In this document: one piece after another, positions 1 through 64,000 of the stretch
How the letters are laid out: each line of letters begins with the position of its first letter
How positions within the stretch are numbered: the stretch's first letter is position 1
DNA from: Candidatus Bathyarchaeota archaeon
GTDB lineage: Archaea > Thermoproteota > Bathyarchaeia > Bathyarchaeales > Bathycorpusculaceae
DNA: 64,000 nucleotides
Direction of reading: 5' to 3'
NCBI GenBank assembly: GCA_963777155.1
Contig: CAVZPM010000036.1
Span: 76,483-140,482, forward strand
Made by a program: the position numbers and the translations under genes
Notes under the pieces: generated by a model
Seen by the model: the letters and a program-made list of their open reading frames with translations, nothing else
The model's database searches: none
Told to the model about the DNA's origin: nothing

Positions 1-859
1 TAAGAATGGGAGTAGCGAAGAAGCCGATGAGAACAACAAAAGCCGAGGCTACACCGTAATTTCCTATTACAGCGTTGTCGATGGCATAGTAAATTGGAAG
101 CAAGAAAGCATAGAATTGGGGAAGAAATCCGCCAATCATTGCAGCTAAAGATAAAGGCAGACAATATTTTAACATAGTTGATAAGTATGCTTTTATTTCG
201 AGTTTATTTGGAGGCAGTTTAGGTAGTTGCCGATAAATGAGCCAGGTAAGTACTATACCAATTGAGCTCGCAATAATTGTGCCAGCTGTGAAACCTATAG
301 TAGCTCCTGATGTACCTAACCCCAGAAGTACTAATCCGATTATTAGAACAGTTTTAATGATGCTTTGGCAAATAATCATTATACTGTTGAAACCCATTTT
401 TTCATAACCTGTAAAGAAGGCTGTAGCGGAGGCTATTAGCGCGTTTGCTAGTATGGAAAAAGAGGCAATTTCGATTAGGGGAGCTAGGGCTGGACGATGA
501 AAGAGATGGACTGAAAGAAAGTCGGAAAAAAGAAGCGAAAAAATTGAAAGAATTAAGCCTGTGAAGATTTCAAACGTTAAGCCAGCTACGTACACACTTC
601 GGATTTCATTCTCTCTGTTTTCGGTGCGAAATTGCGCTGTAAATCTAACGATAGCTGAGGTTACGCTCCAGTCTCGGAATAAGACCAAAAGATTTGGAAG
701 GGTCAAAACTATTGCAAACAAGCCATATTGGTCTGATCCAAGCAGTTTTGCTATGAATATTGTGCCAATTGATGAAATGACTGTTGAAATCACTAACCCC
801 AAAAGGAGGCTATAGCCACCTTTTGCCGAAACCTTTGCAATATTCCCAGCTTTAGTCAT
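1..859 (-). CDS. Oligosaccharide flippase (Wzx/RfbX, MATE-like); runs off the window edge
   Basis: Not in the ORF track. Manual translation from ATG at 859 gives MTKAGNIAKVSAKGGYSLLLGLVISTVISSIGTIFIAKLLGSDQYGLFAIVLTLPNLLVLFRDWSVTSAIVRF..., a multi-TM protein with the flippase-typical 'lA.lLG...YG' start. Confidence 0.85.
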   Translation of the reverse strand, partial: MTKAGNIAKVSAKGGYSLLLGLVISTVISSIGTIFIAKLLGSDQYGLFAIVLTLPNLLVLFRDWSVTSAIVRFTAQFRTENRENEIRSVYVAGLTFEIFTGLILSIFSLLFSDFLSVHLFHRPALAPLIEIASFSILANALIASATAFFTGYEKMGFNSIMIICQSIIKTVLIIGLVLLGLGTSGATIGFTAGTIIASSIGIVLTWLIYRQLPKLPPNKLEIKAYLSTMLKYCLPLSLAAMIGGFLPQFYAFLLPIYYAIDNAVIGNYGVASAFVVLIGFFATPIL

Positions 860-1410
860 TGATTGTTTTCCTACGTTAAAGTGATGGTATTTATTTTTTT
901 AAACGGTTAATCGTTTGTAGTTGAAGCTACTCAGTAGTTTTTTACTGTTACCCGCTTCAAATTGTTCAAATTTCCATTATAAAACTTAATACCTCTGTAG
1001 GTTAATAGACCATGTGAATTACTGATAAATAGCGTATATTATGATTTTACATTTCGATTCACTGTTACGTTTGGTTATGCCCATTTGTTGCATAACTTGA
1101 ATTTGGAATTGAAACCGACTGCAGCAATGACGTAAAAATCGTATTTGTTAGTTCTCCCTTGCCTTCCTAAGAAATAGATAAAATTGCCAAACTCTCAATT
1201 GCTGATTGTGGACGCGAAATGGCTAGGCTGTTTGATGCGAAGTGAGAATATTATCAAATCCGTAATATCGCATATATTGAGAAAATCGAAGATTAGTGTT
1301 GTATAATAAAAAAGGCACGCTGCAAAGGGCATGCTTGTAGCAGCTGTTAACGGAGTAGCCTAGCAATGCCTATGCTATCAGCGTAACGTGTAAATTGGGA
1401 GAAATATAGT

Positions 1411-4182
1411 TTGGAAAAAACAACGGCTTTGACTATTCTTTTAGTTGTCACAGTGGCCTTAGCAAGCTTATCTGTGACTCCGAGGATTGCCGCTGAGCCA
1501 TTGCATGGAGCCATTACGATAGGTTTTGATGATGCAATGCAGAGCCAATTTGATTATGCTTGGCCTTTGATGCAGGCCAGAGGAATTGTTGGCACATTCT
1601 ACACTGTTTCGAGCTTTATTAGCGATTTTTCTGGTGATTATAATCGTATGGGTTTGAATGAACTTCACACTCTGCAGAATGCCGGCAACGAGATAGGAAG
1701 CCACAGTGTCACTCATGAGCATTTTGAAACCATGACCGACGCTGAAATTGAATATCAATGTGGCGTTTCTCAACAAGTCTTGCGGGCCAATGGGTTTTCA
1801 GCCAACAATTTTGCTTTTCCTTATGGCGATACAAACGATCCTAACGCCGAGCATATTGATTCGATTGTATCCCAATATTATAGGTCGGCGCGGTCAGCGT
1901 ATTATTATCCGGAAGTTTTGTCGTTTCCGATAGATATGTTCAGGTTGCCGGGTTTTCCAGCTGAGACCGGCGATAGCACCGTTTTGTCACGAGCCATAAG
2001 TGCGGTAGACCAAGCTTATAATGAAAATGGCTGGGTTCAAATTTACTTCCACAACGTAATTCCAGATGTCTATAATGAGCCATATGCGATAAGTGCCCAA
2101 GATTTCGAGGCTTTTCTTGACTATGTTGTTGCCAAAGGTATCCCGACTGTCACTGTAAACCAAGCATTAGACGGGGGTGTAGCGCCTCTTTCTACTTCGA
2201 TAAGCCCGACCTCCGCAAGATTAGATGTTGGAGGATCACAAGTCTTTACTTCCTCTATCTCGGGGGGTGTCTCACCTTACTCTTACCGATGGTATCTAAA
2301 TGGTAGCTTTACAGGCGCCACTGGTTCAAATTGGGCATTCAGTCCAACGCAGGCGGGACATTATAATATATACCTTCGAGTGACTGACAATGTAGGCACC
2401 GTAACTAACTCTAACACAGTTACTAATATCACTGTATATGGGGCTCTCACTTCTTCAATCAGCCCTACCTCCATGAACTTGACCGTTGGAAACACGCAAC
2501 AGTTCACCTCAACGGTAACAGGTGGATTTGCACCTTACACTTATCAATGGTACTATGCCAACAACACCGCCATAACTGGAGCTGGAGCAACAGGCTCAAC
2601 TCTAAACTACAAGGCAAATTTCACGGGAATCTACAACATCTACCTAAACGTCACAGATGCTCTCAACTACAAAGTGAAATCCAACACTGCCACCCTCAAT
2701 GTCTATTCGCAACCTTCAGTAACTATCAGTCCAATCACAGCTAACATGACCATTGGAGGCACACAATTGTTTGACTCCAATGTAGCAGGCGGACTCATAC
2801 CTTATACTTATCAATGGTACTACGTAAATGGTACCGCAATATCAGGCGCGGCAACCTCAAACTTGACGTACAGAGCTAACTTCACTGGAAGTTACAGTAT
2901 CTATCTTAACGTAACAGACAACCTTAACTATAGAGTGAAATCCAATATAGCCACCTTCAATGTGTACTCACAACCGACGGTTACAATTAATCCGACCTCC
3001 CTAAATATGACCGCCGGGAAAACGCAACAGTTTACCTCAACAGTGACAGGCGGACTTGTACCCTACAGCTACCAATGGTACTACGCTAACAACACAGCAA
3101 TCGCAGGAGCCACAAACCCAACGCTAAATTATAAAGCGAATTTCACAGGAAGTTATAGTATCTACCTAAACGTCACAGACAACCTCAACTACAAAGCAAA
3201 ATCAAATTCTGCAACCGTCAATGTTTACTCACAACCAACCGTCATGATTGCTCCGACCTCATCCATTCTTTATTATGGTCAACTCCAAACATTTAACGCC
3301 TCCACTATAGGAGGCTTAGCGCCCTACACCTACCAATGGTACATAAACAACACCGCGGTACCACAAGCCACATATCCCGTCTGGATATTTACGCCCAAAG
3401 AAAATGGCAACTATCGAATCCACCTCAACGTTACTGACACCTTAGGCAGTGAAGTAAAATCCAACATCGCCAGCGACATCAACGTCTATGGAGTCTATCT
3501 CATGATCGATTCGCAAGCAAGCTACTTATTGGGCGAGCAAGTAAGCTTGAAAGTGACTATTTTGAACCAGCAGAATCCCAAACTAGAAACATCGCTAGCC
3601 TTGACAATTACTGGACCAGCAGACTACAGTTTCCACGTTTTTCAACCCATAAATGTGTCAGCCAATTCGGCAGAAGAATACAGTTTCGTCTGGGTTGTTC
3701 CCAACGTCGATGGCACATATATTGTAGAGGCTATTTTGGTTCCAGCCCAGTTAACAGCTTACGACTCAAAATGGCTACAAACAAATGAGCAACCTAACCA
3801 ATTTGGGTCAAGTGAGGATAGTTTTGTTGTTTCACAAAGCGTGGCAAGCGTTGAATCTGCCTTTTTTATGCTCATTGGGAGCCAAGTCCTTGGCAGCGTT
3901 TGCAGTCTATTGTTTTTAAAGCATAAAGGCAAGAAGACTTGGCTGCTTTTAAGTGCGTCCCCAATGTTAGGAATAAAAGTTTTGTGGAGGTTGGCTTGGA
4001 ACCTTCACAGTAAATTTCATCTTAAACAGCGCATTATATTTCAGGATATAAGTGGTCGAAATAATACATTGAAAACATTCTTGTTGACCTATTTTAGCAA
4101 GGGAACAGTGTGGGCAACTTCTGGTTTTTCCAATATTTCTTTTTGGGTTAGCTTAAAGGGCAGGATTGCGTGGTTTGCATAA
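1411..4182 (+). CDS. Secreted polysaccharide deacetylase (NodB/CE4) + five Ig/PKD-like repeats + LTAYD domain + hydrophobic tail
   Basis: Signal peptide; FDD, EIGSHSVTH and FAFPYG motifs; repeats of 'ISP...G..Q.F...V.GG..PY.YQWY'. Confidence 0.85.
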   Translation: MEKTTALTILLVVTVALASLSVTPRIAAEPLHGAITIGFDDAMQSQFDYAWPLMQARGIVGTFYTVSSFISDFSGDYNRMGLNELHTLQNAGNEIGSHSVTHEHFETMTDAEIEYQCGVSQQVLRANGFSANNFAFPYGDTNDPNAEHIDSIVSQYYRSARSAYYYPEVLSFPIDMFRLPGFPAETGDSTVLSRAISAVDQAYNENGWVQIYFHNVIPDVYNEPYAISAQDFEAFLDYVVAKGIPTVTVNQALDGGVAPLSTSISPTSARLDVGGSQVFTSSISGGVSPYSYRWYLNGSFTGATGSNWAFSPTQAGHYNIYLRVTDNVGTVTNSNTVTNITVYGALTSSISPTSMNLTVGNTQQFTSTVTGGFAPYTYQWYYANNTAITGAGATGSTLNYKANFTGIYNIYLNVTDALNYKVKSNTATLNVYSQPSVTISPITANMTIGGTQLFDSNVAGGLIPYTYQWYYVNGTAISGAATSNLTYRANFTGSYSIYLNVTDNLNYRVKSNIATFNVYSQPTVTINPTSLNMTAGKTQQFTSTVTGGLVPYSYQWYYANNTAIAGATNPTLNYKANFTGSYSIYLNVTDNLNYKAKSNSATVNVYSQPTVMIAPTSSILYYGQLQTFNASTIGGLAPYTYQWYINNTAVPQATYPVWIFTPKENGNYRIHLNVTDTLGSEVKSNIASDINVYGVYLMIDSQASYLLGEQVSLKVTILNQQNPKLETSLALTITGPADYSFHVFQPINVSANSAEEYSFVWVVPNVDGTYIVEAILVPAQLTAYDSKWLQTNEQPNQFGSSEDSFVVSQSVASVESAFFMLIGSQVLGSVCSLLFLKHKGKKTWLLLSASPMLGIKVLWRLAWNLHSKFHLKQRIIFQDISGRNNTLKTFLLTYFSKGTVWATSGFSNISFWVSLKGRIAWFA

Positions 4183-6713
4183 GACGAGAATTTATCGCTG
4201 TGTTATTAGCTTTGGGTTTAGGTTTGGTAGCGGTTGCGCCATTTGAGGCTATTTTTTGTGGGTCTGCGCCAGTTGTGACTGGTAATGACTTTGAGCCTAC
4301 GATGAGTGTTCCTTTGGGTGTGGACAAAAATAATAACGGAGTCGAGGATGGTCTTGATTCAGAAATTGCCGAGCAGCTACATATGAGTAGTACAGCAAGT
4401 GACGAATACGTGAATGTTACAGTCCTTTTGATGAATAAACCGTCGGGTGAGGATGTGGCCATCTTTTCTTCGTCCGGTGGAACCTTAACAACTGAGTTGT
4501 GGACAGAAGCTGTTTACGGTTTTGGGGGACGGATACCCTACAGTGGAATTGTTAGTTTTATTACGCAGTGTTCTGATGTGTTGTTGATTGAGAAAGAGGC
4601 AGTTTGCAATGCAACCGTGGCTTATGCGACGCGGCAAGTGGGAGCTAGACCTTATGTTTGGAGTACGTTGGGGCTTCAGGGAGATCCGAATGCTTCGTTA
4701 GCGGTTCTGGATACTGGGATTGATTCATCGCATGTTGATTTTGCGCCCGGTTTTGGGAGTGGAGATTTTTCGAAAAAGATTGTTGGGTGGAACGATCAGG
4801 TAACATCTTCGGTTGTTCCGTTTGATGATAATGGACATGGATCTCATTGTTCTGGGTTAGCTGCTGGAGATGGATTTTTTAGTGTTGATTCTTCAGGTTA
4901 CGCCACTGCCACATGGGGAGCAAACTTGGGTGCGGTTACAAGCCCTGGCACATTTTTGATTAGCGGTATGATGTTGAATAATTCGGGTGCAATAACGGTT
5001 AAGGTAAAGTGGACATCCACTGGCACGGCTGCTCTTACAGCGGCTCCATTGTATTATGGTGACAAAACTCTGAGCACGGGGGCTTGGAGTCAAGTTGCTA
5101 CGGTTAGTACTCCGAGCCAGAACACTTGGTATACTCTGACGTACAATGTGGTTTCTGTTCCTTCTGGTGGGTATGAGATGTATCATCCGCAGTTGACTTT
5201 GAGTTCTGGAACGGGAAATCTTTATGTGACGTTTACAATGTCGTGGCCTTACGTGACACCTTCGGATGGTTTTTCGGCTTGGAAAGGTATGGCTTCTGAG
5301 TCGAAGCTTGTTGGAGTGAAGGTTCTTGATTATTCAGGTTCAGGGTCGTCCACTGGACTAATCAACGGCATTAACTGGATTATCGCGAATAGGGTAGGTT
5401 ACCATATAACTGTGGCTAGTATGAGCTTGGGCTTTTCCAGCGAAGTTACGCTTGTTGATACCGCTCTTGTGAATCTGGTGAATAGCGGCGTGAGTACAAT
5501 CGTTTCGGCGGGTAACAGCGGATCGGGAACCAACCGCATTTATACGCCTGGTTCAGTTGACGAGGTGTTAACTGTAGCATCTGTAGACCAGTTTGATGGA
5601 ACATCTAGCTTTAGCAGTCAAGGGGGGACTTCGAGGTACACGGGTAAAACTGTGAAACCAGACATTACGGCTCCTGGGGGCAGTTTCTACGCAGTGCCTT
5701 TGTTTAGTGCAGACACGAATTATAATGATGCTGACGGCGGGTTTTCTGATGTCACCGCTAATGATGCGGCGCCTATGCAGGGGACGTCTATGTCTTGTCC
5801 TGTAGTGTCTGGGGCTGCCGAAATTGTTGTACAAGCCATAGGAGGATATAGCTCTTGGAGCTGGACAAGAAATCAAGCCCTGATGCCTAAAACTTTGCTT
5901 TTGATGACGGCAACAGAGACTTACCCGAATCTACGTGAGACTTCTACCTCTACTTCCAGTCCAACACTTAACCGGGGAGGAAAAGATGTGCATGAAGGTT
6001 ATGGTAGACTTAACGTCGATGCCGCAGCGGATGCCGTCCTGAAGACCTACATCGTTGGAACAACTGTGTCAGATAGCTTAGGTAGTCCACCTTCACTGGG
6101 AAATATTGCGGTTCTGGGTCAGAGATTGGCGTGGGCAAGAAACGTTCAGCTTTCTTCAGGCATACAATACAATTTCTCATTAGCCGTTCCATCCGGAGCA
6201 GATTACGATTTGTACCTCTATAATATTACGGGTAACTCCTATGGTGAACCTGTCATCGTTAATAGCGGCGTCTCGGCTGCGACTGGAGGCTTTGAAAAGA
6301 TTTCCTATACGCCTTCTAACTCCGGAGAGTATTATCTTGTTGTGAAGCGGGCAAGAGAAGACACAGGAGCGGGGCAGTTTACTTTGATAAGCACATTTAA
6401 TCAGACTGCTCATCTTATGTTGTATGCAGATCCTGATCAAGCCGCCTATGTGAGAGGGCAGTCTTTGATTTTGAAGGTTACTATGTTTAATGGGTTAGAT
6501 CTTGCTTATGGGTCTGTTTTGACTATTACCGTGACTGGACCTAGTGGTTACAGCTTCTATGATTTTCAATCGATTAGTGTTACGGCAAATAGCGTTGGGG
6601 AGTACAGTTTTACATGGAACGCACCGAATATTCCCGGAACCTATGTTGTTGAAGCTGGTCTAGCGCCATCATCATTAACTGCCTATGATGTGAAATGGGT
6701 GAATTTAACCTAA
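4170..6713 (+). CDS. Secreted subtilisin-like S8 serine peptidase with PPC-like and LTAYD C-terminal domains
   Basis: Catalytic triad motifs VLDTGID, HGSHCSG and GTSMSCP; oxyanion motif SAGNSG; DYDLYLY domain. Confidence 0.92.
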   Translation: MVCIRREFIAVLLALGLGLVAVAPFEAIFCGSAPVVTGNDFEPTMSVPLGVDKNNNGVEDGLDSEIAEQLHMSSTASDEYVNVTVLLMNKPSGEDVAIFSSSGGTLTTELWTEAVYGFGGRIPYSGIVSFITQCSDVLLIEKEAVCNATVAYATRQVGARPYVWSTLGLQGDPNASLAVLDTGIDSSHVDFAPGFGSGDFSKKIVGWNDQVTSSVVPFDDNGHGSHCSGLAAGDGFFSVDSSGYATATWGANLGAVTSPGTFLISGMMLNNSGAITVKVKWTSTGTAALTAAPLYYGDKTLSTGAWSQVATVSTPSQNTWYTLTYNVVSVPSGGYEMYHPQLTLSSGTGNLYVTFTMSWPYVTPSDGFSAWKGMASESKLVGVKVLDYSGSGSSTGLINGINWIIANRVGYHITVASMSLGFSSEVTLVDTALVNLVNSGVSTIVSAGNSGSGTNRIYTPGSVDEVLTVASVDQFDGTSSFSSQGGTSRYTGKTVKPDITAPGGSFYAVPLFSADTNYNDADGGFSDVTANDAAPMQGTSMSCPVVSGAAEIVVQAIGGYSSWSWTRNQALMPKTLLLMTATETYPNLRETSTSTSSPTLNRGGKDVHEGYGRLNVDAAADAVLKTYIVGTTVSDSLGSPPSLGNIAVLGQRLAWARNVQLSSGIQYNFSLAVPSGADYDLYLYNITGNSYGEPVIVNSGVSAATGGFEKISYTPSNSGEYYLVVKRAREDTGAGQFTLISTFNQTAHLMLYADPDQAAYVRGQSLILKVTMFNGLDLAYGSVLTITVTGPSGYSFYDFQSISVTANSVGEYSFTWNAPNIPGTYVVEAGLAPSSLTAYDVKWVNLT

Positions 6714-6858
6714 GTGAATGGAAATGAAGCCAAAGGTTCTTAGGAAGGCTGCTTCTGCGACTATTTTCTTTTATTTCCTTGAAACACCTGAAACTAAAAA
6801 TCTTAGAGCACTAACCCTTTATGTATTGTGCACTCAGTATTTGATGAGATGACTTCTC

Positions 6859-7887
6859 TTGGAGCTCACGAAATTACTCATCGTCATAGCAACAGTAGTA
6901 ATGCTTACAATGCCTACTTCTGTGATAAGGGGTCAATCCGTCAGTTCAACAAGTTCATCCCAACTTCAGAATTGCACCTGGTTAGACCCAAGTGATGAAG
7001 GGTTACAATTATTGAAAGCAAAACCTTCAGTTTGGCAAGCGACTGCAACCAGATTGGAGAGCGCAAATATTTATTGCATCATTGTTTGGGCGGGACGGTG
7101 GAATTCAGATCACATAATTGACTATGCTGAATCGCCAACTGTATGGAAACAGTTCATAAACACTGTTAAAGCGGTAAACCCCAACTTTGTGGTTCTTGCC
7201 CTTGTCAATGGTTGGGGCATCGATATCAGTGACTCCGCTTACAGAGAAACGATGCTCAATGCTGTTGAGCAACTTATGTCTTCTGCGCCTTTCGATGGCA
7301 TAAACGATGACTTGGAGGATTTTAAAGGAACAAACGAGAATTTGATTGATTATTGGCAAGCAGAAGCAAGCTTGATAAAAGGCTTGGACAAAATAGCCAC
7401 AGTTGACCTTGGAGTAGATTGGCCTTACACAATTGAAGAAGTCTACCCTTATCTAACAAATTTTGATTACCTTATGCCGATGTTCTATGGAAAGATACAA
7501 GACACATATTCTCTAAGCTATTGGGACAGGATTTTATCTAATTCTCCCGTACCGGTAATCATGGGACTTGACGTTGACCCATCAGATATGAACAATTTTT
7601 CTATGTCACAACAGTTAAGTTGGATAGACCAAGCATTGAACAGCAGTTCACATCCTAACCTGGCAGGGTTTGCAATCTGGTCATACGATTTTTGGGGCAC
7701 TTCAGAAGGAACAACTAATGATTTTGCAGCATGGATCAATTGGCCAACAAAAGGTTTTGCGCCGTCGCCAATCCTCAAGCCCTGGGATATTGCAGCAATA
7801 ACTTTAGTTGCAGTCACCATAGTTGCCGTTGCCATAGCTTTGTTATATAAGAAAAGGGCAAAACCCAGAGCAGTAATGGCAAAGTGA
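6859..7887 (+). CDS. Membrane-anchored GH18-like TIM-barrel glycoside hydrolase
   Basis: Signal peptide; FDGINDDLE resembles DxxDxDxE; DYLMPMFY and GFAIWSY motifs; C-terminal TM helix plus basic tail. Confidence 0.6.
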   Translation: MELTKLLIVIATVVMLTMPTSVIRGQSVSSTSSSQLQNCTWLDPSDEGLQLLKAKPSVWQATATRLESANIYCIIVWAGRWNSDHIIDYAESPTVWKQFINTVKAVNPNFVVLALVNGWGIDISDSAYRETMLNAVEQLMSSAPFDGINDDLEDFKGTNENLIDYWQAEASLIKGLDKIATVDLGVDWPYTIEEVYPYLTNFDYLMPMFYGKIQDTYSLSYWDRILSNSPVPVIMGLDVDPSDMNNFSMSQQLSWIDQALNSSSHPNLAGFAIWSYDFWGTSEGTTNDFAAWINWPTKGFAPSPILKPWDIAAITLVAVTIVAVAIALLYKKRAKPRAVMAK

Positions 7888-8059
7888 AATACAGCTATTC
7901 TTGAAACACAAAAAACAGCACAACACGGTGAAAAATTTGCATCGTCACTCTTTTCAGTCTAATAGACGTGTTATCCTCTAACATTTTGCTATTGAAAATT
8001 TATTCGATTGAAAAATTTAAATATAGATTTAGTTCTAAGAAAACAGTGGAGAAGAGAAA

Positions 8060-8365
8060 ATGCGAGAACCAATTAAACAGGTTAACAATTTTTCAAATAA
8101 ACCTGAAAATTCTGACAACTTGCATAGCTCCAAAAAGGAAGATATATTGAGTCTTCTTGAAATCGTAACTGGAAAAATGAAAGTTTTAGAAGATAAGAAA
8201 GATACTGTGAATCTTCTTGAAGCCTTATCCCAAAGAGCGAAATTCTTGAAAAACGAAGAACATAATCTTATTGACATAGAAAAGAACAACTGTATTTATG
8301 AAAATAGTTGTTACACAGCAAAAAATAAGAATAGCCCGTGCCCCTGCGAACTCTACAGAATATAA
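8060..8365 (+). CDS. Hypothetical protein with Cys-rich C-terminus
   Basis: 101-aa ORF; coiled-coil-like middle; four Cys near the end. Confidence 0.5.
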   Translation: MREPIKQVNNFSNKPENSDNLHSSKKEDILSLLEIVTGKMKVLEDKKDTVNLLEALSQRAKFLKNEEHNLIDIEKNNCIYENSCYTAKNKNSPCPCELYRI

Positions 8366-8471
8366 GAAATGTTGACAATCAGTTAGCCGTAGTATCTAAA
8401 TATTAGTTCTTTGTGCAGGAAAACGTTTTATTATTTCAAAGCTCCGCTTAAAGTGGCAGGTTCAATTACAA

Positions 8472-8672
8472 ATGAAACTAAATTGGATTATCACTCTTCT
8501 TGCAGTATTATTCTTTTTTGCGGTAGGCTTTCTGATACTATATGATAATTACACTCGAGTTGGAATCTGGTTTCAGTTGTCGGACCTTCATCACGAGACT
8601 TTTGCTATGTTTTCCTTTGCACTTGCTGTAGGGATACTCATAGGTGCAATCATCGTAACCATCAAGAAATAG
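8472..8672 (+). CDS. Small two-TM membrane protein
   Basis: Two hydrophobic helices flanking 'WFQLSDLHHET'. Confidence 0.65.
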   Translation: MKLNWIITLLAVLFFFAVGFLILYDNYTRVGIWFQLSDLHHETFAMFSFALAVGILIGAIIVTIKK

Positions 8673-8702
8673 AGTTGCAAGCATTAAAATCGCGAAATAA
8701 TT

Positions 8703-10403
8703 TTGTTTTTTGCTGAAAGGTCTATCGGAACGAGCAAGATTTCTGAAACATCTTGTGTTTATATCATCCACAAACTTAACTATAACATGCAATTTTGCCT
8801 TAAAAGGGGAGTTGTACAACTCAAAAAGGCTAAATCAACTATAATTTTAATTTTGATCATAACTATGCTTACAGCATGTCTCCTTGCAACTTCAAGAGTT
8901 GTTTTAGGAAGTGTACCCGGCACTATTTCAATAACTTTCGACGACGGCATGCAGGACAATTACGATTATGCATATCCGTTGATGCAAGCTAGAGGCATCG
9001 TGGGAACGTTCTACGTCATCACAGACACACTGAGCGATTTCTCACACAATAACACCTACCTAAGCATAACCGAACTTAAGACCATGCAAAACAGTGGCAA
9101 CGAAATAGGCAGCCACAGCAAAAACCACCCAAATTTTACTAACTTAACTGACCAACAGATACGAGACCAATGCAGTATTTCCAAGCAGGTATTACAATCC
9201 AATGGACTTACAGTAAATAACTTTGCTTATCCTGGGGGTGCCCACAACGCCCAGTCAGATTCTATCGTTTCTCAATATTATCGTTCTGGTCGAGGAACAT
9301 TTGGAAACATCGCAACCTGCATAATGCATCCTCCCGTGTCTCAATGGTTCATTCCAGGATTCACAGGGGACACAGGCAGCACCTCAAATGTGTCGCGGCT
9401 AAAAAGTGCCGTTGACCAAATATGCGCAGCTAACGGGTGGGCAATATTCTATTTCCATTGTGTAAGACCAACCGTTACAAGTCCTTACATGATTAGCACG
9501 CAGGATTTTGCAAGCTTCCTTGATTATATCGTTTCAAAAGGTGTAACAACGGTGACCGTAAACCAAGGTTTGAACCTTGGTAAGCTCCCTACACCTGTGC
9601 CAACTCCATCGGCAACGCCAATTCCAACACCTAGTATGTCACCGACCCCTAGTCCAACTCCAATACCCTCACTGGTTCCAACTCCCACGTTAACACCCAG
9701 TCCCACACCGACTTCAACTCCAACAATCACACCGACTCCATCACCTGATCCAACCCTATTGCCGACGCCATCACCCTCTCCATCTGAAGCTCCAACTCCT
9801 GCACCAACTCCAACTGAAATATCTATTCCAGCAGTCACTCCTATTCCGACAACATTGCCTACTCCAATCCCTACTCCGACTCCGACAATAAAGGCGTCGC
9901 CTTCTCCGACTCCATTAGAAACAACCGTTAAAGCAACGACGGATAGTGGTTCAATAGTTGAGCTTGCAATCAGAGGAAACATTACTAGCTCACAGATGTC
10001 CAACGTTACCATAGCAACAAACCAATCGTCCGCAACAACAGTAACTTTTACAGTAACAGGAGAAGGCGGTAACACAGGTTTTGGGAATGTTACAATTCCA
10101 AAGAGTCGGGTACCCTACGGAGAGACATTGACAATTACCAGTCAAGGTCAACCAACTCAAGACCAAGGCTTCACACAGGACAATGACAACTACTACGTAT
10201 GGTATTCAACCCATTTTAGCAAACATGAAATATCGATTGTTTTCACAACTCTCTCTAATTCGCCTAGCCCTTCAGTTTCTCCTAACCAGGTACAGTCAAG
10301 TTTACTTCAAGAAACAATCTTTGGACTAGTTGCCGCGGCAGCTATTTTGATGATCCTTTCAGCTATTCTTTTATTAAGAAAAGCAAGAAAAAACCAACAA
10401 TAG
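8703..10403 (+). CDS. Polysaccharide deacetylase + Pro/Thr linker + beta domain + TM anchor (true start probably downstream of 8703)
   Basis: [14 protein letters not shown] and FAYPGG motifs; PT repeats; C-terminal TM helix followed by RKARK. Confidence 0.85.
9862..10048. repeat. 187-bp repeat, inverted copy at 15243-15430
   Basis: Base-by-base identical except for one extra base in the second copy. Confidence 0.95.
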
Positions 10404-10807
10404 GCTGAATCTTCAAAGAACAATTGCTTTGAGTATAACATAATAAACACTCTAAACGGCATGTTCTCCTTGCACCTGTCAGAAATTTCTTCAGTGGTTT
10501 TGGGTTTTCCTGAAGCGGGGTTGCTTTGAACCTTCTTGCCCCTGGATACGCCGCCCGCAAAATTCATTTTGTTCTCTGTGTGTGGGTGTGGGGCTATAAA
10601 AATTTACACCACACTTGCGGTTTTGCAAAGGGTTGATTTTTTGGTTTGGACTGTTTTCCTCTTGTGGTTTATGTGTGGGAAGAGGGTTTAGCCCACACAG
10701 TCAACATAGAATTTATGTTGGAGTGTGTGGGTGTGAGTGTGGAGCCATGTTAGCGCTTCTATCTTGTGTCATGTGCCTGTTTTTCTTTCTGATTTTAAAC
10801 TTTCTAC

Positions 10808-10950
10808 CTTTACACGCTATGACACTGGAAGCAACCAGGGAACACACCAGAACCAAAGACATCTTACACGTCATGAAATTACTCGGCAACAAAAACATCC
10901 AAAATACCCTATTATTCAGTCCCTACCTTTCAAGAACGACGAGTTCCATC
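10808..10950 (+). pseudogene. C-terminal remnant of a tyrosine recombinase/integrase
   Basis: Broken frames give TL*HWK / RTKDILHVMKLLGNKNIQNTLL / FKNDEFH, which match decayed box II (H-x-x-R and LLGH...T..Y) motifs. Confidence 0.7.
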
Positions 10951-11013
10951 CCTTCTGAAGGGATAGTAAAATCATCTCAGGTTTTATCTTTAAAGAGAGG
11001 CGACTGGGATAGC

Positions 11014-11293
11014 TAGGCATTCTTCGTTTTTGTTATTTTGTGGCAGGATACAGCTTGAGTATATTAAAGGACTATTACTGATTCGAAATATGATTCATAT
11101 TTCTGTTTACCTCAGAATGTAATTGTATTGTCTTGTTGGTGAGGATTAGTCGGGGAAGGCGTCTATGAGGGTATTGTCTCCTAGTGGACTCAAGGAGCGA
11201 ATTAGTTGGTTTATCTACGTTAAGTGGGGTAGCTGGCGCTGTTTTGAGTGTTTAAGTCTTGCTTTTTCGAGTGTTGATGGAGGAGAAATATAG
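11014..11293 (+). promoter_or_regulatory. Conserved ~280-bp non-coding leader with 9-1-9 palindrome GAAATATGA-T-TCATATTTC (11085-11103)
   Basis: Colinear homolog at ~62245-62525 upstream of the paralogous gene, where the 7-1-7 core is kept (62319-62333). Confidence 0.6.
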
Positions 11294-13624
11294 TTGGGTC
11301 GGCGCTGGAAGCTGTTTCTTTGTGGGTTTGCATTTTGCTTGTTGGTTGTTACGTCTTTCTCAACGGTTCTTTCTGGGTCCTTGCAGGGTGCCGAGGGTGG
11401 TGTATCCCAAGCTGACTCTAGCTTGCAGGCTATAGGAGCGGAAGCTGTAGAAAATTTCACGATTGTGGTCTTGCCCGACACTCAGTTCTACAGTGAGAGT
11501 TACCCGGGGATATTTGACAATCAGACTCAATGGATTGTTAATGAGCAAGAAAACTTGAATGTAGTATTTGTCACGCATGAAGGTGACATCGTGAATCAAA
11601 ATGCGGTGGCTCAGTGGCAGAACGCGAATCGGAGCATGAGCAAGTTCGTTGATAATGTGGCTTGGGGGGTTTTACCCGGAAATCACGATGGCGCTGCCTC
11701 TGGTGGAAGCTTGACAAACTATAACACATTTTTTGGTTATAGCCGATTTGCAGGTGAGATTTGGTATGGGGGCCACTACTTGAGCAGCAACGCGAACAAT
11801 TATGAGTTGTTCTCAGGTGGAGGAGATGACTACTTGATTTTTCATTTTCAGTATCAACCAAGTGATGCAGTCTTGGCTTGGGCTAACAGCACAATAGTCG
11901 GCTATCCTGATAGGAGGGTGATTGTTGTGACTCATGATTATCTGAATGTGGATGGATCAAGGACAACTGAAGGCAATCACATATGGAGTAGTTTTGTTGC
12001 TCCTCATGCTGATCAGGTAATGCTTGTTCTTTGTGGTCACAACCATGGCGAAGCGAGACGAAGTGATACGGTAAACGGTTTTGTGGTTCCTCAGCTTCTG
12101 GCAGATTACCAAGCTGGGACCAACGGTGGAAACGGTTTCTTGCGAATTCTTAAGTTCTGCCCCACTCAAGACAAGATATATGTTACCACGTTTTCACCAT
12201 ACCTCAACAGTTATGATAATGACGCAGATAGCAAGTTTACATTGAATTATGATATGTCAGGGGGGTTTTTGGTAAGTCTGCAATCGCCCAATGATGCAAT
12301 AACCACTTTGGATAATATGCCTGATTTCAAATTTGTCGTTTCACATTCGAATCAGTTAACGTTTAATTGTTCTTTGTGGCTGCAGAATGCGTCTTACCAG
12401 GCCATTTTTGCCAGCAAGATTAACTTAATTAACGGTTCGCTCACCACGGTAACGCCCGACTTGCCGATTCCAAACGGTAATTGGTTGTGGTGGATAAACT
12501 GCACCGACGGTTCCGCGAGCAGCATCAGCGATAAGAGAACAATTACCATCAATGTTTTCAGAGGAGACAAAACGTTTGTGGCTAGTTACGATGGCAGCAC
12601 AAGGAATTATTGGCTTGATTTGCCGGATAATTTTGACACCGCACGTTCAACGCCGCTTGTGTTCTATTTGCATGGTTATGGAGGCAGCAGGTATTCCTAT
12701 TATCAACAGTTGCCTGTTCTTAGGCAGGTATTTCAGAATCACACCTGGATTGTTGTAGCTGTTGAATGCCGAGAAAAAAGCGGGTATGACGATTGGTACA
12801 TTGAACAAACAAGAAGTGACATTACAGATGTATTGAACCTACTTAGAAATGAGTATACAATAGATTCCAGCCATATACACGTCGTGGGAGCGAGCATGGG
12901 AGGAGGCGGAGCACTAAAGTACGCCATGTTCAACCCTCAAATTATCGCCAGTTTGGTCGACATATACGGAATAACCAATTTCACTAAATTCTACAATGAC
13001 GACACCCAAAACCAGTTTACTGCTTCGCTTAGGGCAGCTTACGGTGGAACACCCTCACAGGTCCCTCTGGTCTATGCAAACGAGAGTGCGCTGGGAAACG
13101 AAGTTCGCTTCCAACATACACCCGTAATGATTATTCATGGATCCAGTGATCTAACAGTTAATGTTGCCCAATCGCGAGCACTTAACCAAAGCTTAAGCAT
13201 ACTTGGATACACCGTCAAGTACATCGAGGTGCCAGGAGCAGGTCACAGTGCATCAATTGTTAACGGCAGGGAAATGGTGATTTTCAACTGGCTTAACGAT
13301 CATCCTATGGGAGGCAATACGCACCTTCTGCTCAACATTCAGCCAAACCAAGATACTTATACAAAAGGACAATCGTTAACCTTGGTTGTGACTGCGTTTA
13401 ATGAGCATACCCCCGCTCTAGAGGGCATCTTAACGTTAGCTGTCACTGGAGCGAGCGAATATGGCTATTTTGATTTTCAAACAATAAACGTAACGTATGG
13501 CTCAGTTAGAGAGTACAGTTTCGATTGGAGTATTCCAGATGTAGCCGGAACCTACGTAGTGGAAGTCAGTCTGGTTCCAGCACAATTGACGGCGTATGAC
13601 ACAACATGGCTAAAGGTGAACTAA
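11294..13624 (+). CDS. Secreted metallophosphoesterase + alpha/beta-hydrolase (esterase/S9-like) fusion with LTAYD domain
   Basis: DTQ, HEGD, GNHD, THD and GHNH motifs; then LHGYGG, GASMGG, HGSSD and GH. Confidence 0.88.
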   Translation: MGRRWKLFLCGFAFCLLVVTSFSTVLSGSLQGAEGGVSQADSSLQAIGAEAVENFTIVVLPDTQFYSESYPGIFDNQTQWIVNEQENLNVVFVTHEGDIVNQNAVAQWQNANRSMSKFVDNVAWGVLPGNHDGAASGGSLTNYNTFFGYSRFAGEIWYGGHYLSSNANNYELFSGGGDDYLIFHFQYQPSDAVLAWANSTIVGYPDRRVIVVTHDYLNVDGSRTTEGNHIWSSFVAPHADQVMLVLCGHNHGEARRSDTVNGFVVPQLLADYQAGTNGGNGFLRILKFCPTQDKIYVTTFSPYLNSYDNDADSKFTLNYDMSGGFLVSLQSPNDAITTLDNMPDFKFVVSHSNQLTFNCSLWLQNASYQAIFASKINLINGSLTTVTPDLPIPNGNWLWWINCTDGSASSISDKRTITINVFRGDKTFVASYDGSTRNYWLDLPDNFDTARSTPLVFYLHGYGGSRYSYYQQLPVLRQVFQNHTWIVVAVECREKSGYDDWYIEQTRSDITDVLNLLRNEYTIDSSHIHVVGASMGGGGALKYAMFNPQIIASLVDIYGITNFTKFYNDDTQNQFTASLRAAYGGTPSQVPLVYANESALGNEVRFQHTPVMIIHGSSDLTVNVAQSRALNQSLSILGYTVKYIEVPGAGHSASIVNGREMVIFNWLNDHPMGGNTHLLLNIQPNQDTYTKGQSLTLVVTAFNEHTPALEGILTLAVTGASEYGYFDFQTINVTYGSVREYSFDWSIPDVAGTYVVEVSLVPAQLTAYDTTWLKVN

Positions 13625-13689
13625 ATGAAACAAAACTATGTGTTTATTAGTTTGAAAATTTTGAAATTTCTTATTTCAGGTGTTAGCAT

Positions 13690-14796
13690 ATGATAAGAAA
13701 TAGTCGGTTTGTTATTGCGTGCATATTGCTAGTTCTAGTAATCAGCTTGATTAGTTACTCGTATATTCACAACGTTAAAGCTTCGGTTCTATTCCAAGAT
13801 GGATTTGAAACAGGAAACTTTAACACTTGGGTTTTCAGCAACGGACAAATAACGAGCACTTATAAAAACTCGGGTAACTATGCAGCCTCTTTTACAGGTT
13901 GGCCTTGCTACTGCGAAAAAACCTACTCGGGATACACCCAACTTTACATGGGCTGCTACGCAATGATTTCCAGTCTTCCAAACACTGACAATGAAATTGC
14001 ATTTCTATTCTTCTTTGATAGCTCTTGGAACAAACACTCCGCTATCGGTTTCATAAACGATGGCGGAAAACTGGGTCTACAACTACATCAAATGGTTCCA
14101 AACGATGATTACCGTAGTTACTACTTCAATTTACAGACCTACACGTGGTACTGGGTAGAACTTGAATGTACAATAGCGAAATCTGGAGAAGCAAGAGTAT
14201 GGCTCGATGGGAAAGAAGTAATGACCATCACCAATATTGACACATCAAATTGGAACATCAACTTACAACTCTTTGGTCCACAATACCAAGATAGTCAGCA
14301 GAAAACTGTATACCTTGATGACTGCGTAATCTCATCAACCTACTATAACCCAACATCAAATCCTACACCGACACCTACAAACACTCCTGCACCTACGGCG
14401 TCACCAACAGCAACTCCAAGTCCAACGCAAAGTCCGAGCCCCACTCCTACAACCACGCCTACACCCACTCCAATATCTTCTCCTTCGCCCACACCAAAGC
14501 CATCCCCAACGCCAACTGCTACACCTACCCTTCCGCCTTCGGTACCTATGAAAAACTCGTTAAAAGTAGATTCTAACGTAACACTCACTGGAGCCGACCT
14601 AAGAAAAGTCAGCAGCACATCATACAACTTCTATATAACCATAGTTAAAAGCGGAACTAACCATATTAATGCTGAGATAGCTAAAACTATACTGCCTCAG
14701 GTCTCCTACCTCAGAGTTTACATAAACAATACAAACAAACCCTTCACTTATGTTAACCAAGGAGACAAATGGGTTATAGATGTCATAACAACATAG
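13690..14796 (+). CDS. Secreted beta-sandwich (LamG/polysaccharide-lyase-like) protein with Pro/Thr linker
   Basis: Signal peptide; FQDGFETG, WYWVE, RVWLDG and YLDD motifs; PT repeats. Confidence 0.6.
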   Translation: MIRNSRFVIACILLVLVISLISYSYIHNVKASVLFQDGFETGNFNTWVFSNGQITSTYKNSGNYAASFTGWPCYCEKTYSGYTQLYMGCYAMISSLPNTDNEIAFLFFFDSSWNKHSAIGFINDGGKLGLQLHQMVPNDDYRSYYFNLQTYTWYWVELECTIAKSGEARVWLDGKEVMTITNIDTSNWNINLQLFGPQYQDSQQKTVYLDDCVISSTYYNPTSNPTPTPTNTPAPTASPTATPSPTQSPSPTPTTTPTPTPISSPSPTPKPSPTPTATPTLPPSVPMKNSLKVDSNVTLTGADLRKVSSTSYNFYITIVKSGTNHINAEIAKTILPQVSYLRVYINNTNKPFTYVNQGDKWVIDVITT

Positions 14797-14914
14797 TCAT
14801 TGAGCAATCTTAGCTAGTGCTTCCAAGATAGTGCTGGAGAAGAAAAAGAAGTCTACCCATTTCTGTTTTTTATTTATGGTATTAATAACTCTTAGAAATT
14901 CAATAAATGCTTGA

Positions 14915-17150
14915 TTATGTGTTTTCGGGTTTTCGTCTTAAACGTTTGACGGCTAATACTGTAAAAATCAAAACTATTTCTGGAACGAACAAACCGATGG
15001 AGAGCGCATTTAAATAGGATGCTGGTTGAGGCGTTAATAATTTTTCAAATTGTATATTTATTTGATGGGAACTAAATTGGGTTGTGTACCATACGTAAAA
15101 GTTTTCAGGATCTTGAGTGTAGCCCTGATTGCTTGCTTGTTGGCTGTCTATAAATACGGTTGGGGCGGTTCCATCTGCTATTAGAGTTTTTGGTATTGTA
15201 ATATTACTGTAACCTGTGGTGCCGCTTTCGCCTGTCAGGAAGAAAGTTACTGTTGTTGCGGACGATTGGTTTGTTGCTATGGTAACGTTGGACATCTGTG
15301 AGCTAGGTAATGTTTCCTCTGATTGCAAGCTCAACTATTGAACCACTATCCGTCGTTGCTTTAACGGTTGTTTCTAATGGAGTCGGAGAAGGCGACGCCT
15401 TTATTGTCGGAGTCGGAGTAGGGATTGGAGGGCTTGTTGGTTTTGGTGTTGATACCGGCATTGATGTGGGATTTGGTATTGATGTTGGTGTTGGAGTTGA
15501 TTGTGGAGTGGGCTCTGGCGTTGCGGGCGGGGAATTTGTTACTTCGAACAAATTGCTGACTCCTGTGCAATTCCCATAATTAACTGTGATATTGACGTCC
15601 GAGCCAGGAGCATTCACGGTAACTGAAGTCGAGCCTACACCATTAATGAAAGCATCAACCGTGCTAGGACTAATCGATCCTGCAGAATAAGTCAGTGAGG
15701 GCGAGCCGACATAGCTTGTAGCGGTGTTTCCATACACGTCTTTAGCCGTTACAGTTATGCTGAAAGCAGAACCAGCAGTCTGAGGACTACTGATAAGAGC
15801 AAAAGTGAAACGGTTAAGAGCTCCAGGATTAACCGTAAAGATGTTGCTTGTTCCAGACACACCCGAACCAGTTGTAAAAAGCGTAACTACAGAACCTGCA
15901 CCAGTAACCGTCACTGAACCTATCCAAACACCATTCGAGAACGAACCAGTGACAGATGGACTAACAGTGCCAGTTGAAACATTCAAAGCATTAGCTCCAA
16001 TATAGTTCGCAATAAGATTATTGGAAGCATCCTTAGCTGTAATTGTTATGTTAAACGATGTACCCGCAGTCTGAGTACCAACAGAAATAAACTCAAAATG
16101 ATCAGGTGGAGGAAAATTCACGGTAACAGACACAGCAGAACCCGTAGCACCATCATAGTTAGTATCGCCACTGTAAACTACTCGGAACTGGTAACTACCA
16201 ACAGTTGGAGGAATATAGGTCGTAGAAGCCGAACCACTGCTCAAAGGCACCATAGAAGCGATGTTTGTCCATGAACCAGTACCGATTTTAACTTGGAAAG
16301 TGGCCGTACCAGTCGGAGCCGCGCCTCCAGAAACACCAGAAATAGAAACAGAAGCTGTAACTGTATTATTAACGATAACTGGGTTTGGATCAACTAACGG
16401 AACTGGGACACTTGGATTAGCCTTATTTACAGTTAGAGATGCAGTACTCCCTGTTATGGTATTGTAGTTGTTGTCGCCACTGTAGACTGCGCGGATACGA
16501 TAGTTGGTTCCTACCGTGTTGGGAGTATATGGATCTGAAGTTGCAGAACCAGTAGACAACGTCACTACAGCGCCAAGTTGGGTCCATGTTGAACCGCTGG
16601 TTGTAGAATATTGGAATGTTACTGTTCCCGTCGGAGTGATACCTGAAACTCCAGAAACGGTTGCGGCAGCAGTTACTGATCCTCCAAGTTGGATGGGGCT
16701 TGTTGGGGTGAGAGTTGGAGCTGGAACAGTTGGATTAGCCTTATTAACCGTTAATGATGCCGCGTTTCCTGTTGCACCATTGAACTTGTTGTCGCCACTG
16801 TAGACTGCGCGGATACGATAGTTGGTTCCTACCGTGTTGGGAGTATATGGATCTGAAGTTGCAGAACCTTTAGACAACGTTTTGTTAGCACCAAGCGCAT
16901 TCCAAGTTGTACCGCTGTCAGTTGAGAATTGGAATGTTATTGTTCCGGAAGGTGTACCTCCAACGCCACCTACAATAACGTTAGCCGTCACAGAACCGCC
17001 TAAATTGATGGGGCTAACTGGACTAAGGCTTGGAACAGAAACAGTTGGGGAACCAGCAGCTTTGACGACTTGCGAACTTGCAAGTAGGCACATTGAAAGC
17101 AAAATCAAAAATGCTACTACAAGCAATTGTAGTTTCTTCATACGCTTCAA
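14915..17150 (-). CDS. Ig-like repeat surface adhesin with PT linker and TM anchor; +1 frameshift at 15306-15307 splits it into ORFs 15303-17150 and 14915-15334
   Basis: Three Big_3-like repeats (GTVTFQ...YSGD.NY) and two TAG..F.IT.TAKD domains. Removing one base restores [11 protein letters not shown], as in gene 8703. Confidence 0.85.
16468..16550. repeat. 83-bp exact direct repeat (second copy 16786-16868)
   Basis: Identical patch with a 318-bp period inside otherwise diverged Ig repeats. Confidence 0.9.
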
Positions 17151-17352
17151 CTTGATGTTGATAGTTGACCTAAGTTCGGGTCATTTATCTACTAAAATAC
17201 AAGGTTTCTATTTGGTTAAACCTTTCCTAATCTGATAATCTCAGAGTTGCACATGCATAAAAAAGATAAGGCATAATTCGTTAATAGAGTCAACAGTAAT
17301 GAGAATGCTTTCTCCCACAGTTTTTTGATGAAAAATGAGGTAAAAAAAGGGG

Positions 17353-18051
<699 letters not shown>

Positions 18052-18352
18052 AATACCAGTATTGTCCCACTCGATTTAAATTATCTTACCTTAACTTAGC
18101 TGGCTATTCGATTTTCAAGAGTGACAATATCAACAAATGCTCATAGGTTGTAGTGCGGCTTAGAAAAAGCAGGAGAGCATATTACTGAATCTTGGTCAAA
18201 AATCATTTACAGTGCCAGAAGGGTAGTTGGGAACGCAAGTCTAGAGAAGTAGTCTATCCCAAATAACCCAACAAAAATTCATTTACGAAGACCTGGTTTT
18301 TATTTGAAATTAGCTTTTTTTTCTTTGTTTAAATTAAAAATGGCAAATAGGG

Positions 18353-18484
18353 TTACTGGATTTTTTTTCCGCAATTGGCACATAACGTGGATATATTGGG
18401 ATTACTGGCTCCACAGTAATTGCAAGATATATCCTTTTCAGAGTTTTTTGAGGCTGTAGCTTCTCTTTCATGAGGGTCACTCAT
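18353..18484 (-). CDS. Small zinc-ribbon protein
   Basis: MSDPHERE...CNYCGASN...CANCGKKI. Confidence 0.6.
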   Translation of the reverse strand: MSDPHEREATASKNSEKDISCNYCGASNPNISTLCANCGKKIQ

Positions 18485-18832
18485 ATAATCAATCATCCTT
18501 AAAGTGGAAACCAAACCACTTAAGCAATCTATCAATTCAAAGATAAATAGACGAGTGATAGCATGGTTACAACCACGTTTTTGACTGTAAATAGAACAGC
18601 TATGACAGCTAGATTATTTGAAGACTAAGCGCCCAAATAAATCTGAGCACTAAAGACAAACACCAACAACTTGGCTTATCTGAAATTCATAAAGATTTTA
18701 TAAATTATGCCCCAAATAAGAAGATGTAAATGAGTTATGAAGAACCAGAAGAAACGAATCAAAGAACGAAGAGAAAAAATATTATCTGAAATCATCAAAT
18801 AAAACCATTCTATGGTATATGGCCAGGTTATA

Positions 18833-19180
18833 CTAAAGTTTCATCTTAGCTAATTCTCTGTTGATTTGTTGACAAGTCTCATATACATCCTCAATTTGAA
18901 TCGGGAGTCCCTTAACTTTAGACTGAAACACCCCAGCGGACATTAAAATAATCCCAAGACTCTCGCTAATAACTGGCACTGGAACCAAAAAAACCGTGAC
19001 TCCAAGCTTAATCAGTGGAGAGACGGAACCTTTGTTTTCTCCCCTAAACAGCTTCTTTGTTTCATTTGCTTCCTCCAAAGACTTGCTCAATAAAGTGACG
19101 GTTTCCTGATAATTCAATCCTCTTTCACGTAGCACTTTAATGAAAGTTGCAGTATCCTCAATTCTGGTATTAACCATCAA
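18833..19180 (-). CDS. Hypothetical protein with hydrophobic hairpin
   Basis: 115-aa ORF containing LIKLGVTVFLVPVPVISESLG. Confidence 0.6.
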   Translation of the reverse strand: MMVNTRIEDTATFIKVLRERGLNYQETVTLLSKSLEEANETKKLFRGENKGSVSPLIKLGVTVFLVPVPVISESLGIILMSAGVFQSKVKGLPIQIEDVYETCQQINRELAKMKL

Positions 19181-19433
19181 TTTGTCTCCGCGGGGGATAA
19201 CTTTTTTTTAATGCTAACTAAAGAAATAAAGACTTAATCAAGATGTACCTTTCGTTTCAACATTTTTTTGCAATCCCAAAACAGACTCTCTAAATAGGAA
19301 ACATTCAATAAAATTGAACAATAGAAAGTTATCTTTGAACGAGATTTATTTTATACTTTAGGTTAACCGAGTTGGGCAACTATAACAAGTTTAATAAAAA
19401 GAAAACATCCAATATGAATTAGCAGTTGATTTC

Positions 19434-21104
19434 ATGTCACATGAGAAAACAGTCGTGTCTGAAATACCAAAGTTTATTCTGCCCTTCTCTGAGGAAGTAG
19501 ATCCCTCCGCTAAACTCGATAGAGATGCCGCTACTGAAGTAGCGGCGATATTTGCGCTAGCAGAAATGGATAGAGAAAAGGGCAGCCGTATCCTTTCTAG
19601 GCGTTTAGGTGAGAAAATCAACTTCATCGCGAAAATCGGATACCCATTCTGGTTGTATCCACTCTTAGATAAAGTTGCTCTGTTCGATGGCTTAAACTTA
19701 TCAGAAAATGTATTGACCTACAGTAAAATAGCAAATGTAAAACATTTTCTAGATGGTCTAAAAAATAGTCTAAAGAACCGTGAAAACTTTGAGTATTTCC
19801 TCGCCGAACACGAACAATACTTTGTTAAAAAAGACCCTAAAGCAAACCTGAAATTACAAGGTTTAATCACCAAAATAGGCATGTTGAACGAATTTGACAA
19901 CTACCGAAAAGAAGCGACAAAAGCAACGGATCAATTTGCTCATATTGGCCTATTATCCTCCCCCATTAATCAGTCAAAGCTTTTGTCAGCAACGCAAGAA
20001 ATTGCACATTTGCACTCATCAATAGAAAAAGAAATCAAGAATCTAAATGGCGCCCTTGAGGTCCTAGGAAAGGGTTCACTTCAGTTCCACAACGAGCTTC
20101 ACGATGAAATTGAGACAATCAAGCAAGAGTTCGACCTTAGCATAAAAACTGAAGAGGCCACTGTAGCTCCAATATTGGAAGGTATTCGCGAGGAATACGA
20201 TCAAAAAACCGCTTCTTTAGCCAGATCATTTAAGGCTGATCAAGTGCCTCTGCATGCTGAAAAGATAAAACTCACAAAATCTAAGAATGAACTATCTAAC
20301 GAAATAGAACAATGTTGTGCTAACGCTAAAACAGTTGTGAGTGGCGACGAAAACGCAAGGCCTCGATGGAAAGAAAGGATCAAAGAAGCAAAGGATGAAT
20401 TGTCCGAAACAGAAAAACTACTAAAATTAAATGAGAAAGAACTTAAAGAACTTGAAGAGAGAAGAGCTTCTGAAGTTTTGCAGTTAAAGTCTGCTCATGA
20501 ATCTGAGATTAAGGATGCGAGGAAAAATATTGTTGAGTTGGAAGCATCAAGGGACGCGAAGATTTTAGTTGCGAAGCAAGAAATGGAGAAACTGACAAGC
20601 GAAACCAAACTGATCAGCGATCAATTAGGCAAATTGGGGAAGTTAAAAGAAGTAGACATTGCCCAATTTGATAAGCTAGGCATAAAATCCTTCTCAGAGA
20701 ATTTGGACAAAGCCCTTGTCTACATGCCCTTCTACGTGATATCTTATGGCAAAGAAACAAAGGATCGCTTCTTAATTGTGCCGCCTTCTTCAATGAGTGC
20801 CATAGATATATCGACAAAACTTAAGGCTATACTCGGAAGGGCAAGAATCAAGTCCTTTCTAGCACCAAGATTCAAAGAATTAACCTCCATTGCTGAAAAT
20901 ATTCAGATACAAAGCCAAAAAAACAGCATCTTTGCGGCTGAACTTAAGCAGTTGGGCGCTATAAACAATATCTTGCTCACGGCTTGGATCCATGATGAAA
21001 TTGAAAAAGGCTTAATGGGCTTGAAAAATCAAGGCTGGTTAAATGACAAACAATATGGGGCTGTTATGGCAGGCGTTAAAGCCACTCTAAAGCCGTCTGA
21101 CTAA
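19434..21104 (+). CDS. Long coiled-coil hypothetical protein
   Basis: 556 aa; E/K-rich heptad core flanked by globular ends containing YPFW and YMPFY. Confidence 0.8.
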   Translation: MSHEKTVVSEIPKFILPFSEEVDPSAKLDRDAATEVAAIFALAEMDREKGSRILSRRLGEKINFIAKIGYPFWLYPLLDKVALFDGLNLSENVLTYSKIANVKHFLDGLKNSLKNRENFEYFLAEHEQYFVKKDPKANLKLQGLITKIGMLNEFDNYRKEATKATDQFAHIGLLSSPINQSKLLSATQEIAHLHSSIEKEIKNLNGALEVLGKGSLQFHNELHDEIETIKQEFDLSIKTEEATVAPILEGIREEYDQKTASLARSFKADQVPLHAEKIKLTKSKNELSNEIEQCCANAKTVVSGDENARPRWKERIKEAKDELSETEKLLKLNEKELKELEERRASEVLQLKSAHESEIKDARKNIVELEASRDAKILVAKQEMEKLTSETKLISDQLGKLGKLKEVDIAQFDKLGIKSFSENLDKALVYMPFYVISYGKETKDRFLIVPPSSMSAIDISTKLKAILGRARIKSFLAPRFKELTSIAENIQIQSQKNSIFAAELKQLGAINNILLTAWIHDEIEKGLMGLKNQGWLNDKQYGAVMAGVKATLKPSD

Positions 21105-21184
21105 CTACACCTTTCTTAGAACATTGCTCTTCCTTGGATGTTGGCATGTACTTTGGCTTGTTAGCTAAGATGTATTGTCAGTGG

Positions 21185-22552
21185 TTAGTTTTTTGGACCT
21201 CTTATTGCCTTAAATATGGTCAGAATTTCGATTCTGCCAATAAACATCGCCACAATGAGAATCCATTTAAAGATTGCTGGTAGATCAAGCGTTGTAGCGC
21301 CTGAGCTTATACCGTTGGTTGCCAGGGCGGAGCCAACCTCAAAGATTGAATTATAAATATTAGACCCTGATGCTGCAAATGCTATGCTTAAAATTATAAG
21401 AATTGCAATGAAAGTAATCAAGTATACGACTAGTGATCTTAGCTCTGCTTTTGTTGGTTCGTCTTCGTTCTTGCGTATAGCATCGATGATTTGCTTGATT
21501 CGGCTAATTTTTATTCCGCCAGCCTGGCTAAAGCTGCAACCTCCAATTAGCACAAGGATGAAAAAGTAAATTGCGGCAGGTGGAAATGCTGAGTTAACAG
21601 CGACGTATTGAATTCCAGTTGAAGATAACATACTTACTGAATGGAAAAGTGCATCGAATGGGTTAATCCAGGCTAATAGCGAAATAACGATTGTTGATAT
21701 CCCGATTATAATAAAATATAATCTGATTTCTGGGGTCATGAGTTCTTTGATTTTTAGGCGGAAGAGGTTGTAGAGGAATCTAAAGTTTAAGCCACCTAGT
21801 AACATTAGCAGGATAACGCTTGCTTGGAAGATGCCTATTCCCGCTGTTATATTTGGTTGGTATCCACCGGTGAGAATATCCATGGCTGCGCAGCTTGCGA
21901 CTATGAGGTTTGGCGAATAAGCGTAGTAGAAGATGGCTGTAAATATAGCAACAATCATCGTGTAGATTATCATTATGGAGAGAAGCATTTTTCGGTAGTC
22001 GTCAGTAATTCTTTCTATCCCCATAATGTTGAGGTATTTGTCGATGTCTTCTTGGGGGCACATGAAGGCAATGAGTATGTATATGAAGCCTACACCGCCG
22101 ATGAATTCGACAAGGCTACGGTAAAACAGCAGTGATAACGGAAGTGTTTGGGGGTTGGATATCAGGGAGAATCCAGTTGTTGTAAAGCCACTGATGGTTT
22201 CAAAGTAAGCGTTAGTGAATAGGTCTATTGGGTTTGTGCTGTTAAACACGTTGTTCCAGATGTAGGGAACCATAAGAATTAGAGGAATTATCGTGAATGT
22301 TAAGAGCATTAGCCAAAGAGAAGTTTGCTCGTCGATCTCTTTGTGCTGTGCAAAGCTATTGAAGGCAAAGCCTATTCCAAATGCTATAAAACAAGTGACA
22401 ATAATGCTTGCAACAGATTGCAGTTCGCCGTTTTGTAATCCGATGGCTATTGGCAAAATAAGAAGTAAACCTGAAACCTGAAGAATAAATCCCATGTTAG
22501 CAACGATTCTGCGAAGCCTTTCCAATGTGTTCTCCAAAATGGCGATATACAC
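21185..22552 (-). CDS. trkH: TrkH-family potassium uptake permease
   Basis: FETISGFTTTGFS, GGVG, IGGCSFSQAGGIK and MFIGRIEI motifs. Confidence 0.92.
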   Translation of the reverse strand: MYIAILENTLERLRRIVANMGFILQVSGLLLILPIAIGLQNGELQSVASIIVTCFIAFGIGFAFNSFAQHKEIDEQTSLWLMLLTFTIIPLILMVPYIWNNVFNSTNPIDLFTNAYFETISGFTTTGFSLISNPQTLPLSLLFYRSLVEFIGGVGFIYILIAFMCPQEDIDKYLNIMGIERITDDYRKMLLSIMIIYTMIVAIFTAIFYYAYSPNLIVASCAAMDILTGGYQPNITAGIGIFQASVILLMLLGGLNFRFLYNLFRLKIKELMTPEIRLYFIIIGISTIVISLLAWINPFDALFHSVSMLSSTGIQYVAVNSAFPPAAIYFFILVLIGGCSFSQAGGIKISRIKQIIDAIRKNEDEPTKAELRSLVVYLITFIAILIILSIAFAASGSNIYNSIFEVGSALATNGISSGATTLDLPAIFKWILIVAMFIGRIEILTIFKAIRGPKN

Positions 22553-22795
22553 TTGTTCTATATTAAAGCTTAAGCATCGAACTGAAACCAGATTTTTAGT
22601 GATGTATTGTGTTTGCGAGCGAGTAAGTAGATTAAGTGAGTTTGTGAACTAGAGGTGGGAGAATAAGAAGAAGAGAAGTTGATGTTAATGAAAAGAGAGG
22701 GAAGAGTAGATTTTACACGTAAAATACGGGTTTGCAAATTTTGTTTAAACTGAGACGTTGATTGGTGAAGAGGCTCTGTCGTTTTTGAAAGATAC

Positions 22796-22876
22796 GGAAA
22801 GGGTCACAATTGTTCCGACATTTACTTTGCTTGAAACTGTTATTCTTCCACCAAGAGCTTCAACGAACCTCTTGCA
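22796..22876 (-). pseudogene. Histidine-kinase HATPase C-terminal fragment
   Basis: Translates to CKRFVEALGGRITVSSKVNVGTIVTLF with no upstream gene. Confidence 0.6.
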
Positions 22877-22990
22877 AAACAAATAGGCTAAAATGTTTTT
22901 TTTGATTTTTTAGGAAGTATGTTAAGCAATTTTATATTTGGCTATTGGCTTTCCCTTCAAAAAAAGGAAGGATTGTTTTAGTCGATTGCT

Positions 22991-25606
22991 TTATGGTTTT
23001 TTCCGAAGCATCAACAATGCAAGAACTACGCCAATTACGATGACTGCGACAAACAAGCCTGCGATTGCAGGAACGAAGTATTGATCAGTTACACTTATTA
23101 TGTGTTCGCTTGTTGGTGTAGAGGTTGGTGTTGCTACTTCGTCTGCTGCGAACGAGGTTACAGCTTGTGATGGCCAGTATGATTTGCTTCCAGCGAACGA
23201 TGCGTAAACTACGTATTCGCCAGGGATGTCTGGTTTCCAGTCAAATGTGAAGTAACCCTCAGTGGTGCTTGTGGTTGTGCCGATTTCTCTATAGTTGCCA
23301 TTAGAATCAACAACGTTAAGTGTAATCAGGACGCCTGTAGCGTTTGTCGGTTTAGATTGTTGCATGTATACGTATTCCATCCATGATGACATACTATCGT
23401 CAGAGACGCATCCAATGCCGTTGGGGAATCTTGCGCTTCGGTCGTTATCTTTTGTGCCTGAGGAAATATCGGTTATGGTGCCGCTGATAACGATTGATTT
23501 GCCCGTTTGTACTCCTGCTTGAGGGGCGGTAACTGTTAGTTGGGTTGGACCTTTTCCGAATGTGTAGATTTGTGCATCGTAGCTGTTGTAGCCTACCATA
23601 TAGCCGTCGGCGATAACGCTTGGTTCACGTGCATATGTGCCAAGCAGACTCCAGACTAGTGATCCGTCAGTGCAGTTTATTGCCAGTTTCTTTGCGCCTG
23701 CAAACAGCGGTGGGTCGTACATGCGACCTTCTGAAAGGAACAGTTTTCCGTCAGCTATACTGTGTGACCCGAAGTGCCATATTGGATATACACCGTATGG
23801 AGTATCGTATCCTGCACTTTTAGGTGCAAAAGTCCAAGCAACCGTTGCTGTTTTTAGGTCGATTGCATTTACGTAGCCACCGAAGTCCCAGATGTAGCAT
23901 TTGCCATATGCGATTGCGCCAGCGCGTGATAAGGTACTTAAAGCGTTACCTTCAAGCTGGATGGTTCCACCGATTTGGCTACCTGTCAATGTGTTGTAGA
24001 CATATGCTTGGTTTGTGTCTTTGTCGTGTTCAACGTAGTAGCCGTCACCAATAGCGATTGGTGCGATTTCGTGGAATTGAGCAAGTGTGCGGTTTACTGG
24101 TCCCCATAATAGTTGACCTGTCCTAGCATCCATTGCGCATTCAATTTCGTTGGTTCCACCGAATTCGTTTGCAAAGGTTCCTAAGGATTGTGGATATGAT
24201 CGAAGCAAGATTATGTCGTTATTTTGCGCTGCAATGCTTAGTGCTGGGTTTATGGCGCCATTGTTCAGTGATGTTGGAATTGGAACTTCCCATTGATAGC
24301 CTCCTGCGTAGCTCATGTTACCTGATGGACGGATAGTCACTGCACTTGCGTCGCTTGTACCAAAGAAACTAGGTGAACCCACGGATAAGCAGCGTGTTGA
24401 GTTCCACATAAGTAGAGTGGGCTTAGCGAAATCTGTACTATTAACGCGGTACATGTAGACTGCTCCTTGTGAGCTATCATCTTTTGTTTCTACTAGTCCT
24501 GATGATGCAGGTGCTGGGACATTGGTGATGTTTGCAATCCAATATCCTGTCATGGGGTCAAATAGTTGCCATTGACCAGTTCCAGTGGAGAACATCGCTG
24601 GACTCTGAGAACTTCCAACGAGGAATGCTTGTGTTCCGTATTCCTGTATGGTGTGGAACTGCATTACAAAGCCGAAGTCTAAGGTGTCCTTTGTGTCTTT
24701 GTGCCATAGCAGCTCTCCAGTGCGTAGGTCGACTGCGTTCCAACCTGGGGTCTCTACACTTGTTTCAGTGGTTGGTGTATTTGTGTAAACTTTGTAGTAG
24801 ATAATGCCGTTTAGGATGACTGGTTCAAATTGCCGGTAGAGAATCGAGGTTGATGTGTAGTGGCTTTCTTGGTCGCCGCTGATTGGTAAACCAACTTGGC
24901 CGCCGAAAGAGTTTGGCTTAACCCACATGATGTGAGCTGAGTTTGGCGCTTCCGTGTATGGGTTGAAGTTGTTTCCAGAGGCGTCGTAGCCGCCAGTGTC
25001 AGTGAATGCTGGTTTGTTTAGTCCCCACCAGTTGCCACCGAGTACGGACCATGCGTAGTTTGTCGCGTAGATTGGGCGTGACCAGTATTCAGTTGGTAAT
25101 GGAGTTAGTGGGGTGGTTGGGATTGCTTCTGTCTGGACTGTGAAGGTGTCAGGGGCACTCTGAGTGGGCAGGATGTTATATCCTCCGCCACCTGAGAGTA
25201 GTTGACCTGCATAGAATGCTTGAACGGTATAGTTGCCGGTGACTGTTGGTGAGAATTCGATTCCGCCGACTCCTCCGGTGGTGTCGCTTGTGTACGGGCC
25301 AAGAGTAGTGTTGGTTCCATCTGGATGGACAAGATTGAGTGTTAAGCCGGTGTATAGAGATCCGCCGCCGAATGCTCCGGGTACCGGGATTGGTTTAGTG
25401 AAGAAAAGACTGATGTATACTGTCTGGCCGATCCCTACTGGGTTCGGTTCAGCGTAGACTTTTAGATACACTGGGATGTCTATTGCTGCCTTTGTTGTTG
25501 TTATTTGAGACATCTGTATAGTCATAGGTATAATTAATATTGCTAGAAGAATAGCCGCAATCAAAGATTTTGTTTTTTTCATTTTTTTTCCTCTTTCATT
25601 TGGCAA
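22991..25606 (-). CDS. PQQ-like beta-propeller surface protein with C-terminal TM anchor (likely start ATG 25582)
   Basis: Signal peptide; AVDLRTGELLW-type repeats; PLPTEYWSRPI and YDAQIYTFGKGP motifs; TM helix plus RKKP. Confidence 0.85.
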   Translation of the reverse strand: MPNERGKKMKKTKSLIAAILLAILIIPMTIQMSQITTTKAAIDIPVYLKVYAEPNPVGIGQTVYISLFFTKPIPVPGAFGGGSLYTGLTLNLVHPDGTNTTLGPYTSDTTGGVGGIEFSPTVTGNYTVQAFYAGQLLSGGGGYNILPTQSAPDTFTVQTEAIPTTPLTPLPTEYWSRPIYATNYAWSVLGGNWWGLNKPAFTDTGGYDASGNNFNPYTEAPNSAHIMWVKPNSFGGQVGLPISGDQESHYTSTSILYRQFEPVILNGIIYYKVYTNTPTTETSVETPGWNAVDLRTGELLWHKDTKDTLDFGFVMQFHTIQEYGTQAFLVGSSQSPAMFSTGTGQWQLFDPMTGYWIANITNVPAPASSGLVETKDDSSQGAVYMYRVNSTDFAKPTLLMWNSTRCLSVGSPSFFGTSDASAVTIRPSGNMSYAGGYQWEVPIPTSLNNGAINPALSIAAQNNDIILLRSYPQSLGTFANEFGGTNEIECAMDARTGQLLWGPVNRTLAQFHEIAPIAIGDGYYVEHDKDTNQAYVYNTLTGSQIGGTIQLEGNALSTLSRAGAIAYGKCYIWDFGGYVNAIDLKTATVAWTFAPKSAGYDTPYGVYPIWHFGSHSIADGKLFLSEGRMYDPPLFAGAKKLAINCTDGSLVWSLLGTYAREPSVIADGYMVGYNSYDAQIYTFGKGPTQLTVTAPQAGVQTGKSIVISGTITDISSGTKDNDRSARFPNGIGCVSDDSMSSWMEYVYMQQSKPTNATGVLITLNVVDSNGNYREIGTTTSTTEGYFTFDWKPDIPGEYVVYASFAGSKSYWPSQAVTSFAADEVATPTSTPTSEHIISVTDQYFVPAIAGLFVAVIVIGVVLALLMLRKKP

Positions 25607-25834
25607 GAAATAAACGTTTTTTTGAACATTTGCCCTTGCCCAAGCTCTGTTTTGCTGGTCTAAACATATAACACTTGTGGCGAAAAGCTATTGTTGATTA
25701 ACAAAAAATGAATTTTCAACATCAAATCTTTGCTTCTGAGCAGAAATGATCACCATTGACTAAGAAAAAATTATCTCTTGGGTCCAGAGTGATAAAGTCC
25801 TATTGAGAACCTGATTTAAACAAAAACGTGTGCA

Positions 25835-26149
25835 TTATTTTATTTGTTCAGCGTAATTTAGTTGCAGATCCGTTATCAATCTTCTTAGGTGTTCCCTTTC
25901 TGTGTTCTCAAGGTTGGGTTCTATTTTGTCGACAAGCGAGATAATGCAGTCTATGGCGATATGAGCCCTGACGAGATCTTTAGTAATTTTGTTTGTGTGC
26001 GGATCAACTCTTAAGCCAATATAACGCCAGGCTTGCACACTTAGCAGCATAATAAACAGCTCTATAAGCGGGTAAATATCCAAAGAAGATATGTCAACTG
26101 GTCTTGGCTCTTGCTCTTTGTTTTCAGACTCTCCTGGTGTGGAACTCAA
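25835..26149 (-). CDS. DUF1844-family protein
   Basis: Pattern AWRYIGL..P......DL..A..AID...L...L.LNY. Confidence 0.75.
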   Translation of the reverse strand: MSSTPGESENKEQEPRPVDISSLDIYPLIELFIMLLSVQAWRYIGLRVDPHTNKITKDLVRAHIAIDCIISLVDKIEPNLENTEREHLRRLITDLQLNYAEQIK

Positions 26150-26434
26150 CTACAAATATCTCTCCTATGATAGTGCGTTTCGTCTTTATTTCCTAATTCT
26201 TAATAGAAATATGTTGTTTTAAATATTTTTAGAGAAAAAAGAAAATGAATAAAAGAAACTCAATTCAATTAAGCCTGCACCGAGTTGGGATGGGGCTTGC
26301 TGTTTTTCTTCTTTGCAGCTTTCTGCAGTTTTTCCATAAAAACGCCGGATTATCTTCTCAGTAGTTGTCCCGTCACCAAATGGGTGTTAAGACGTGAAAA
26401 CCTTAAACCCGCTTTAATTTTTGGAATTTAATAT

Positions 26435-27088
26435 CTATTTCTTCCCTTCGCATTTGGCGAAATCTTCTTTGAATTTCTTAATTCCAATTTCAGTTAGCGG
26501 ATGATTCCACATCTTTGCTAAGACATCGGCTGGTATTGTTGCAATATGTGCTCCAGCTTTTGCTGCTTCTAAAACATGAATCGGATGCCTAATGCTTGCA
26601 ACAATAACTTTTGTCTTAAATCCATAGTTCCTGTAAATTTGCATTATATCTCGAATCAAGTTCATTCCATCTTCAGAGATATCATCCAGTCTTCCAATAA
26701 AAGGCGATACAAAGCTTGCACCTGCCTTCGCTGCAATCAATGCTTGACCTGCACTAAACACTAAGGTTACGTTTGTTTTAATTCCCCTCGCTTCGAGTAT
26801 TCTTGCAGCCTTAATCCCTTCCTGACTAAACGCAATTTTTATTACAATATTTTTTGCCCATTTTGAATATACTTCTGCCTCGCAAACAATCTCATTACAC
26901 GTATCTGCATTACCTTCAACCGAAATAGGTCCCGCTATTACTTGCGCAATCTCAGCAATTATCTCCCGCTGACTCTTTCCGCCCTCTTTTGCACAAAGTG
27001 TGGGATTCGTTGTAACTCCATCGACAACTCCAAGTGCGGCTGCTTTTTTGATCTGTTCAATATTCGCAGTATCTAAAAAGAAATCCAT
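26435..27088 (-). CDS. tal: Transaldolase (small TalC/FSA family)
   Basis: FLDTAN, GVTTNP and Schiff-base Lys in IVIKI; Glu in ISVEG and Phe in SPFIGR indicate transaldolase rather than FSA. Confidence 0.92.
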   Translation of the reverse strand: MDFFLDTANIEQIKKAAALGVVDGVTTNPTLCAKEGGKSQREIIAEIAQVIAGPISVEGNADTCNEIVCEAEVYSKWAKNIVIKIAFSQEGIKAARILEARGIKTNVTLVFSAGQALIAAKAGASFVSPFIGRLDDISEDGMNLIRDIMQIYRNYGFKTKVIVASIRHPIHVLEAAKAGAHIATIPADVLAKMWNHPLTEIGIKKFKEDFAKCEGKK

Positions 27089-27139
27089 AATTTTTCCCTC
27101 AAAATTGATACCATAATAAGCAATTAAAACCCTTCCCCA

Positions 27140-28156
27140 CTAATTGGCCTGTAATTCGTTTTTATGGTTCTCTCGAACGAATCTGGCAATTCCCTCTGAG
27201 TCAAGCCCATATTTTTTCATAAGTTCAAGGGGTTCTCCTGATTCGCAGAACATATTTCTTATCCCATGCCGCTTTAATGTGCATGGGGTCAACTTTCCTA
27301 ATTCGCTTAAGACTTCTGCAATTGCCCCTCCGAGTCCACCTGTTATTTGATGATCTTCAACACTAATTATCAGACCCGTTTTTTTTGCCCAAAATTTGAT
27401 CGCGTCTTCATCAATTGGCTTAACTGTATGACAATCAATTACTGCACAAGAGATTCCTTCGGATTCAAGTTTCTCTGCTGCAATTATTGACTCATATACT
27501 TGTGGTCCACATGCAAAAATTGCCACATCTTCTCCGTCCCGGTAAATATTTGCCTTTCCAATTGCAAATGGTGTTAAATGTGTAGTAAACGCAGGCATTT
27601 TCTCTCGACATGACCTAATGTAAACTGGATTTTTTGTTTTACTAGCTTCAATCGTTGCTTTTCTTGCCTCTTCAACATCTGCTGGAACAATGACTGTCAT
27701 ATTCGGAAGAACTCTAGTAATTGCAATATCTTCCAATGCTTGGTGAGATGCCCCATCTGGTCCAACTGTAACTCCCGTATGTGAACCGTGTAATTTTACT
27801 GGTACATTATTATAACAAAGTGAAACACGAATCTGATCCCAATTTCTTCCAGGCGAGAAAACCCCGTACGCAGAGATAAAAACCGTTTTCCCCGAAGAAG
27901 CAATTCCTGCAGCAACTCCTGCTAAATTCTGCTCAGACACTCCAACTTGGACAAATCGATCTGGATACTTTTCCGCAAACCAATGGGTTCTCGTACTTTC
28001 AGAAACATCGGCAGTCATTACCCATAAATTTGGATTTTCAGCTCCAATCTCAACTAATGCTTTCCCAAATCCATCCCGACTTGGTTTCTTATTCTGAGGA
28101 GCATCAATATTTTCGATCAGACCCATTTGCTTATTTATTTTTAATGAATTTACCAT
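27140..28156 (-). CDS. Transketolase C-terminal subunit
   Basis: GVSEQN, GPDGASHQ and EDHQITGGLG motifs. Confidence 0.95.
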   Translation of the reverse strand: MVNSLKINKQMGLIENIDAPQNKKPSRDGFGKALVEIGAENPNLWVMTADVSESTRTHWFAEKYPDRFVQVGVSEQNLAGVAAGIASSGKTVFISAYGVFSPGRNWDQIRVSLCYNNVPVKLHGSHTGVTVGPDGASHQALEDIAITRVLPNMTVIVPADVEEARKATIEASKTKNPVYIRSCREKMPAFTTHLTPFAIGKANIYRDGEDVAIFACGPQVYESIIAAEKLESEGISCAVIDCHTVKPIDEDAIKFWAKKTGLIISVEDHQITGGLGGAIAEVLSELGKLTPCTLKRHGIRNMFCESGEPLELMKKYGLDSEGIARFVRENHKNELQAN

Positions 28157-28198
28157 TTAAACACCATAAAATTATTTCCAATTTACTTTTGTACTTGT

Positions 28199-29818
28199 CT
28201 ACTCCCTCTCTTCATTTCCGTAGAACTTTCTTTCCTGTTTAAGATCTTCTAATGCTGTTATTGCTTCTTTATCGCCCGGCGATTTTCCGTGCCACTCGGT
28301 AATAAATTCCATGAATGAGATATCTTTTCCAGGAACGGTATGTGCGATTATCATCGTTGGTTTATCGATTATTGTTTTCGCTTCATTACACGCTGAAATA
28401 ATTTGTTGAATATTATGACCATCGACACTAATTACGTTCCATCCGAATGCTCTGTATTTTTCTTCAAGTGGTTCAAGTGGAAGAACATCTTCAGTAAATC
28501 CATCGATTTGAATATTATTTCGATCCATAATTGCAACTAAATTTCCGAGTTTAAATTTAGATGCCAAAAGTGCCGCTTCCCACATTTGTCCCTCGTTATG
28601 CTCACCATCTGAACAGACACAATAAACCCGCCAACCCTTTTTTTCTCTCTTCGCAACAAGTGCCATTCCAACCGCGATCGAAAGTCCCTGGCCAAGAGGA
28701 CCTGAACAATTCTCGATTCCGGGCAATGATTCTCTATGAGGATGCCCTTGTAGTCTTGATCCCAATTTTCTAAGTGTCATTAACTCTTCTTTTGGGAAAT
28801 ATCCTGCTTCAGACATTGTAGCATATAGTCCCGGACAAACGTGTCCGTTTGATAATACAAGTCTATCCCGACCGTCCCAACTCGGATTTTTTGGGTCGTG
28901 GTTTAAAACATTAAAGTAAAGTGCAGCAAAAACGTCGGCTAAACCCATTGCGCCTGCGGGGTGACCTGATTTTGCTGCATGAAGCATTTTAACAATACTT
29001 TGCCTAATATTATTTGATAGTAAATAGAGTTCCTTTATATCGTTAATTTTTTTTGCTCCAACTTCAACCGATGGACTTGGCGCAAGAAGCGTTTGTTTTG
29101 GAGGTTCGGTAACAAGTTTTGGTGCTTCAACTTCTATGGTTGTTTTCTCCGAACAAATTTGCCATTTATTTTGACCTCGTATTCCCGACTCGAGGATATT
29201 CTGAACTGCGTCTGGAATACTTTTTGCCATAAAAATTGCGCTCGATGCCGCAAGAATATTTGCTCCTGCTCTACTAGCACTCTCGGAAGTTTCGGGATTT
29301 ATTCCCCCATCAACTTCAATTTCGAGATCTGGGAATTTCGCTCGAAGAGCCTGGATTTTGGATTCGACTTCAGCAATGTACTTTTGACCGCTATAACCAG
29401 GGTTAACGGTCATAATTAGAACTTGCTTGATGTCTTTGTCATTTATATATGGATAAAGTTTTTCGATTGGTGTTGACGGGTTAATAGCAAGACCTATCTT
29501 TCCACCGGAAGCGCGTGTTTTTTCTATTTCACTCCAATCAAAAATAGTCTCAACATGAATTATATGCTTATGGTTTCCAGGAACTTTTGAAATCCAGTTT
29601 TCAGGATCCTTGACCATCCAGTGGAATTCGTAAGAGATTCCTGAGGGAAGATTTGTTAAACTTTCAAGTCCGATGCTATTATTTGGGACAAAAATATTGT
29701 CCATGATGTCTATATGAACAGTTGTAACGCTTGGCTTAACTTTTTCGATCTGAGCTATCAGTTCTTCTCTGCTTTTTACTAAGATTGCTGGTATTACTTC
29801 TACGTCCATTTGGATCAA
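28199..29818 (-). CDS. Ribulose-phosphate 3-epimerase fused to transketolase N-terminal subunit
   Basis: HIDIMD, FHWMV, MTVNPGYSGQ and VDGGIN, then a linker, then SGHP, LSNGH, LQGHP, GPLGQG and DGEHNEG, all in one frame. Confidence 0.92.
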   Translation of the reverse strand: MIQMDVEVIPAILVKSREELIAQIEKVKPSVTTVHIDIMDNIFVPNNSIGLESLTNLPSGISYEFHWMVKDPENWISKVPGNHKHIIHVETIFDWSEIEKTRASGGKIGLAINPSTPIEKLYPYINDKDIKQVLIMTVNPGYSGQKYIAEVESKIQALRAKFPDLEIEVDGGINPETSESASRAGANILAASSAIFMAKSIPDAVQNILESGIRGQNKWQICSEKTTIEVEAPKLVTEPPKQTLLAPSPSVEVGAKKINDIKELYLLSNNIRQSIVKMLHAAKSGHPAGAMGLADVFAALYFNVLNHDPKNPSWDGRDRLVLSNGHVCPGLYATMSEAGYFPKEELMTLRKLGSRLQGHPHRESLPGIENCSGPLGQGLSIAVGMALVAKREKKGWRVYCVCSDGEHNEGQMWEAALLASKFKLGNLVAIMDRNNIQIDGFTEDVLPLEPLEEKYRAFGWNVISVDGHNIQQIISACNEAKTIIDKPTMIIAHTVPGKDISFMEFITEWHGKSPGDKEAITALEDLKQERKFYGNEERE

Positions 29819-30196
29819 CTGTTAAACCTGAATTTTTCTTACTGTTTGCCAATGTGGCTTGCTAATTTTTTGAGTAGACTTGTTACAAAATGGATGCCAC
29901 TAGCTTTTAAGCCTTCATTAATGAAGTCACTGATTTTTATCCATGGTCATTGATGTTTTGACTGCTTGTCCTCTGTTAGGCTTTCTAGTCTCTTTTCGCC
30001 TTTTCTTCATTTTATGTTGTGAAACAAAAAATATTGCTTAAACAATACTTTATCTAAGTTGAATCGTGTGCCATTTAGAAAATTACGTTAGTAACAGTAC
30101 ACCGCTTTGGGGTGTTACCTAAAAAATTATATTATAACCGGATTGAATAAGAAGACTAATTATTCCAATGAAATCATAAAGTAACAACGGATTATT

Positions 30197-30328
30197 CTAA
30201 AGCCACGAATATTTTGATCGAACAACTTTACATTTAGGGCAGATTGCTAAAATGACTTCGCCTTTAACGATCATTTCCGGTTGGTCTATGCAGTTGCAGT
30301 TTAGACAAGCACAAACTGTTGAGTCCAT
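30197..30328 (-). CDS. 43-aa Cys-rich (zinc-ribbon-like) microprotein
   Basis: MDSTVCACLNCNCIDQPEMIVKGEVILAICPKCKVVRSKYSWL; GAGTGA upstream of the ATG; below the ORF-track cutoff. Confidence 0.5.
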   Translation of the reverse strand: MDSTVCACLNCNCIDQPEMIVKGEVILAICPKCKVVRSKYSWL

Positions 30329-30569
30329 ATTTTTTCACTCATTTTTCCTTTTTAAGTTTAAGTTTGGCGTAAATTCGTTAATACAACATACATTCGAATC
30401 TTTTGTCTTTTAGAAAATTCTTCATTTCTAAGAGTAATCAATTATTCAATCAGAAGTATTATAAAATTTTTTCGATTGAGTGTTAACATGATTGGCTAAC
30501 GACTCAAATCTATTAATTTTTTGTCTTTTCAGGGGGTTGACCACCCCGAAAAGTAATCGGTATTCTTCT

Positions 30570-31427
30570 CTACTGCAAGAAGTCTTTTAGCCGCTTTTTT
30601 ATGCTTACCACCCCTGCAGGACTTGGCACACTATCACTAACAACGACTTCTCTTGCCCCTGCAGCTCTAATCCTATCAAACGAACAACCCACAAGTAACC
30701 CATGAACTGAAGCACAAATAATTCGTTTGGCTCCTCCCTTTTTACATACTTGGACAGCCTTAATCATTGTCTCTCCGCTAATAATCATATCATCAATCAA
30801 AATAACATCTCGACCAGCTATATCGGCATCGAGTTTCTCGGAAGTAATTTGCCTAAACGCAAGCGGTCCATAGATATATTCACCAAGGGTTTTTTCCATA
30901 CTAACCCCCCCTAATTTTTCAACGAAGTGAGCGGCACCTTGATCTGGTGCAATAAAAACAGGGTTTGATACTCGTGGTCTAACATAATCTAATAAATCGT
31001 TAACAATCGATCGACTATCAATATTTAAGCCGTTGATATTCTTTTTAATATCTCCTGGTTCTAAAAAATGACAATTAAATGTAATAAGCTCATCTAGGCC
31101 AGCGCAAGACAGTAATTTGACGATCATAGTCGCAGAATCAGTTTCTCCTGGTCTAGAAATCTCATCCTGCCTCGAGTAGGGAAGATATGGAATAATTGCA
31201 GTCACTTTTGCTGCAAATGGTCTTACTGCGCTTAGAATTTGCAAAAACTGCAAAACGCGCGAATCTTGATCTGGGTAGCATCTATGTAAAATCACAACAT
31301 GTTTTTCCTTTAATTTTGCTATCTCAGGAATGTAGATATAATTCTCGCAGTCATGGAATTTCTTTATCTCAATATTTGGCTCCGCGAGATCAAGACAATT
31401 TGGACTCACTAATAGAAATTTTTCCAT
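30570..31427 (-). CDS. prs: Ribose-phosphate pyrophosphokinase, divergent
   Basis: KKFHDCE, IPYLPYSRQD, APDQGA, LIDDMIISGET and VHG motifs. Confidence 0.8.
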   Translation of the reverse strand: MEKFLLVSPNCLDLAEPNIEIKKFHDCENYIYIPEIAKLKEKHVVILHRCYPDQDSRVLQFLQILSAVRPFAAKVTAIIPYLPYSRQDEISRPGETDSATMIVKLLSCAGLDELITFNCHFLEPGDIKKNINGLNIDSRSIVNDLLDYVRPRVSNPVFIAPDQGAAHFVEKLGGVSMEKTLGEYIYGPLAFRQITSEKLDADIAGRDVILIDDMIISGETMIKAVQVCKKGGAKRIICASVHGLLVGCSFDRIRAAGAREVVVSDSVPSPAGVVSIKKRLKDFLQ

Positions 31428-31627
31428 GCCTCTAATTCGCTGGAAAAGTATAAAAAGCCTACTATGTTGGATTGGCAGAAAATAGGTCGTATGATACATA
31501 TTCCAGCGATGATTTCTTGGTAGCGCTATGAAAACGATAATTGTCAAAGAGGGAATCTGCAGGTAACATCTCCTATATGGTAAGGGTTTAGAACCCAGCG
31601 GCTCACCACTTTTTGGTTCGGAAAATA

Positions 31628-31990
31628 TTACTTCTGAGGACGTTCGCGTTTTGCCTTTCGATTTAATGTTTTAATCGGCTCTAAGATGCATGCTGAGTAG
31701 GACCCTGGCACAATCAGTTCCATGAACTCGGCGCGCAAAGTCTTTTCTTCAGGTATCTCGCTGAACCCGCTTTCCCAACCTTCAATATTAGCTAAACTTT
31801 CAAAACCCCACAAGGCGGTGAATCCGCCGACTGAGCCACCGTATTTGTGTCTGAGAACTCGCAGAGACGTTACACCCCTGAAGAGACCTGGCTTCTTCTT
31901 CATCAAGGCAACTAGCTTTTTGCCCCACTCGTTATGCTCATCTAGTTTGTCAGGGTTAACAACATATGTTCTAGCGAGATAAACAGTCAT
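31628..31990 (-). CDS. Hypothetical protein (NIPSNAP-like dimeric alpha/beta barrel)
   Basis: RTYVVNPDKLDEH and LWGFESLA patterns. Confidence 0.55.
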   Translation of the reverse strand: MTVYLARTYVVNPDKLDEHNEWGKKLVALMKKKPGLFRGVTSLRVLRHKYGGSVGGFTALWGFESLANIEGWESGFSEIPEEKTLRAEFMELIVPGSYSACILEPIKTLNRKAKRERPQK

Positions 31991-32174
31991 ATCTGCTCCT
32001 CAAAATATAAGATACTCAGAGGATTAAAAAAATTCCGCATTGAATCAAGAGTAACTATTATTGTTAGGTGCGTTCAACTATAAAATCAATGGTTCACAGA
32101 AACCTTATATTCTCAAGCGAAGAAACTGCTAAGTCAGCCAACTATGGAAGTAAATTAGAAAGGATCGATTAACA

Positions 32175-32654
32175 ATGAGAATAGCGTTTGATCTTGATGG
32201 CGTGGTCTTGCATCAAGAAATGTATAGTCTAAAAGCAATTGATTCTTGCGAAAATGAACAAAAAAGATCAGAATTAATGAGGATTTACTATTCACATCGA
32301 AGCATTCAGCTAAACCCTGTCGATTTTCTCGCAGATGAGGACGAGTTATTTTTTATTACCGGTCGGTCAGTTTTGGTTGAAGATTTAACAAAGAAATGGG
32401 CAAAGAAGTACTTCCCAATGGCAACGGTCATAGCAACACGAACAATACTTCCAAGCTCAGACAGCAATTTGATGACAAAGAATTATGTTAACGACGGGAA
32501 AAAGGAATGGGGATTAATTCAGGCTGAGAGAAAAGCCAAAGCTCTTAATGACAATAATATCGACGTATTTTTCGAGGATGCTCCAGACGTCGTAAAGCAT
32601 CTTAGGCGATTATGCAAGAGTACCAAGATTGTACAGTACGGCGGCAGGTTCTAA
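32175..32654 (+). CDS. HAD-superfamily hydrolase (nucleotidase-like)
   Basis: FDLDGV, ITGR, K and FFED motifs I-IV. Confidence 0.8.
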   Translation: MRIAFDLDGVVLHQEMYSLKAIDSCENEQKRSELMRIYYSHRSIQLNPVDFLADEDELFFITGRSVLVEDLTKKWAKKYFPMATVIATRTILPSSDSNLMTKNYVNDGKKEWGLIQAERKAKALNDNNIDVFFEDAPDVVKHLRRLCKSTKIVQYGGRF

Positions 32655-32938
32655 TTTTTTTGCCCAGGTTTTTTTATTTTTCCTTCTGTGAGCAGTTTTG
32701 TTTGGAGAGAAGAGGTATTGACTGGATTGAACTTTGACTGGTTGATTTGTGTTGTTGAGGCAAAACGTAATTCCAAACTCTTCGCACATCGTCATTTTCA
32801 TTAATGACTGTGAGTTTTGACATATCCTTTCAGTTAAGAGGATAAATTAAAAAATATTATGAGTTTTTTGAGAAACGTACTTAACTAATTTGTTAATTTC
32901 AGCGACATTCATCCTCACTAAAATTTCATCCAAAAAAA

Positions 32939-33427
32939 TTAACGCCGTGGATGTTGGTTCTTTTTCATGTAAGCAAGCGTCTTAATATGTAACATCTCAA
33001 AGTGCTCACCAAACGTTTCGTCAGTCTTCTCTTTTCTAATTGCGAGAATCCAAGGTTCAAGTTTTTGCCAGTTAGAAACAATATAACTACCCAAACGGTC
33101 AACAATTAAGTCAATATCGACAAATCTTTTATTTACTAAAAACCCGACTTCTTCAAAGTAAGATTCCACTTGATAAGGGTAGTCAGTTACTTCAAACACC
33201 TTCGATACCTCATGGTTGTATTTCTCAATAGACTCAAAGACAAATTCCTTCTCAACCCATCTAAAGGCTTTTCTAAGGCTTTCAGTTTCTGCCCATTCAA
33301 ACAACTTCATCGTTATCTCCAAGTCTCTATGTTTGGACATATGACGCAGCTCAAATAGAACAAAAACCACTCCGAGACCCGTTAATACTGCCGTTATAAT
33401 TATAGCCCAATCAATAATTGTGAACAT
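32939..33427 (-). CDS. DUF4760-like protein
   Basis: N-terminal TM helix; YFEEVGFLV...D...W..L.PWI...R...FE.L pattern. Confidence 0.65.
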   Translation of the reverse strand: MFTIIDWAIIITAVLTGLGVVFVLFELRHMSKHRDLEITMKLFEWAETESLRKAFRWVEKEFVFESIEKYNHEVSKVFEVTDYPYQVESYFEEVGFLVNKRFVDIDLIVDRLGSYIVSNWQKLEPWILAIRKEKTDETFGEHFEMLHIKTLAYMKKNQHPRR

Positions 33428-33674
33428 TTTTTTACCGTTAATATGTTTGGTGAGATATGTAATCTTCTATTATTAGAAATTTGCTAAAGCTAAATTGCAA
33501 ACAGTGTGTTCATCTTGGTCGGTCAAAAAACATTCCGACTGTCGTATACTTGATTCCGACTATACTATTAGTCTAATGGTAATTCTATTAATTGTATGCT
33601 AAGTCGTGTCAACTGCGTAGCCTTATTTTTCTGTCGATCCAGAAATTAAGTAGGAAATAAAAAGAAGATAAGTC

Positions 33675-35834
33675 TTAGCTTAAGTCGATTCTTGCTATTT
33701 GTTCAAAGTTGTCTAAGCTGTTTAGTTGTACTCTTGTTTCGCTGAAGGTGTATAGCACGTTTTCTATGTATAGGGATCGGGTTATGAAGTGGTTGTAGTC
33801 AACCCATTGATAGGAGCTGCGGGTTATCAGAGCTGGGTCGTTCATCAGGGCTGCTGCGTTGTCCATTTGTGTGACGTTTCCTTGCAGTTCAAATCCGTTG
33901 GTTAAGCTTACTTTGAATATGTAGACACCTTGCCACACGAATTGTCCGTAGGTGTCGGGGGAACTTGATCCTGTGCCGATTCCTCCAACTTGAGTTGATG
34001 CTGTGAAGCCTGGAGTCGTCGCTGCTGGAGGCAGTGTTTTTTCGGGTACTCCGGTGATTATTGAAGTTGCAGTTTGATTTATCAAATACAGATCTACAGG
34101 TAGCACTAGTAGGCCTTTTGCGCTATCAAATAGGAAAGCTTTGGGCTCGTATAGGGCTTCGCTGCTGGTTCCTCGATCGCCAATATTGAATTTGGCTATT
34201 TCTTTTGGGTTATTTACGTCTGCAACGTCAAATATTGAAAGCTTCAAACCCAAATACCACGCAAAGTTCCCCTCTGAAGCTACGGCATCTTTGCCTAACC
34301 CAATCAGATGAGTCTCATCGAATGGATGCAGATAGTCTGAGTAGCCTGGAATGACAAGTTCGCCTAGAAGTTTTGGATTGTTAGGTTGACTTAGGTCTAT
34401 TACGAATAATGGGTCTGTTCTTTGGAAGGTTACTAAGTAGCATCGGTTGCCCATGAAACGGGCAGCATGGAAGTTTTCTCCTGTTCCTAGATTTTCGAGT
34501 TTGCCAACGGTTCGTAGGTTCATATCCAGCACGTAGATGTTGTTTTGCTGTGTTGAGGTGTAAGTTGCGGAATTGTAGTTGTAGGCTGTGGTGGCGATTC
34601 GGAAGTAATTGTTACTCTCGTCCATAGCATACTGGTTAAGTACGTTGCCTGTTACGTTTCCCTGAGCAGCAAACGTCATTGAAGACCCGGATATTGCTAT
34701 TCGATAAATTGAAGTCTTCTCTTGCCATGTTTCTTGCGGTATACTACCTATTGGAGCTCCCCCAGTAGTTGCTGGTTCTCTTAGTAGTTGAGGGGTGTAG
34801 CTTGGATAGGTGACGTATATGTTGGTTTGTGAGACGTATATGGTTCCTGCGCCTCCCATCATAATTGTCATGTTTGAGGGGTTCTGATTGATGTTTTGCA
34901 GGTTAAAGGCCAGGAAAGTTGTGTAGGAATAGTAGCTGTCTGTGAAGTTTGTGTAGTAAATGTTGGCTGGTGCAATTTCAGACGTTTTAGCTCCAGAATT
35001 TATCATCGGCAATATTGGTGTATCATTCACCAGGTACGCGTTCTGGTTAACTATGGCATAGACGTATCCTTCGATCATTCTGGAGTTGACGTAGTTGCCA
35101 GTCATAGTGAAGTTACTTGCCAGTTCCGGGCGGTTTTTGTCTGTGACATCATAGATGTGAACAAAGGTTGTTCCGCTGTTCCAGTAAGGATACAAATCTG
35201 TTGAGAAACCAGGTTGAAGTTCTCCATTGTCAGTATAAACGTAGGGAACGTATTGGTTACCTAGCACGATGAGTTTGTTTGTGTTTTCGTTTAGGTAAAT
35301 TCCTGATAAGTATGCGTTTTCGTAGGGTATTTTGTAGAGAACTTTGGCGTTTTGTGGGTTAGCATCCAAAATGTAGACTGTGTTGTTTCCAATCATGTAG
35401 ATGTAGTTTCCATCTGTCTTGACCTTGTCTGCTTCATCTACGCCTGCAACTTGAATGTTAGTTGTAGAGTAATCCTTTGTGTTTGTTCCACCCAGACTTG
35501 ACTCAGCTTGGCTCGGAACAGCTGAGGGTGCCTGAGAAGAGAGTCCAAATCTTGCATCGTAGGAGCCAAAAGATGATGATCCCGTGCTTGTTTTCAGAAA
35601 ATCCGCAAGAGCGCTGACGGATGAAAAAGTCATCATCGAAGAGACTTGGGGATTATTGCTGTCGGGGTTTGGATTATTGTTATTGTTGTTGGAACCTGGA
35701 TTGTTCAATGGACCCTGATTAGGCGTCAATGACTCGTTATTAAAACTGTAGATTGATGCAACTAGCAAAACAGCTAGTAAAATTGCAGCTAAAGTGTAAA
35801 TTGGCAGTTTCTTGTTAATTTCTTTCTGAACCAT
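33675..35834 (-). CDS. Secreted beta-propeller domain protein (Beta_propel family)
   Basis: YSTTNIQVAGVDEAD.VKTDG, VTFQRTDPLFVIDL and IPGYSDYLHP motifs. Confidence 0.9.
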   Translation of the reverse strand: MVQKEINKKLPIYTLAAILLAVLLVASIYSFNNESLTPNQGPLNNPGSNNNNNNPNPDSNNPQVSSMMTFSSVSALADFLKTSTGSSSFGSYDARFGLSSQAPSAVPSQAESSLGGTNTKDYSTTNIQVAGVDEADKVKTDGNYIYMIGNNTVYILDANPQNAKVLYKIPYENAYLSGIYLNENTNKLIVLGNQYVPYVYTDNGELQPGFSTDLYPYWNSGTTFVHIYDVTDKNRPELASNFTMTGNYVNSRMIEGYVYAIVNQNAYLVNDTPILPMINSGAKTSEIAPANIYYTNFTDSYYSYTTFLAFNLQNINQNPSNMTIMMGGAGTIYVSQTNIYVTYPSYTPQLLREPATTGGAPIGSIPQETWQEKTSIYRIAISGSSMTFAAQGNVTGNVLNQYAMDESNNYFRIATTAYNYNSATYTSTQQNNIYVLDMNLRTVGKLENLGTGENFHAARFMGNRCYLVTFQRTDPLFVIDLSQPNNPKLLGELVIPGYSDYLHPFDETHLIGLGKDAVASEGNFAWYLGLKLSIFDVADVNNPKEIAKFNIGDRGTSSEALYEPKAFLFDSAKGLLVLPVDLYLINQTATSIITGVPEKTLPPAATTPGFTASTQVGGIGTGSSSPDTYGQFVWQGVYIFKVSLTNGFELQGNVTQMDNAAALMNDPALITRSSYQWVDYNHFITRSLYIENVLYTFSETRVQLNSLDNFEQIARIDLS

Positions 35835-36521
35835 AACTTATGCCTCACTCATAGAGTAGGAGTGGTTGTCTTATTATGCTATGTTTGAGAACACGCTGTA
35901 CTATTAGTTAGTACAGAAGCGCATTCTATGGGGGTTTTGGGAAGTTTTGCCCGTTCGCGTGTCCACGATTTTGTGTACGGCGATTAAGATTGGTGTTTAA
36001 CAACCTTTAATTCCCTCCCCTACAACGTGTAGTGTATCTTAATAGAGGCTAAACAATGTCATGTCGGAACTCTATAAGCCATTCAAGCACATCTTCTAAA
36101 GAATTACAATTCCTCGGAGGATTTGAATAATGCAGGAAACATCGCTCACAGAGGAAAACCTCGACTCGACCCATTGCAAGCATTGTGCATACTTCAATGC
36201 AGCCTATTCTTACTGCAACAAGTTCCATAGAGAAACCGCCGAATGGCTCAAATGCCCAATAATTGATACCAGCATTTCCCCAAGAAAATGTCAAACTACA
36301 TATTAACAAGCAATCCTCAGATCATTAGAGGTAACATGAAGAATTGGAAAACGCTCGTTTTAGTCACGCAAACCAAGGAAAGGGCATTACAAGAATAAAC
36401 AACGAAATATGGGCAGCCTCAGTCGCAAACGCATCACCGTTTCTTTGTGGTATGTGGGTGTGCCCATCTAATGGCAACATTTATGTGGGTAGAATTGCAT
36501 TATAAATGTGGGTGCAACGTA

Positions 36522-36743
36522 GTGGGAAAAGCTAAAATGGATGAGCGAGGCAGAATCCTGATTCCACTCGACCAACGTGAGAAGCTTGGTTTGAAAACTG
36601 GAACCGAATTTGACTTAATTCGCCAAGACGGCGTCTTAGTTTTGAAGCCCCTGCTTGCTGAGCCACTACGAGTTGAAGGCAGCCACCGTAAATGGGGCAA
36701 AGAAGCATTCTTGGATTCTGGAGAAGCAACGTTTGGCGAGTAG
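36522..36743 (+). CDS. AbrB/MazE-type antitoxin
   Basis: MDERGRILIP...REKLGLKTG; GTG start at 36522 inferred. Confidence 0.85.
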   Translation: MGKAKMDERGRILIPLDQREKLGLKTGTEFDLIRQDGVLVLKPLLAEPLRVEGSHRKWGKEAFLDSGEATFGE

Positions 36744-36753
36744 TGTGGATTTT

Positions 36754-37218
36754 GTGGAGAAACGGGTTTTTGACCTTAACATTTTAGCAGTTTTTCTAGT
36801 GAAAGGACATCCTGGCTTTGAGTTTGTTTCACCGGTCGTAGAAGAGGGCTTAAGAGGAGCATACATTCCGTTGATAATGGATTTTTTGCCTATGCGTGCT
36901 TATTGGATAATGACTCAGCGGTGGAATCTTCCTCAAAAGGACTGCGCAGCTTCAATTGAACATTTCTTAAAGACATACAATATGCCACGCTACCCAAGCT
37001 TGAGTCGAGAAACAATTCTTGAGGGTTTTCGGTTGGCAAAAGATTTAAAACATGATGTTTTCGACTGCATGTACCTTGCACTTGCATTACAAGAGAAAGC
37101 AGTCGCGATAGTAACTACTGACACTGATTTTGAAAAGCTCTGCAACCATGTGGGCTTAAAGTACATTAACCCAGTGCCAAGAGAAGTACTCAAACATTTC
37201 AAAGAACAAAACAAGTAA
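36754..37218 (+). CDS. vapC: PIN-domain (VapC) toxin
   Basis: VFDLNIL, DCMYLALA and TTDTDF motifs; start may instead be TTG 36733. Confidence 0.88.
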   Translation: MEKRVFDLNILAVFLVKGHPGFEFVSPVVEEGLRGAYIPLIMDFLPMRAYWIMTQRWNLPQKDCAASIEHFLKTYNMPRYPSLSRETILEGFRLAKDLKHDVFDCMYLALALQEKAVAIVTTDTDFEKLCNHVGLKYINPVPREVLKHFKEQNK

Positions 37219-37390
37219 GCACTCAACCGACACCCTCATCGGGTTTCACACCATAAAGAATATAGAATGTTTATTCTGAATCAGAAATACCCCAACGACA
37301 AACATTTGTGGCTCGTGTTTTTTGGTTGTGCAAGTGTTACTTTAGAGTAAAATATTTTATATTATCAATAGATAGTATATAGCGATAAGA

Positions 37391-38575
37391 ATGAATATCG
37401 ATCAGAAGAAAATTGCCACAATACACGATTTCTACTTAGACTTTAAAACAATGTCTGATCAGCTTCGATGTCTCAAAGAAAAGTTTCCTTCAGGCTTAAT
37501 TATACCGATTCTTGGGCGTGATATTGAAAGTCCAGGGTTGAAGAAGATTGTTGATGAAATAAATCAATGCGATTATTTGAGCAAGGTTCTTGTAGCTTTT
37601 TCATCCACAGGACCCGGTGATTATGAAGAAGCTTTGAGGTTAAGTCGGTCATTTAAGGTTCCGTGCGAAGTGGTTTGGTGCAACAAACCTGAAGTGATAA
37701 CTGTTTTGGAAGAACTTAAAAGAAAAGGTCTCGATGTTACTCAGTTATCTGGGAAAGGCAAAGACGTATGGATAGCAATGGGTATAGCCTCACTTGATCT
37801 TTTTGCTTTTGCTGTACATGATGCCGATATTGTATCGTACACCAGAATGCTGCCCACGAAGCTGCTATACCCCGTTATTGAACCTAAACTTGACTTTTTC
37901 TTTTCGAAAGGATATTATGCGCGTATTGATGAAACTAGAAAAAAGTTGTATGGTAGGATTCACAGGTTATTTATCAATCCTTTGCTAGAGGTTCTCCAGG
38001 AGAAACTTCGCTATTCAAGATTTCTATTGTATTTGCAGTCCTTTAGTTATCCGCTTGCAGGTGAAATGGCGCTCTACAGCGACTTAGCCACGCATCTTAG
38101 AGTACCCAGTGATTGGGGGCTTGAATTGGGATTGCTCTCTGAGGTTTATAGGAATGCTTCTTTTGGCCGCATTTGCCAAATTGACCTTGGATTCTACGAT
38201 CATAGGCATAAGCAGATTGAAGCTAACGAGTTAATGACAACCGCTGAAGATAGTTTTGTAACTCTATTGAGAACCTTAACCGAAACCGAAAACATAGATG
38301 TCTCTGAACCTTTCTTAACCAGTCTTTATGTGGCTTATAGGCGGTTGGCGCAGGATAAAATAAGGCAGTATCACGCCGATGCAACATGCAATAATCTTGA
38401 GTTTGATAGGCATGAAGAAGAGGTTTCCGTAGACGCATTGTCTTCAGTCATTATTTCAGGCGGAAAAAAATATTTGAATAATCCAGTAAAAGCTCAATTG
38501 CCCGATTGGTTAAGAACTATGGCCGCTATGCCTGATATCCGAGAAAGGCTCAGGGAAGAAGCGATTGAAGCCTGA
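37391..38575 (+). CDS. gpgS: Glucosyl-3-phosphoglycerate synthase
   Basis: GKGKDVW, HDADI, KGYYAR, YGRIHRL, YPLAGE, DWGLE and YDHRH motifs; adjacent to the phosphatase. Confidence 0.85.
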   Translation: MNIDQKKIATIHDFYLDFKTMSDQLRCLKEKFPSGLIIPILGRDIESPGLKKIVDEINQCDYLSKVLVAFSSTGPGDYEEALRLSRSFKVPCEVVWCNKPEVITVLEELKRKGLDVTQLSGKGKDVWIAMGIASLDLFAFAVHDADIVSYTRMLPTKLLYPVIEPKLDFFFSKGYYARIDETRKKLYGRIHRLFINPLLEVLQEKLRYSRFLLYLQSFSYPLAGEMALYSDLATHLRVPSDWGLELGLLSEVYRNASFGRICQIDLGFYDHRHKQIEANELMTTAEDSFVTLLRTLTETENIDVSEPFLTSLYVAYRRLAQDKIRQYHADATCNNLEFDRHEEEVSVDALSSVIISGGKKYLNNPVKAQLPDWLRTMAAMPDIRERLREEAIEA

Positions 38576-39335
38576 AGGTATGAAGACTATCGTTTTCGCA
38601 GACCTTGATGGAAGTCTCTTAAACGACAAGTATGAATATGATCAAATAGAACCAATTATTCATCAACTTCTATCCTTAAATGTCGCCATTGTTTTTGCAA
38701 GTAGTAAAACAAGAAACGAAATTGATTTTTACAGAGATAAATTGCAGATAACAGATCCATTTATAATAGAAAACGGTTCAGCGATCCTAATACCTGAGAA
38801 TTATTTCGGGATAAATTATGAATTTACAAGGACTGTGAAAGGCTACAACATAATTGAACTAGGTACAAAGTACAGTAATATCCGTGAAAAAATAGAAATT
38901 GTAAGATATCGCACTGGCGCTAATATTGTGGGGTTTGGAGATATATCTGCCGAAGAGATTGCAAAAGACAGCGGGTTGCCCCTTTCTTTGGCGCAACTTG
39001 CTAAAAAAAGAGAATATAGTGAACCATTCAAAATTCTGGATGGAAAAGAGAAAGAAGTCTTGGACGCAATTAGCGGTGAGGGTCTTTGTTTTACCAGGGG
39101 TGGAAGATATCTGCACGCGTTGGGAAATTGTGATAAAGGAAAAGCAACGTCAATTCTAAAAAACCTCTATTTACAGCAGTTTAAAAAGATCTTCAGTATC
39201 GGTGTTGGAGATAGCGCTAATGATTTGACTATGCTAAAAATTGTTGATAAGCCCTTTTTCGTAAATAAAACAGCTGATAAAAAAGCCGTTTGGAAAGAAA
39301 TCGAGTCAATTGCACGAGCCCGACAGATTTCTTGA
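38565..39335 (+). CDS. gpgP: Glucosyl/mannosyl-3-phosphoglycerate phosphatase (HAD IIB)
   Basis: DLDGSLL, SSKT, ENG, REYSEPF, GGRY and GDSAND motifs. Confidence 0.88.
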   Translation: MKPEGMKTIVFADLDGSLLNDKYEYDQIEPIIHQLLSLNVAIVFASSKTRNEIDFYRDKLQITDPFIIENGSAILIPENYFGINYEFTRTVKGYNIIELGTKYSNIREKIEIVRYRTGANIVGFGDISAEEIAKDSGLPLSLAQLAKKREYSEPFKILDGKEKEVLDAISGEGLCFTRGGRYLHALGNCDKGKATSILKNLYLQQFKKIFSIGVGDSANDLTMLKIVDKPFFVNKTADKKAVWKEIESIARARQIS

Positions 39336-39340
39336 AATAA

Positions 39341-40573
39341 TTAATATTTGCCAATCAAATAGGGCTTGAGTTTCTCAAAGGTTTTTACTTCTTCAACAAT
39401 TTTTTCTTCGCACTCTTCTCGACTTTTATCCCAAGTTTCTTTTAGAAAAACAGCTACTCTTCCAATCCAAAGCACCCTTAACGCATCTATTAATCTCTCC
39501 CTGAAGAATGTTGGAGTTTTATGGAATTCGGCGATAAAAGAGTAAACTGTTTTTGCCCATATTTCGGAGGGAAATTCAATATTGGAGGTTTCTAAAAGCT
39601 GAAGCTCCGAGAATTTACGTTGAATATCCTGATCCAAAATTGAGCTGTATATATCTAAGTAAAAGGGATATTTGTTTTTGAACGCCTCTATAGTTTTGGG
39701 TAAGGAAACTTCAATTGTCTCACTAGTATCTTTATATTTGGCTTCTCCGGACATTGGCGTTTTAGAAATGCCATTTATTTCCTTCCAGACTGACTCGTAC
39801 TGTTCTATGCATGTGAACATTGTGTTAATTACTTGACGGAACATGGAAGCTAGTTGGCTGGAAGGATCTTTAGCGTCATGATTCTTCACTCCCAAGAGTG
39901 CTTGCTTAACTTCATATCCCTTGGCTAAAGCAGTTAGAGTTTCAAAAATATCGATGCCAAAACGGTTAACATCTGGAAGTTCCCACAGAGGAGAATTCAA
40001 AATGTCTTCCACCAGTTCGATTGAAAATCCAAAGTCTCCCCCTATCGGTTGTCTGATATCTTTGCCGAAAAGGGTCGCCGTTATTGGATAACATAAGAAG
40101 TTGGTTATTGTTCCGTCGTATTTGTATCGGTTGTAGTAGGGTGCTACAAAACCTGTTCCCGTCATTGTGGGGGCAATTAACAGTTGCATCCATTCTGGAG
40201 TTATGCTGCGCAAATCTGAATCTACAAGCGCTACACTTTTAACTTTGAGATGGCTGGCGGCCTCAAAGATAGCTCTAATCGCCCTTCCTTTTCCTGATAT
40301 TCCAATGTAGATTGCCGGGATCAATTTTACTTCGGAAGGCAAATAAACTTTTTTTATTGAATACAACGTCTTGTCTTTTGAGTTTCCGTCTGCGACAAAA
40401 ATTACTGACTTCAAATTTGGGAAGTAAGTGTCTAGACCCTTGGTTACTTGAGAGATAACGTAACTTGCTGTCAGGACATTGTTGAAAGAAGGAATTCCCA
40501 CCAAGATATCTGCTTTTTCTATGTCATGTAAATACACTTGGGCGTCCAACGATAATGCGGAGTCTTCAATCAT
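39341..40573 (-). CDS. ggs: Glucosylglycerate synthase (Ggs/MGS-like glycosyltransferase)
   Basis: GIPSFNN, GKGRA, DSDLRSITPEW, RYKYDGTITN, RQPIGGDF and FGIDI motifs; cluster context. Confidence 0.75.
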   Translation of the reverse strand: MIEDSALSLDAQVYLHDIEKADILVGIPSFNNVLTASYVISQVTKGLDTYFPNLKSVIFVADGNSKDKTLYSIKKVYLPSEVKLIPAIYIGISGKGRAIRAIFEAASHLKVKSVALVDSDLRSITPEWMQLLIAPTMTGTGFVAPYYNRYKYDGTITNFLCYPITATLFGKDIRQPIGGDFGFSIELVEDILNSPLWELPDVNRFGIDIFETLTALAKGYEVKQALLGVKNHDAKDPSSQLASMFRQVINTMFTCIEQYESVWKEINGISKTPMSGEAKYKDTSETIEVSLPKTIEAFKNKYPFYLDIYSSILDQDIQRKFSELQLLETSNIEFPSEIWAKTVYSFIAEFHKTPTFFRERLIDALRVLWIGRVAVFLKETWDKSREECEEKIVEEVKTFEKLKPYLIGKY

Positions 40574-40707
40574 ACTTGTTCCACCAACATTGTGCATGGA
40601 TTCTAAAATAGGATTCGCTAAGAATTCCACTCTTGGATACCTGATTCTTCAAAAGGGTATTGAAACTTCCAAAAAAGTTTGCTGTAACCCAAGGTCATGG
40701 AGCTAAA

Positions 40708-42088
40708 TTAATCTCTCAAGGTTATAATCACTGATATATCGTTAACATTGGTTCCTGTTGATCCTGTGTAGATGAGGTCGCCAAGTTTCGAGAAAAAATT
40801 GTAGGAATCATTATTCGCAATATACTTTTCAGGATCCAACCCTAATTGCCTTGCTCGTTTCAGCGTGGATCCGTCAATGATTGCTCCTGCAGCATCTGTT
40901 GCCCCATCAATTCCGTCTGTGTTAAAAGAAGCAATTACGCATTCCTCAGATTCTTTAAGGTTCAAAGCTGCGGACAATGCCAGCTCTTGATTTCTACCAC
41001 CCATCCCTTTTCCCCTAACGGTTACAGTTGTCTCTCCACCAGCGACAATCCCCAGAGATCTAGAAGTATCGTTGCAGACAAAACCTTCATTGGCAAGTTT
41101 TGCTAATGTTTTCCCAACTTCCTTAGCCTCACCCGCCAACATATCAGCTAATAATAATGTGTTAAGTCCTTTAGAACCTAAGAAGTCAATGGCGCCTAGG
41201 CAAGCTGTTCGGTTGTTACCAATCACCAAATTGTGAACTTTTTCAAAAACAGGATCATTTGGTTTAGGTGTTTCCTGAAGCAGACCACTTGCGCCTTCTG
41301 AAAGGATCTTGCGAATAGAAACTGGTATCTTCAACCATAAATCATATTTTTCAAGGATTTTTCTGGCATCACTAAATGTTGACGTGTCAGGAACTGTTGG
41401 ACCAGAGGCGATTGAATCAAGTGGGTCTCCCATGACATCTGAAAGTACAAAGTTTAGGAGCGTAGCTGGATAAGCTTTTTTTGGCAAGCCATCCGCCTTT
41501 GAAAGCTGAAAGATGTTTTCGAACAGCGTTGATTTCGGTTATTTCGGCACCGCTTTTGAGAAGGGCATTCGTAAGTTCTTGTTTATCCTCGAGTGATATG
41601 CCTTTGCGAGGAAGCGGCATAAGACTTGACCCGCCGCCTGAAATCAGGCAAATAACTAAGTCATCTTCTTTGGCTTGTTCGGCTAAGGCCATAATTCGTA
41701 AAGTGCCCGCTACTCCTGCTTCGTCAGGAACTGGGTGGCGGGCTTCGTTTAGTTTTATAACTTTAGTTTTTTGGCTTGCACCATAAGGAATGTTTACAAC
41801 TCCAGCGGTTATATGGTTGCCCAGTATCTCTTCTATGGCTTGCGCCATTTTACCGCCTGCTTTTCCTCCCCCTACAACGTAAACGTGTTTGAACTTCCTC
41901 AAGTCAAACGTGCAGTCTTCAACCACGAACTGATCGTTTTTAACTTTCATTTTTGCCTTAATCAGCCGCTTAGGGTCTGCAGCGTTAACAGCTTGCTCAA
42001 GGCACTGAAGAGCTAGGTCACGGCATCTGCGAATATTTGATGTTTCTCCGTTTTCGATTAACTTATCTCGATTTATAATTTTTACCAT
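40708..42088 (-). CDS. Glycerate 2-kinase (MOFRL family), frameshifted in a 7-A run at 41476-41482
   Basis: GGGKA, HPVPD, ISGGGSSL, RKHLS.KGG, SDVMGD, GGET, GGRNQE and TGTNVND motifs spread over two ORFs. Confidence 0.9.
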
Positions 42089-42304
42089 TCGCTTTACCGT
42101 GAAATTTTTTCTACCAGTCAATATGGATATGCCTAAATAAACAATCTTGTATCGGGCTATTTTAAAAAAAGGATTTGGTTTTGCCCTTTAAATGTTCATA
42201 CGTCGTGGAGTTTCGTTTTTGGATTCATTTGACCGACCATTTAGGTATCTATGGAATTTCAGCCGAAATCGGTTGGATTATCCACAGCCGCAGGAGACCC
42301 AAAA

Positions 42305-44395
42305 CTAATTTTGAACCGGGCGAGATTTGAACCGTATTCGATTGTGGGGGGTACTGGTTGCAACAAAGTCTCTAACGAAGCGTCCATCGGTTCCAGGTCC
42401 AGAATACTTTGAGGATGGGTGGAAGAAGGTCACAAATGCGTCGAAGTAGTTCTCTTCAATCTGGGTTTTATATCCTGAGATATACTGCAAGTTTACTGCG
42501 GCCGACTTAACGTTGCCGTATCCTTCAACCATAATGCAAGCCGGCGGAAGTACGTATTGCGGAGGATGGAGCTTTATCGGCACCGTCCACCCCGCGAATA
42601 AGGTGTTGGCATGGACTAGTATTTGGAGTTCGTCTTTTTTGAGCAGTTGAAAATTCTGTCCTGCAGGCGTACCGGCAAACAGCCTTTTCCGAACTGATTG
42701 ACTTCTCGGATTGTCTCCCACTTGAGCCACTGGCACGTAGGCAAAGCCGGTTGGTGTCTCAAGCCACAAGAAGAGTATCAAAGCATCTTCTGCCCCGGTA
42801 GTCGAATGTTTCTCTATTTTTTGAACGAAAATCATCATGTCAGGTAATTCAAAGTAGTCTGGAGTATGAATGATGGCTGTTGCAACAGTAGCATACATTC
42901 GTGTGACGCCGTTCGCGGGATTTTCTGCCCGTGTTTTCTGAGCATTCAGGATTTTGTTTAAAATGTCTTTTTCCGCTGCTGTTCCGAGAAGCTTAACGTC
43001 AGTGATCATGGTATCGCTCGTCTTTTCCCGTGTCGGAAGGATATTCTTAGGAAGCGGAGTGAGCGTGGGTCCATAGGGTACAAGTACTGATTCCAGTGTG
43101 ACAGATGATGGAGGGTGAGCATTTTTCCAAATGTCGTTTAGAGTTCTTTTTGTTTTTTCCACGTACTCAAGGTCATTGGTGTAGAAGGTGTTATCGAAAT
43201 GCGGTGTTGACTCAAGGTTATCTTGGTCTGGAGATCGTGTCTTGAATTGGAAGAGGTGTTTTCCGTCGACGATTGTGGTTCCAAGATAGTTTAAGGGAGC
43301 GTGTCTGACCTCACAGATTTTTGAAAGCTGTTTTGCTGCCTCAAAGTTCTCGCTTATTATAGGCGCCATGATTTTGATTGAGACCCCGTTTTGGCTCCAA
43401 GCTGCGACGAGGACTATTTGTTTGCAGATTTCAATAATTCCTTTCGAGGAAGTCAACAGTATGATTTCCTCATTTGCCGACCGCAACGTTTCATTGTATT
43501 TTTTCTCGGCTGTCTTTCCATCGACAATAACGTATGTTTTGGCTGGTGGCTTGCCAGTTTCGATTTCGGCTATCTTTTTGCCAATGTCTGTTGAATTGCG
43601 CCATAAGTCTTCAAAGACAGCAGTAAATGCTTGCACAAGAGTCTTACTGTCTGTCCAGAGGCACACGTCATCTTGTTCTATAGCAGACGTTTCCGTTCGC
43701 GGTCTAATGAAGAATAACGCTTCTTCCTCATCTCTTAAGACCATTTGAGGAAACATACTCAAGCTAAGGTCTGGGTTTCTTCCCTCTACGTTGAGTTTAG
43801 CTTTTGCAGTTTCCTTCAGAAGAGCTTTCATGGCATTTACGTTCTGCTTTGATAGTTCGACAAGGAATCGGAATTGAATCTGGGATTTCAAAGGATGAGG
43901 GAATCCAATGTCGAAAATGCCTCGTTGATCAGCTTGGATCAAGCCCGGAACCGTTGTTATGGTTAGAATTTGGTTTTTTGTTTCTTGGATCATTTGCTGG
44001 ATTCTTGAGTATATATAGCTCCTACCTTCAACTACTGTAAACTTTGCGGGCATGTCTTTTTCTGCAATTTTGAGGCTCTGCCAATTGGAGAGAATTTCTT
44101 TTTTGCTGCTTTGCAGTCGCCGTGTTTCTTCCAGCTGCGCCTTTATGAATAAGTCCAAAACTTTTTCAAAGGGCAATGCGCTGAACCGAGCGGGATGCTC
44201 AATGGTGGAGCTTATTATTCCCTTGCTTTTCATGCTCCTAAGACTGGAGTAGAGCTGCTCCTTAGATATTTTTAGTGCTTTGCGTATGTCTAATCCCTTT
44301 TGTAGACCCTTCTTGGCGAGAAAAACGTAGACGGCGGCATCTATGTACGTGAGTCCAAAGTCCATAAGTGTCTTAAGCACTTGTTCTTGACTCAT
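42305..44395 (-). CDS. Long TrmB-family regulator: wHTH + coiled coil, two PLD-like TrmB sensor repeats, extra ~190-aa C-terminal domain
   Basis: FGLTYIDAAVYVFL...LYSSLRSMKSKGII; two repeats ending FEDLWRNS and LNDIWKNA. Confidence 0.88.
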   Translation of the reverse strand: MSQEQVLKTLMDFGLTYIDAAVYVFLAKKGLQKGLDIRKALKISKEQLYSSLRSMKSKGIISSTIEHPARFSALPFEKVLDLFIKAQLEETRRLQSSKKEILSNWQSLKIAEKDMPAKFTVVEGRSYIYSRIQQMIQETKNQILTITTVPGLIQADQRGIFDIGFPHPLKSQIQFRFLVELSKQNVNAMKALLKETAKAKLNVEGRNPDLSLSMFPQMVLRDEEEALFFIRPRTETSAIEQDDVCLWTDSKTLVQAFTAVFEDLWRNSTDIGKKIAEIETGKPPAKTYVIVDGKTAEKKYNETLRSANEEIILLTSSKGIIEICKQIVLVAAWSQNGVSIKIMAPIISENFEAAKQLSKICEVRHAPLNYLGTTIVDGKHLFQFKTRSPDQDNLESTPHFDNTFYTNDLEYVEKTKRTLNDIWKNAHPPSSVTLESVLVPYGPTLTPLPKNILPTREKTSDTMITDVKLLGTAAEKDILNKILNAQKTRAENPANGVTRMYATVATAIIHTPDYFELPDMMIFVQKIEKHSTTGAEDALILFLWLETPTGFAYVPVAQVGDNPRSQSVRKRLFAGTPAGQNFQLLKKDELQILVHANTLFAGWTVPIKLHPPQYVLPPACIMVEGYGNVKSAAVNLQYISGYKTQIEENYFDAFVTFFHPSSKYSGPGTDGRFVRDFVATSTPHNRIRFKSRPVQN

Positions 44396-44519
44396 TTTTG
44401 CTTTCCTGAGCGCCCCCACGCACTTGGTAATTAGACTGGTAGTTTTCTTTCCTACTGCCTCTAGTATATACCTTCTAAACTAAATAATATTTTCCGCTCA
44501 GAAAAAAAGAGAAGGAAAA

Positions 44520-45185
44520 ATGATGAAAAAACTGATTAAAGGAACTATTTTGACGTTGTCTCTTGCATTCATTGTTGCATCTGCTTGCTTTGCACCAGCT
44601 TTTGCCTCAGTGACATACTACCAACATACTAATTTATCCGGAGAAGTGATTATCGACATAGGGGACCACCAACCACCAATTAGGGTATCAGTTGTGCATC
44701 TTGACCGAGGCGATCACGGGGTCGCAGATTTTCTTGAAGTCTCGACATACCAATTTATTCCTCCGCTCGGCAGATCCGTTTGGGCGTCAGTTGCTGTTGT
44801 AACCGATTCCCCTTCAATGGCCGCTTTTTTCAAGGATTTTATCTTTAAGGGTCTTCCCGGTACACCCGTAACTATTTTGTTGGTCAATCACTGTCAGCTT
44901 CAGTTGTCAAGAGTATGCAAAACTGTCTTTGCCTACTGGACTGAATCGATAGCAACACCCACGGTAACGCTACCTCCAGGATGCTTGATGTTCAGAGGAT
45001 ACGGCTCTGCCCAAACTGACCACAAGGTGGAAAACTTGCCAAATGGCGTGACGATAACCTTTGACAGGGTGGGTTACGATGCGCACGCAACCTTTGTTTG
45101 TCCAGCGTGGAAGTACTGTGGACCTGTCGGAGACGAAACCACAACAATGTACGTCGCTGAGGATACGTGGATAAGCCACGCTTAA
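44520..45185 (+). CDS. Secreted protein homologous to the C-terminal domain of the neighbouring TrmB regulator
   Basis: Signal peptide ending APAFA; shared motifs FAxWT, LPPxC, GYG, DAxxTF and KYxGP. Confidence 0.85.
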   Translation: MMKKLIKGTILTLSLAFIVASACFAPAFASVTYYQHTNLSGEVIIDIGDHQPPIRVSVVHLDRGDHGVADFLEVSTYQFIPPLGRSVWASVAVVTDSPSMAAFFKDFIFKGLPGTPVTILLVNHCQLQLSRVCKTVFAYWTESIATPTVTLPPGCLMFRGYGSAQTDHKVENLPNGVTITFDRVGYDAHATFVCPAWKYCGPVGDETTTMYVAEDTWISHA

Positions 45186-45282
45186 TCCCCCCGAAGAAAA
45201 CGTTCGCCATTAACCTTCCCTCTTTTTCTTTAGAATAATTAATCCAGTTAATTGGACATGCGGGTGAAGAGATGGTGATTGA

Positions 45283-45633
45283 TTGAGCCTTGAACGCATG
45301 CTAGATATACTAGCGAGTTTAGGGCTCACACAAAGGGATGCCCAAGTCTACATTTACCTCGCCAAAAAAGGTCCTCATGGAGAAATGGACCTTATCAATA
45401 CCATGAGACTAACTAAGCAGCAACTTCACATCAGCCTAAGAAATCTGGAAGCCAAAGGAATGGTAATCGCTTCTTTGGAACCTTTAATTCAGTTCTCCGC
45501 CATCTCGCTTGAAAAAGTTATTGACCGATTTATGAAAGCAAGGGAAGAGCAAGCGAAAGCTTTGCAGGCAAGCAGAAAGGAGCTTCTTTCAAGTTGGCGT
45601 TCGATGATGAAAAATGATACTGCCACCAGTTGA
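45283..45633 (+). CDS. Stand-alone TrmB wHTH + coiled-coil protein
   Basis: LGLTQRDAQVYIYLAKKG...; colinear with the first ~110 aa of the long regulator. Confidence 0.88.
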   Translation: MSLERMLDILASLGLTQRDAQVYIYLAKKGPHGEMDLINTMRLTKQQLHISLRNLEAKGMVIASLEPLIQFSAISLEKVIDRFMKAREEQAKALQASRKELLSSWRSMMKNDTATS

Positions 45634-45719
45634 AACAAAGCTCCTTAACAAGTTGAAATTCGCAGTTTAAATCATTCGAGTAAGCACTATATACTATCTG
45701 ATTCAATAGAAGGCAAGAC

Positions 45720-46937
45720 ATGACAGTAACACCGTCTGTCGGGCAGTCCTCATCGAAAATGATACTTGTCGTGGCACTGCTTGTCGCAGTTTTTGCAGCT
45801 GCCGTTGTAGACGTTGTGATTCCCATCAACATTGTAGACATAGCAAAAACGTTCAGCATTCTCCCTGGAACAGTATCCCAACTTGATTCCATAATCGCCC
45901 TCGCCGCAGTAACCACTGCGCTGTTGCTGGGTGCTTTCGGCGCAAGATTCAGTTACAAATCCCTTGTAATGATAGGTATATTGTTTATTGCAGCCTATGC
46001 TATCGGGTTTTTCTTAGCTCCAACTTTTCCGATAACTCAACTCATTGTTCCATTAAATGGCATAGGGTCAGTCTTGATAGTTGTGACGGCTCAAACGTTT
46101 ATAGGAAACTCTTATCCGTTGGACAAAAAGGCTAAAGCAATCGGTTGGATTTCAGCAGCTGGAACGCTGGCAAATGCAGTTGGAGCTCCAATAATCGGCT
46201 TTATGACGGTTATCGGAGGATGGCGCTCTGCCCTTGTGTGGTTTATGCTGCCTACTGCGGTTGTCAGCCTGATTTTTGTGTTCCTAGTTTTCCGATTTAA
46301 TCTGCCTGAACCGCAGCCGAACGCTAAGAAAGCGCCTTTCATGGATGGCTTCAAGCAGATTCTTACCAGCAAATCAGCCATCGCCTGTTTAGTCAGCGCT
46401 TTTCTTGTCAATGGTTCTGTTTTCGGGGGCAATGTCTTCGAGGTAACGTTATACAGACAAATATTCTTGGTGTCGCCCGGTTTTGCAACGTTGATTGGGC
46501 CGACAGCAGGCATTGCGCTTATTGCTGCGGGGGCTGTGATTGGTGGTCACACGGTTAATCGCGTGGGACGGAAACGCTTGACTGTGATCGCTTCTTTCTT
46601 GGCAGGAGTGTTCATGTTGGTTTCTTATTTTGTTCCAGATTTATGGATGCGTGTAGCACTGCGTTGGACTGCCTCGTTTATCGGCGGCGTTTCGTTAGCT
46701 GCGTTTGCCAACTTGATGATTGAACAAGTTCCGCTTTTTAGGGGGACTGTGATGTCGCTGTCCTCAGCTTTTAGCGGTGTGGGTGCTGCTGTTGGTATCA
46801 GCGTCGCAGGAGTAGTGATCAACCTCTACCTTAACCCATCGGTAGGTTTCCAAGCGTTAGGGTTAACGATGGGCACCTTCGCTATCGTCTCTGTGCTTTT
46901 CATGCTTTTCTTGGCGAAAGACCCAACCAAAACCTGA
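45720..46937 (+). CDS. MFS transporter
   Basis: About 12 TM helices; G..GARFSYK and NRVGRKR loop motifs. Confidence 0.92.
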   Translation: MTVTPSVGQSSSKMILVVALLVAVFAAAVVDVVIPINIVDIAKTFSILPGTVSQLDSIIALAAVTTALLLGAFGARFSYKSLVMIGILFIAAYAIGFFLAPTFPITQLIVPLNGIGSVLIVVTAQTFIGNSYPLDKKAKAIGWISAAGTLANAVGAPIIGFMTVIGGWRSALVWFMLPTAVVSLIFVFLVFRFNLPEPQPNAKKAPFMDGFKQILTSKSAIACLVSAFLVNGSVFGGNVFEVTLYRQIFLVSPGFATLIGPTAGIALIAAGAVIGGHTVNRVGRKRLTVIASFLAGVFMLVSYFVPDLWMRVALRWTASFIGGVSLAAFANLMIEQVPLFRGTVMSLSSAFSGVGAAVGISVAGVVINLYLNPSVGFQALGLTMGTFAIVSVLFMLFLAKDPTKT

Positions 46938-47157
46938 ACAGAATATAGCTGGCAGCAAAAATAATCCTAATGGAGAAAACTAATCTGTTTTCAACACACA
47001 AAGTGAGGGTTGGGTTGCACGTCCCTAAACTTATTTGTGTTCAAAACCTGTCACAAGAAAGAAATTAATCGTGTTTCAAACGAGATTAACAACTGAACAA
47101 CAAAAAGAAAAACAAAAATTAGACGAGAAAACAAGAACATTCACCATCCTGCCAAGC

Positions 47158-47259
47158 CAATGGGAAATTCACCTAGACCAAGAATGGCGTCAACGATGGA
47201 TAAAAGATGCAGAGAAATGGCAAGATAAAATACCAGAGACAAAAGAATTCCTAAAAAAA
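47158..47259 (+). repeat. Gene-end fragment repeated at 48217-48285 and 59544-59647
   Basis: All three copies encode (QEWR)QRWIxxxEKxQDKxPxxxEFLKK. Confidence 0.85.
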
Positions 47260-47304
47260 TTGGCTTGGATACTTTTCCTGATGAATAAGAATTGTTAATA
47301 TACC

Positions 47305-47838
47305 TTAAAGATTTTTGAGGTAGTCAATTATTTTTAAGTAATCTTCAGCCGAAACGTACCAGCCGCTGTCGCGCATTTCTTTAACTTTCTCTATTAGCTT
47401 TTCCTTGTCGATTTTTCCAGTTGCATAGATTTTGCCCAAGATGTATCCGGTTCCGTGGAGTTCTATTCCCAGAATCCTTGCAACGGATCTGGCGACTTTA
47501 TCGTCAGCTACAGCTACACCATTTAGCTCCTTTGTTAAGCAGAGAATCTCGGCTTCTGCCTCATGTAATGGTTGCATTTCATTTACTGCAGCCATTTCCT
47601 TCACATATTTAAGGTATCCTTTGTTGCTGATGTTGTGAACCTTGATTATTTCTTTTTCGAATAATGTTTCTAAAAGCGACGATTCCGGAGCTCTTTTCCT
47701 TTTGCCTTCGTGGACTACTTCTTCAAACACGCTTGCCGTAGTAAATTTTGGTTGGATAATTTCTTTTAGAAACTCTGCTAAAGAAGACCTTGTCAAGTAA
47801 ATTAGAGGGGTTGAGTCGAAGACCAGCGGTTTAGGCAT
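47305..47838 (-). CDS. PIN-like DUF3368 toxin
   Basis: VFDSTPLIYL, EAEAE and ADDKVAR..A...GI..HGT motifs. Confidence 0.88.
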   Translation of the reverse strand: MPKPLVFDSTPLIYLTRSSLAEFLKEIIQPKFTTASVFEEVVHEGKRKRAPESSLLETLFEKEIIKVHNISNKGYLKYVKEMAAVNEMQPLHEAEAEILCLTKELNGVAVADDKVARSVARILGIELHGTGYILGKIYATGKIDKEKLIEKVKEMRDSGWYVSAEDYLKIIDYLKNL

Positions 47839-48155
47839 TATTGTTCCTTCAAAGCTTTTTCGAAGTCTTCGCGGAAGTCCTCATACGACTACTGGAAAGA
47901 AATTTTTCTTTGCCTCACTATCTCCATCATTTCCCAGAGGGATAAACCTGCGATCTTTGAAGCTTTCCACAGGGTTACTTTTCCGCCACTATAGAGCGCT
48001 AATGCCCTTTCGAGTTTCCTGTCTGCAATTGCCTTTGCTAAGAGTTTTCTGACCACAGTGGCACGGTCTGACTTTTCTTCTTTTTCGATTTCTTCAATGT
48101 CTTTAGCCATGTCTTCAGGAACTCGTGTTGAGACTATTTCGGTCATTGCTTTCAC
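47838..48155 (-). CDS. UPF0175/RHH antitoxin with in-frame TAG at 47889-47891
   Basis: The frame continues SFQ*SYEDFREDFEKALKEQ to a TAA that overlaps the toxin ATG. Confidence 0.8.
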
Positions 48156-48487
48156 TGTTTACAATAACACGTATACGATACGTATAAATGTTTACGGCAA
48201 GGAAACAACCAAATACCAACGCTGGATAAGTGATACAGAGAAGCGGCAAGACAAGAGACCAGGAACAAGAGAGTTCCTAAAAAAGCCAATTCCAAAACGA
48301 GCCACTTTGAAAAATAAATTTTTCAAAATCACTGTGTGATATGATCAACCCAACATTCACAGTTGGTTGTTCCAGATGCGGCTTGAATGTACTTAAGAGA
48401 TGTTAATCTGGTTCCTGCATATGTTGCTGTCAGGACGCAATCACATATGTTTAAGAAAAAGAGGTTGACTAACGTTTTCTGATTAGT

Positions 48488-48718
48488 ATGGCGGAACCAG
48501 ACTTACCCTACATCAAACCGGTACCTGAAATCCCCCCAGAAACCGATGAAGTACTGTCTCCCTCACCAGACGTAAAGAACCCGTTACCTAACCATGAACC
48601 AATCGAAAAGATGGAGACGGGAGCTCTCGATTGTCCAATCTGTGGAAGATCCTTCAAAACCAAGGTTGATCTTGATTTGCACATAATAATGGAGCACAAG
48701 CAAACAAAGAAAGCCTAA
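48488..48718 (+). CDS. Small C2H2 zinc-finger protein
   Basis: CPICGRSF...L..H...EH. Confidence 0.8.
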   Translation: MAEPDLPYIKPVPEIPPETDEVLSPSPDVKNPLPNHEPIEKMETGALDCPICGRSFKTKVDLDLHIIMEHKQTKKA

Positions 48719-48867
48719 GAAGCGCTCGCTTATGGAGAGTTGGCTCCTGAAAGCATGGCACAGCTGTCCAAAGTTGGCCTTTGCTTCCTCCCGGTGCACC
48801 TGTTGTTGGATCCTAGCCCCAATTTACCAGTAAAAACCTGTCACCTCAAGCAGTAGGATAGCTCAAG

Positions 48868-49311
48868 TTAGAGCTCAACGAAGGGGTTTTGTACCTTAAT
48901 GAATCCATATTTATTGAAGTCTCTCACATTTTCAGTATAAATAACGTCTATCTTGTTTACCTTAGCAGAAACAGCCAAGATGCAATCAAAGATACTGGAG
49001 CCCGATAAACTCTTGCTCTTAACGAGGTTGAAGACTTCTCTAGGCACTAACTCGGAAGAAGCGATTTTCTCAATTTCGCCACATTCCCACAGATCCAGGC
49101 ATAACTCAGCGGCTCTATCCGGCGGCAAGGGCAATTCGACCCTCTTAGCGTTGGTAATGACCGCAAAAAACTCGAAAAGCACTTGCTGAGCAATACACGC
49201 TTGTATCTCCCCCGCCATCGCTCTCTCCATTATATTTCTGGCAACCTTTTGGCGAGGGGACGCCTGGTTGTAAGCATGCACTAGAATGTTCGTATCAAGT
49301 AATATCTTCAT
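48868..49311 (-). CDS. vapC: PIN-domain toxin
   Basis: LLDTNILV, FEF, FDCILA and TENVRDF motifs. Confidence 0.9.
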   Translation of the reverse strand: MKILLDTNILVHAYNQASPRQKVARNIMERAMAGEIQACIAQQVLFEFFAVITNAKRVELPLPPDRAAELCLDLWECGEIEKIASSELVPREVFNLVKSKSLSGSSIFDCILAVSAKVNKIDVIYTENVRDFNKYGFIKVQNPFVEL

Positions 49312-49537
49312 AAATCTCTTCTCTAGAAAGGCGCCCTTTTATCCGGCCAAGATTAGGCGGGTTTTCGAGCATTTCACGTGCTAACTTTGCCTTATGGCAT
49401 CCTCGGACTACACTCAGTTTAGCAACTCCTTTTTCTACAACTTCAATGTGTAGTACATCGCCATCTACTAGACCAAGCTTTTCTCTAACTCCTTTGGGTA
49501 AGTAGACTTTGTCCTCGTAGTAAGTAGTTTCAGCCAT
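49295..49537 (-). CDS. AbrB/MazE-type antitoxin
   Basis: KVYLPKGVREKLGLVDGD; overlaps the toxin start. Confidence 0.85.
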   Translation of the reverse strand: MAETTYYEDKVYLPKGVREKLGLVDGDVLHIEVVEKGVAKLSVVRGCHKAKLAREMLENPPNLGRIKGRLSREEIYEDIT

Positions 49538-49851
49538 ATCAACACTGGTTACCCAATGAATTGGGCAAAATATAAACTTTGCCAACACTATTCTTTCCAT
49601 GCCAGTCAGGTTTTTGAGGCTTTTAAGACGCATGAAAAATGCTTAAACTTAGGACGAAAACGGAACCAAAGGCTTAGCGCCGGGAGGGGATCCAAGCACC
49701 AATTTGCCAATACTCTATGTTTTGGCGACTGGATGAGATGATTGTAGCTTTCGATCTTTGCGGCATTCAGCTAGCAGACTATCCGTGATTTAAGACAGAA
49801 TTTGCGGGTAGATTTATTTGTATGTATGTATACATTATGTATTGGTAATAA

Positions 49852-50079
49852 ATGGCGCGACAGATTTCAGTGTCAAACGAAGTTTATGAGCTTCTCTTGA
49901 AACGAAAAGGTAAGAAGAGTTTTTCACAGGTAATCAAAGAAAATCTCTGCCCAAAGGAAGATAAAGTAGACATCATGAGCTTGGCCGGTATCTTAAGGGA
50001 TGATAAGCCGGCGCTTGAGCGATTAAAGGAGCAGATAGCCGCCGAAAGGGAAGCAAATTACGGAAGGATATTTGAGTGA
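49852..50079 (+). CDS. vapB: Archaeal VapB-type antitoxin
   Basis: ISVSNEVYELL...SFSQVI; GTGA overlap with the PIN gene. Confidence 0.85.
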   Translation: MARQISVSNEVYELLLKRKGKKSFSQVIKENLCPKEDKVDIMSLAGILRDDKPALERLKEQIAAEREANYGRIFE

Positions 50080-50451
50080 CATTTCTCGATACGAGTGTCA
50101 TAATAGATTTTTTAGCTGGCGACCAGAAGATTATATCGATAGTGAAAGAAATCTTGAATAAAGAAGAGGTCAAAACCACAACCATAACTGAGTATGAGTT
50201 GCTAAGATACAAGAACAAAATAGGGAAACAAGCTGCTGAAAGATTTCTATCCGGCGTCGATCGTTTGCTCTTTCGACAGAGATGCCGCCAAACAAGCCGC
50301 CAGACTTTTTAAAGAGCTACAAGATGCCGGAAAAATGATTAACGAGAATGATTTGCTTATTGCGGGCATTTCACTGTCACATGATGAGGTCTTACTGACA
50401 AGAGACCAAAAGCTTGCTAGTATTGGCAAAGACAAAATTAGAACTGTCTGA
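50076..50451 (+). pseudogene. vapC: PIN toxin with +1 frameshift near 50258
   Basis: FLDTSVIID...; the shifted frame continues FDRDAAKQAA...DLLIAG...LTRD to TGA at 50451. Confidence 0.85.
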
Positions 50452-50760
50452 GGACGCCTATTTCAGGTCTGTGAAATGAGTATGCTGGTTGCAATCGTGA
50501 TCGCCCTAGGCGCATGTGATTTTGAGAACATAATCAGCATACAAAACTCAAATCATTGTAGCCTTTGTGATGGCAAAGGGATTTAGATACTGTTAAGTTA
50601 ATGACCAAAGATGCTTTGCCCGTAAATTGGGGCCGGGAGGGGAATAATAGCACCAATTTATCAGAAAAAAGCCCTTTCATTTTTTAATTGAACTTGTCAG
50701 TGTTTCGTTGGGTGTTAGAACGTGAAAACTTTAAGTCTTACATTGTGTCTTACGTAATGT

Positions 50761-50985
50761 ATGACAATGAAGACGGTAAGCGTTAGAATATCAGAAGAAG
50801 AAAAACGTCAATTAACAAAATATGGTAAACTATCAGACACATTAAGGGAAGGCATGAAGCTCTACCTAAACAAAAAGAAAACAGACGAGCTGCTACGCAA
50901 ATTGGAAAAACTGCAATCCGAAAACCAAATAAAAACCTCAAGTGAGGAAGAAGTGAAACTGATTCGAGAGGATAGAGAACGCTGA
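50761..50985 (+). CDS. RHH-type antitoxin
   Basis: TVSVRISEE...LIREDRER. Confidence 0.8.
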   Translation: MTMKTVSVRISEEEKRQLTKYGKLSDTLREGMKLYLNKKKTDELLRKLEKLQSENQIKTSSEEEVKLIREDRER

Positions 50986-51365
50986 TAGTCGCCGACAGCA
51001 GCTTCATAGTTGAAGGCCTCCTTAAGAATAAGGAACTACTTGCGAATGAACAGATCGTGGCACCTGAGTTAGCTGTCTACGAAGTTACAAACGCCATATG
51101 GAAGCATGAACATCTTCTGAAAGACATAGAAAACGGCAAACCATACGTATCAATTTTCTACGGTCTAGTAGAAGCTGGGAAAATAAAGATCCTAACCCCA
51201 AACGAAGAGCTAATGCAACAATCATACTCAATCGCAAAAAGACAAGGAATTACAGTATACGATGCAGTTTTTGTTTCTCTAGCAACTAAATTAGGATTGA
51301 CTTTAAAAAGTTACGACAGAGTTCAAATTCGAGCTCTAAAATCTGAGAACAGCATCCGTCAATAA
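50982..51365 (+). CDS. vapC: PIN toxin, apparent CTG start overlapping the antitoxin TGA
   Basis: (L/M)IVADSS, YEVTNAIWK, YDAVFV and SYD motifs; in-frame TAG at 50973 bounds the frame. Confidence 0.8.
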   Translation: MIVADSSFIVEGLLKNKELLANEQIVAPELAVYEVTNAIWKHEHLLKDIENGKPYVSIFYGLVEAGKIKILTPNEELMQQSYSIAKRQGITVYDAVFVSLATKLGLTLKSYDRVQIRALKSENSIRQ

Positions 51366-51505
51366 CTTAGCACCGCAGAGGCCAACCACCCAAGGCGCAC
51401 GAATTTCTTGATTTCTCACACGACCTCAACACACAACCAATGAAATTGTCGAAAAAGTGTGTTTTTGTAGCAAAGTTTTATAGTATCTTTTTCTACTTGT
51501 AATCA

Positions 51506-51793
51506 ATGGTGAAGAAGTTGGCTGTAGCCGTAAAAATTGAGGAAGGAAAAAAAGCAAAAGTAGACCGCTTTCTAGCTTCACTTATACTCCAAGAAAACCT
51601 AAAGATAACCATGCAAGAAGCCGTGGGCATAATGATCGATTACGCGCTTGAAAATGAAGAGGAAATCATAAAGAAATTCAAAGAATTGCCGGCGCTCGAG
51701 GAAGACCCTGCGTGGAAAATGCTTGACAACCCAAAACATTGGGGAATAAAAGACGCGTCAAAAAATATTGATGAATTTGTTTACGGTTGCTGA
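51506..51793 (+). CDS. Putative antitoxin
   Basis: Ends DASKNIDEFVYG; lies directly upstream of a PIN gene. Confidence 0.75.
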   Translation: MVKKLAVAVKIEEGKKAKVDRFLASLILQENLKITMQEAVGIMIDYALENEEEIIKKFKELPALEEDPAWKMLDNPKHWGIKDASKNIDEFVYGC

Positions 51794-51798
51794 ATTAG

Positions 51799-52206
51799 AT
51801 GGGAGTTTTTGTTGACACAGGGATTTTTGTAGCTTTGCATAATGCAGATGACGAATTTCATTCAAAAAGTAAAGATTTAATCAAGTGTGCTTTGAAGGGC
51901 GATTTCGGTCGAATATTCACTTCTGATTACATCATAGATGAGGCCATAACTACAGCTTTGGTAAGAACAAAGAGGCATGACTTAGCCGTTGATTTAGGAA
52001 AACACATCATTGATTCTCCAAGAATCACAAAATTAATGATTGGAGAAGATTCCTTCAAGCAAGCATGGGAGAAGTTTAAAGTGTTTAAGGACAAAACTTT
52101 AAGCTTTACAGATTGCACTTCCATTGCTCTTATCGAAATGAGAGGCATTAAGCACATCATGAGTTTTGACTGCGGTTTTGATGGGTTAGTTTCCAGAATT
52201 CATTAG
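51799..52206 (+). CDS. vapC: PIN-domain toxin
   Basis: FVDTG, IIDE, SFTDC and SFD motifs. Confidence 0.92.
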   Translation: MGVFVDTGIFVALHNADDEFHSKSKDLIKCALKGDFGRIFTSDYIIDEAITTALVRTKRHDLAVDLGKHIIDSPRITKLMIGEDSFKQAWEKFKVFKDKTLSFTDCTSIALIEMRGIKHIMSFDCGFDGLVSRIH

Positions 52207-52244
52207 GAAACCAGGTTTTTCAGCTAATGCTCGTTAAAATTTCG

Positions 52245-52297
52245 TCTTCATTGGGAAAATAGTGTTGCAAACGTTCGAACGGCGACATGCTTTTTAG
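52245..52297 (-). pseudogene. 3' fragment of a PIN gene matching 59984-60037
   Basis: Shares AGTGTTGCAAACGTTCGAAC and flanks, including the stop codon. Confidence 0.75.
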
Positions 52298-52849
52298 GAT
52301 TTCCTCATCATAAGCATGAGGGTAAGAAAGTGATTGAATCAGAAAACATGACGGTTGAAAATGTTTTACAAGAGCTTAAGTTAATAATGAAATAAGTAGA
52401 AAAACCAAATGTGTCTTGCGTATTTTTGAGCTGTTGTTTCGGGTCAGGAATAGAAACAAGCAAGAGACAAACCGTCTGTACCCATGATTTAAATGAGGGA
52501 CGCACAAAGACATTAGCGTGTAGCATCAATGTAACCACGCAATTAGGCTGGTGATATTGCGTGTTTGAATATTTCTAAAGAAAAAATCACCAAACTTGGG
52601 CAATTTTACTTTTTATTAAATTATACAAAGTACAATGATTTATTGATAGTTACTTTGAAGTTACGATGGCATTTTGTGCAGTCATAATCTTGAACCGTAA
52701 AGAGGACATTTCAAAACTACTGTGACTTTTAGGATATGTTTTGGTTTTAACGTTTTTGATAACGAGCGCTAAGTAACAGATCAGTAACGCGCTCTCTGAC
52801 GATAAAACCTTTATTGCTGCAATTACAATATTTTTTTGGTTGTTGTTGA

Positions 52850-53125
52850 ATGCAAGAAGCATATATTCTGATTAACGTTGAATTAGGATGTGAGGAACAA
52901 GTCCGAAGAGATTTGAAAAAAGTTGAAGGAGTTAAAGAAGTATATACCTCCTATGGAGTCTACGACTTTATTGTTAAAGCTGCTAGTGAATCCGCAGGTC
53001 ATTTAGAGAAACTCGTGTTTGATAATTTGAGAAAAATCACGAATGTTAGGTCAACACTTACTCTAATAGTCTCTGAAGATAATACTGCCAGGCATAAGAC
53101 TACGGAAAACAGGCATAACTGTTAG
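52850..53125 (+). CDS. Lrp/AsnC ligand-binding (RAM) domain protein
   Basis: AYILINVELG...GVYDFIVK...VRSTLTL. Confidence 0.88.
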   Translation: MQEAYILINVELGCEEQVRRDLKKVEGVKEVYTSYGVYDFIVKAASESAGHLEKLVFDNLRKITNVRSTLTLIVSEDNTARHKTTENRHNC

Positions 53126-53733
53126 AGACTGATTTAATTCATTCTAAAGGTTAAGGGCTGCAAGTTTTTTTCGAGAGGGCGGAGATTGACAAATAATCTT
53201 CCAACTCCGAATTTTTCAATCTCACAAGATGCTAATTTTTCATTAAGCGATTTAAGCGGAATTCAACAGGCATTTACCCAGCAATTGCGATGAATGCGGA
53301 AACCAGATCGAAGCAGGCAACATCTACTACACCAGACGTCACGGGCTAACGGTACGCTCCAGCTTTTAAGCGTACAACAACCCATCTCTGCCCAGTATAC
53401 AATGAGGCAAAGTTTTGTTAAAATCTGGAAAGTACGACAAAAACAAAGGTTACCTAAGCAATAGGCCAACTGTAAGCATCCCTTTGAAAGAGGCGAGTCT
53501 TTCTCTGTTTATTAGTTCTCCACTTTAAGCCTTCATCTCTGCAAAGAATGCCATGAGGCAAAATTGATTCGGTAACAAATCAATTCTTCATCAATTAGTC
53601 GATCGGAAGTGTGTATGATTGCGTGTCAGTAAGTAAGATCTGGAGTAAGAACAGGTTTTTGCAGGCATAATTAAGAATAATTTTTGAACCTCCTCGATAA
53701 TAATGTCGCAGTTGCCAAAGCTAAAGGTCATTC

Positions 53734-55698
53734 TTATTTACTTTTAATTGGTAGGCGGATTGTAAATGTTGTGCCCTTACCTTCTTGGCTCTCAAAGGAG
53801 ACAGTTCCACCCAATGACTCAGTCATTCGTTTAACAACTGGTAAACCGAAACCCTGTCCTTTAGACTTCGTTGTAAACATTAACGTAAACATTTTATCTT
53901 GTATGTTTTTGGGGATGCCTACACCAGTATCTGAAACGGTTATGACTGTGTCGTTTGCTTCTTTATGAGCCTCTATAGTTAATTTACCCCCCTGCGGCAT
54001 CGCTTGAACAGCATTGGTAACTAAATTGCTTAAGATGCGGTTCAAATAATAGGCATCTGCGCTAATTTTACTTGTATCCTCTGCCACGTTAACGTTTACT
54101 TCAACATTTTCAGGTAAACCATTCTTTGCAATCAAACCTTCAACAATTTGCTTCAAATCACTTTCTTCCGCCTTGGGGTTAAGTGGTCTTGCATAATCTT
54201 GAAGGTCTTGAACGATTTTGTTAATGTAATCAATGTTCTTTTCAATTTCACCCATACTTTCTAATGCATTCTTCTTTTCTTTACTATCTGGAAGGTCAGC
54301 TAATTCTGTCTTAGCCAAGAATAAGTCACCAGTTATAGCCTGTAATGGATTACGAATATCATGTCCAACCATTCCTGCTGTTGCTCCGATAGTGGCTAAA
54401 CGTTCTGCGTCTTTAAGTTGCTTAGTTCTTTCTTCAACAAGTTTCTCTAAGTTGTTTTGGTAATCTTTAAGCTTCGATTCCGCTATCTTGCGTTCAGTAA
54501 TGTCTTCAAAAATCGCTACGAAGTATCCTTTCAGTGGACTGTATATTGAAGCGTGATACCACTTATCAACAACTGGCGAATACCTCTCAATAGAAGTCGC
54601 TGCCCCTGTAAGAGCTACATTTCCATAAATGCCAATCCATTTGGCAGGGTCCTTACTAACCTCAAATAAAACTTCAGTTCCCCTTTTTCCTATCAAGTTT
54701 TCTCTTTTAACTCCAACGAAGTGCTCAGCGGCATCATTTGCGTCAAGGTAAATATAGTCAATTGGGTTTCCTGACGTATCAGTTACAATTTTACAGTAAA
54801 CAAATCCGTCAATCATATTAGAGAAAAAGTCAGCGATTTGCTTACGGTCAGACCTAAATGCTTCTGCCCATTTACCAGCTAAGTCGGCGCCTACTTTTTG
54901 CCTAGAAGCAAGAATAGCAGCCGTTAAGTAAAGAGTTCCAACATACAAACCTATTCTTCCGAGCCAAGTTGGCACATCGCCAATAGCTTTTTGTTCGAAA
55001 GCACTAAACAGCCCAACACTAAAGAGCCCAATGGCAAGAGCATACCAATAAAGCGAAGATGACTTCGACCTCAAGTATTGAATTCCAAAAATTATAGAGG
55101 CAACTGCAAAAAAGAAAACGGCTGAACCCAAAATAACCTGTCTCAGCAAAGTTGGTCCTGACGCTGCAAAGAACAGTGGATAGTAACCCAACAAAGCTAT
55201 GGTCGTATTAACCAATACGAAAATTACAGATGCGGTGTAGGCAATTGCAAGTAGTCTTTTTCGGTTAGGTGTTTTACTTTCCTCATTTCCTGTAAAAGCC
55301 AAAATGGCGCTCAACACTTGTAATGTTGAAGCGACTAAGATGCATGGGTTTGAAAGGGCAATACTTTTGTTTACTGAGAATGTTTGAGCCCAACCAGAAA
55401 TTATCACAGAAACGCCGAATACAATGATGGAACAACTGTTAATAATAACAATCGCTGAACCTTCTTTCAAGAAGCTTTTTGCAGAAATAAATGATATTGC
55501 GAGAGTTGCTGTAGTCCAAAAAATTAAGTTTAGTGACAAGAGCAGATAAGGCGGATTAAAAAATATATCATTTGAAAAACCAAAAACCAAAGTTACAAGA
55601 ATGGCAATCAGAAGCGCAATTACTGGAATTAACGCAAGCTTGGCTGATGGCATTTTATTTAGACAATACAAGCACTCAGTATTTATCACTATAGGCAT
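53734..55698 (-). CDS. Membrane PAS-domain sensor histidine kinase (start possibly 55653)
   Basis: About 8 TM helices, PAS domain, GHDIRNPL H-box, and NAVQA, DTGVG and GQGFGL boxes. Confidence 0.93.
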   Translation of the reverse strand: MPIVINTECLYCLNKMPSAKLALIPVIALLIAILVTLVFGFSNDIFFNPPYLLLSLNLIFWTTATLAISFISAKSFLKEGSAIVIINSCSIIVFGVSVIISGWAQTFSVNKSIALSNPCILVASTLQVLSAILAFTGNEESKTPNRKRLLAIAYTASVIFVLVNTTIALLGYYPLFFAASGPTLLRQVILGSAVFFFAVASIIFGIQYLRSKSSSLYWYALAIGLFSVGLFSAFEQKAIGDVPTWLGRIGLYVGTLYLTAAILASRQKVGADLAGKWAEAFRSDRKQIADFFSNMIDGFVYCKIVTDTSGNPIDYIYLDANDAAEHFVGVKRENLIGKRGTEVLFEVSKDPAKWIGIYGNVALTGAATSIERYSPVVDKWYHASIYSPLKGYFVAIFEDITERKIAESKLKDYQNNLEKLVEERTKQLKDAERLATIGATAGMVGHDIRNPLQAITGDLFLAKTELADLPDSKEKKNALESMGEIEKNIDYINKIVQDLQDYARPLNPKAEESDLKQIVEGLIAKNGLPENVEVNVNVAEDTSKISADAYYLNRILSNLVTNAVQAMPQGGKLTIEAHKEANDTVITVSDTGVGIPKNIQDKMFTLMFTTKSKGQGFGLPVVKRMTESLGGTVSFESQEGKGTTFTIRLPIKSK

Positions 55699-56064
55699 TT
55701 ACTTCTAAGCTGGGGCTACCTTTTTTCTAATAATTATCCCTCCATTTTCCACCCTAATTAAGAATTAGGTTTTGGGCTTCTTAGGGAATAATTATCTCAA
55801 ATAGAAATCTATTTGCTAGTATTTTCAAGTGGTTTTAAGTAAAAACCTCTACCGTTATTGGTGGGTATTGGTTTTGGTTTGAGATTATGAGCAAGACGAT
55901 TGGGACTTGCTTGACCAGTCAGCCAAGCGTGTTTTTGTAGCTCTATCTGAATTTGAGAAAGTCTTTTGCCAAACTCATCGACAACCCTGATCCGTCAAGT
56001 AGGTTTGAGCCTTACGATTTCTATATCGATTTTGTGAATCTTTTCTTATTAGAAGCGGTTTAGG

Positions 56065-57366
56065 TTAACCGGCGGCTGTAGTCATCGGTTGCCAATTGAG
56101 GTTAGATCCAATGTTAGGATTAAAGCTAGCTGATTCTCCTAGCACATACTCTCCAAGACTGTTGGTCCAAACGCTGCTATACCCTGCTGGCAGATCAACT
56201 GTTGTACCCGTAATTGGGTTGTTGTAGGGTTGAATTTCTAAAATCTGGTTGCAAAAGTCCTTAACTAACCCGTCATTTATGTTTTGTCGTTGTTCCCAAT
56301 CTTGCAGGTTTTGGTCGCTTATTTCATTGCTTGTTTGACTCAATATTTGGCTGAGTTGACCTATGCTCTGGATTTGTCTTATTTCATTTTGGATAAGATA
56401 AACCACTAGTTGGTTGTATTTGTTTAGCCAATTCTTGTCTGTCTGTGCTGAAAACGCTATTGTTTGAAAAACTTCTGTTTCTTGGTCCAATTTTCCTTTT
56501 TCAGCTCTAAAAGAGGCTAAATAACTCATGTACCAATTGTTGCTTGTTTGTGTTCCATAGATAGATTCGGTGGGGATTTTTAGTGATTGAATTACACAGT
56601 AGAGTTCATCTTCCATCTGTACTCCGTTTAGTGTGTATTCGACTCTGATTTTTCCGCTTTCTGCTGATGAAGATATGCCCGTGGTTGGCTCTGTTCCTGT
56701 TGTAAAGAGTTGGTCTAGTTCAGGCAGGTAGTTTTCGCTAATTATCTGGAGGTTTTCTGCGTCGGCTCTGTAGGTTGGAAGTATGTTTTGTTCCAGAGCC
56801 TCTATTGGACCTAATGGATTCTGTACTAATGCGCCAAAATAGGTTGATCCTGGAGGGTTGGTTTGTTGGATGAGCGGGTTATCTGTCCAGAAGAAAGCTT
56901 GGTTTGGAAAGATTTCGAATTCTTCGTAGCCATTTGGGTTCCAGGCTCTTATGAATGCAGTAGCTGGCATGGCGGGGTTATCAAAAATCCAGTTTATGCT
57001 TCCTTGAAATTGCCAGTCTGTTGGGATAAGAATCGTGAAAGCGGTAGTTCCAATTCCTTGGGTATCTGTGTAGCTTTCTGTTTTATATTTGACCAATGAA
57101 TCTGAATTGGCTCCTCCGTTTGTATTTGTTGAGGCAGGTGTCGGTCCAGTTGGGGTTGGGGTTTGGGTTGGGTAAGGTATTATGGTTTGATTTGAAGATC
57201 CATTGCTTGAAAGTAAATAGATAATGGGCACTGTTATTATGATTGCAATTAATGCTGCTACGATGATGAGGTTTTTCTTGTTGAGTTTTGTTGGAGGGGG
57301 CGGAAGTGGCGGTGGTGGGGGTAAATCAGCGTTTGTAGTCATAATGATCTTCCTTTTTTCTTTCAA
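56065..57366 (-). CDS. Membrane-anchored extracellular hypothetical protein
   Basis: Poly-Pro N-terminus, single TM helix, PT linker and large globular domain. Confidence 0.8.
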   Translation of the reverse strand: MKEKRKIIMTTNADLPPPPPLPPPPTKLNKKNLIIVAALIAIIITVPIIYLLSSNGSSNQTIIPYPTQTPTPTGPTPASTNTNGGANSDSLVKYKTESYTDTQGIGTTAFTILIPTDWQFQGSINWIFDNPAMPATAFIRAWNPNGYEEFEIFPNQAFFWTDNPLIQQTNPPGSTYFGALVQNPLGPIEALEQNILPTYRADAENLQIISENYLPELDQLFTTGTEPTTGISSSAESGKIRVEYTLNGVQMEDELYCVIQSLKIPTESIYGTQTSNNWYMSYLASFRAEKGKLDQETEVFQTIAFSAQTDKNWLNKYNQLVVYLIQNEIRQIQSIGQLSQILSQTSNEISDQNLQDWEQRQNINDGLVKDFCNQILEIQPYNNPITGTTVDLPAGYSSVWTNSLGEYVLGESASFNPNIGSNLNWQPMTTAAG

Positions 57367-57829
57367 TTCTTTATTGAAATAGAGGTACGGATAAGTTTTT
57401 TGCTTGTTTGAAGTTGTGTTTGCATAAGATTTTGTTCTCCTATCTAAAAATGCCTAAGAACCTATGGGCGCAGTTGTGGTTGGCAGGGAGGAAGTTGAAC
57501 CCCTGTAAAATAACTTCTCAAATCATGGACTGGAAATTGGCTCTATTTTTTACCGGCATTCTCCATCTGAAAACAACAACACTAATGTGCATTGAAAGGG
57601 TTTTGTAACCAAGCAAATCATACTCTTCGACTAACTGCCAAAAGTACAAGCATGCACAGTTAACACCGTAACTTATCGCAATTTTGTATTCTACTTAAGA
57701 ATTATGTTAAAAATGACAAATTATATCCAGTCACCTAAGATAGATCATTCGGTAAAATTCCTTGCTGGTAGTTTAGTAATGATTCTCAAACAGTTAGTTA
57801 TCCAAGTGGCCAAAGAACAATAAATCATG

Positions 57830-57990
57830 CAAATTACACACTAGGGAACAAGTTACTTCAATCCACATGTTAATGTAACAACCTTTGAGGACATTTACTT
57901 TGACAGAAGCACAGGAGTTGCCACCCATTTTGAACAAACCCAAGTTTTCACAACTGATGAGAATTCCACTCAATACAGCATCGGCTCAGT
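57830..57990 (+). pseudogene. Fragment of a surface-protein gene
   Basis: Translates ...TTFEDIYFDRSTGVATHFEQTQVF...; runs into the 57990 site. Confidence 0.4.
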
Positions 57991-58062
57991 AATTAAGAAT
58001 TATGTTGGTGAGAATTATATACTCTAAAAATAATGTGTTATTGATCATTTGGGGGTGAAATT

Positions 58063-58458
58063 ATAGCAAAAAACAAAGCCAAATCTATTGAACCCGGTGG
58101 TGTAGATGAATACATAACAAAATTCCCTAAAGAAGAGCAAGCCAGGTTGGCTGAGATTAGGGCTGCAATACGTGAAGTAGCGCCTGACGCCATAGAAACC
58201 GTCAGTTACTTCCAAATCCCGGGATACTACTTCAAGGGTTATAATTATAATGGGATGTTTGCTTGGTTTAGTTACAAGAAACCAAACGTGCGCCTACACG
58301 TGCGTCCTCCAGTATTACAAGACTATAGAAACGAACTTGCAGGCTATAGTACAACCACAGCTATCGTTAGTTTCCCATTACGCAAAGAGATACCAGTGGC
58401 GTTGGTGAAAAAACTCGTGAAAGCAAGCCTAAAAGTAATGAAAAACAGCTCTAGATAG
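58063..58458 (+). CDS. DUF1801 (YdhG-like) protein; apparent ATA start
   Basis: VDEYI..FP...L..IR..I...AP.A.E..SY..P pattern begins upstream of the ORF-track start; GGGGGTGA lies just before ATA. Confidence 0.8.
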   Translation: MAKNKAKSIEPGGVDEYITKFPKEEQARLAEIRAAIREVAPDAIETVSYFQIPGYYFKGYNYNGMFAWFSYKKPNVRLHVRPPVLQDYRNELAGYSTTTAIVSFPLRKEIPVALVKKLVKASLKVMKNSSR

Positions 58459-58969
58459 TCATTTTCACATGCGCTATCATCAGGGTAATAGGCTATCTTT
58501 TAAAAGTTCTTAGGCATCGTAGAGAGGGAGCTGCCAGGTTCAAACTAAACTTCAAAGAATTGGAAAGAACTATGTGAAATCAACCCAATAATTATCAGGG
58601 GATTTTCGGTGATAATTAAGAATTACGATGGTATTTCCCTTGACAATTTTAGTCTATCTTTTGTAAAGTTCTAGCGTAAAAAGTCCACCGAGCTTTAATT
58701 GGTGCTAAACTTTAACCTTATTTGGGTTTTCTGCACTCAGAACAGTTTGGAAAACCAAGTTTAGCTCGCGACTTCCAAGAGCACGCGCGAAGTTTCATAA
58801 GATTTGGGTCTTTTCAATTGGATAGACAAGCATATTTGCTTAACTTGACACGTTTGTAAGTTGATTTTTGAAAAATTGCTAAAGTTGACAAATAGCGTTA
58901 TCGGGCTTTGCAAAAAACTATATATTAAGTCATACGACAAGAGGAGTTAGCAAGAAACGGCAGCGTTAT

Positions 58970-59209
58970 TTGGAGGAAAAAAGAAAAATGCAAAACGAAG
59001 AAATAGCGAATCTAGCAAAGAAAGTAAGAAACCATTTACCTAACGTGGAATCGTTTCCAATAGCTACAATCTATACCACAATCAAAGAGCAAGAGAAAAC
59101 TAAATTGAATCTACCAGACTTTAAACAATTAATTTATCATCTAACTGGCTGGGACATATCCTTCCAAATCATACGCAGACAACTGGAAATAAACCAGATA
59201 GTATGGTGA
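58970..59209 (+). CDS. Small hypothetical protein
   Basis: 79-aa ORF; GGAGG precedes the internal ATG (MQNEE). Confidence 0.5.
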   Translation: MEEKRKMQNEEIANLAKKVRNHLPNVESFPIATIYTTIKEQEKTKLNLPDFKQLIYHLTGWDISFQIIRRQLEINQIVW

Positions 59210-59306
59210 GCAACGAACGCACTTCTTTTTGGTGACTTGAAATGGCGGATAAGAAATATTATGGTGGCATTGCGTTGTTCCTAATGCAGCATAATGAAAA
59301 AAGTAA

Positions 59307-59463
59307 AGAGGGAGACAAGTATGTGCCGCGTATTTAAGAGAGAAGTCATTGTGTGATAGAACTCTCTCACCAGCCGATCCATAAGTTCTGAAGTGCGCAC
59401 TAAAAAAGATGGGTAAGCGGGTGATATCTCCATTCACAGAGGGTTCGAATCTCACTCCCTTTC
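59307..59463 (+). ncRNA. tRNA-like structured element (not a canonical tRNA)
   Basis: 7-bp AGAGGGA/TCCCTTT stem, T-arm GAGGG-TTCGAAT-CTCAC and internal hairpins. Confidence 0.4.
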
Positions 59464-59671
59464 TACTAATTCTTAGCTCCTGAAAACAACTTAATTAAAT
59501 CCTAAAGGATCCTCTTGATAGGGGAAGGTTTAATCGGCCACTTCAATGGGATATCCATCAGAATCAAGAGTGGCGTCAACGATGGATTAATGAGGCAGAG
59601 AAGTGGCAAGACAAGATTCCGGAGGCAAGGGAATTCCTCAAGAAAGTTGGTCGCAATATTAATTCTTCCTG

Positions 59672-59759
59672 AAGCTCTGCAATCATGCGGGCTTAAAGTA
59701 CATTAACCCAGTGCCAAAAGAAATACTCAAACATTTCAAAGAACAAAACAAGTAAGCAC
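59672..59759 (+). pseudogene. 3' fragment of the PIN gene at 37135-37222
   Basis: 88 bp with 4 mismatches; includes the stop codon. Confidence 0.9.
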
Positions 59760-59986
59760 CGAAGCGTACCAAGCAAAAATAACCAACATAAAAACAACAA
59801 AAAAAAGCCACATAAGCTAAAGTTGAATCTTTTTCTTTCAAGAACTTGGAATAATCATAAACACGTTTTGCAGGAACCTGTAAACCATCCGTAGGTTTTT
59901 TTCGGTTAAGTTTTTTTCCACTTACTGAAGTAACCTTAAAGCTAAATCAGTATGGGTAAGTTGATTTGTTGAAGAGCTTCTTTTCT

Positions 59987-60403
59987 TCACTGAGAAAACA
60001 GTGTTGCAAACGTTCGAACTGCGACGTGTTTTTTAGCCTTCATTTCAAGCTTCTTATCTTCTGTAACTAGTGGGAGCCCTCTTTGTTTGGCGAAGAACAC
60101 ATAGCTTGAATCGTAAAAAGAGAGTGTCTCATTTTGTGCAATTTCCAGGATTTTCTGAAAATCTTCGCCATCGTTTTTCACCTGATCAATCTTGGCAAGA
60201 ATAGTCTGAGACCTGCTTCCTATCTTCTTAGCTTCTTCAGGTGTTAGAAACTTCAAGAGGGTGCTTTCTTTCCAAACTGCGTTGCCTACCTCGTAGAAGG
60301 TTAGATCAAGAATCAAAGAGTCCTGCAGACACTCAACTGTTAATTTGACGTCTGCTTTTTTGATTAAAAGCATAAGCGAGCTTGCGTCTAGAAGATATTT
60401 CAT
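59987..60403 (-). CDS. vapC: PIN-domain toxin
   Basis: LLDASS, YEVGNAVWK, YDSSY and TEDKKL motifs. Confidence 0.92.
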   Translation of the reverse strand: MKYLLDASSLMLLIKKADVKLTVECLQDSLILDLTFYEVGNAVWKESTLLKFLTPEEAKKIGSRSQTILAKIDQVKNDGEDFQKILEIAQNETLSFYDSSYVFFAKQRGLPLVTEDKKLEMKAKKHVAVRTFATLFSQ

Positions 60404-60624
60404 CGTTGGTCTCTTGATTCCCGTACGGCTTTTATTATTTCTTCGTCGGGAATCTTTTCTAGCAGAGTCTTCATTTCGATAATCGCGTCTGTTAGTTCTT
60501 GCCTTTCGCGTTTTCTGATTTCTTCTTCTATTGCTTGTCTTGCGATTTTACTGACGCTTATCTTGTATTTTCTTATCTTTCCTTTTAGAGCTTTGTCAAC
60601 CCTTACAGTAAGTACTTCTGACAT
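60400..60624 (-). CDS. RHH/CcdA-like antitoxin
   Basis: MSEVLTVRVDK...VRESRDQR; ATGA overlap with the toxin. Confidence 0.85.
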   Translation of the reverse strand: MSEVLTVRVDKALKGKIRKYKISVSKIARQAIEEEIRKRERQELTDAIIEMKTLLEKIPDEEIIKAVRESRDQR

Positions 60625-60832
60625 ACAAATATTGTATGGCAAATAACGTATATAAAATTATTGTTGTGCAATATTAAAATAACCAACATAAGAATCGCAC
60701 CCTAAAAATCCTTTGTGATTGAGCTTTGCGTTTTTTTGGTTTCTTGTTATTTTGATTAACCTCTGAAGTCTTATTGTTTTTGGTGAATTGTGAAATAAAT
60801 TAAAACTGATTTTACTTAGCTTTGAGCCCCTA

Positions 60833-60973
60833 AACCCGTTACCTAATCATGAACCAATGGAAAAAATGTAGACAGAAGCTCTATATTGTCCAATCTGTGG
60901 AAGAGTCTTCAAAACCAAAATTGATCTTGATCTGCACATCATAACGGAACACAAGCAAACTAAGAAAGCCTAA
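60833..60973 (+). pseudogene. 5'-truncated copy of the C2H2 zinc-finger gene 48488-48718
   Basis: NPLPNHEPMEKM*TEALYCPICGRVFKTKIDLDLHIITEHKQTKKA; similarity extends ~45 bp past the stop. Confidence 0.88.
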
Positions 60974-61080
60974 ATAGCGCCCGTTAGTAGAAGGTTGGCT
61001 GTGAAAGCACGGCAGCAGTCATTTAGATATCGGCTGGTAGGTTATTGTTCCTTTGTTTACAGTTGTTTTCAGGGTTATGG

Positions 61081-61143
61081 TGCCTCAATGATGCGTTTGC
61101 CTATGGGTAAACCCAAACCCATACCTAGCACTTTAGATGAAAG
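61081..61143 (-). pseudogene. HATPase G2-box fragment
   Basis: LSSKVLGMGLGLPIGKRIIEA. Confidence 0.6.
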
Positions 61144-61150
61144 TTGTCAA

Positions 61151-61555
61151 TTAACCACGTATTTTTAGAAGCTCAACGTTCAGGTTATTGAATTCTTTAT
61201 CGCTACCAACTACGAGTTTGGTTTTTAGTGTCTCGGCTGTAGCAACTGCGAATGCGTCGGCAATTGACATTGCATGGTCACATTTTATTTTTGCTGCCGC
61301 ACGCCACAAACCATCATCATTAATGGGAACAATCTTCAAACCATAAAGTCGCAGGTTTCTTTGCTTTTCCTCAGCTATTTTAGGGCTCACTCTTGACAAA
61401 ATATAGTAAATTTCTGTTAGATTTAGAATGTTTATGTAGCCTTCAATCTCTCCGTTCTGAACCTTTTCAAGATTATCTCTTACTAGTTCGGCTCCAACTT
61501 CACCTAGAAAGAAAGCCAAAATGGCTTCAGAGTCAAATGTTAGACGATCCGGCAC
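61151..61555 (-). CDS. vapC: PIN-domain toxin
   Basis: FDSEA, NLTEIYY, SIADAFA and GSDKEF motifs. Confidence 0.92.
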   Translation of the reverse strand: MPDRLTFDSEAILAFFLGEVGAELVRDNLEKVQNGEIEGYINILNLTEIYYILSRVSPKIAEEKQRNLRLYGLKIVPINDDGLWRAAAKIKCDHAMSIADAFAVATAETLKTKLVVGSDKEFNNLNVELLKIRG

Positions 61556-61811
61556 GTTTAATCCACTCTTTGTCTTTTACGAATTCTTCTTTTCGGACCT
61601 CTTTTAGCAATTCTTGTGCAGTTTTTCCTTTGAAAACAGTTTTCAATGAACCTAAATCATCATTTGGCGCAGGTAGAGGTTTTAGGATTATTCCTTTTTC
61701 ATTTTCTTCTATAAACACTTTATCTTTGATACCGTACTTCTTTCTGATTCTCTTTGGAATAGTTGCCTGCCCCTTCTTTGTAACGCTAACAACTTCAACC
61801 ATTGATGCCAC
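61533..61811 (-). CDS. AbrB/MazE-type antitoxin
   Basis: VTKKGQATIPKRIRKKYGI. Confidence 0.92.
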   Translation of the reverse strand: MASMVEVVSVTKKGQATIPKRIRKKYGIKDKVFIEENEKGIILKPLPAPNDDLGSLKTVFKGKTAQELLKEVRKEEFVKDKEWIKRAGSSNI

Positions 61812-62044
61812 CAGTAATACCTAATATTTTGGTAATACTTAAAACTTATTGATTAACTATTTTTTTCTTTCCAACATTTTTTCAATGGTACACATTTAAA
61901 TTAATAACATGATTTTATATAGCTCTGAGCGCCAATGTATGATGTTTATTCTGAATCAGAAATATCCCGATGACAAGCAGTTTACCGCAGTTTTTCCATT
62001 AAAACGCCGATTATCTTCTAAAAACAATTTTTCAGTTGTCCAAA

Positions 62045-62131
62045 GGCGTTGCGGGAAAGTATGTGGTGGAGGTTGATTTGGTTCCTGCGCAACTTACTGC
62101 TTATGATGCATCATGGATAAAGGTGACCTAA
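62045..62131 (+). pseudogene. Orphan last 28 codons of an LTAYD-domain gene
   Basis: GVAGKYVVEVDLVPAQLTAYDASWIKVT*. Confidence 0.88.
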
Positions 62132-62525
62132 ATGAGCAAGCCTTACCTAGAAACTTTGAAAAAAGTTTCTTGTAGTCACCAAAAATATTGTGGTGCACTA
62201 ATTTCGAGATTCAGCCAAAGCAGTAGGGCAAGACTGGAATAACTAGGCCTTCTTCGCTGTTGTTATTTTGTGGCTGGATGCAGTTTGAGTTTTATCAAAG
62301 GAGTATTACTGGATTCGAAATATGATTCATATTGCTGTTTAGCTCAGAATGCAATTGTATTGTCTTGTTTGCGAGGATTAGTTGGAGAAGGCGTCAGTGA
62401 GCCTATTGTCATCTAGTCAGCTCGAGATGCGAATTAGTTGGTCTATCTACGGTAAGTGGGGTCTCTGGCGTTGTTATATTTGTTTTAAGTTTTGTTTTTC
62501 TGGAGTTGCTGGAGAAGGGAGATAG

Positions 62526-64000
62526 TTGAGTCGCCGTTGGGAATTGCTGCTTTTTGTGTTTATTCTTAGTCTGTTGATGGTTGCATCTAGTTCAGCGGCT
62601 CTTTTTCAAAACTTGCAAGGAACTGATGGGAGTATAACCCAGACAGGGTCTGGTATTCAAAAGTTTACGTTGGATTACGATATGTCAGGGGGTTTTTTGG
62701 TTAGTCCACAATCTCCAGATGATGGATTAACGACATCTGATAATATGCCAGATTTCAAATTTACAGTTGTGCACCCAACTCTAGTGATGTTTAATTGTTC
62801 TTTGTGGCTGCAAAATGGCACGTCCTCGAAGGTTTACGCCTCCGGTGTTGCCGTGAACGCGTCCGTTACGACCTTGACGCCGTCGTCCGTTGTGCCGAAT
62901 GGTGTTTGGCAGTGGTGGATTAACTGCACAGGCGGTTCCCTGAGCGGTGTGACCGAAAAAAGAAACATCACCATAAACGTTTTTAGGGGTGATAAGACGT
63001 TCACGTCGACTTACGACGGCAGCACGAGAACTTATTGGTTGGATTTGCCCGATAATTTTGACGTTTCCGCTCCCACGCCGCTTCTTTTCTTCTTGCATGG
63101 TTACCATGGCAGCAGACTAACCTATTCCGGCTACACCGGGCTTAGACAGGTGTTCCAGAATCACACCTGGATCGTGGCAGCAACTGACTGCCGCACCGCA
63201 AACGGATATATGAATTGGTATGCTGAACCGTCCAGGCAGGACATCACGGATGTCTTGAACGTGCTGAAGCACGACTACCTCATCGACGCTAGCCACGTGC
63301 ATGTCATGGGGAACAGCATGGGCGGAGGCGGAGCTCTCAAGTACGCCATGTTCAACAATCAGGTAATCGCGAGCGTCGTTGACATTAATGGAGTGACGAA
63401 TTTTACTGCGTTCTACTCTGAAACCTCAACCTACAAGACCTCACTAGTGGCGTCGTATGGGGGCACGCCGTCCCAAGTTCCCGCCGTCTACAGAAACGAG
63501 AGCGCCCTGGGAAATGAGCAGCGTTTCAGCCACACCCCAGTCATGATTCTTCATGGAACAGCTGATGACACGATTAGCGTGAGTCAATCGCAGAACTTGA
63601 ACCAGAGCTTGAGCGCACGCGGATACGTGGTCAATTATGTTGAATTGCCAGGTGTTGGTCATGACATCCTAGCTGTAATCTCGGGGAGAGAGATGCAGAT
63701 TTTCAACTGGCTTAACGATCATCCAATGTGGGGCAACACACACCTTATGCTCAGCGTTCAGCCAAACCAAGATACTTACGCAAAGGGACAATCATTAACC
63801 CTTTTTGTGACTGCGTATAATGAGCATAACCCAGCTTTAGATGGCATTTTATCGTTAACTGTCTCTGGAGCTGGCGAATATGGGTATTTTGATTTTCAAA
63901 CAGTAAACGTAACAGCCAACGGAATTAGAGAGTACAGTTTCGATTGGAATATTCCAGATGTAGCCGGAACTTACGTGGTGGAGGTTAGTTTGGTTCCTGC
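62526..64000 (+). CDS. Secreted alpha/beta-hydrolase with LTAYD-type domain, paralog of 11294 lacking the phosphoesterase domain; runs off the window
   Basis: Manual translation from TTG: MSRRWELLLF...KFTLDYDMSGG...LHGYHG...GNSMGG...HGTADD...GHD...YVVEVSLVP; open to the window end. Confidence 0.9.
   Translation, partial: MSRRWELLLFVFILSLLMVASSSAALFQNLQGTDGSITQTGSGIQKFTLDYDMSGGFLVSPQSPDDGLTTSDNMPDFKFTVVHPTLVMFNCSLWLQNGTSSKVYASGVAVNASVTTLTPSSVVPNGVWQWWINCTGGSLSGVTEKRNITINVFRGDKTFTSTYDGSTRTYWLDLPDNFDVSAPTPLLFFLHGYHGSRLTYSGYTGLRQVFQNHTWIVAATDCRTANGYMNWYAEPSRQDITDVLNVLKHDYLIDASHVHVMGNSMGGGGALKYAMFNNQVIASVVDINGVTNFTAFYSETSTYKTSLVASYGGTPSQVPAVYRNESALGNEQRFSHTPVMILHGTADDTISVSQSQNLNQSLSARGYVVNYVELPGVGHDILAVISGREMQIFNWLNDHPMWGNTHLMLSVQPNQDTYAKGQSLTLFVTAYNEHNPALDGILSLTVSGAGEYGYFDFQTVNVTANGIREYSFDWNIPDVAGTYVVEVSLVP

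What the first reader, a model, noticed from the sequence alone, without database searches (positions are those of the whole stretch)
42305..45185. Transcription factor carrying an internal copy of the secreted protein encoded head-to-head with it
Seen: the last ~190 aa of the TrmB regulator (~42340-42900) align colinearly with the mature secreted protein 44520-45185. Motif pairs (regulator / secreted): GAEDAL / GVADFL; PVAQVGDNP / SVAVVTDSP; FAGTP / FKGLP; ELQI...TLFAGWTVPI / QLQL...TVFAYWTESI; VLPPACIMVEGYG / TLPPGCLMFRGYG; FDAFVTFFHPSSKYSGP / YDAHATFVCPAWKYCGP. The genes share a ~125-bp divergent intergenic region. Known: TrmB regulators sense ligands through C-terminal domains, and LacI-type regulators reuse solute-binding folds. 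I do not recognise this domain. Inference: an undescribed sense-and-respond module in which one novel fold binds the same ligand outside (capture, processing or signal) and inside (sensor), with the downstream MFS moving the ligand.
Basis: partly seen in the sequence, partly recalled or inferred. Interest (0 to 1): 0.9.

Follow-up and report, generated by a model that had tools for sequence, protein, structure and literature searches.

The report
Regulator and secreted neighbour share a domain
A large archaeal gene regulator ends in a roughly 185-residue domain of no named family, the gene next to it encodes the same domain as an exported protein, and this pairing recurs in related genomes, although what the domain binds is still unknown.

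Summary
Residues 513-692 of the 704-aa TrmB-type regulator (REG, 42305-44419, minus strand) are homologous to residues 41-221 of the divergent 221-aa signal-peptide protein (SEC, 44520-45185). BLASTP gives E 5e-13; hhalign gives probability 99.5, E 1.7e-22 over 175 columns.

In all 8 SEC-type loci examined the SEC gene lies beside a REG copy: 7 head-to-head and 1 tandem and broken. Two further secreted subfamilies (c4, c17) carry the same domain (hhalign E 1.6e-21). They sit beside a full REG in 6 of 9 loci.

The domain has no Pfam, NCBIfam or PDB sequence match. Its confident AF2 model (pLDDT 92.9) resembles acetoacetate-decarboxylase-like proteins only weakly (TM 0.40-0.43).

REG is wHTH + coiled coil + two PLD-like domains + this domain. 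REG loci usually also hold a short HTH-only paralogue and a membrane protein of one of three families: an MFS or one of two small multi-pass families, one faintly ECF-S-like.

In other REG clades the partner slot holds unrelated secreted proteins. The "same ligand inside and outside" idea therefore stays plausible but unproven. I class this as a new variant of a known kind, interest 0.62.

The parts
42305..44419 (-). REG: 704-aa TrmB-family regulator. The ORF runs from the GTG at 44419; the likely true start is the ATG at 44395, which is M9.
   Evidence: (PF01978 E 4.3e-10; PF11495 E 3.1e-07)
44165..44368 (-). REG winged helix-turn-helix, residues 18-85
   Evidence: PF01978, 39.7 bits against cut-off 25.6
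44078..44170 (-). REG long helix 84-114, a presumed coiled-coil dimerisation helix
   Evidence: H84-114. The dimerisation role is inferred from TrmB/TrmBL2 (recalled).
43550..44041 (-). REG PLD-like domain 1, residues 127-290
   Evidence: TrmBL2 5bpd E 1.3e-12; phospholipase D 7e0m E 2.1e-12; PF11495 at 221-280
43115..43537 (-). REG PLD-like domain 2, residues 295-435
42344..42904 (-). REG C-terminal beta-rich domain, residues 506-692. This is the shared domain.
44396..44519 (.). Divergent intergenic region, 124 bp counted from the ATG at 44395. It presumably holds both promoters and the REG operator.
   Evidence: It is conserved against L032. No clear palindrome was found in the window itself.
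44520..44606 (+). SEC signal peptide, residues 1-29: a Lys-rich start, a hydrophobic core and an A-F-A cleavage-type motif
   Evidence: present in 16 of 17 family members; the 17th is N-terminally truncated; helix 2-28. Read by eye; no signal-peptide predictor was run.
44607..45185 (+). SEC mature part, residues 30-221 plus stop: a stand-alone copy of the shared domain
45283..45633 (+). sHTH: 116-aa TrmB-type HTH plus helix only, a paralogue of the REG N-terminus. It recurs just downstream of the partner gene.
45720..46937 (+). MFS transporter, 405 aa. It recurs in REG loci.
   Evidence: (PF07690 E 5.3e-34)

Best explanation
Shown: REG is a one-component TrmB-type regulator built from wHTH, a coiled coil, two PLD-like domains and an unnamed ~185-aa beta-rich C-terminal domain. 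SEC is an old paralogue of that last domain, fitted with a Sec-type signal peptide. The two genes are inherited together, head-to-head, usually with a short HTH-only paralogue and a transporter gene.

Inferred: REG, possibly modulated by the sHTH, binds the shared intergenic region and controls SEC and the transporter. The shared domain is a small-molecule-binding module. Inside the cell it serves as all or part of the sensor. Outside, it captures, holds or handles a related compound that the neighbouring transporter moves across the membrane. The ligand is unknown.
For: - Homology: BLASTP E 5e-13; hhalign probability 99.5, E 1.7e-22.
- Both models are confident and share their order of secondary-structure elements.
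- Pairing: in 8 of 8 SEC-type loci SEC lies next to a REG copy, 7 of them divergent.
- A second and third secreted subfamily (c4, c17) carry the same domain (hhalign E 1.6e-21 to REG). In 6 of those 9 loci they lie next to a full REG.
- Co-inheritance: in the quick REG tree, 9 of the 10 REGs with a domain-bearing partner fall in one 12-row clade (SH-aLRT 97); L035 lies just outside it. The c4 partner subtree has the same branching as the subtree of its REGs.
- Small-molecule context: 20 of the 26 neighbourhoods (25 fetched stretches plus the window) hold an MFS (8) or one of two small multi-pass membrane-protein families (c2 in 8, c6 in 4). c2 gives weak ECF S-component matches, E 2e-6, far below cut-off.
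- The top 7 Foldseek PDB hits all belong to the acetoacetate-decarboxylase-like group, whose members are, from recall, small-molecule enzymes with a funnel-shaped site.
- SEC has a conserved signal peptide. The c4 members carry many N-x-S/T sequons, which I read by eye as a sign of an extracellular location.
Against: - No ligand, pocket or DNA site was shown.
- The cognate REG is not the REG most similar to its SEC (ranks 18, 16, 23, 1 and 24 of 26-27).
- In the domain tree all 13 secreted copies lie on one side and all 23 REG copies on the other (SH-aLRT 96.5). There is thus no sign of pairwise co-adaptation.
- Mean pairwise identity is 0.31 within the c4/c17/L058 secreted set, and SEC and c4 profiles align at 19% identity, against 0.43-0.44 among REG C-domains.
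- In other REG clades the same slot holds unrelated secreted families: c7, a family ending in GYLLIP-like motifs, and an esterase (hhalign probability 0.4).
- One c4-like gene sits beside a 273-aa TrmB without the domain, and two domain-bearing secreted genes have no REG nearby.
- The best NCBIfam matches of the MFS are efflux families, all far below their cut-offs.
- The fold match is weak (TM 0.40-0.43, 8-9% identity).
Confidence: 0.4

Rival explanations
1. Regulated cargo. The REG C-domain has a role common to all REG paralogues, such as oligomerisation, signal relay to the PLD-like domains, or binding of one common metabolite. The gene slot between REG and the sHTH holds whatever secreted protein REG controls. 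In one REG clade that cargo happens to descend from a copy of the C-domain and now has an unrelated extracellular job.
For: - The slot is filled by unrelated secreted families in other REG clades.
- The secreted copies evolve much faster than the REG domains.
- A SEC's own REG is not its closest REG.
- All secreted copies split from all REG copies in the domain tree.
- Many residues of the REG C-domain are near-invariant across 18 paralogues, yet several of them differ in SEC. For example, REG H667 and E632 are invariant in A2, while SEC has Cys and Arg at the aligned positions.
Against: A cytoplasmic regulatory domain becoming a conserved exported protein three times over (SEC, c4, c17), and staying beside REG, is easier to explain if the two copies still share a property such as ligand class. 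The secreted families are conserved and intact. SEC has 16 clusters at 90% identity, and 20 signal-peptide-bearing representatives were found among the 48 newly listed hits shorter than 300 aa.
Confidence: 0.33
2. Enzyme plus enzyme-derived sensor. SEC is a secreted enzyme of a distant acetoacetate-decarboxylase-like kind acting on an extracellular substrate, and the REG C-domain is an inactive copy that senses the substrate or product.
For: The top 7 Foldseek PDB hits are all acetoacetate-decarboxylase-like enzymes (E 3.7e-05 to 2.3e-04). Enzyme-like sensor domains are common in regulators (recalled general knowledge). One REG locus has a secreted esterase in the partner slot.
Against: There is no sequence match to the Pfam ADC family or to any other family. 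No invariant Lys occurs in the SEC, REG C-domain or c4/c17 alignments; from recall, the ADC-like enzymes depend on a Schiff-base lysine. TM is only 0.40-0.43.
Confidence: 0.12
3. Feedback by mimicry. SEC that has not been exported binds the homologous REG C-domain and so reports secretion load or its own level to the regulator.
For: Homologous domains often pair with each other (general knowledge). The genes are divergent neighbours.
Against: The two proteins end up in different compartments. A SEC's own REG is not its closest relative.
Confidence: 0.05
4. Chance similarity or a mis-called ORF.
For: None found.
Against: E-values are 5e-13 and 1.7e-22. The SEC family is conserved and its frame is intact in 7 of the 8 SEC-type loci examined. 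The AF2 model is confident.
Confidence: 0.01

Closest known systems
TrmB / TrmBL2 family of archaeal regulators (PDB 3qph, 5bpd)
   Same: N-terminal wHTH (PF01978), a long helix, and a PLD-like effector-type domain (PF11495 in part; Foldseek E 1.3e-12 to TrmBL2 and 2.8e-09 to TrmB). From recall, Thermococcales TrmB lies in the gene cluster of a transporter whose extracellular binding protein recognises the same sugars.
   Different: REG is about twice as long. It has two PLD-like domains in tandem and an extra ~185-aa C-terminal domain with no named family. Here the extracellular neighbour is a paralogue of a regulator domain, which is not the case for TrmB and its binding protein (recalled). 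NCBIfam TrmBL1 scores 36.9 bits against a cut-off of 650.
LacI/GalR and LysR regulators versus periplasmic binding proteins (recalled textbook case)
   Same: One fold is used both as a cytoplasmic sensor domain of a transcription factor and as an exported binding protein.
   Different: That relationship is ancient and the genes are not kept as head-to-head paralogue pairs. The fold, the DNA-binding domain and the transporter class (ABC there; MFS or small multi-pass membrane proteins here) all differ. Ligand binding has not been shown here.
Acetoacetate-decarboxylase-like superfamily (PDB 6eej, 4zbo, 3cmb, 4jmd)
   Same: It is the best structural match of the SEC model, with Foldseek probability 1.00 and E 3.7e-05 to 2.3e-04 over about 253 alignment columns.
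   Different: TM is only 0.40-0.43 and identity 8-9%. There is no Pfam ADC match and no invariant lysine. The domain is about 60 residues shorter than those enzymes.

Membership tests
TrmB family (REG) | N-terminal TrmB-type winged HTH (PF01978) | tested here: met
   E 4.3e-10, 39.7 bits against cut-off 25.6, residues 18-85
TrmB family (REG) | TrmB effector-type (PLD-like) domain after a long helix | tested here: met
   PF11495, 30.3 bits against cut-off 22.2, but only profile positions 80-136.: helix 84-114.: TrmBL2 E 1.3e-12, TrmB E 2.8e-09, phospholipase D E 2.1e-12.
TrmB family (REG) | Sugar binding by the effector domain | not testable with these tools
   No ligand assay is available. NCBIfam TrmBL1 scores 36.9 bits against a cut-off of 650.
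Acetoacetate-decarboxylase-like superfamily (shared domain) | ADC-like fold | tested here: inconclusive
   the top 7 PDB hits are of this group, probability 1.00, but TM is 0.40-0.43 and rmsd 9-11 A
Acetoacetate-decarboxylase-like superfamily (shared domain) | Sequence membership (Pfam ADC family) | tested here: not met
   no ADC match at E up to 10 in 17 SEC and 20 REG C-domain sequences
Acetoacetate-decarboxylase-like superfamily (shared domain) | Invariant active-site lysine (feature recalled, not taken from a call) | tested here: not met
   The invariant columns of A1, A5 and A7 hold no Lys.
Sec-type secreted protein (SEC) | N-terminal signal peptide: positive start, hydrophobic core, small-x-small cleavage motif | tested here: met
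   By inspection (16 of 17 members), a hydrophobicity scan, and helix 2-28. No dedicated predictor was run.
Major facilitator superfamily (45720-46937) | PF07690 match | tested here: met
   E 5.3e-34, 118 bits against cut-off 33.4. The subfamily is unresolved.
Regulator / binding-protein paralogue pair (LacI-PBP type logic) | The sensor domain of the regulator is homologous to an exported protein | tested here: met
Regulator / binding-protein paralogue pair (LacI-PBP type logic) | Both copies bind the transported ligand | not testable with these tools
   This needs binding assays or structures with ligand.

The most novel reading that the evidence does not exclude
An undescribed fold serves as a matched inside/outside receptor pair. 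The exported copy captures a scarce small molecule and hands it to a secondary transporter (the MFS) or to an ECF-S-like membrane protein. The cytoplasmic copy, fused to a TrmB regulator, senses the same molecule. That would be a binding-protein-assisted uptake and sensing module of a new kind, multiplied into up to 8 domain matches per genome in some Bathyarchaeia.
Probability: 0.15. Interest if true: 0.85.

Novelty: new variant of a known kind. Interest (0 to 1): 0.62.

Why it matters
Bathyarchaeia are abundant and uncultured, and almost nothing is known about how they sense their surroundings. This work defines three things:
- a large regulator family, with 898 clusters at E<=1e-3 in a 5.8-billion-protein search;
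- an unnamed domain;
- a conserved four-part gene module (regulator, exported protein, short HTH, transporter) in which the exported protein is often a paralogue of the regulator's own last domain.

If the two copies bind the same compound, the exported protein would be an easy handle for finding the ligands that these archaea sense and take up. It would also be a clean natural example of one fold used on both sides of the membrane.

Tried and rejected
I used the genome search, the fetch from genomes and the search for related loci instead.
- ESM Atlas look-ups of both domains gave no usable hit.
- The Foldseek search against viral models gave only two Tupanvirus ORFans at TM 0.33-0.34, which is not informative.
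- Complex prediction of the REG C-domain with mature SEC returned no answer (score 0.03, mark 0.32). This is neither support nor evidence against binding.
- The look-up of sequencing runs listed no RNA holder, and all DNA holders had small shares (at most 0.17). I therefore laid no reads and make no statement on expression or habitat.
- Operator search: perfect palindromes of the type GTAGTC-N13-GACTAC, and variants, occur between REG and its partner in L033, L034, L042 and L043. The window and L032 show only a degenerate left half, so I claim no operator for the window.
- The test for pairwise co-adaptation (cognate REG closest to its SEC) was negative.
- The conservation of the REG C-domain in A2 (0.64) is biased by how A2 was chosen. 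In the less biased 18-REG set it is 0.44, like the other domains, so it does not show which domain sets specificity.
- The glycerate kinase and glycosyltransferase genes downstream of REG do not recur in the 8 other SEC-type locus stretches checked (L032-L036 and L060-L062). I therefore do not count them as part of the module.
- My first domain HMM was cut wrongly and covered nearly all of REG. It was replaced by the one.
- The profile used kept about 42 positions from the HTH, so its total of 1307 hits may include other TrmB proteins.
- Literature: four full-text searches found nothing on this architecture: TrmB + Bathyarchaeia; TrmB family + phospholipase D-like + archaea; TrmB + acetoacetate decarboxylase; TrmB + Bathyarchaeota. 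I saw only the listings and abstract starts and read no paper. Supplements were closed and were not needed.
Full report
**What is there.** The region holds four genes:
- REG, 42305-44419 on the minus strand, 704 aa.
- SEC, 44520-45185 on the plus strand, 221 aa.
- A 116-aa HTH-only protein (sHTH), 45283-45633, plus strand.
- An MFS transporter, 45720-46937, plus strand.

Pfam finds a TrmB wHTH in REG (residues 18-85, E 4.3e-10) and part of the TrmB effector domain (221-280, E 3.1e-07). It finds a TrmB wHTH in the sHTH and MFS_1 in the transporter (E 5.3e-34). It finds nothing for SEC. The REG family consensus begins at M9, so the likely start is the ATG at 44395 and the divergent spacer is 124 bp.

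- BLASTP of REG against SEC gives 32% identity over 120 residues, E 5e-13.
- An alignment of 17 SEC-family proteins (A1) compared with 64 REG-family proteins (A2) by hhalign gives probability 99.5, E 1.7e-22, over 175 columns. SEC 41-221 matches REG 513-692.
- The own genome has only these two copies of the domain.

**Architecture and fold.**
- AF2 on REG with A2 gives mean pLDDT 77.5. The model has a wHTH, a long helix (84-114), two alpha/beta domains (127-290 and 295-435), a low-confidence linker (442-465) and a beta-rich C-terminal domain (506-690).
- Foldseek against the PDB matches TrmBL2 (E 1.3e-12), phospholipases D (E 2.1e-12 and weaker) and TrmB (E 2.8e-09). REG is therefore a TrmB-type regulator with a tandem PLD-like core and an added domain.
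- AF2 on SEC with an 81-row alignment (A3) gives pLDDT 92.9 and pTM 0.83. It has an N-terminal helix (2-28), then 11 strands and one helix, in the same order as the REG C-domain, which has one extra short helix.
- The 7 best PDB matches of the SEC model are all acetoacetate-decarboxylase-like proteins (E 3.7e-05 to 2.3e-04), but TM is only 0.40-0.43 and identity 8-9%. Fungal pericyclases follow at E 1e-3 to 1e-2.
- At sequence level there is no Pfam, NCBIfam or PDB relative for either copy.
- None of the three family alignments has an invariant lysine. I therefore do not file the domain as an ADC-family member; at most it is a remote structural look-alike.

**Family sizes and range.**
- The REG C-domain finds 898 proteins at E<=1e-3 among candidates of 387-1232 aa. 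Most of the 120 listed are 650-730 aa and carry PF01978.
- The SEC query finds 16 clusters of 121-387 aa.
- A full HMMER scan with a mixed profile (A4) lists 164 representatives at E<=1e-30. Of the 48 newly listed representatives shorter than 300 aa, 20 have an N-terminal hydrophobic stretch like a signal peptide.
- Many of the other short hits lie on contigs of 1-3 kb, so I take them to be gene fragments cut off at contig ends.
- In 401 sampled genomes of the class, the REG C-domain profile (A5) hits 27 genomes: family f1 20 of 103, f5 5 of 18, f29 1 of 10, and none in the other families searched. The SEC profile hits 23 genomes.
- Source names, where given, are Candidatus Bathyarchaeota or Bathyarchaeia.

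**The pairing recurs.** Full or near-full SEC-type genes occur in the window genome, in G362, in G324, twice in G394, and in G352, where the gene is broken into three pieces. tblastn on 14-kb stretches shows a REG copy directly beside SEC in each case. The arrangement is head-to-head in five and tandem in G352. Two further MAG records add two more head-to-head cases (L060, L062). That makes 8 of 8, with 7 divergent. The sHTH follows SEC in 6 of the 8, and an MFS homologue lies within the stretch in 5 of the 8.

**The wider module.** I fetched 20 more REG neighbourhoods, called ORFs and clustered them.
- REG is usually head-to-head with a small protein that has an N-terminal hydrophobic segment (sequences). 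An sHTH of about 110-130 aa follows that protein.
- 20 of the 26 neighbourhoods (25 fetched stretches plus the window) hold a membrane protein of one of three families: the MFS (8), a ~200-aa multi-pass family c2 (8) or another, c6 (4). c2 gives weak ECF S-component matches (best E 2e-6, 27.8 bits against a cut-off of 108).
- The partner slot varies. It holds SEC type in 6 of these neighbourhoods, family c4 in 4, c17 in 2 (an identical duplicate pair in one contig), c7 in 3, a family with GYLLIP-like C-termini in 4, and a secreted alpha/beta-hydrolase in 1. In the remaining neighbourhoods the slot is empty or unclear.
- c4, c17 and one more protein (L058) carry the same domain. Their alignment A7 against the REG C-domain gives probability 99.4, E 1.6e-21, over 187 columns. 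Against SEC it gives E 5.4e-21.
- c7 and the GYLLIP family do not carry it (probability 0.4).
- Exceptions: one c4-like gene sits head-to-head with a 273-aa TrmB that lacks the C-domain. One c4-like gene and L058 have no REG in the stretch fetched.

**Evolution.**
- In a quick maximum-likelihood tree of 23 REG proteins, 9 of the 10 REGs with a domain-bearing partner fall in one 12-row clade (SH-aLRT 97). L035 sits just outside it. Three c4-linked REGs form a clade (100), and the window, L032 and L033 form another together with L050, whose slot holds the esterase (99). I ran no shuffle control on the label changes (11 changes).
- In a tree of the domain alone, the 13 secreted copies and the 23 REG copies fall on opposite sides of one branch (SH-aLRT 96.5). 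The c4 subtree has the same branching as the subtree of its REGs. One long branch (c17) and two rows of odd composition call for caution.
- This fits one old split followed by co-inheritance of the module, including duplication of whole modules within genomes. Up to 8 domain matches occur in one genome.
- A SEC's own REG is not its most similar REG C-domain (ranks 18, 16, 23, 1 and 24 of 26-27).
- The secreted copies diverge faster. Mean pairwise identity is 0.31 within the c4/c17/L058 set, against 0.43-0.44 among REG C-domains.

**How it most likely works.** The following are shown: a TrmB-type DNA-binding regulator, a paralogous exported protein, co-inheritance of the two, and a transporter context. 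The following are inferred:
- REG acts on the shared spacer.
- The shared domain binds a small molecule.
- The outside copy handles a related compound that the transporter moves.

I put this at 0.40. The main rival, at 0.33, is that the REG C-domain has a role common to all paralogues and SEC is simply the cargo in a variable slot. The slot's variability, the tree split and the rate asymmetry all favour that rival. An enzyme reading (0.12) rests only on the weak fold match. Feedback by direct binding (0.05) has no support; the complex prediction gave no verdict and is listed only among the things tried. Direction of transport is open, because the MFS's best, sub-threshold matches are efflux families.

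**Comparison with what is known.** REG meets the TrmB family tests for the HTH and the PLD-like domain, but it is a new long architecture. The logic resembles LacI or LysR and the periplasmic binding proteins, and TrmB with its transporter's binding protein (both recalled). It differs because the two copies are kept as adjacent paralogues, the fold has no named family, and the transporters are not ABC systems. Four full-text searches found no description of this architecture (listings only).

**Verdict.** The feature is real and recurrent and, as far as I could search, undescribed. Its function is unproven. I class it as a new variant of a known kind, interest 0.62.

Noticed in passing
window 40708-42121 (-): Two overlapping ORFs (259 aa and 234 aa, overlapping by 71 nt in different frames) lie directly downstream of REG. 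They look like one gene split by a frameshift or by an assembly error.
   Followed up: no
window 47305-48155 (-) and 48868-49633 (-): Two small gene pairs (177+88 aa and 147+112 aa) look, by eye, like PIN-type toxin-antitoxin pairs. No family search was run.
   Followed up: no
L037:6765-7355, L045:6767-7321, L053:9138-9710; L038:6728-7327, L039:9007-9534, L056:9112-9654, L052:6280-6957: Two further small families occupy the REG partner slot in other genomes: c7 and a family with GYLLIP-like C-termini. Most have an N-terminal hydrophobic segment (L052's lacks one, perhaps a mis-called start). They have no Pfam match and are unrelated to the shared domain.
   Followed up: partly
L033, L034, L042, L043 intergenic regions between REG and its partner: Perfect inverted repeats with arms of 6 or more bases, of the type GTAGTC-N13-GACTAC and variants around a T-rich spacer, lie between REG and its partner. 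They are candidate REG operators. The window has only a degenerate left half, near 44438-44457.
   Followed up: partly
L041 and L044 (both G232:C22): The c17 partner gene and its 123-bp spacer are identical in two places about 48 kb apart on one contig, in opposite orientation. This is a recent inverted duplication of a whole module, or an assembly repeat.
   Followed up: no
L049:9235-10512: This c4 member is 425 aa. It has an extra N-terminal domain of about 190 aa ahead of the shared domain.
   Followed up: no
L057:8234-9055: A 273-aa TrmB-type protein with only the HTH, the helix and the first PLD-like domain sits head-to-head with a c4-like secreted gene. It is either a natural short form or a truncated REG.
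   Followed up: no
L035, L036, L038, L041, L044, L046, L047, L052: In 8 of the 25 fetched stretches the main REG copy is split into two or more ORFs. L039 also holds a fragmented second copy beside an intact one. This suggests frequent decay of REG copies, or sequencing frameshifts.
   Followed up: no

Follow-up and report, generated by a model that had tools for sequence, protein, structure and literature searches.

Closest described systems

The array described here has its nearest counterparts in lambda-type integrating elements, in integrons, in the Xer/dif system and in small elements that use dif-like sites. The pdif modules are flanked by inverted sites and are located on plasmids, and IMEX elements also integrate in tandem. 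A dif site is laid out as two ~11-bp inverted arms around a 6-bp spacer, and in a table of PMC2731167 TTATGTTAAAT is printed as the right arm of the E. coli K12 dif, in agreement with its naming as the XerD arm in an earlier, sequence-only note on the DNA studied here. Archaeal dif sites have been reported in PMC2958812 with AT-rich flanking inverted repeats. The main text of a paper on archaeal integrons (PMC9668308) does not mention Bathyarchaeota.

The window is a stretch of 64,000 nucleotides from a metagenome-assembled genome (MAG) of a Bathyarchaeota archaeon, and the repeated TAATTAAGAATTA sites in it had been read in the earlier note as an archaeal Xer/tyrosine-recombinase cassette system. 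We suggest that an array of recombination-site cassettes is the best explanation of these sites, with a probability of roughly two in three. In the literature on Bathyarchaeota integrons and attC sites, on Bathyarchaeia integrases and mobile element hotspots, and on archaeal integrons, no description of such a system was found, and an integron-like way of collecting accessory genes in a peat or wetland archaeon does not seem to have been described.

Anatomy of the sites in the window

All five co-oriented sites proposed in the earlier note are present on the + strand, with cores starting at 53668, 55755, 57692, 57990 and 58613. Cores with at most one mismatch number five in the window against 0.29 expected, and none of 100 shuffles reached five; when up to two mismatches are allowed, the window count falls short of significance (9 matches where 5.1 are expected, with 9 of 100 shuffles reaching 9). 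The 13-mer itself is real, but it is merely the centre of a larger composite of ~70 bp with the inverted outer boxes ATAATTATC ... GATAATTAT. The layout of the composite is a P arm (AATAATTATC-n5-ATTTTC-n5), the core and a P' arm (TGTTRGnAAT-n5-GATAATTAT), and its three boxes are AT-rich palindromes that lie ~27.5 bp apart, centre to centre.

Site 2 (55729..55796) is a full composite, in which the P box AATAATTATC at 55729-55738 and ATTTTC at 55744-55749 are followed by an exact core at 55755-55767 and the inverted outer box ATAATTATC at 55788-55796. The extension to the left of the core recurs at identical spacing in site 5 (58587..58649), just as the earlier note had it; here AATAATTATC occupies 58587-58596, ATTTTC 58602-58607 and the exact core 58613-58625, and a weak P' arm runs to GACAATTT (58649). 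Site 1 (53668..53704) consists of the core TAATTAAGAATAA at 53668-53680, with one mismatch, and a degenerate P' box GATAATAAT at 53696-53704; with no P arm, the site has the appearance of an attL or of the array's head. Site 3 (57692..57704) has the core TACTTAAGAATTA, also with one mismatch, between a decayed P arm (TAACTTATC-n3-ATTTTG) on the left and TGTT on the right. At site 4 (57990..58002) an exact core is followed by a variant P' box, TGTTGGTGAGAATTATATAC, which may double as the TATA box of the DUF1801 gene. The right arms TTATGTTAAA at 57702 and TTATGTTGGT at 58000 were likewise found where they had been reported.

According to a folding computation, site 2 as single-stranded DNA forms an imperfect hairpin of -8.8 kcal/mol (z -1.75), and composites in general fold as imperfect hairpins with z from -0.4 to -4.1. 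Rfam models gave no match in positions 53000-59600 of the window at E up to 0.1. A leader-peptide mini-ORF (ATG-TTR-GnA... after the core) was considered and rejected, the variable 5-nt block not being codon-like.

The full composites form imperfect palindromes and end in 9-bp inverted repeats, ATAATTATC and GATAATTAT, and 11 copies are present at 4 loci in the MAG of the window, as would suit a MITE-like non-autonomous transposon of ~70 bp that spreads into intergenic DNA. We regard such a transposon as very improbable: the copies occur in co-oriented clusters only and are not dispersed, the composites have no flanking target-site duplications, and the sole insertion/deletion seen in this connection (161 bp, positions 58489-58649, missing from the near-copy contig C12) is far larger than the composite. 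Moreover, the arms of half-sites point into the inserted, variable DNA, which is the reverse of what a split transposon or an interrupted MITE would show.

Units bracketed by the sites

The four units that the sites had been said to bracket were confirmed as a histidine kinase, a 433-aa ORF, a non-coding stretch and a DUF1801 gene, and we infer that the window array holds at least four cassettes, the third being a mini-cassette with an insert. The kinase gene (53734..55698, - strand) encodes a membrane protein of 654 aa with HisKA and HATPase_c domains, as judged from its ORF and Pfam matches, and its C-terminal part has ~72% DNA identity to site-adjoining kinase genes in other genomes of the genus. 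The 433-aa protein (56065..57366, - strand) has a proline-rich N-terminus and a hydrophobic stretch and belongs to no Pfam family; its unit is the best covered of the four by metagenome contigs (all four runs). Between sites 3 and 4 (57705..57989, + strand) the earlier note had placed a gene fragment. A unit bracketed by sites does lie there, but it is non-coding and represents a gene-less mini-cassette with an insert of ~200 bp at about 57784-57980. In contig C12 and in other species, the mini-cassette measures 80 bp between the starts of its two cores, and the 80-bp form was found in at least 10 contexts. The DUF1801 gene (58063..58458, + strand) has ATA as its start codon in the window, where contig C12 and metagenome contigs have ATG (58065 A>G).

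The array is part of an accessory island in which toxin-antitoxin genes are plentiful. For positions 52300-53667 of the window, 60 other genomes of the genus offered no conserved counterpart, the one exception being a 91% match to an ORF with an AsnC-type ligand-binding domain ~540 bp to the left of site 1, and no attB flank could be defined for the window array.

Breakpoints at the cores

The earlier note had asked whether breakpoints of gene presence and absence fall at the sites. Between species they fall at the cores. The DUF1801 cassette (58001-58633) shares 94.7% identity over 637 bp with another species; the homology stops at both cores, and the neighbours differ. Metagenome contigs also diverge directly after cores: three in run X2 and four in run X4 leave the window exactly after 58625 into other arms containing GATAATTAT, one X1 contig diverges likewise after 57708, and after 55771 two X4 contigs diverge. 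Each of the metagenome runs contained under half of the sampled words of the stretch, and stretches without contig cover were left uninterpreted. A single back-joint, from 58607 to 57990, was present in X2; it was not used as evidence, because a circle junction, a tandem copy or a mere shared P-arm consensus could each account for it.

Distribution of cores and composites

The exact core was found in 16 of 24 other genomes of the genus and in none of 16 genomes from other families of the same order, and a control with the reversed pattern gave 0-2 matches per genome. The 32 exact cores fall into 14 clusters, several of which are located on long chromosomal contigs, and every cluster is uniformly oriented; the clusters are not independent of one another, because several are orthologous. 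Among 190 catalogued cores, 101 have a P' arm and no P arm, so that many sites carry no recognisable P arm, in a catalogue with a bias from the search pattern.

When one genome per species was scanned, across 185,579 species, the core followed by N16 and GATAATTAT turned up in 113 stretches. Among the 80 listed, Bathyarchaeota or Bathyarchaeia stands in the title of 77; the other three are an 'uncultured archaeon' with a typical arm, a 'Limnocylindrales' genome with an ilvC-type flank, which looks misbinned, and a chance tandem repeat in Marithrix. The composite of core and P' arm is thus almost confined to Bathyarchaeia MAGs. Viral contigs were tried as carriers; a scan for the core plus TGTT gave 36 stretches, none with arm boxes, and these matches look like chance or unrelated sequences because the arm boxes are absent. 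All genomes used are MAGs, in which repeats can cause misassembly.

The ilvC locus

The core or a close variant of it lies ~40 bp upstream of ilvC in all 20 genomes of the genus that were examined, with its centre ~47 nt from the ATG. Conservation of this core could simply reflect a part in the ilvC promoter. Five genomes have an empty allele, in which host flank, O (the core) and the host flank 'tccctnaaaa' follow one another; in G019 a DUF3795 gene begins within ~75 bp after the core. In 12 genomes the ilvC core is followed by a P' arm, in 1 more by a partial arm, and in two by an integrase gene.

At occupied loci, the first site is composed of host flank, core and P' arm, and the sites between cassettes often have both arms. 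In 6 of 8 multi-site arrays, the last site consists of a P arm or its relic, O, and then the host flank seen in the empty genomes. With the exception of two families, each genome has its own ORFs of at least 80 aa in the interval from ilvC to the conserved distal block. At least six further conserved left flanks are each followed by different P' arms in different genomes, and the chromosomal target loci number at least seven, ilvC included. Considering that array ends carry the half-sites host flank-O-P' and P-O-host flank, we place the exchange at the centre of the composite.

The earlier note had named a transcription-factor operator as the alternative. The core and the ATAATTAT boxes would then form a promoter or operator module common to many accessory genes, made up of TATA-like sites or sites for a dimeric factor such as an Lrp/AsnC-type regulator of ilvC. 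The single fixed position that the core keeps before ilvC in all 20 genomes examined accords with this, as do the distances of site 2 from the kinase ATG (57 nt) and of site 4 from the DUF1801 start (60 nt), the regular spacing of the three palindromic boxes and the AsnC-type ORF near site 1. However, sites 1 and 5 follow genes (54 and 155 nt past stop codons), the start nearest to site 3 is 326 nt away, and in other genomes the distance from site to cassette gene spans 60 to 380 nt. The sites thus do not keep to fixed promoter distances, and synteny breaks coincide with them. Strict co-orientation whatever the strand of the gene is unexpected for an operator; the DUF3795 gene retains proximal promoter-like sequence in 6 of 10 genomes without a core upstream of it; and neither the half-sites around variable DNA nor the empty alleles have a regulatory explanation. 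An operator therefore fits the evidence less well than a cassette array, and we consider it unlikely.

Another explanation dispenses with a dedicated enzyme: composites of ~40-70 bp would be ordinary dispersed repeats, shuffled by homologous or microhomology-mediated recombination and by replication slippage. Identity of 20-40 bp among composites suffices for short-patch homologous exchange, and the two indels that separate the window from contig C12, one between 27-bp imperfect direct repeats and the other ending ~10 bp to the left of a core, resemble repeat-mediated or illegitimate events and not core-to-core exchange. Yet the empty ilvC alleles have just the 13-bp core in common with the cassettes, and insertions lie precisely there in at least 13 genomes, with the core duplicated. 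A core that is asymmetric and co-oriented, flanked by symmetric arm boxes at a fixed spacing, is what protein-recognised sites typically show, and the same core is used by integrase-bearing elements. We hold repeat shuffling without an enzyme to be slightly less probable even than the operator.

Search for a recombinase

The canonical XerA (NF040815) scored above the cut-off in none of 41 genomes of the genus, compared with 4 of 14 control genomes; six integrases of ~300 aa from the genus reached 49-95 bits against the cut-off of 220 and share 21-45% identity with one another. Seven integrase queries detected no homologue by tblastn in 162 site-bearing loci, Pfam scans of the ORFs at 7 other arrays and of the window ORFs from 36 kb on gave no integrase, and the genome of the window (90.6% complete) has no PF00589 or PF00239 match; a 16S rRNA gene was not found in this MAG either.

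Two genomes have an integrase gene at the ilvC core, with Phage_integrase as the best Pfam match (E 1e-9). In G022 the gene of a divergent tyrosine integrase begins 71 bp from the core, and its product matched no sequence of solved structure. In G091 a homologue at the same place, with internal stop codons and 62-71% identity over two aligned pieces, heads an element of ~10.3 kb that ends in a second core variant and then a P' arm. These integrase-bearing elements have the core alone in common with the cassettes, whose P and P' arms they do not share. Among 13 other homologues of the G022 integrase that were examined (39-61% identity), a core adjoins the one in G091 only and is absent from 12, including those of G001, G019 and G023. 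Of the integrases close to exact cores, that on contig C13 of G022 alone held up; for the one on G013:C26 the core lies inside a 934-aa ORF, probably by chance, and an integrase remnant on G010:C1 is 17 kb from the nearest site.

The reading of the sites as recombination sites that delimit mobile single-gene modules is supported by the breakpoints at the cores. Its Xer part is not supported in the form given: no canonical XerA was found in the 41 genomes, the sites are co-oriented, the spacer would measure 7 bp, and conservation of the left arm is poor. Our best guess for the enzyme is still a tyrosine recombinase, considering the resemblance of the right half-site TTA-TGTTRRnA to the XerD arm of dif and the integrase gene at the ilvC core in two genomes, neither of which amounts to proof.

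Proposed mechanism

We propose that a lineage-specific system for site-specific recombination operates in one genus of Bathyarchaeia, with the TAATTAAGAATTA sites as its common crossover cores (O). Cassettes of 80 bp to a few kb, usually with one gene in either orientation, would pass through transient circles, each with an attP-like composite of P arm, O and P' arm. Exchange within O against an arm-less chromosomal core (attB) would insert the cassette, leaving the P' arm beside the left core copy and the P arm beside the right copy. Repeated insertion into either core would build co-oriented tandem arrays whose internal sites have both arms. The enzyme, most likely a tyrosine recombinase, would probably act in trans, and the ATAATTAT boxes may be arm-type sites or binding sites of an accessory protein.

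Comparison with known systems

The features of lambda-type elements were found at ilvC, namely a core common to attB and attP, hybrid ends of the forms host flank-core-P' and P-core-host flank, arms in the element only, and empty attB alleles (five genomes, whose flanks match the ends of the 6 of 8 arrays described above). Tandem insertion of lambda-type elements likewise gives internal sites with both arms, and an integrase gene adjoins the core in two genomes. Such an element-encoded integrase beside the att site is present in the ilvC elements of G022 and G091, but in none of the small cassettes; most units here, at 80 bp to ~4 kb, are tiny and have no gene for an integrase or an excisionase. 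The attP-like site is also only ~70 bp long and nearly symmetric, and there are at least seven target loci, of which ilvC offers a promoter region and not a tRNA gene.

The likeness to integrons, chromosomal 'superintegrons' included, lies in the mostly single-gene cassettes of diverse accessory function, in a repeated site that forms an imperfect palindrome and varies very little within the lineage, and in the toxin-antitoxin genes nearby; as in CALINs (attC clusters lacking an integrase), most arrays have no adjoining integrase. In contrast to integrons, neither IntI nor an attI beside an integrase was found at these arrays (7 other arrays, window ORFs from 36 kb on, 162 loci). The crossover here is at the centre of the palindrome, compared with the outer R' box in attC, and the site is not built like attC. 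Cassette genes lie on both strands within arrays and therefore have no common promoter, unlike those of integrons.

With regard to Xer/dif, there is a likeness between the right half-site TTA-TGTTRRnA and the XerD arm TTATGTTAAAT, and ..CATAA is a frequent reading on the left side. When the dif layout is imposed on the sites, the right arm is well conserved and the left is weak, apart from a subset with CTAACC-TAA (the inverse of TTA-TGTTAG), and a spacer of 7 bp would result. Many loci carry the sites, compared with the single terminus site of Xer/dif, and the search of the 41 genomes for a canonical XerA, which found none, marks a further difference. The units resemble IMEX and pdif modules in being integrase-less and bounded by short dif-like sites. 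They differ from the pdif modules of Acinetobacter in that the sites are direct repeats, co-oriented in 14 of 14 clusters, several of them chromosomal.

We tentatively view the whole, at somewhat less than even odds, as an integron-like form of gene capture that is differently built: double-stranded att sites of a dif- or lambda-like kind, with a 13-bp asymmetric core and symmetric arm boxes, several landing platforms including the ilvC promoter, and integrase-less cassettes served in trans, in a lineage in which no canonical XerA was found.

Implications for Bathyarchaeia

The Bathyarchaeia are uncultured archaea that abound in peat, wetlands and sediments, and the gain and loss of genes in their genomes is little understood. 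If the cassette reading is true, a lineage-wide cassette system would be a concrete mechanism for accessory-gene turnover in these archaea and an archaeal counterpart to integrons that is mechanistically different from them. The system offers a simple, searchable site together with natural alleles that are empty or carry single or multiple inserts, and the sites could flag hypervariable loci in metagenomes. It would also provide short, defined att sites to try as DNA-insertion tools in archaea that have no genetic system.

Results

The DNA was said earlier to carry five co-oriented copies of a short core, and this was confirmed for the 13-mer TAATTAAGAATTA, found in one orientation at 53668 (1 mismatch), 55755, 57692 (1 mismatch), 57990 and 58613. 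At ≤1 mismatch, five copies compare with 0.29 expected, and 0 of 100 shuffles reached five; at ≤2 mismatches, the nine copies do not differ significantly from the 5.1 expected. The cores also bracket gene modules, as proposed: a histidine kinase gene (53734-55698, minus strand), a 433-aa ORF without a Pfam family (56065-57366, minus strand), a non-coding stretch (57705-57989) and a DUF1801 gene (58063-58458, plus strand). Searches of the array for tRNA genes and Rfam families found none, and no conserved host flank could be defined. The array lies in an accessory island (~47000-62000) dense in toxin-antitoxin genes, among them several PIN domains, VapB, MazE, UPF0175/DUF3368 and a CcdA-like antitoxin. 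At 40711-42121, two overlapping ORFs match DUF4147, the second also MOFRL (glycerate-kinase type), and look like one frameshift-split gene.

Alignment of all copies in the window's genome places the 13-mer in the middle of a ~70-bp composite, between a left (P) arm, AATAATTATC-n5-ATTTTC-n5, and a right (P') arm, TGTTRGnAAT-n5-GATAATTAT. The outer arm boxes are inverted copies of the palindromic ATAATTAT, and their centres lie ~27.5 bp away from that of the core. Full composites can form imperfect hairpins, with folding energies of -5.5 to -9.5 kcal/mol (z -0.4 to -4.1). Core and flanks can be read as a recombinase site, ..CATAA / TTAAGAA / TTA-TGTTRRnA, with weak conservation in the left half; only a subset of P arms ends in CTAACC (GTTAG inverted). 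The right half-site is similar to GGTGCGCATAATGTATATTATGTTAAAT, the sequence that PMC2731167 gives for the XerD arm of dif in E. coli. In the window, site 1 has no P arm and a degenerate P' arm; site 2, a P arm and the outer P' box without TGTT; site 3, a decayed P arm and TGTT only; site 4, no P arm and a variant P' arm (GAGAATTAT); and site 5, a P arm and a weak P' arm. Many catalogued cores, a biased sample, lack the P arm; both arms are common at sites separating cassettes. Away from any core, the window's genome also contains GATAATTATC, a perfect 10-bp palindrome made up of the arm box and the base on either side of it (contig positions C7:11450, C7:22280, C9:132040, C13:47518, C17:25841 and C22:17885).

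These sites are restricted to a single lineage. The window's genome (2.29 Mb, 39 contigs, 90.6% complete) is a MAG, as is every genome compared. It holds 8 exact cores and 20 at ≤1 mismatch, and a composite profile search of it returned only the 11 source copies, at four loci (contigs C11, C12, C33 and C36; next match E 0.019). The exact core was found in 16 of 24 other genus genomes and in 0 of 16 genomes from other families of the same order; the reversed pattern, used as a control, matched 0-2 times per genome. Four genomes without an exact core carry variants, such as TAAATAAGAATTA and TAATTAAGAATTG, at the same position near ilvC. Orientation is uniform within each of 14 clusters (32 exact cores in total); the probability of ~2^-18 under random orientation makes this result look stronger than it is, since several clusters are orthologous. 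Scanning one genome per species (185,579 species) for core-N16-GATAATTAT yielded 113 stretches; 77 of the 80 listed are titled Candidatus Bathyarchaeota or Bathyarchaeia MAGs. Also among these 80, one 'uncultured archaeon' match has a typical arm, a 'Limnocylindrales' contig with an ilvC-type flank looks misbinned, and a Marithrix match was rejected as a chance tandem repeat. A viral contig group (L055, L060 and L065; IMG/VR, ~50 kb, GC 0.42) has a recurrent pre-start motif, with TAATTAAGAATT or a 1-mismatch variant directly before the ATG of three successive ORFs in L055 (4362, 5005 and 5326); it has no arm boxes, and a relationship to the archaeal sites is improbable.

We compared the ilvC interval in 20 genus genomes. 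In the window's genome, three sites on contig C11 divide the 2.8-kb interval that separates ilvC from a DUF3795 gene. All 20 genomes keep ilvC and its upstream flank up to the core or a close variant, ~40 bp from the ATG, a position at which the core may double as an ilvC promoter element. The core is followed by a shared host flank, 'tccctnaaaa', in five genomes (G003, G008, G016, G017 and G019), by a P' arm in 12, by a partial arm in one and by an integrase gene in two. In the first five it is an empty site (attB) in a divergent promoter region; in G019, DUF3795 starts within ~75 bp of it. The last site in six of eight multi-site arrays consists of a P arm or its relic, the core and then the host flank of the empty genomes; in G014 and G091, a weak P'-like box persists at the last site recognised, so these arrays may contain additional units. 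This attL/attR topology, flank-O-P' ... P-O-flank (O being the core), with a duplicated core and insert-facing arms, is that expected from recombination of a P-O-P' circle with a bare core. The half-sites might instead have originated from a MITE interrupted by insertion, but this would leave the reverse of the observed arms. With the exception of two families, ORFs of ≥80 aa between ilvC and the conserved distal block (DUF3795, ornithine carbamoyltransferase and D-aminoacyl-tRNA deacylase) are genome-specific; those in the interval include DUF1801, PEMT-like methyltransferase, NosD-like, DUF7000 and GNAT proteins and an HTH-DUF2178 pair. At least six other left flanks are likewise conserved, and each continues, from genome to genome, into different P' arms, indicating several landing loci.

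That gene presence/absence breaks fall at the cores, a further expectation of the earlier note, is borne out by the ilvC inserts and by two other observations. The DUF1801 cassette (58001-58633) shares 94.7% identity over 637 bp with a cassette of another species; homology stops at the core on either side, and the neighbours differ. Coverage of the units by metagenome contigs is uneven in four runs from wetland or soil. Seven contigs, from two runs, leave the window sequence exactly after 58625 and enter other GATAATTAT-containing arms; one (run X1) diverges after 57708 and two (run X4) after 55771. Sites 3 and 4 enclose a mini-cassette that has no gene and, in the window, carries a ~200-bp insert. 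Without the insert, its two core starts are 80 bp apart, and it is found in at least 10 contexts in different species (for example, C12:383-475 of the window's genome and, in other core-bearing loci, L047 6012-6105, L049 13481-13573 and L051 7939-8032). Its layout is core, P' arm, AAATTCCTTGCTGGTAGTT..ATTTGGCTCAG, core, often at the array head, and it may be a distinct functional site.

A 2.2-kb segment (57229-59398) is duplicated at C12:1-1708 with 95-98% identity and 2-3 indels; the copy is a genuine segmental duplication or else a strain variant that was binned with the MAG. Two of the indels are not core-to-core, which counts against core exchange: site 5 is on a 161-bp piece bounded by imperfect direct repeats of 27 bp, and the 200-bp insert stops ~10 bp short of site 4. 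The DUF1801 start (58063-58065) is ATA in the window vs ATG in C12, and one contig in each of two metagenome runs has G at 58065; the window copy may have lost its start codon or use a rare one. A ~670-bp repeat (58792-59459), with a 73-aa ORF (58989-59209), is present once on C36, the window's contig, and twice on C12 (94-97% identity), with a further 75% copy on C38. Metagenome depth peaks inside it (59028-59228), and contigs of three runs diverge directly behind the stop codon of the ORF (59209/59210), suggestive of a further variable junction.

Discussion

The Xer system proposed earlier was not supported in that form: the XerA model cut-off was reached in 0 of 41 genus genomes vs 4 of 14 control genomes, and the spacer would have 7 bp rather than 6. 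Some archaea lack xerA, and archaeal dif sites have AT-rich inverted repeats on their flanks (PMC2958812). Mobile-element-type tyrosine recombinases are nevertheless common in the genus. PF00589 and PF00239 gave no match in the window's genome (90.6% complete), and no integrase genes were found beside cassette arrays; tyrosine recombinases occur in 39 of 40 other genus genomes, and six examined integrases of ~300 aa are diverse (mutual identity 21-45%). In genome G022, a tyrosine integrase gene (355-aa-plus; Phage_integrase, E 1e-9; no match among solved-structure sequences) begins 71 bp right of the ilvC core. Its G091 homologue (62-71% identity over two aligned pieces, with internal stop codons) has the same position and heads a ~10.3-kb element of ORFs without a Pfam family, ending at a second core variant and then a P' arm. 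More distant homologues lie elsewhere, without the core. These two positions indicate that integrase-bearing elements use the cassette core with different arms, and the G022-type integrase is one lead, a candidate for moving cassettes.

The logic is that of lambda-type integration, although the cassette units carry no integrases. The outcome is that of integrons, but here crossover would be central, IntI and attC are absent, and genes lie in both orientations; archaeal integrons have canonical attC and IntI, and Bathyarchaeota are absent from the main text of their description (PMC9668308). Xer-exploiting elements and pdif modules are likewise integrase-less with dif-like half-sites, but the present system differs: XerA was not found, its spacer would measure 7 bp, and its sites are direct repeats at many loci. 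We found no description of this cassette system in the literature on Bathyarchaeia mobile elements and integrases and archaeal integrons.

We consider it reasonably probable (about two in three) that the window holds a real, lineage-specific recombination-site array separating gene cassettes. Cassettes would form circles and insert through strand exchange at the core, probably inside TTAAGAA, by the action of a trans-acting tyrosine recombinase, with the ATAATTAT boxes binding its arm-binding domain or an accessory protein. Each P-O-P' circle would recombine with a bare core, and repeats of this event would build the tandem arrays.
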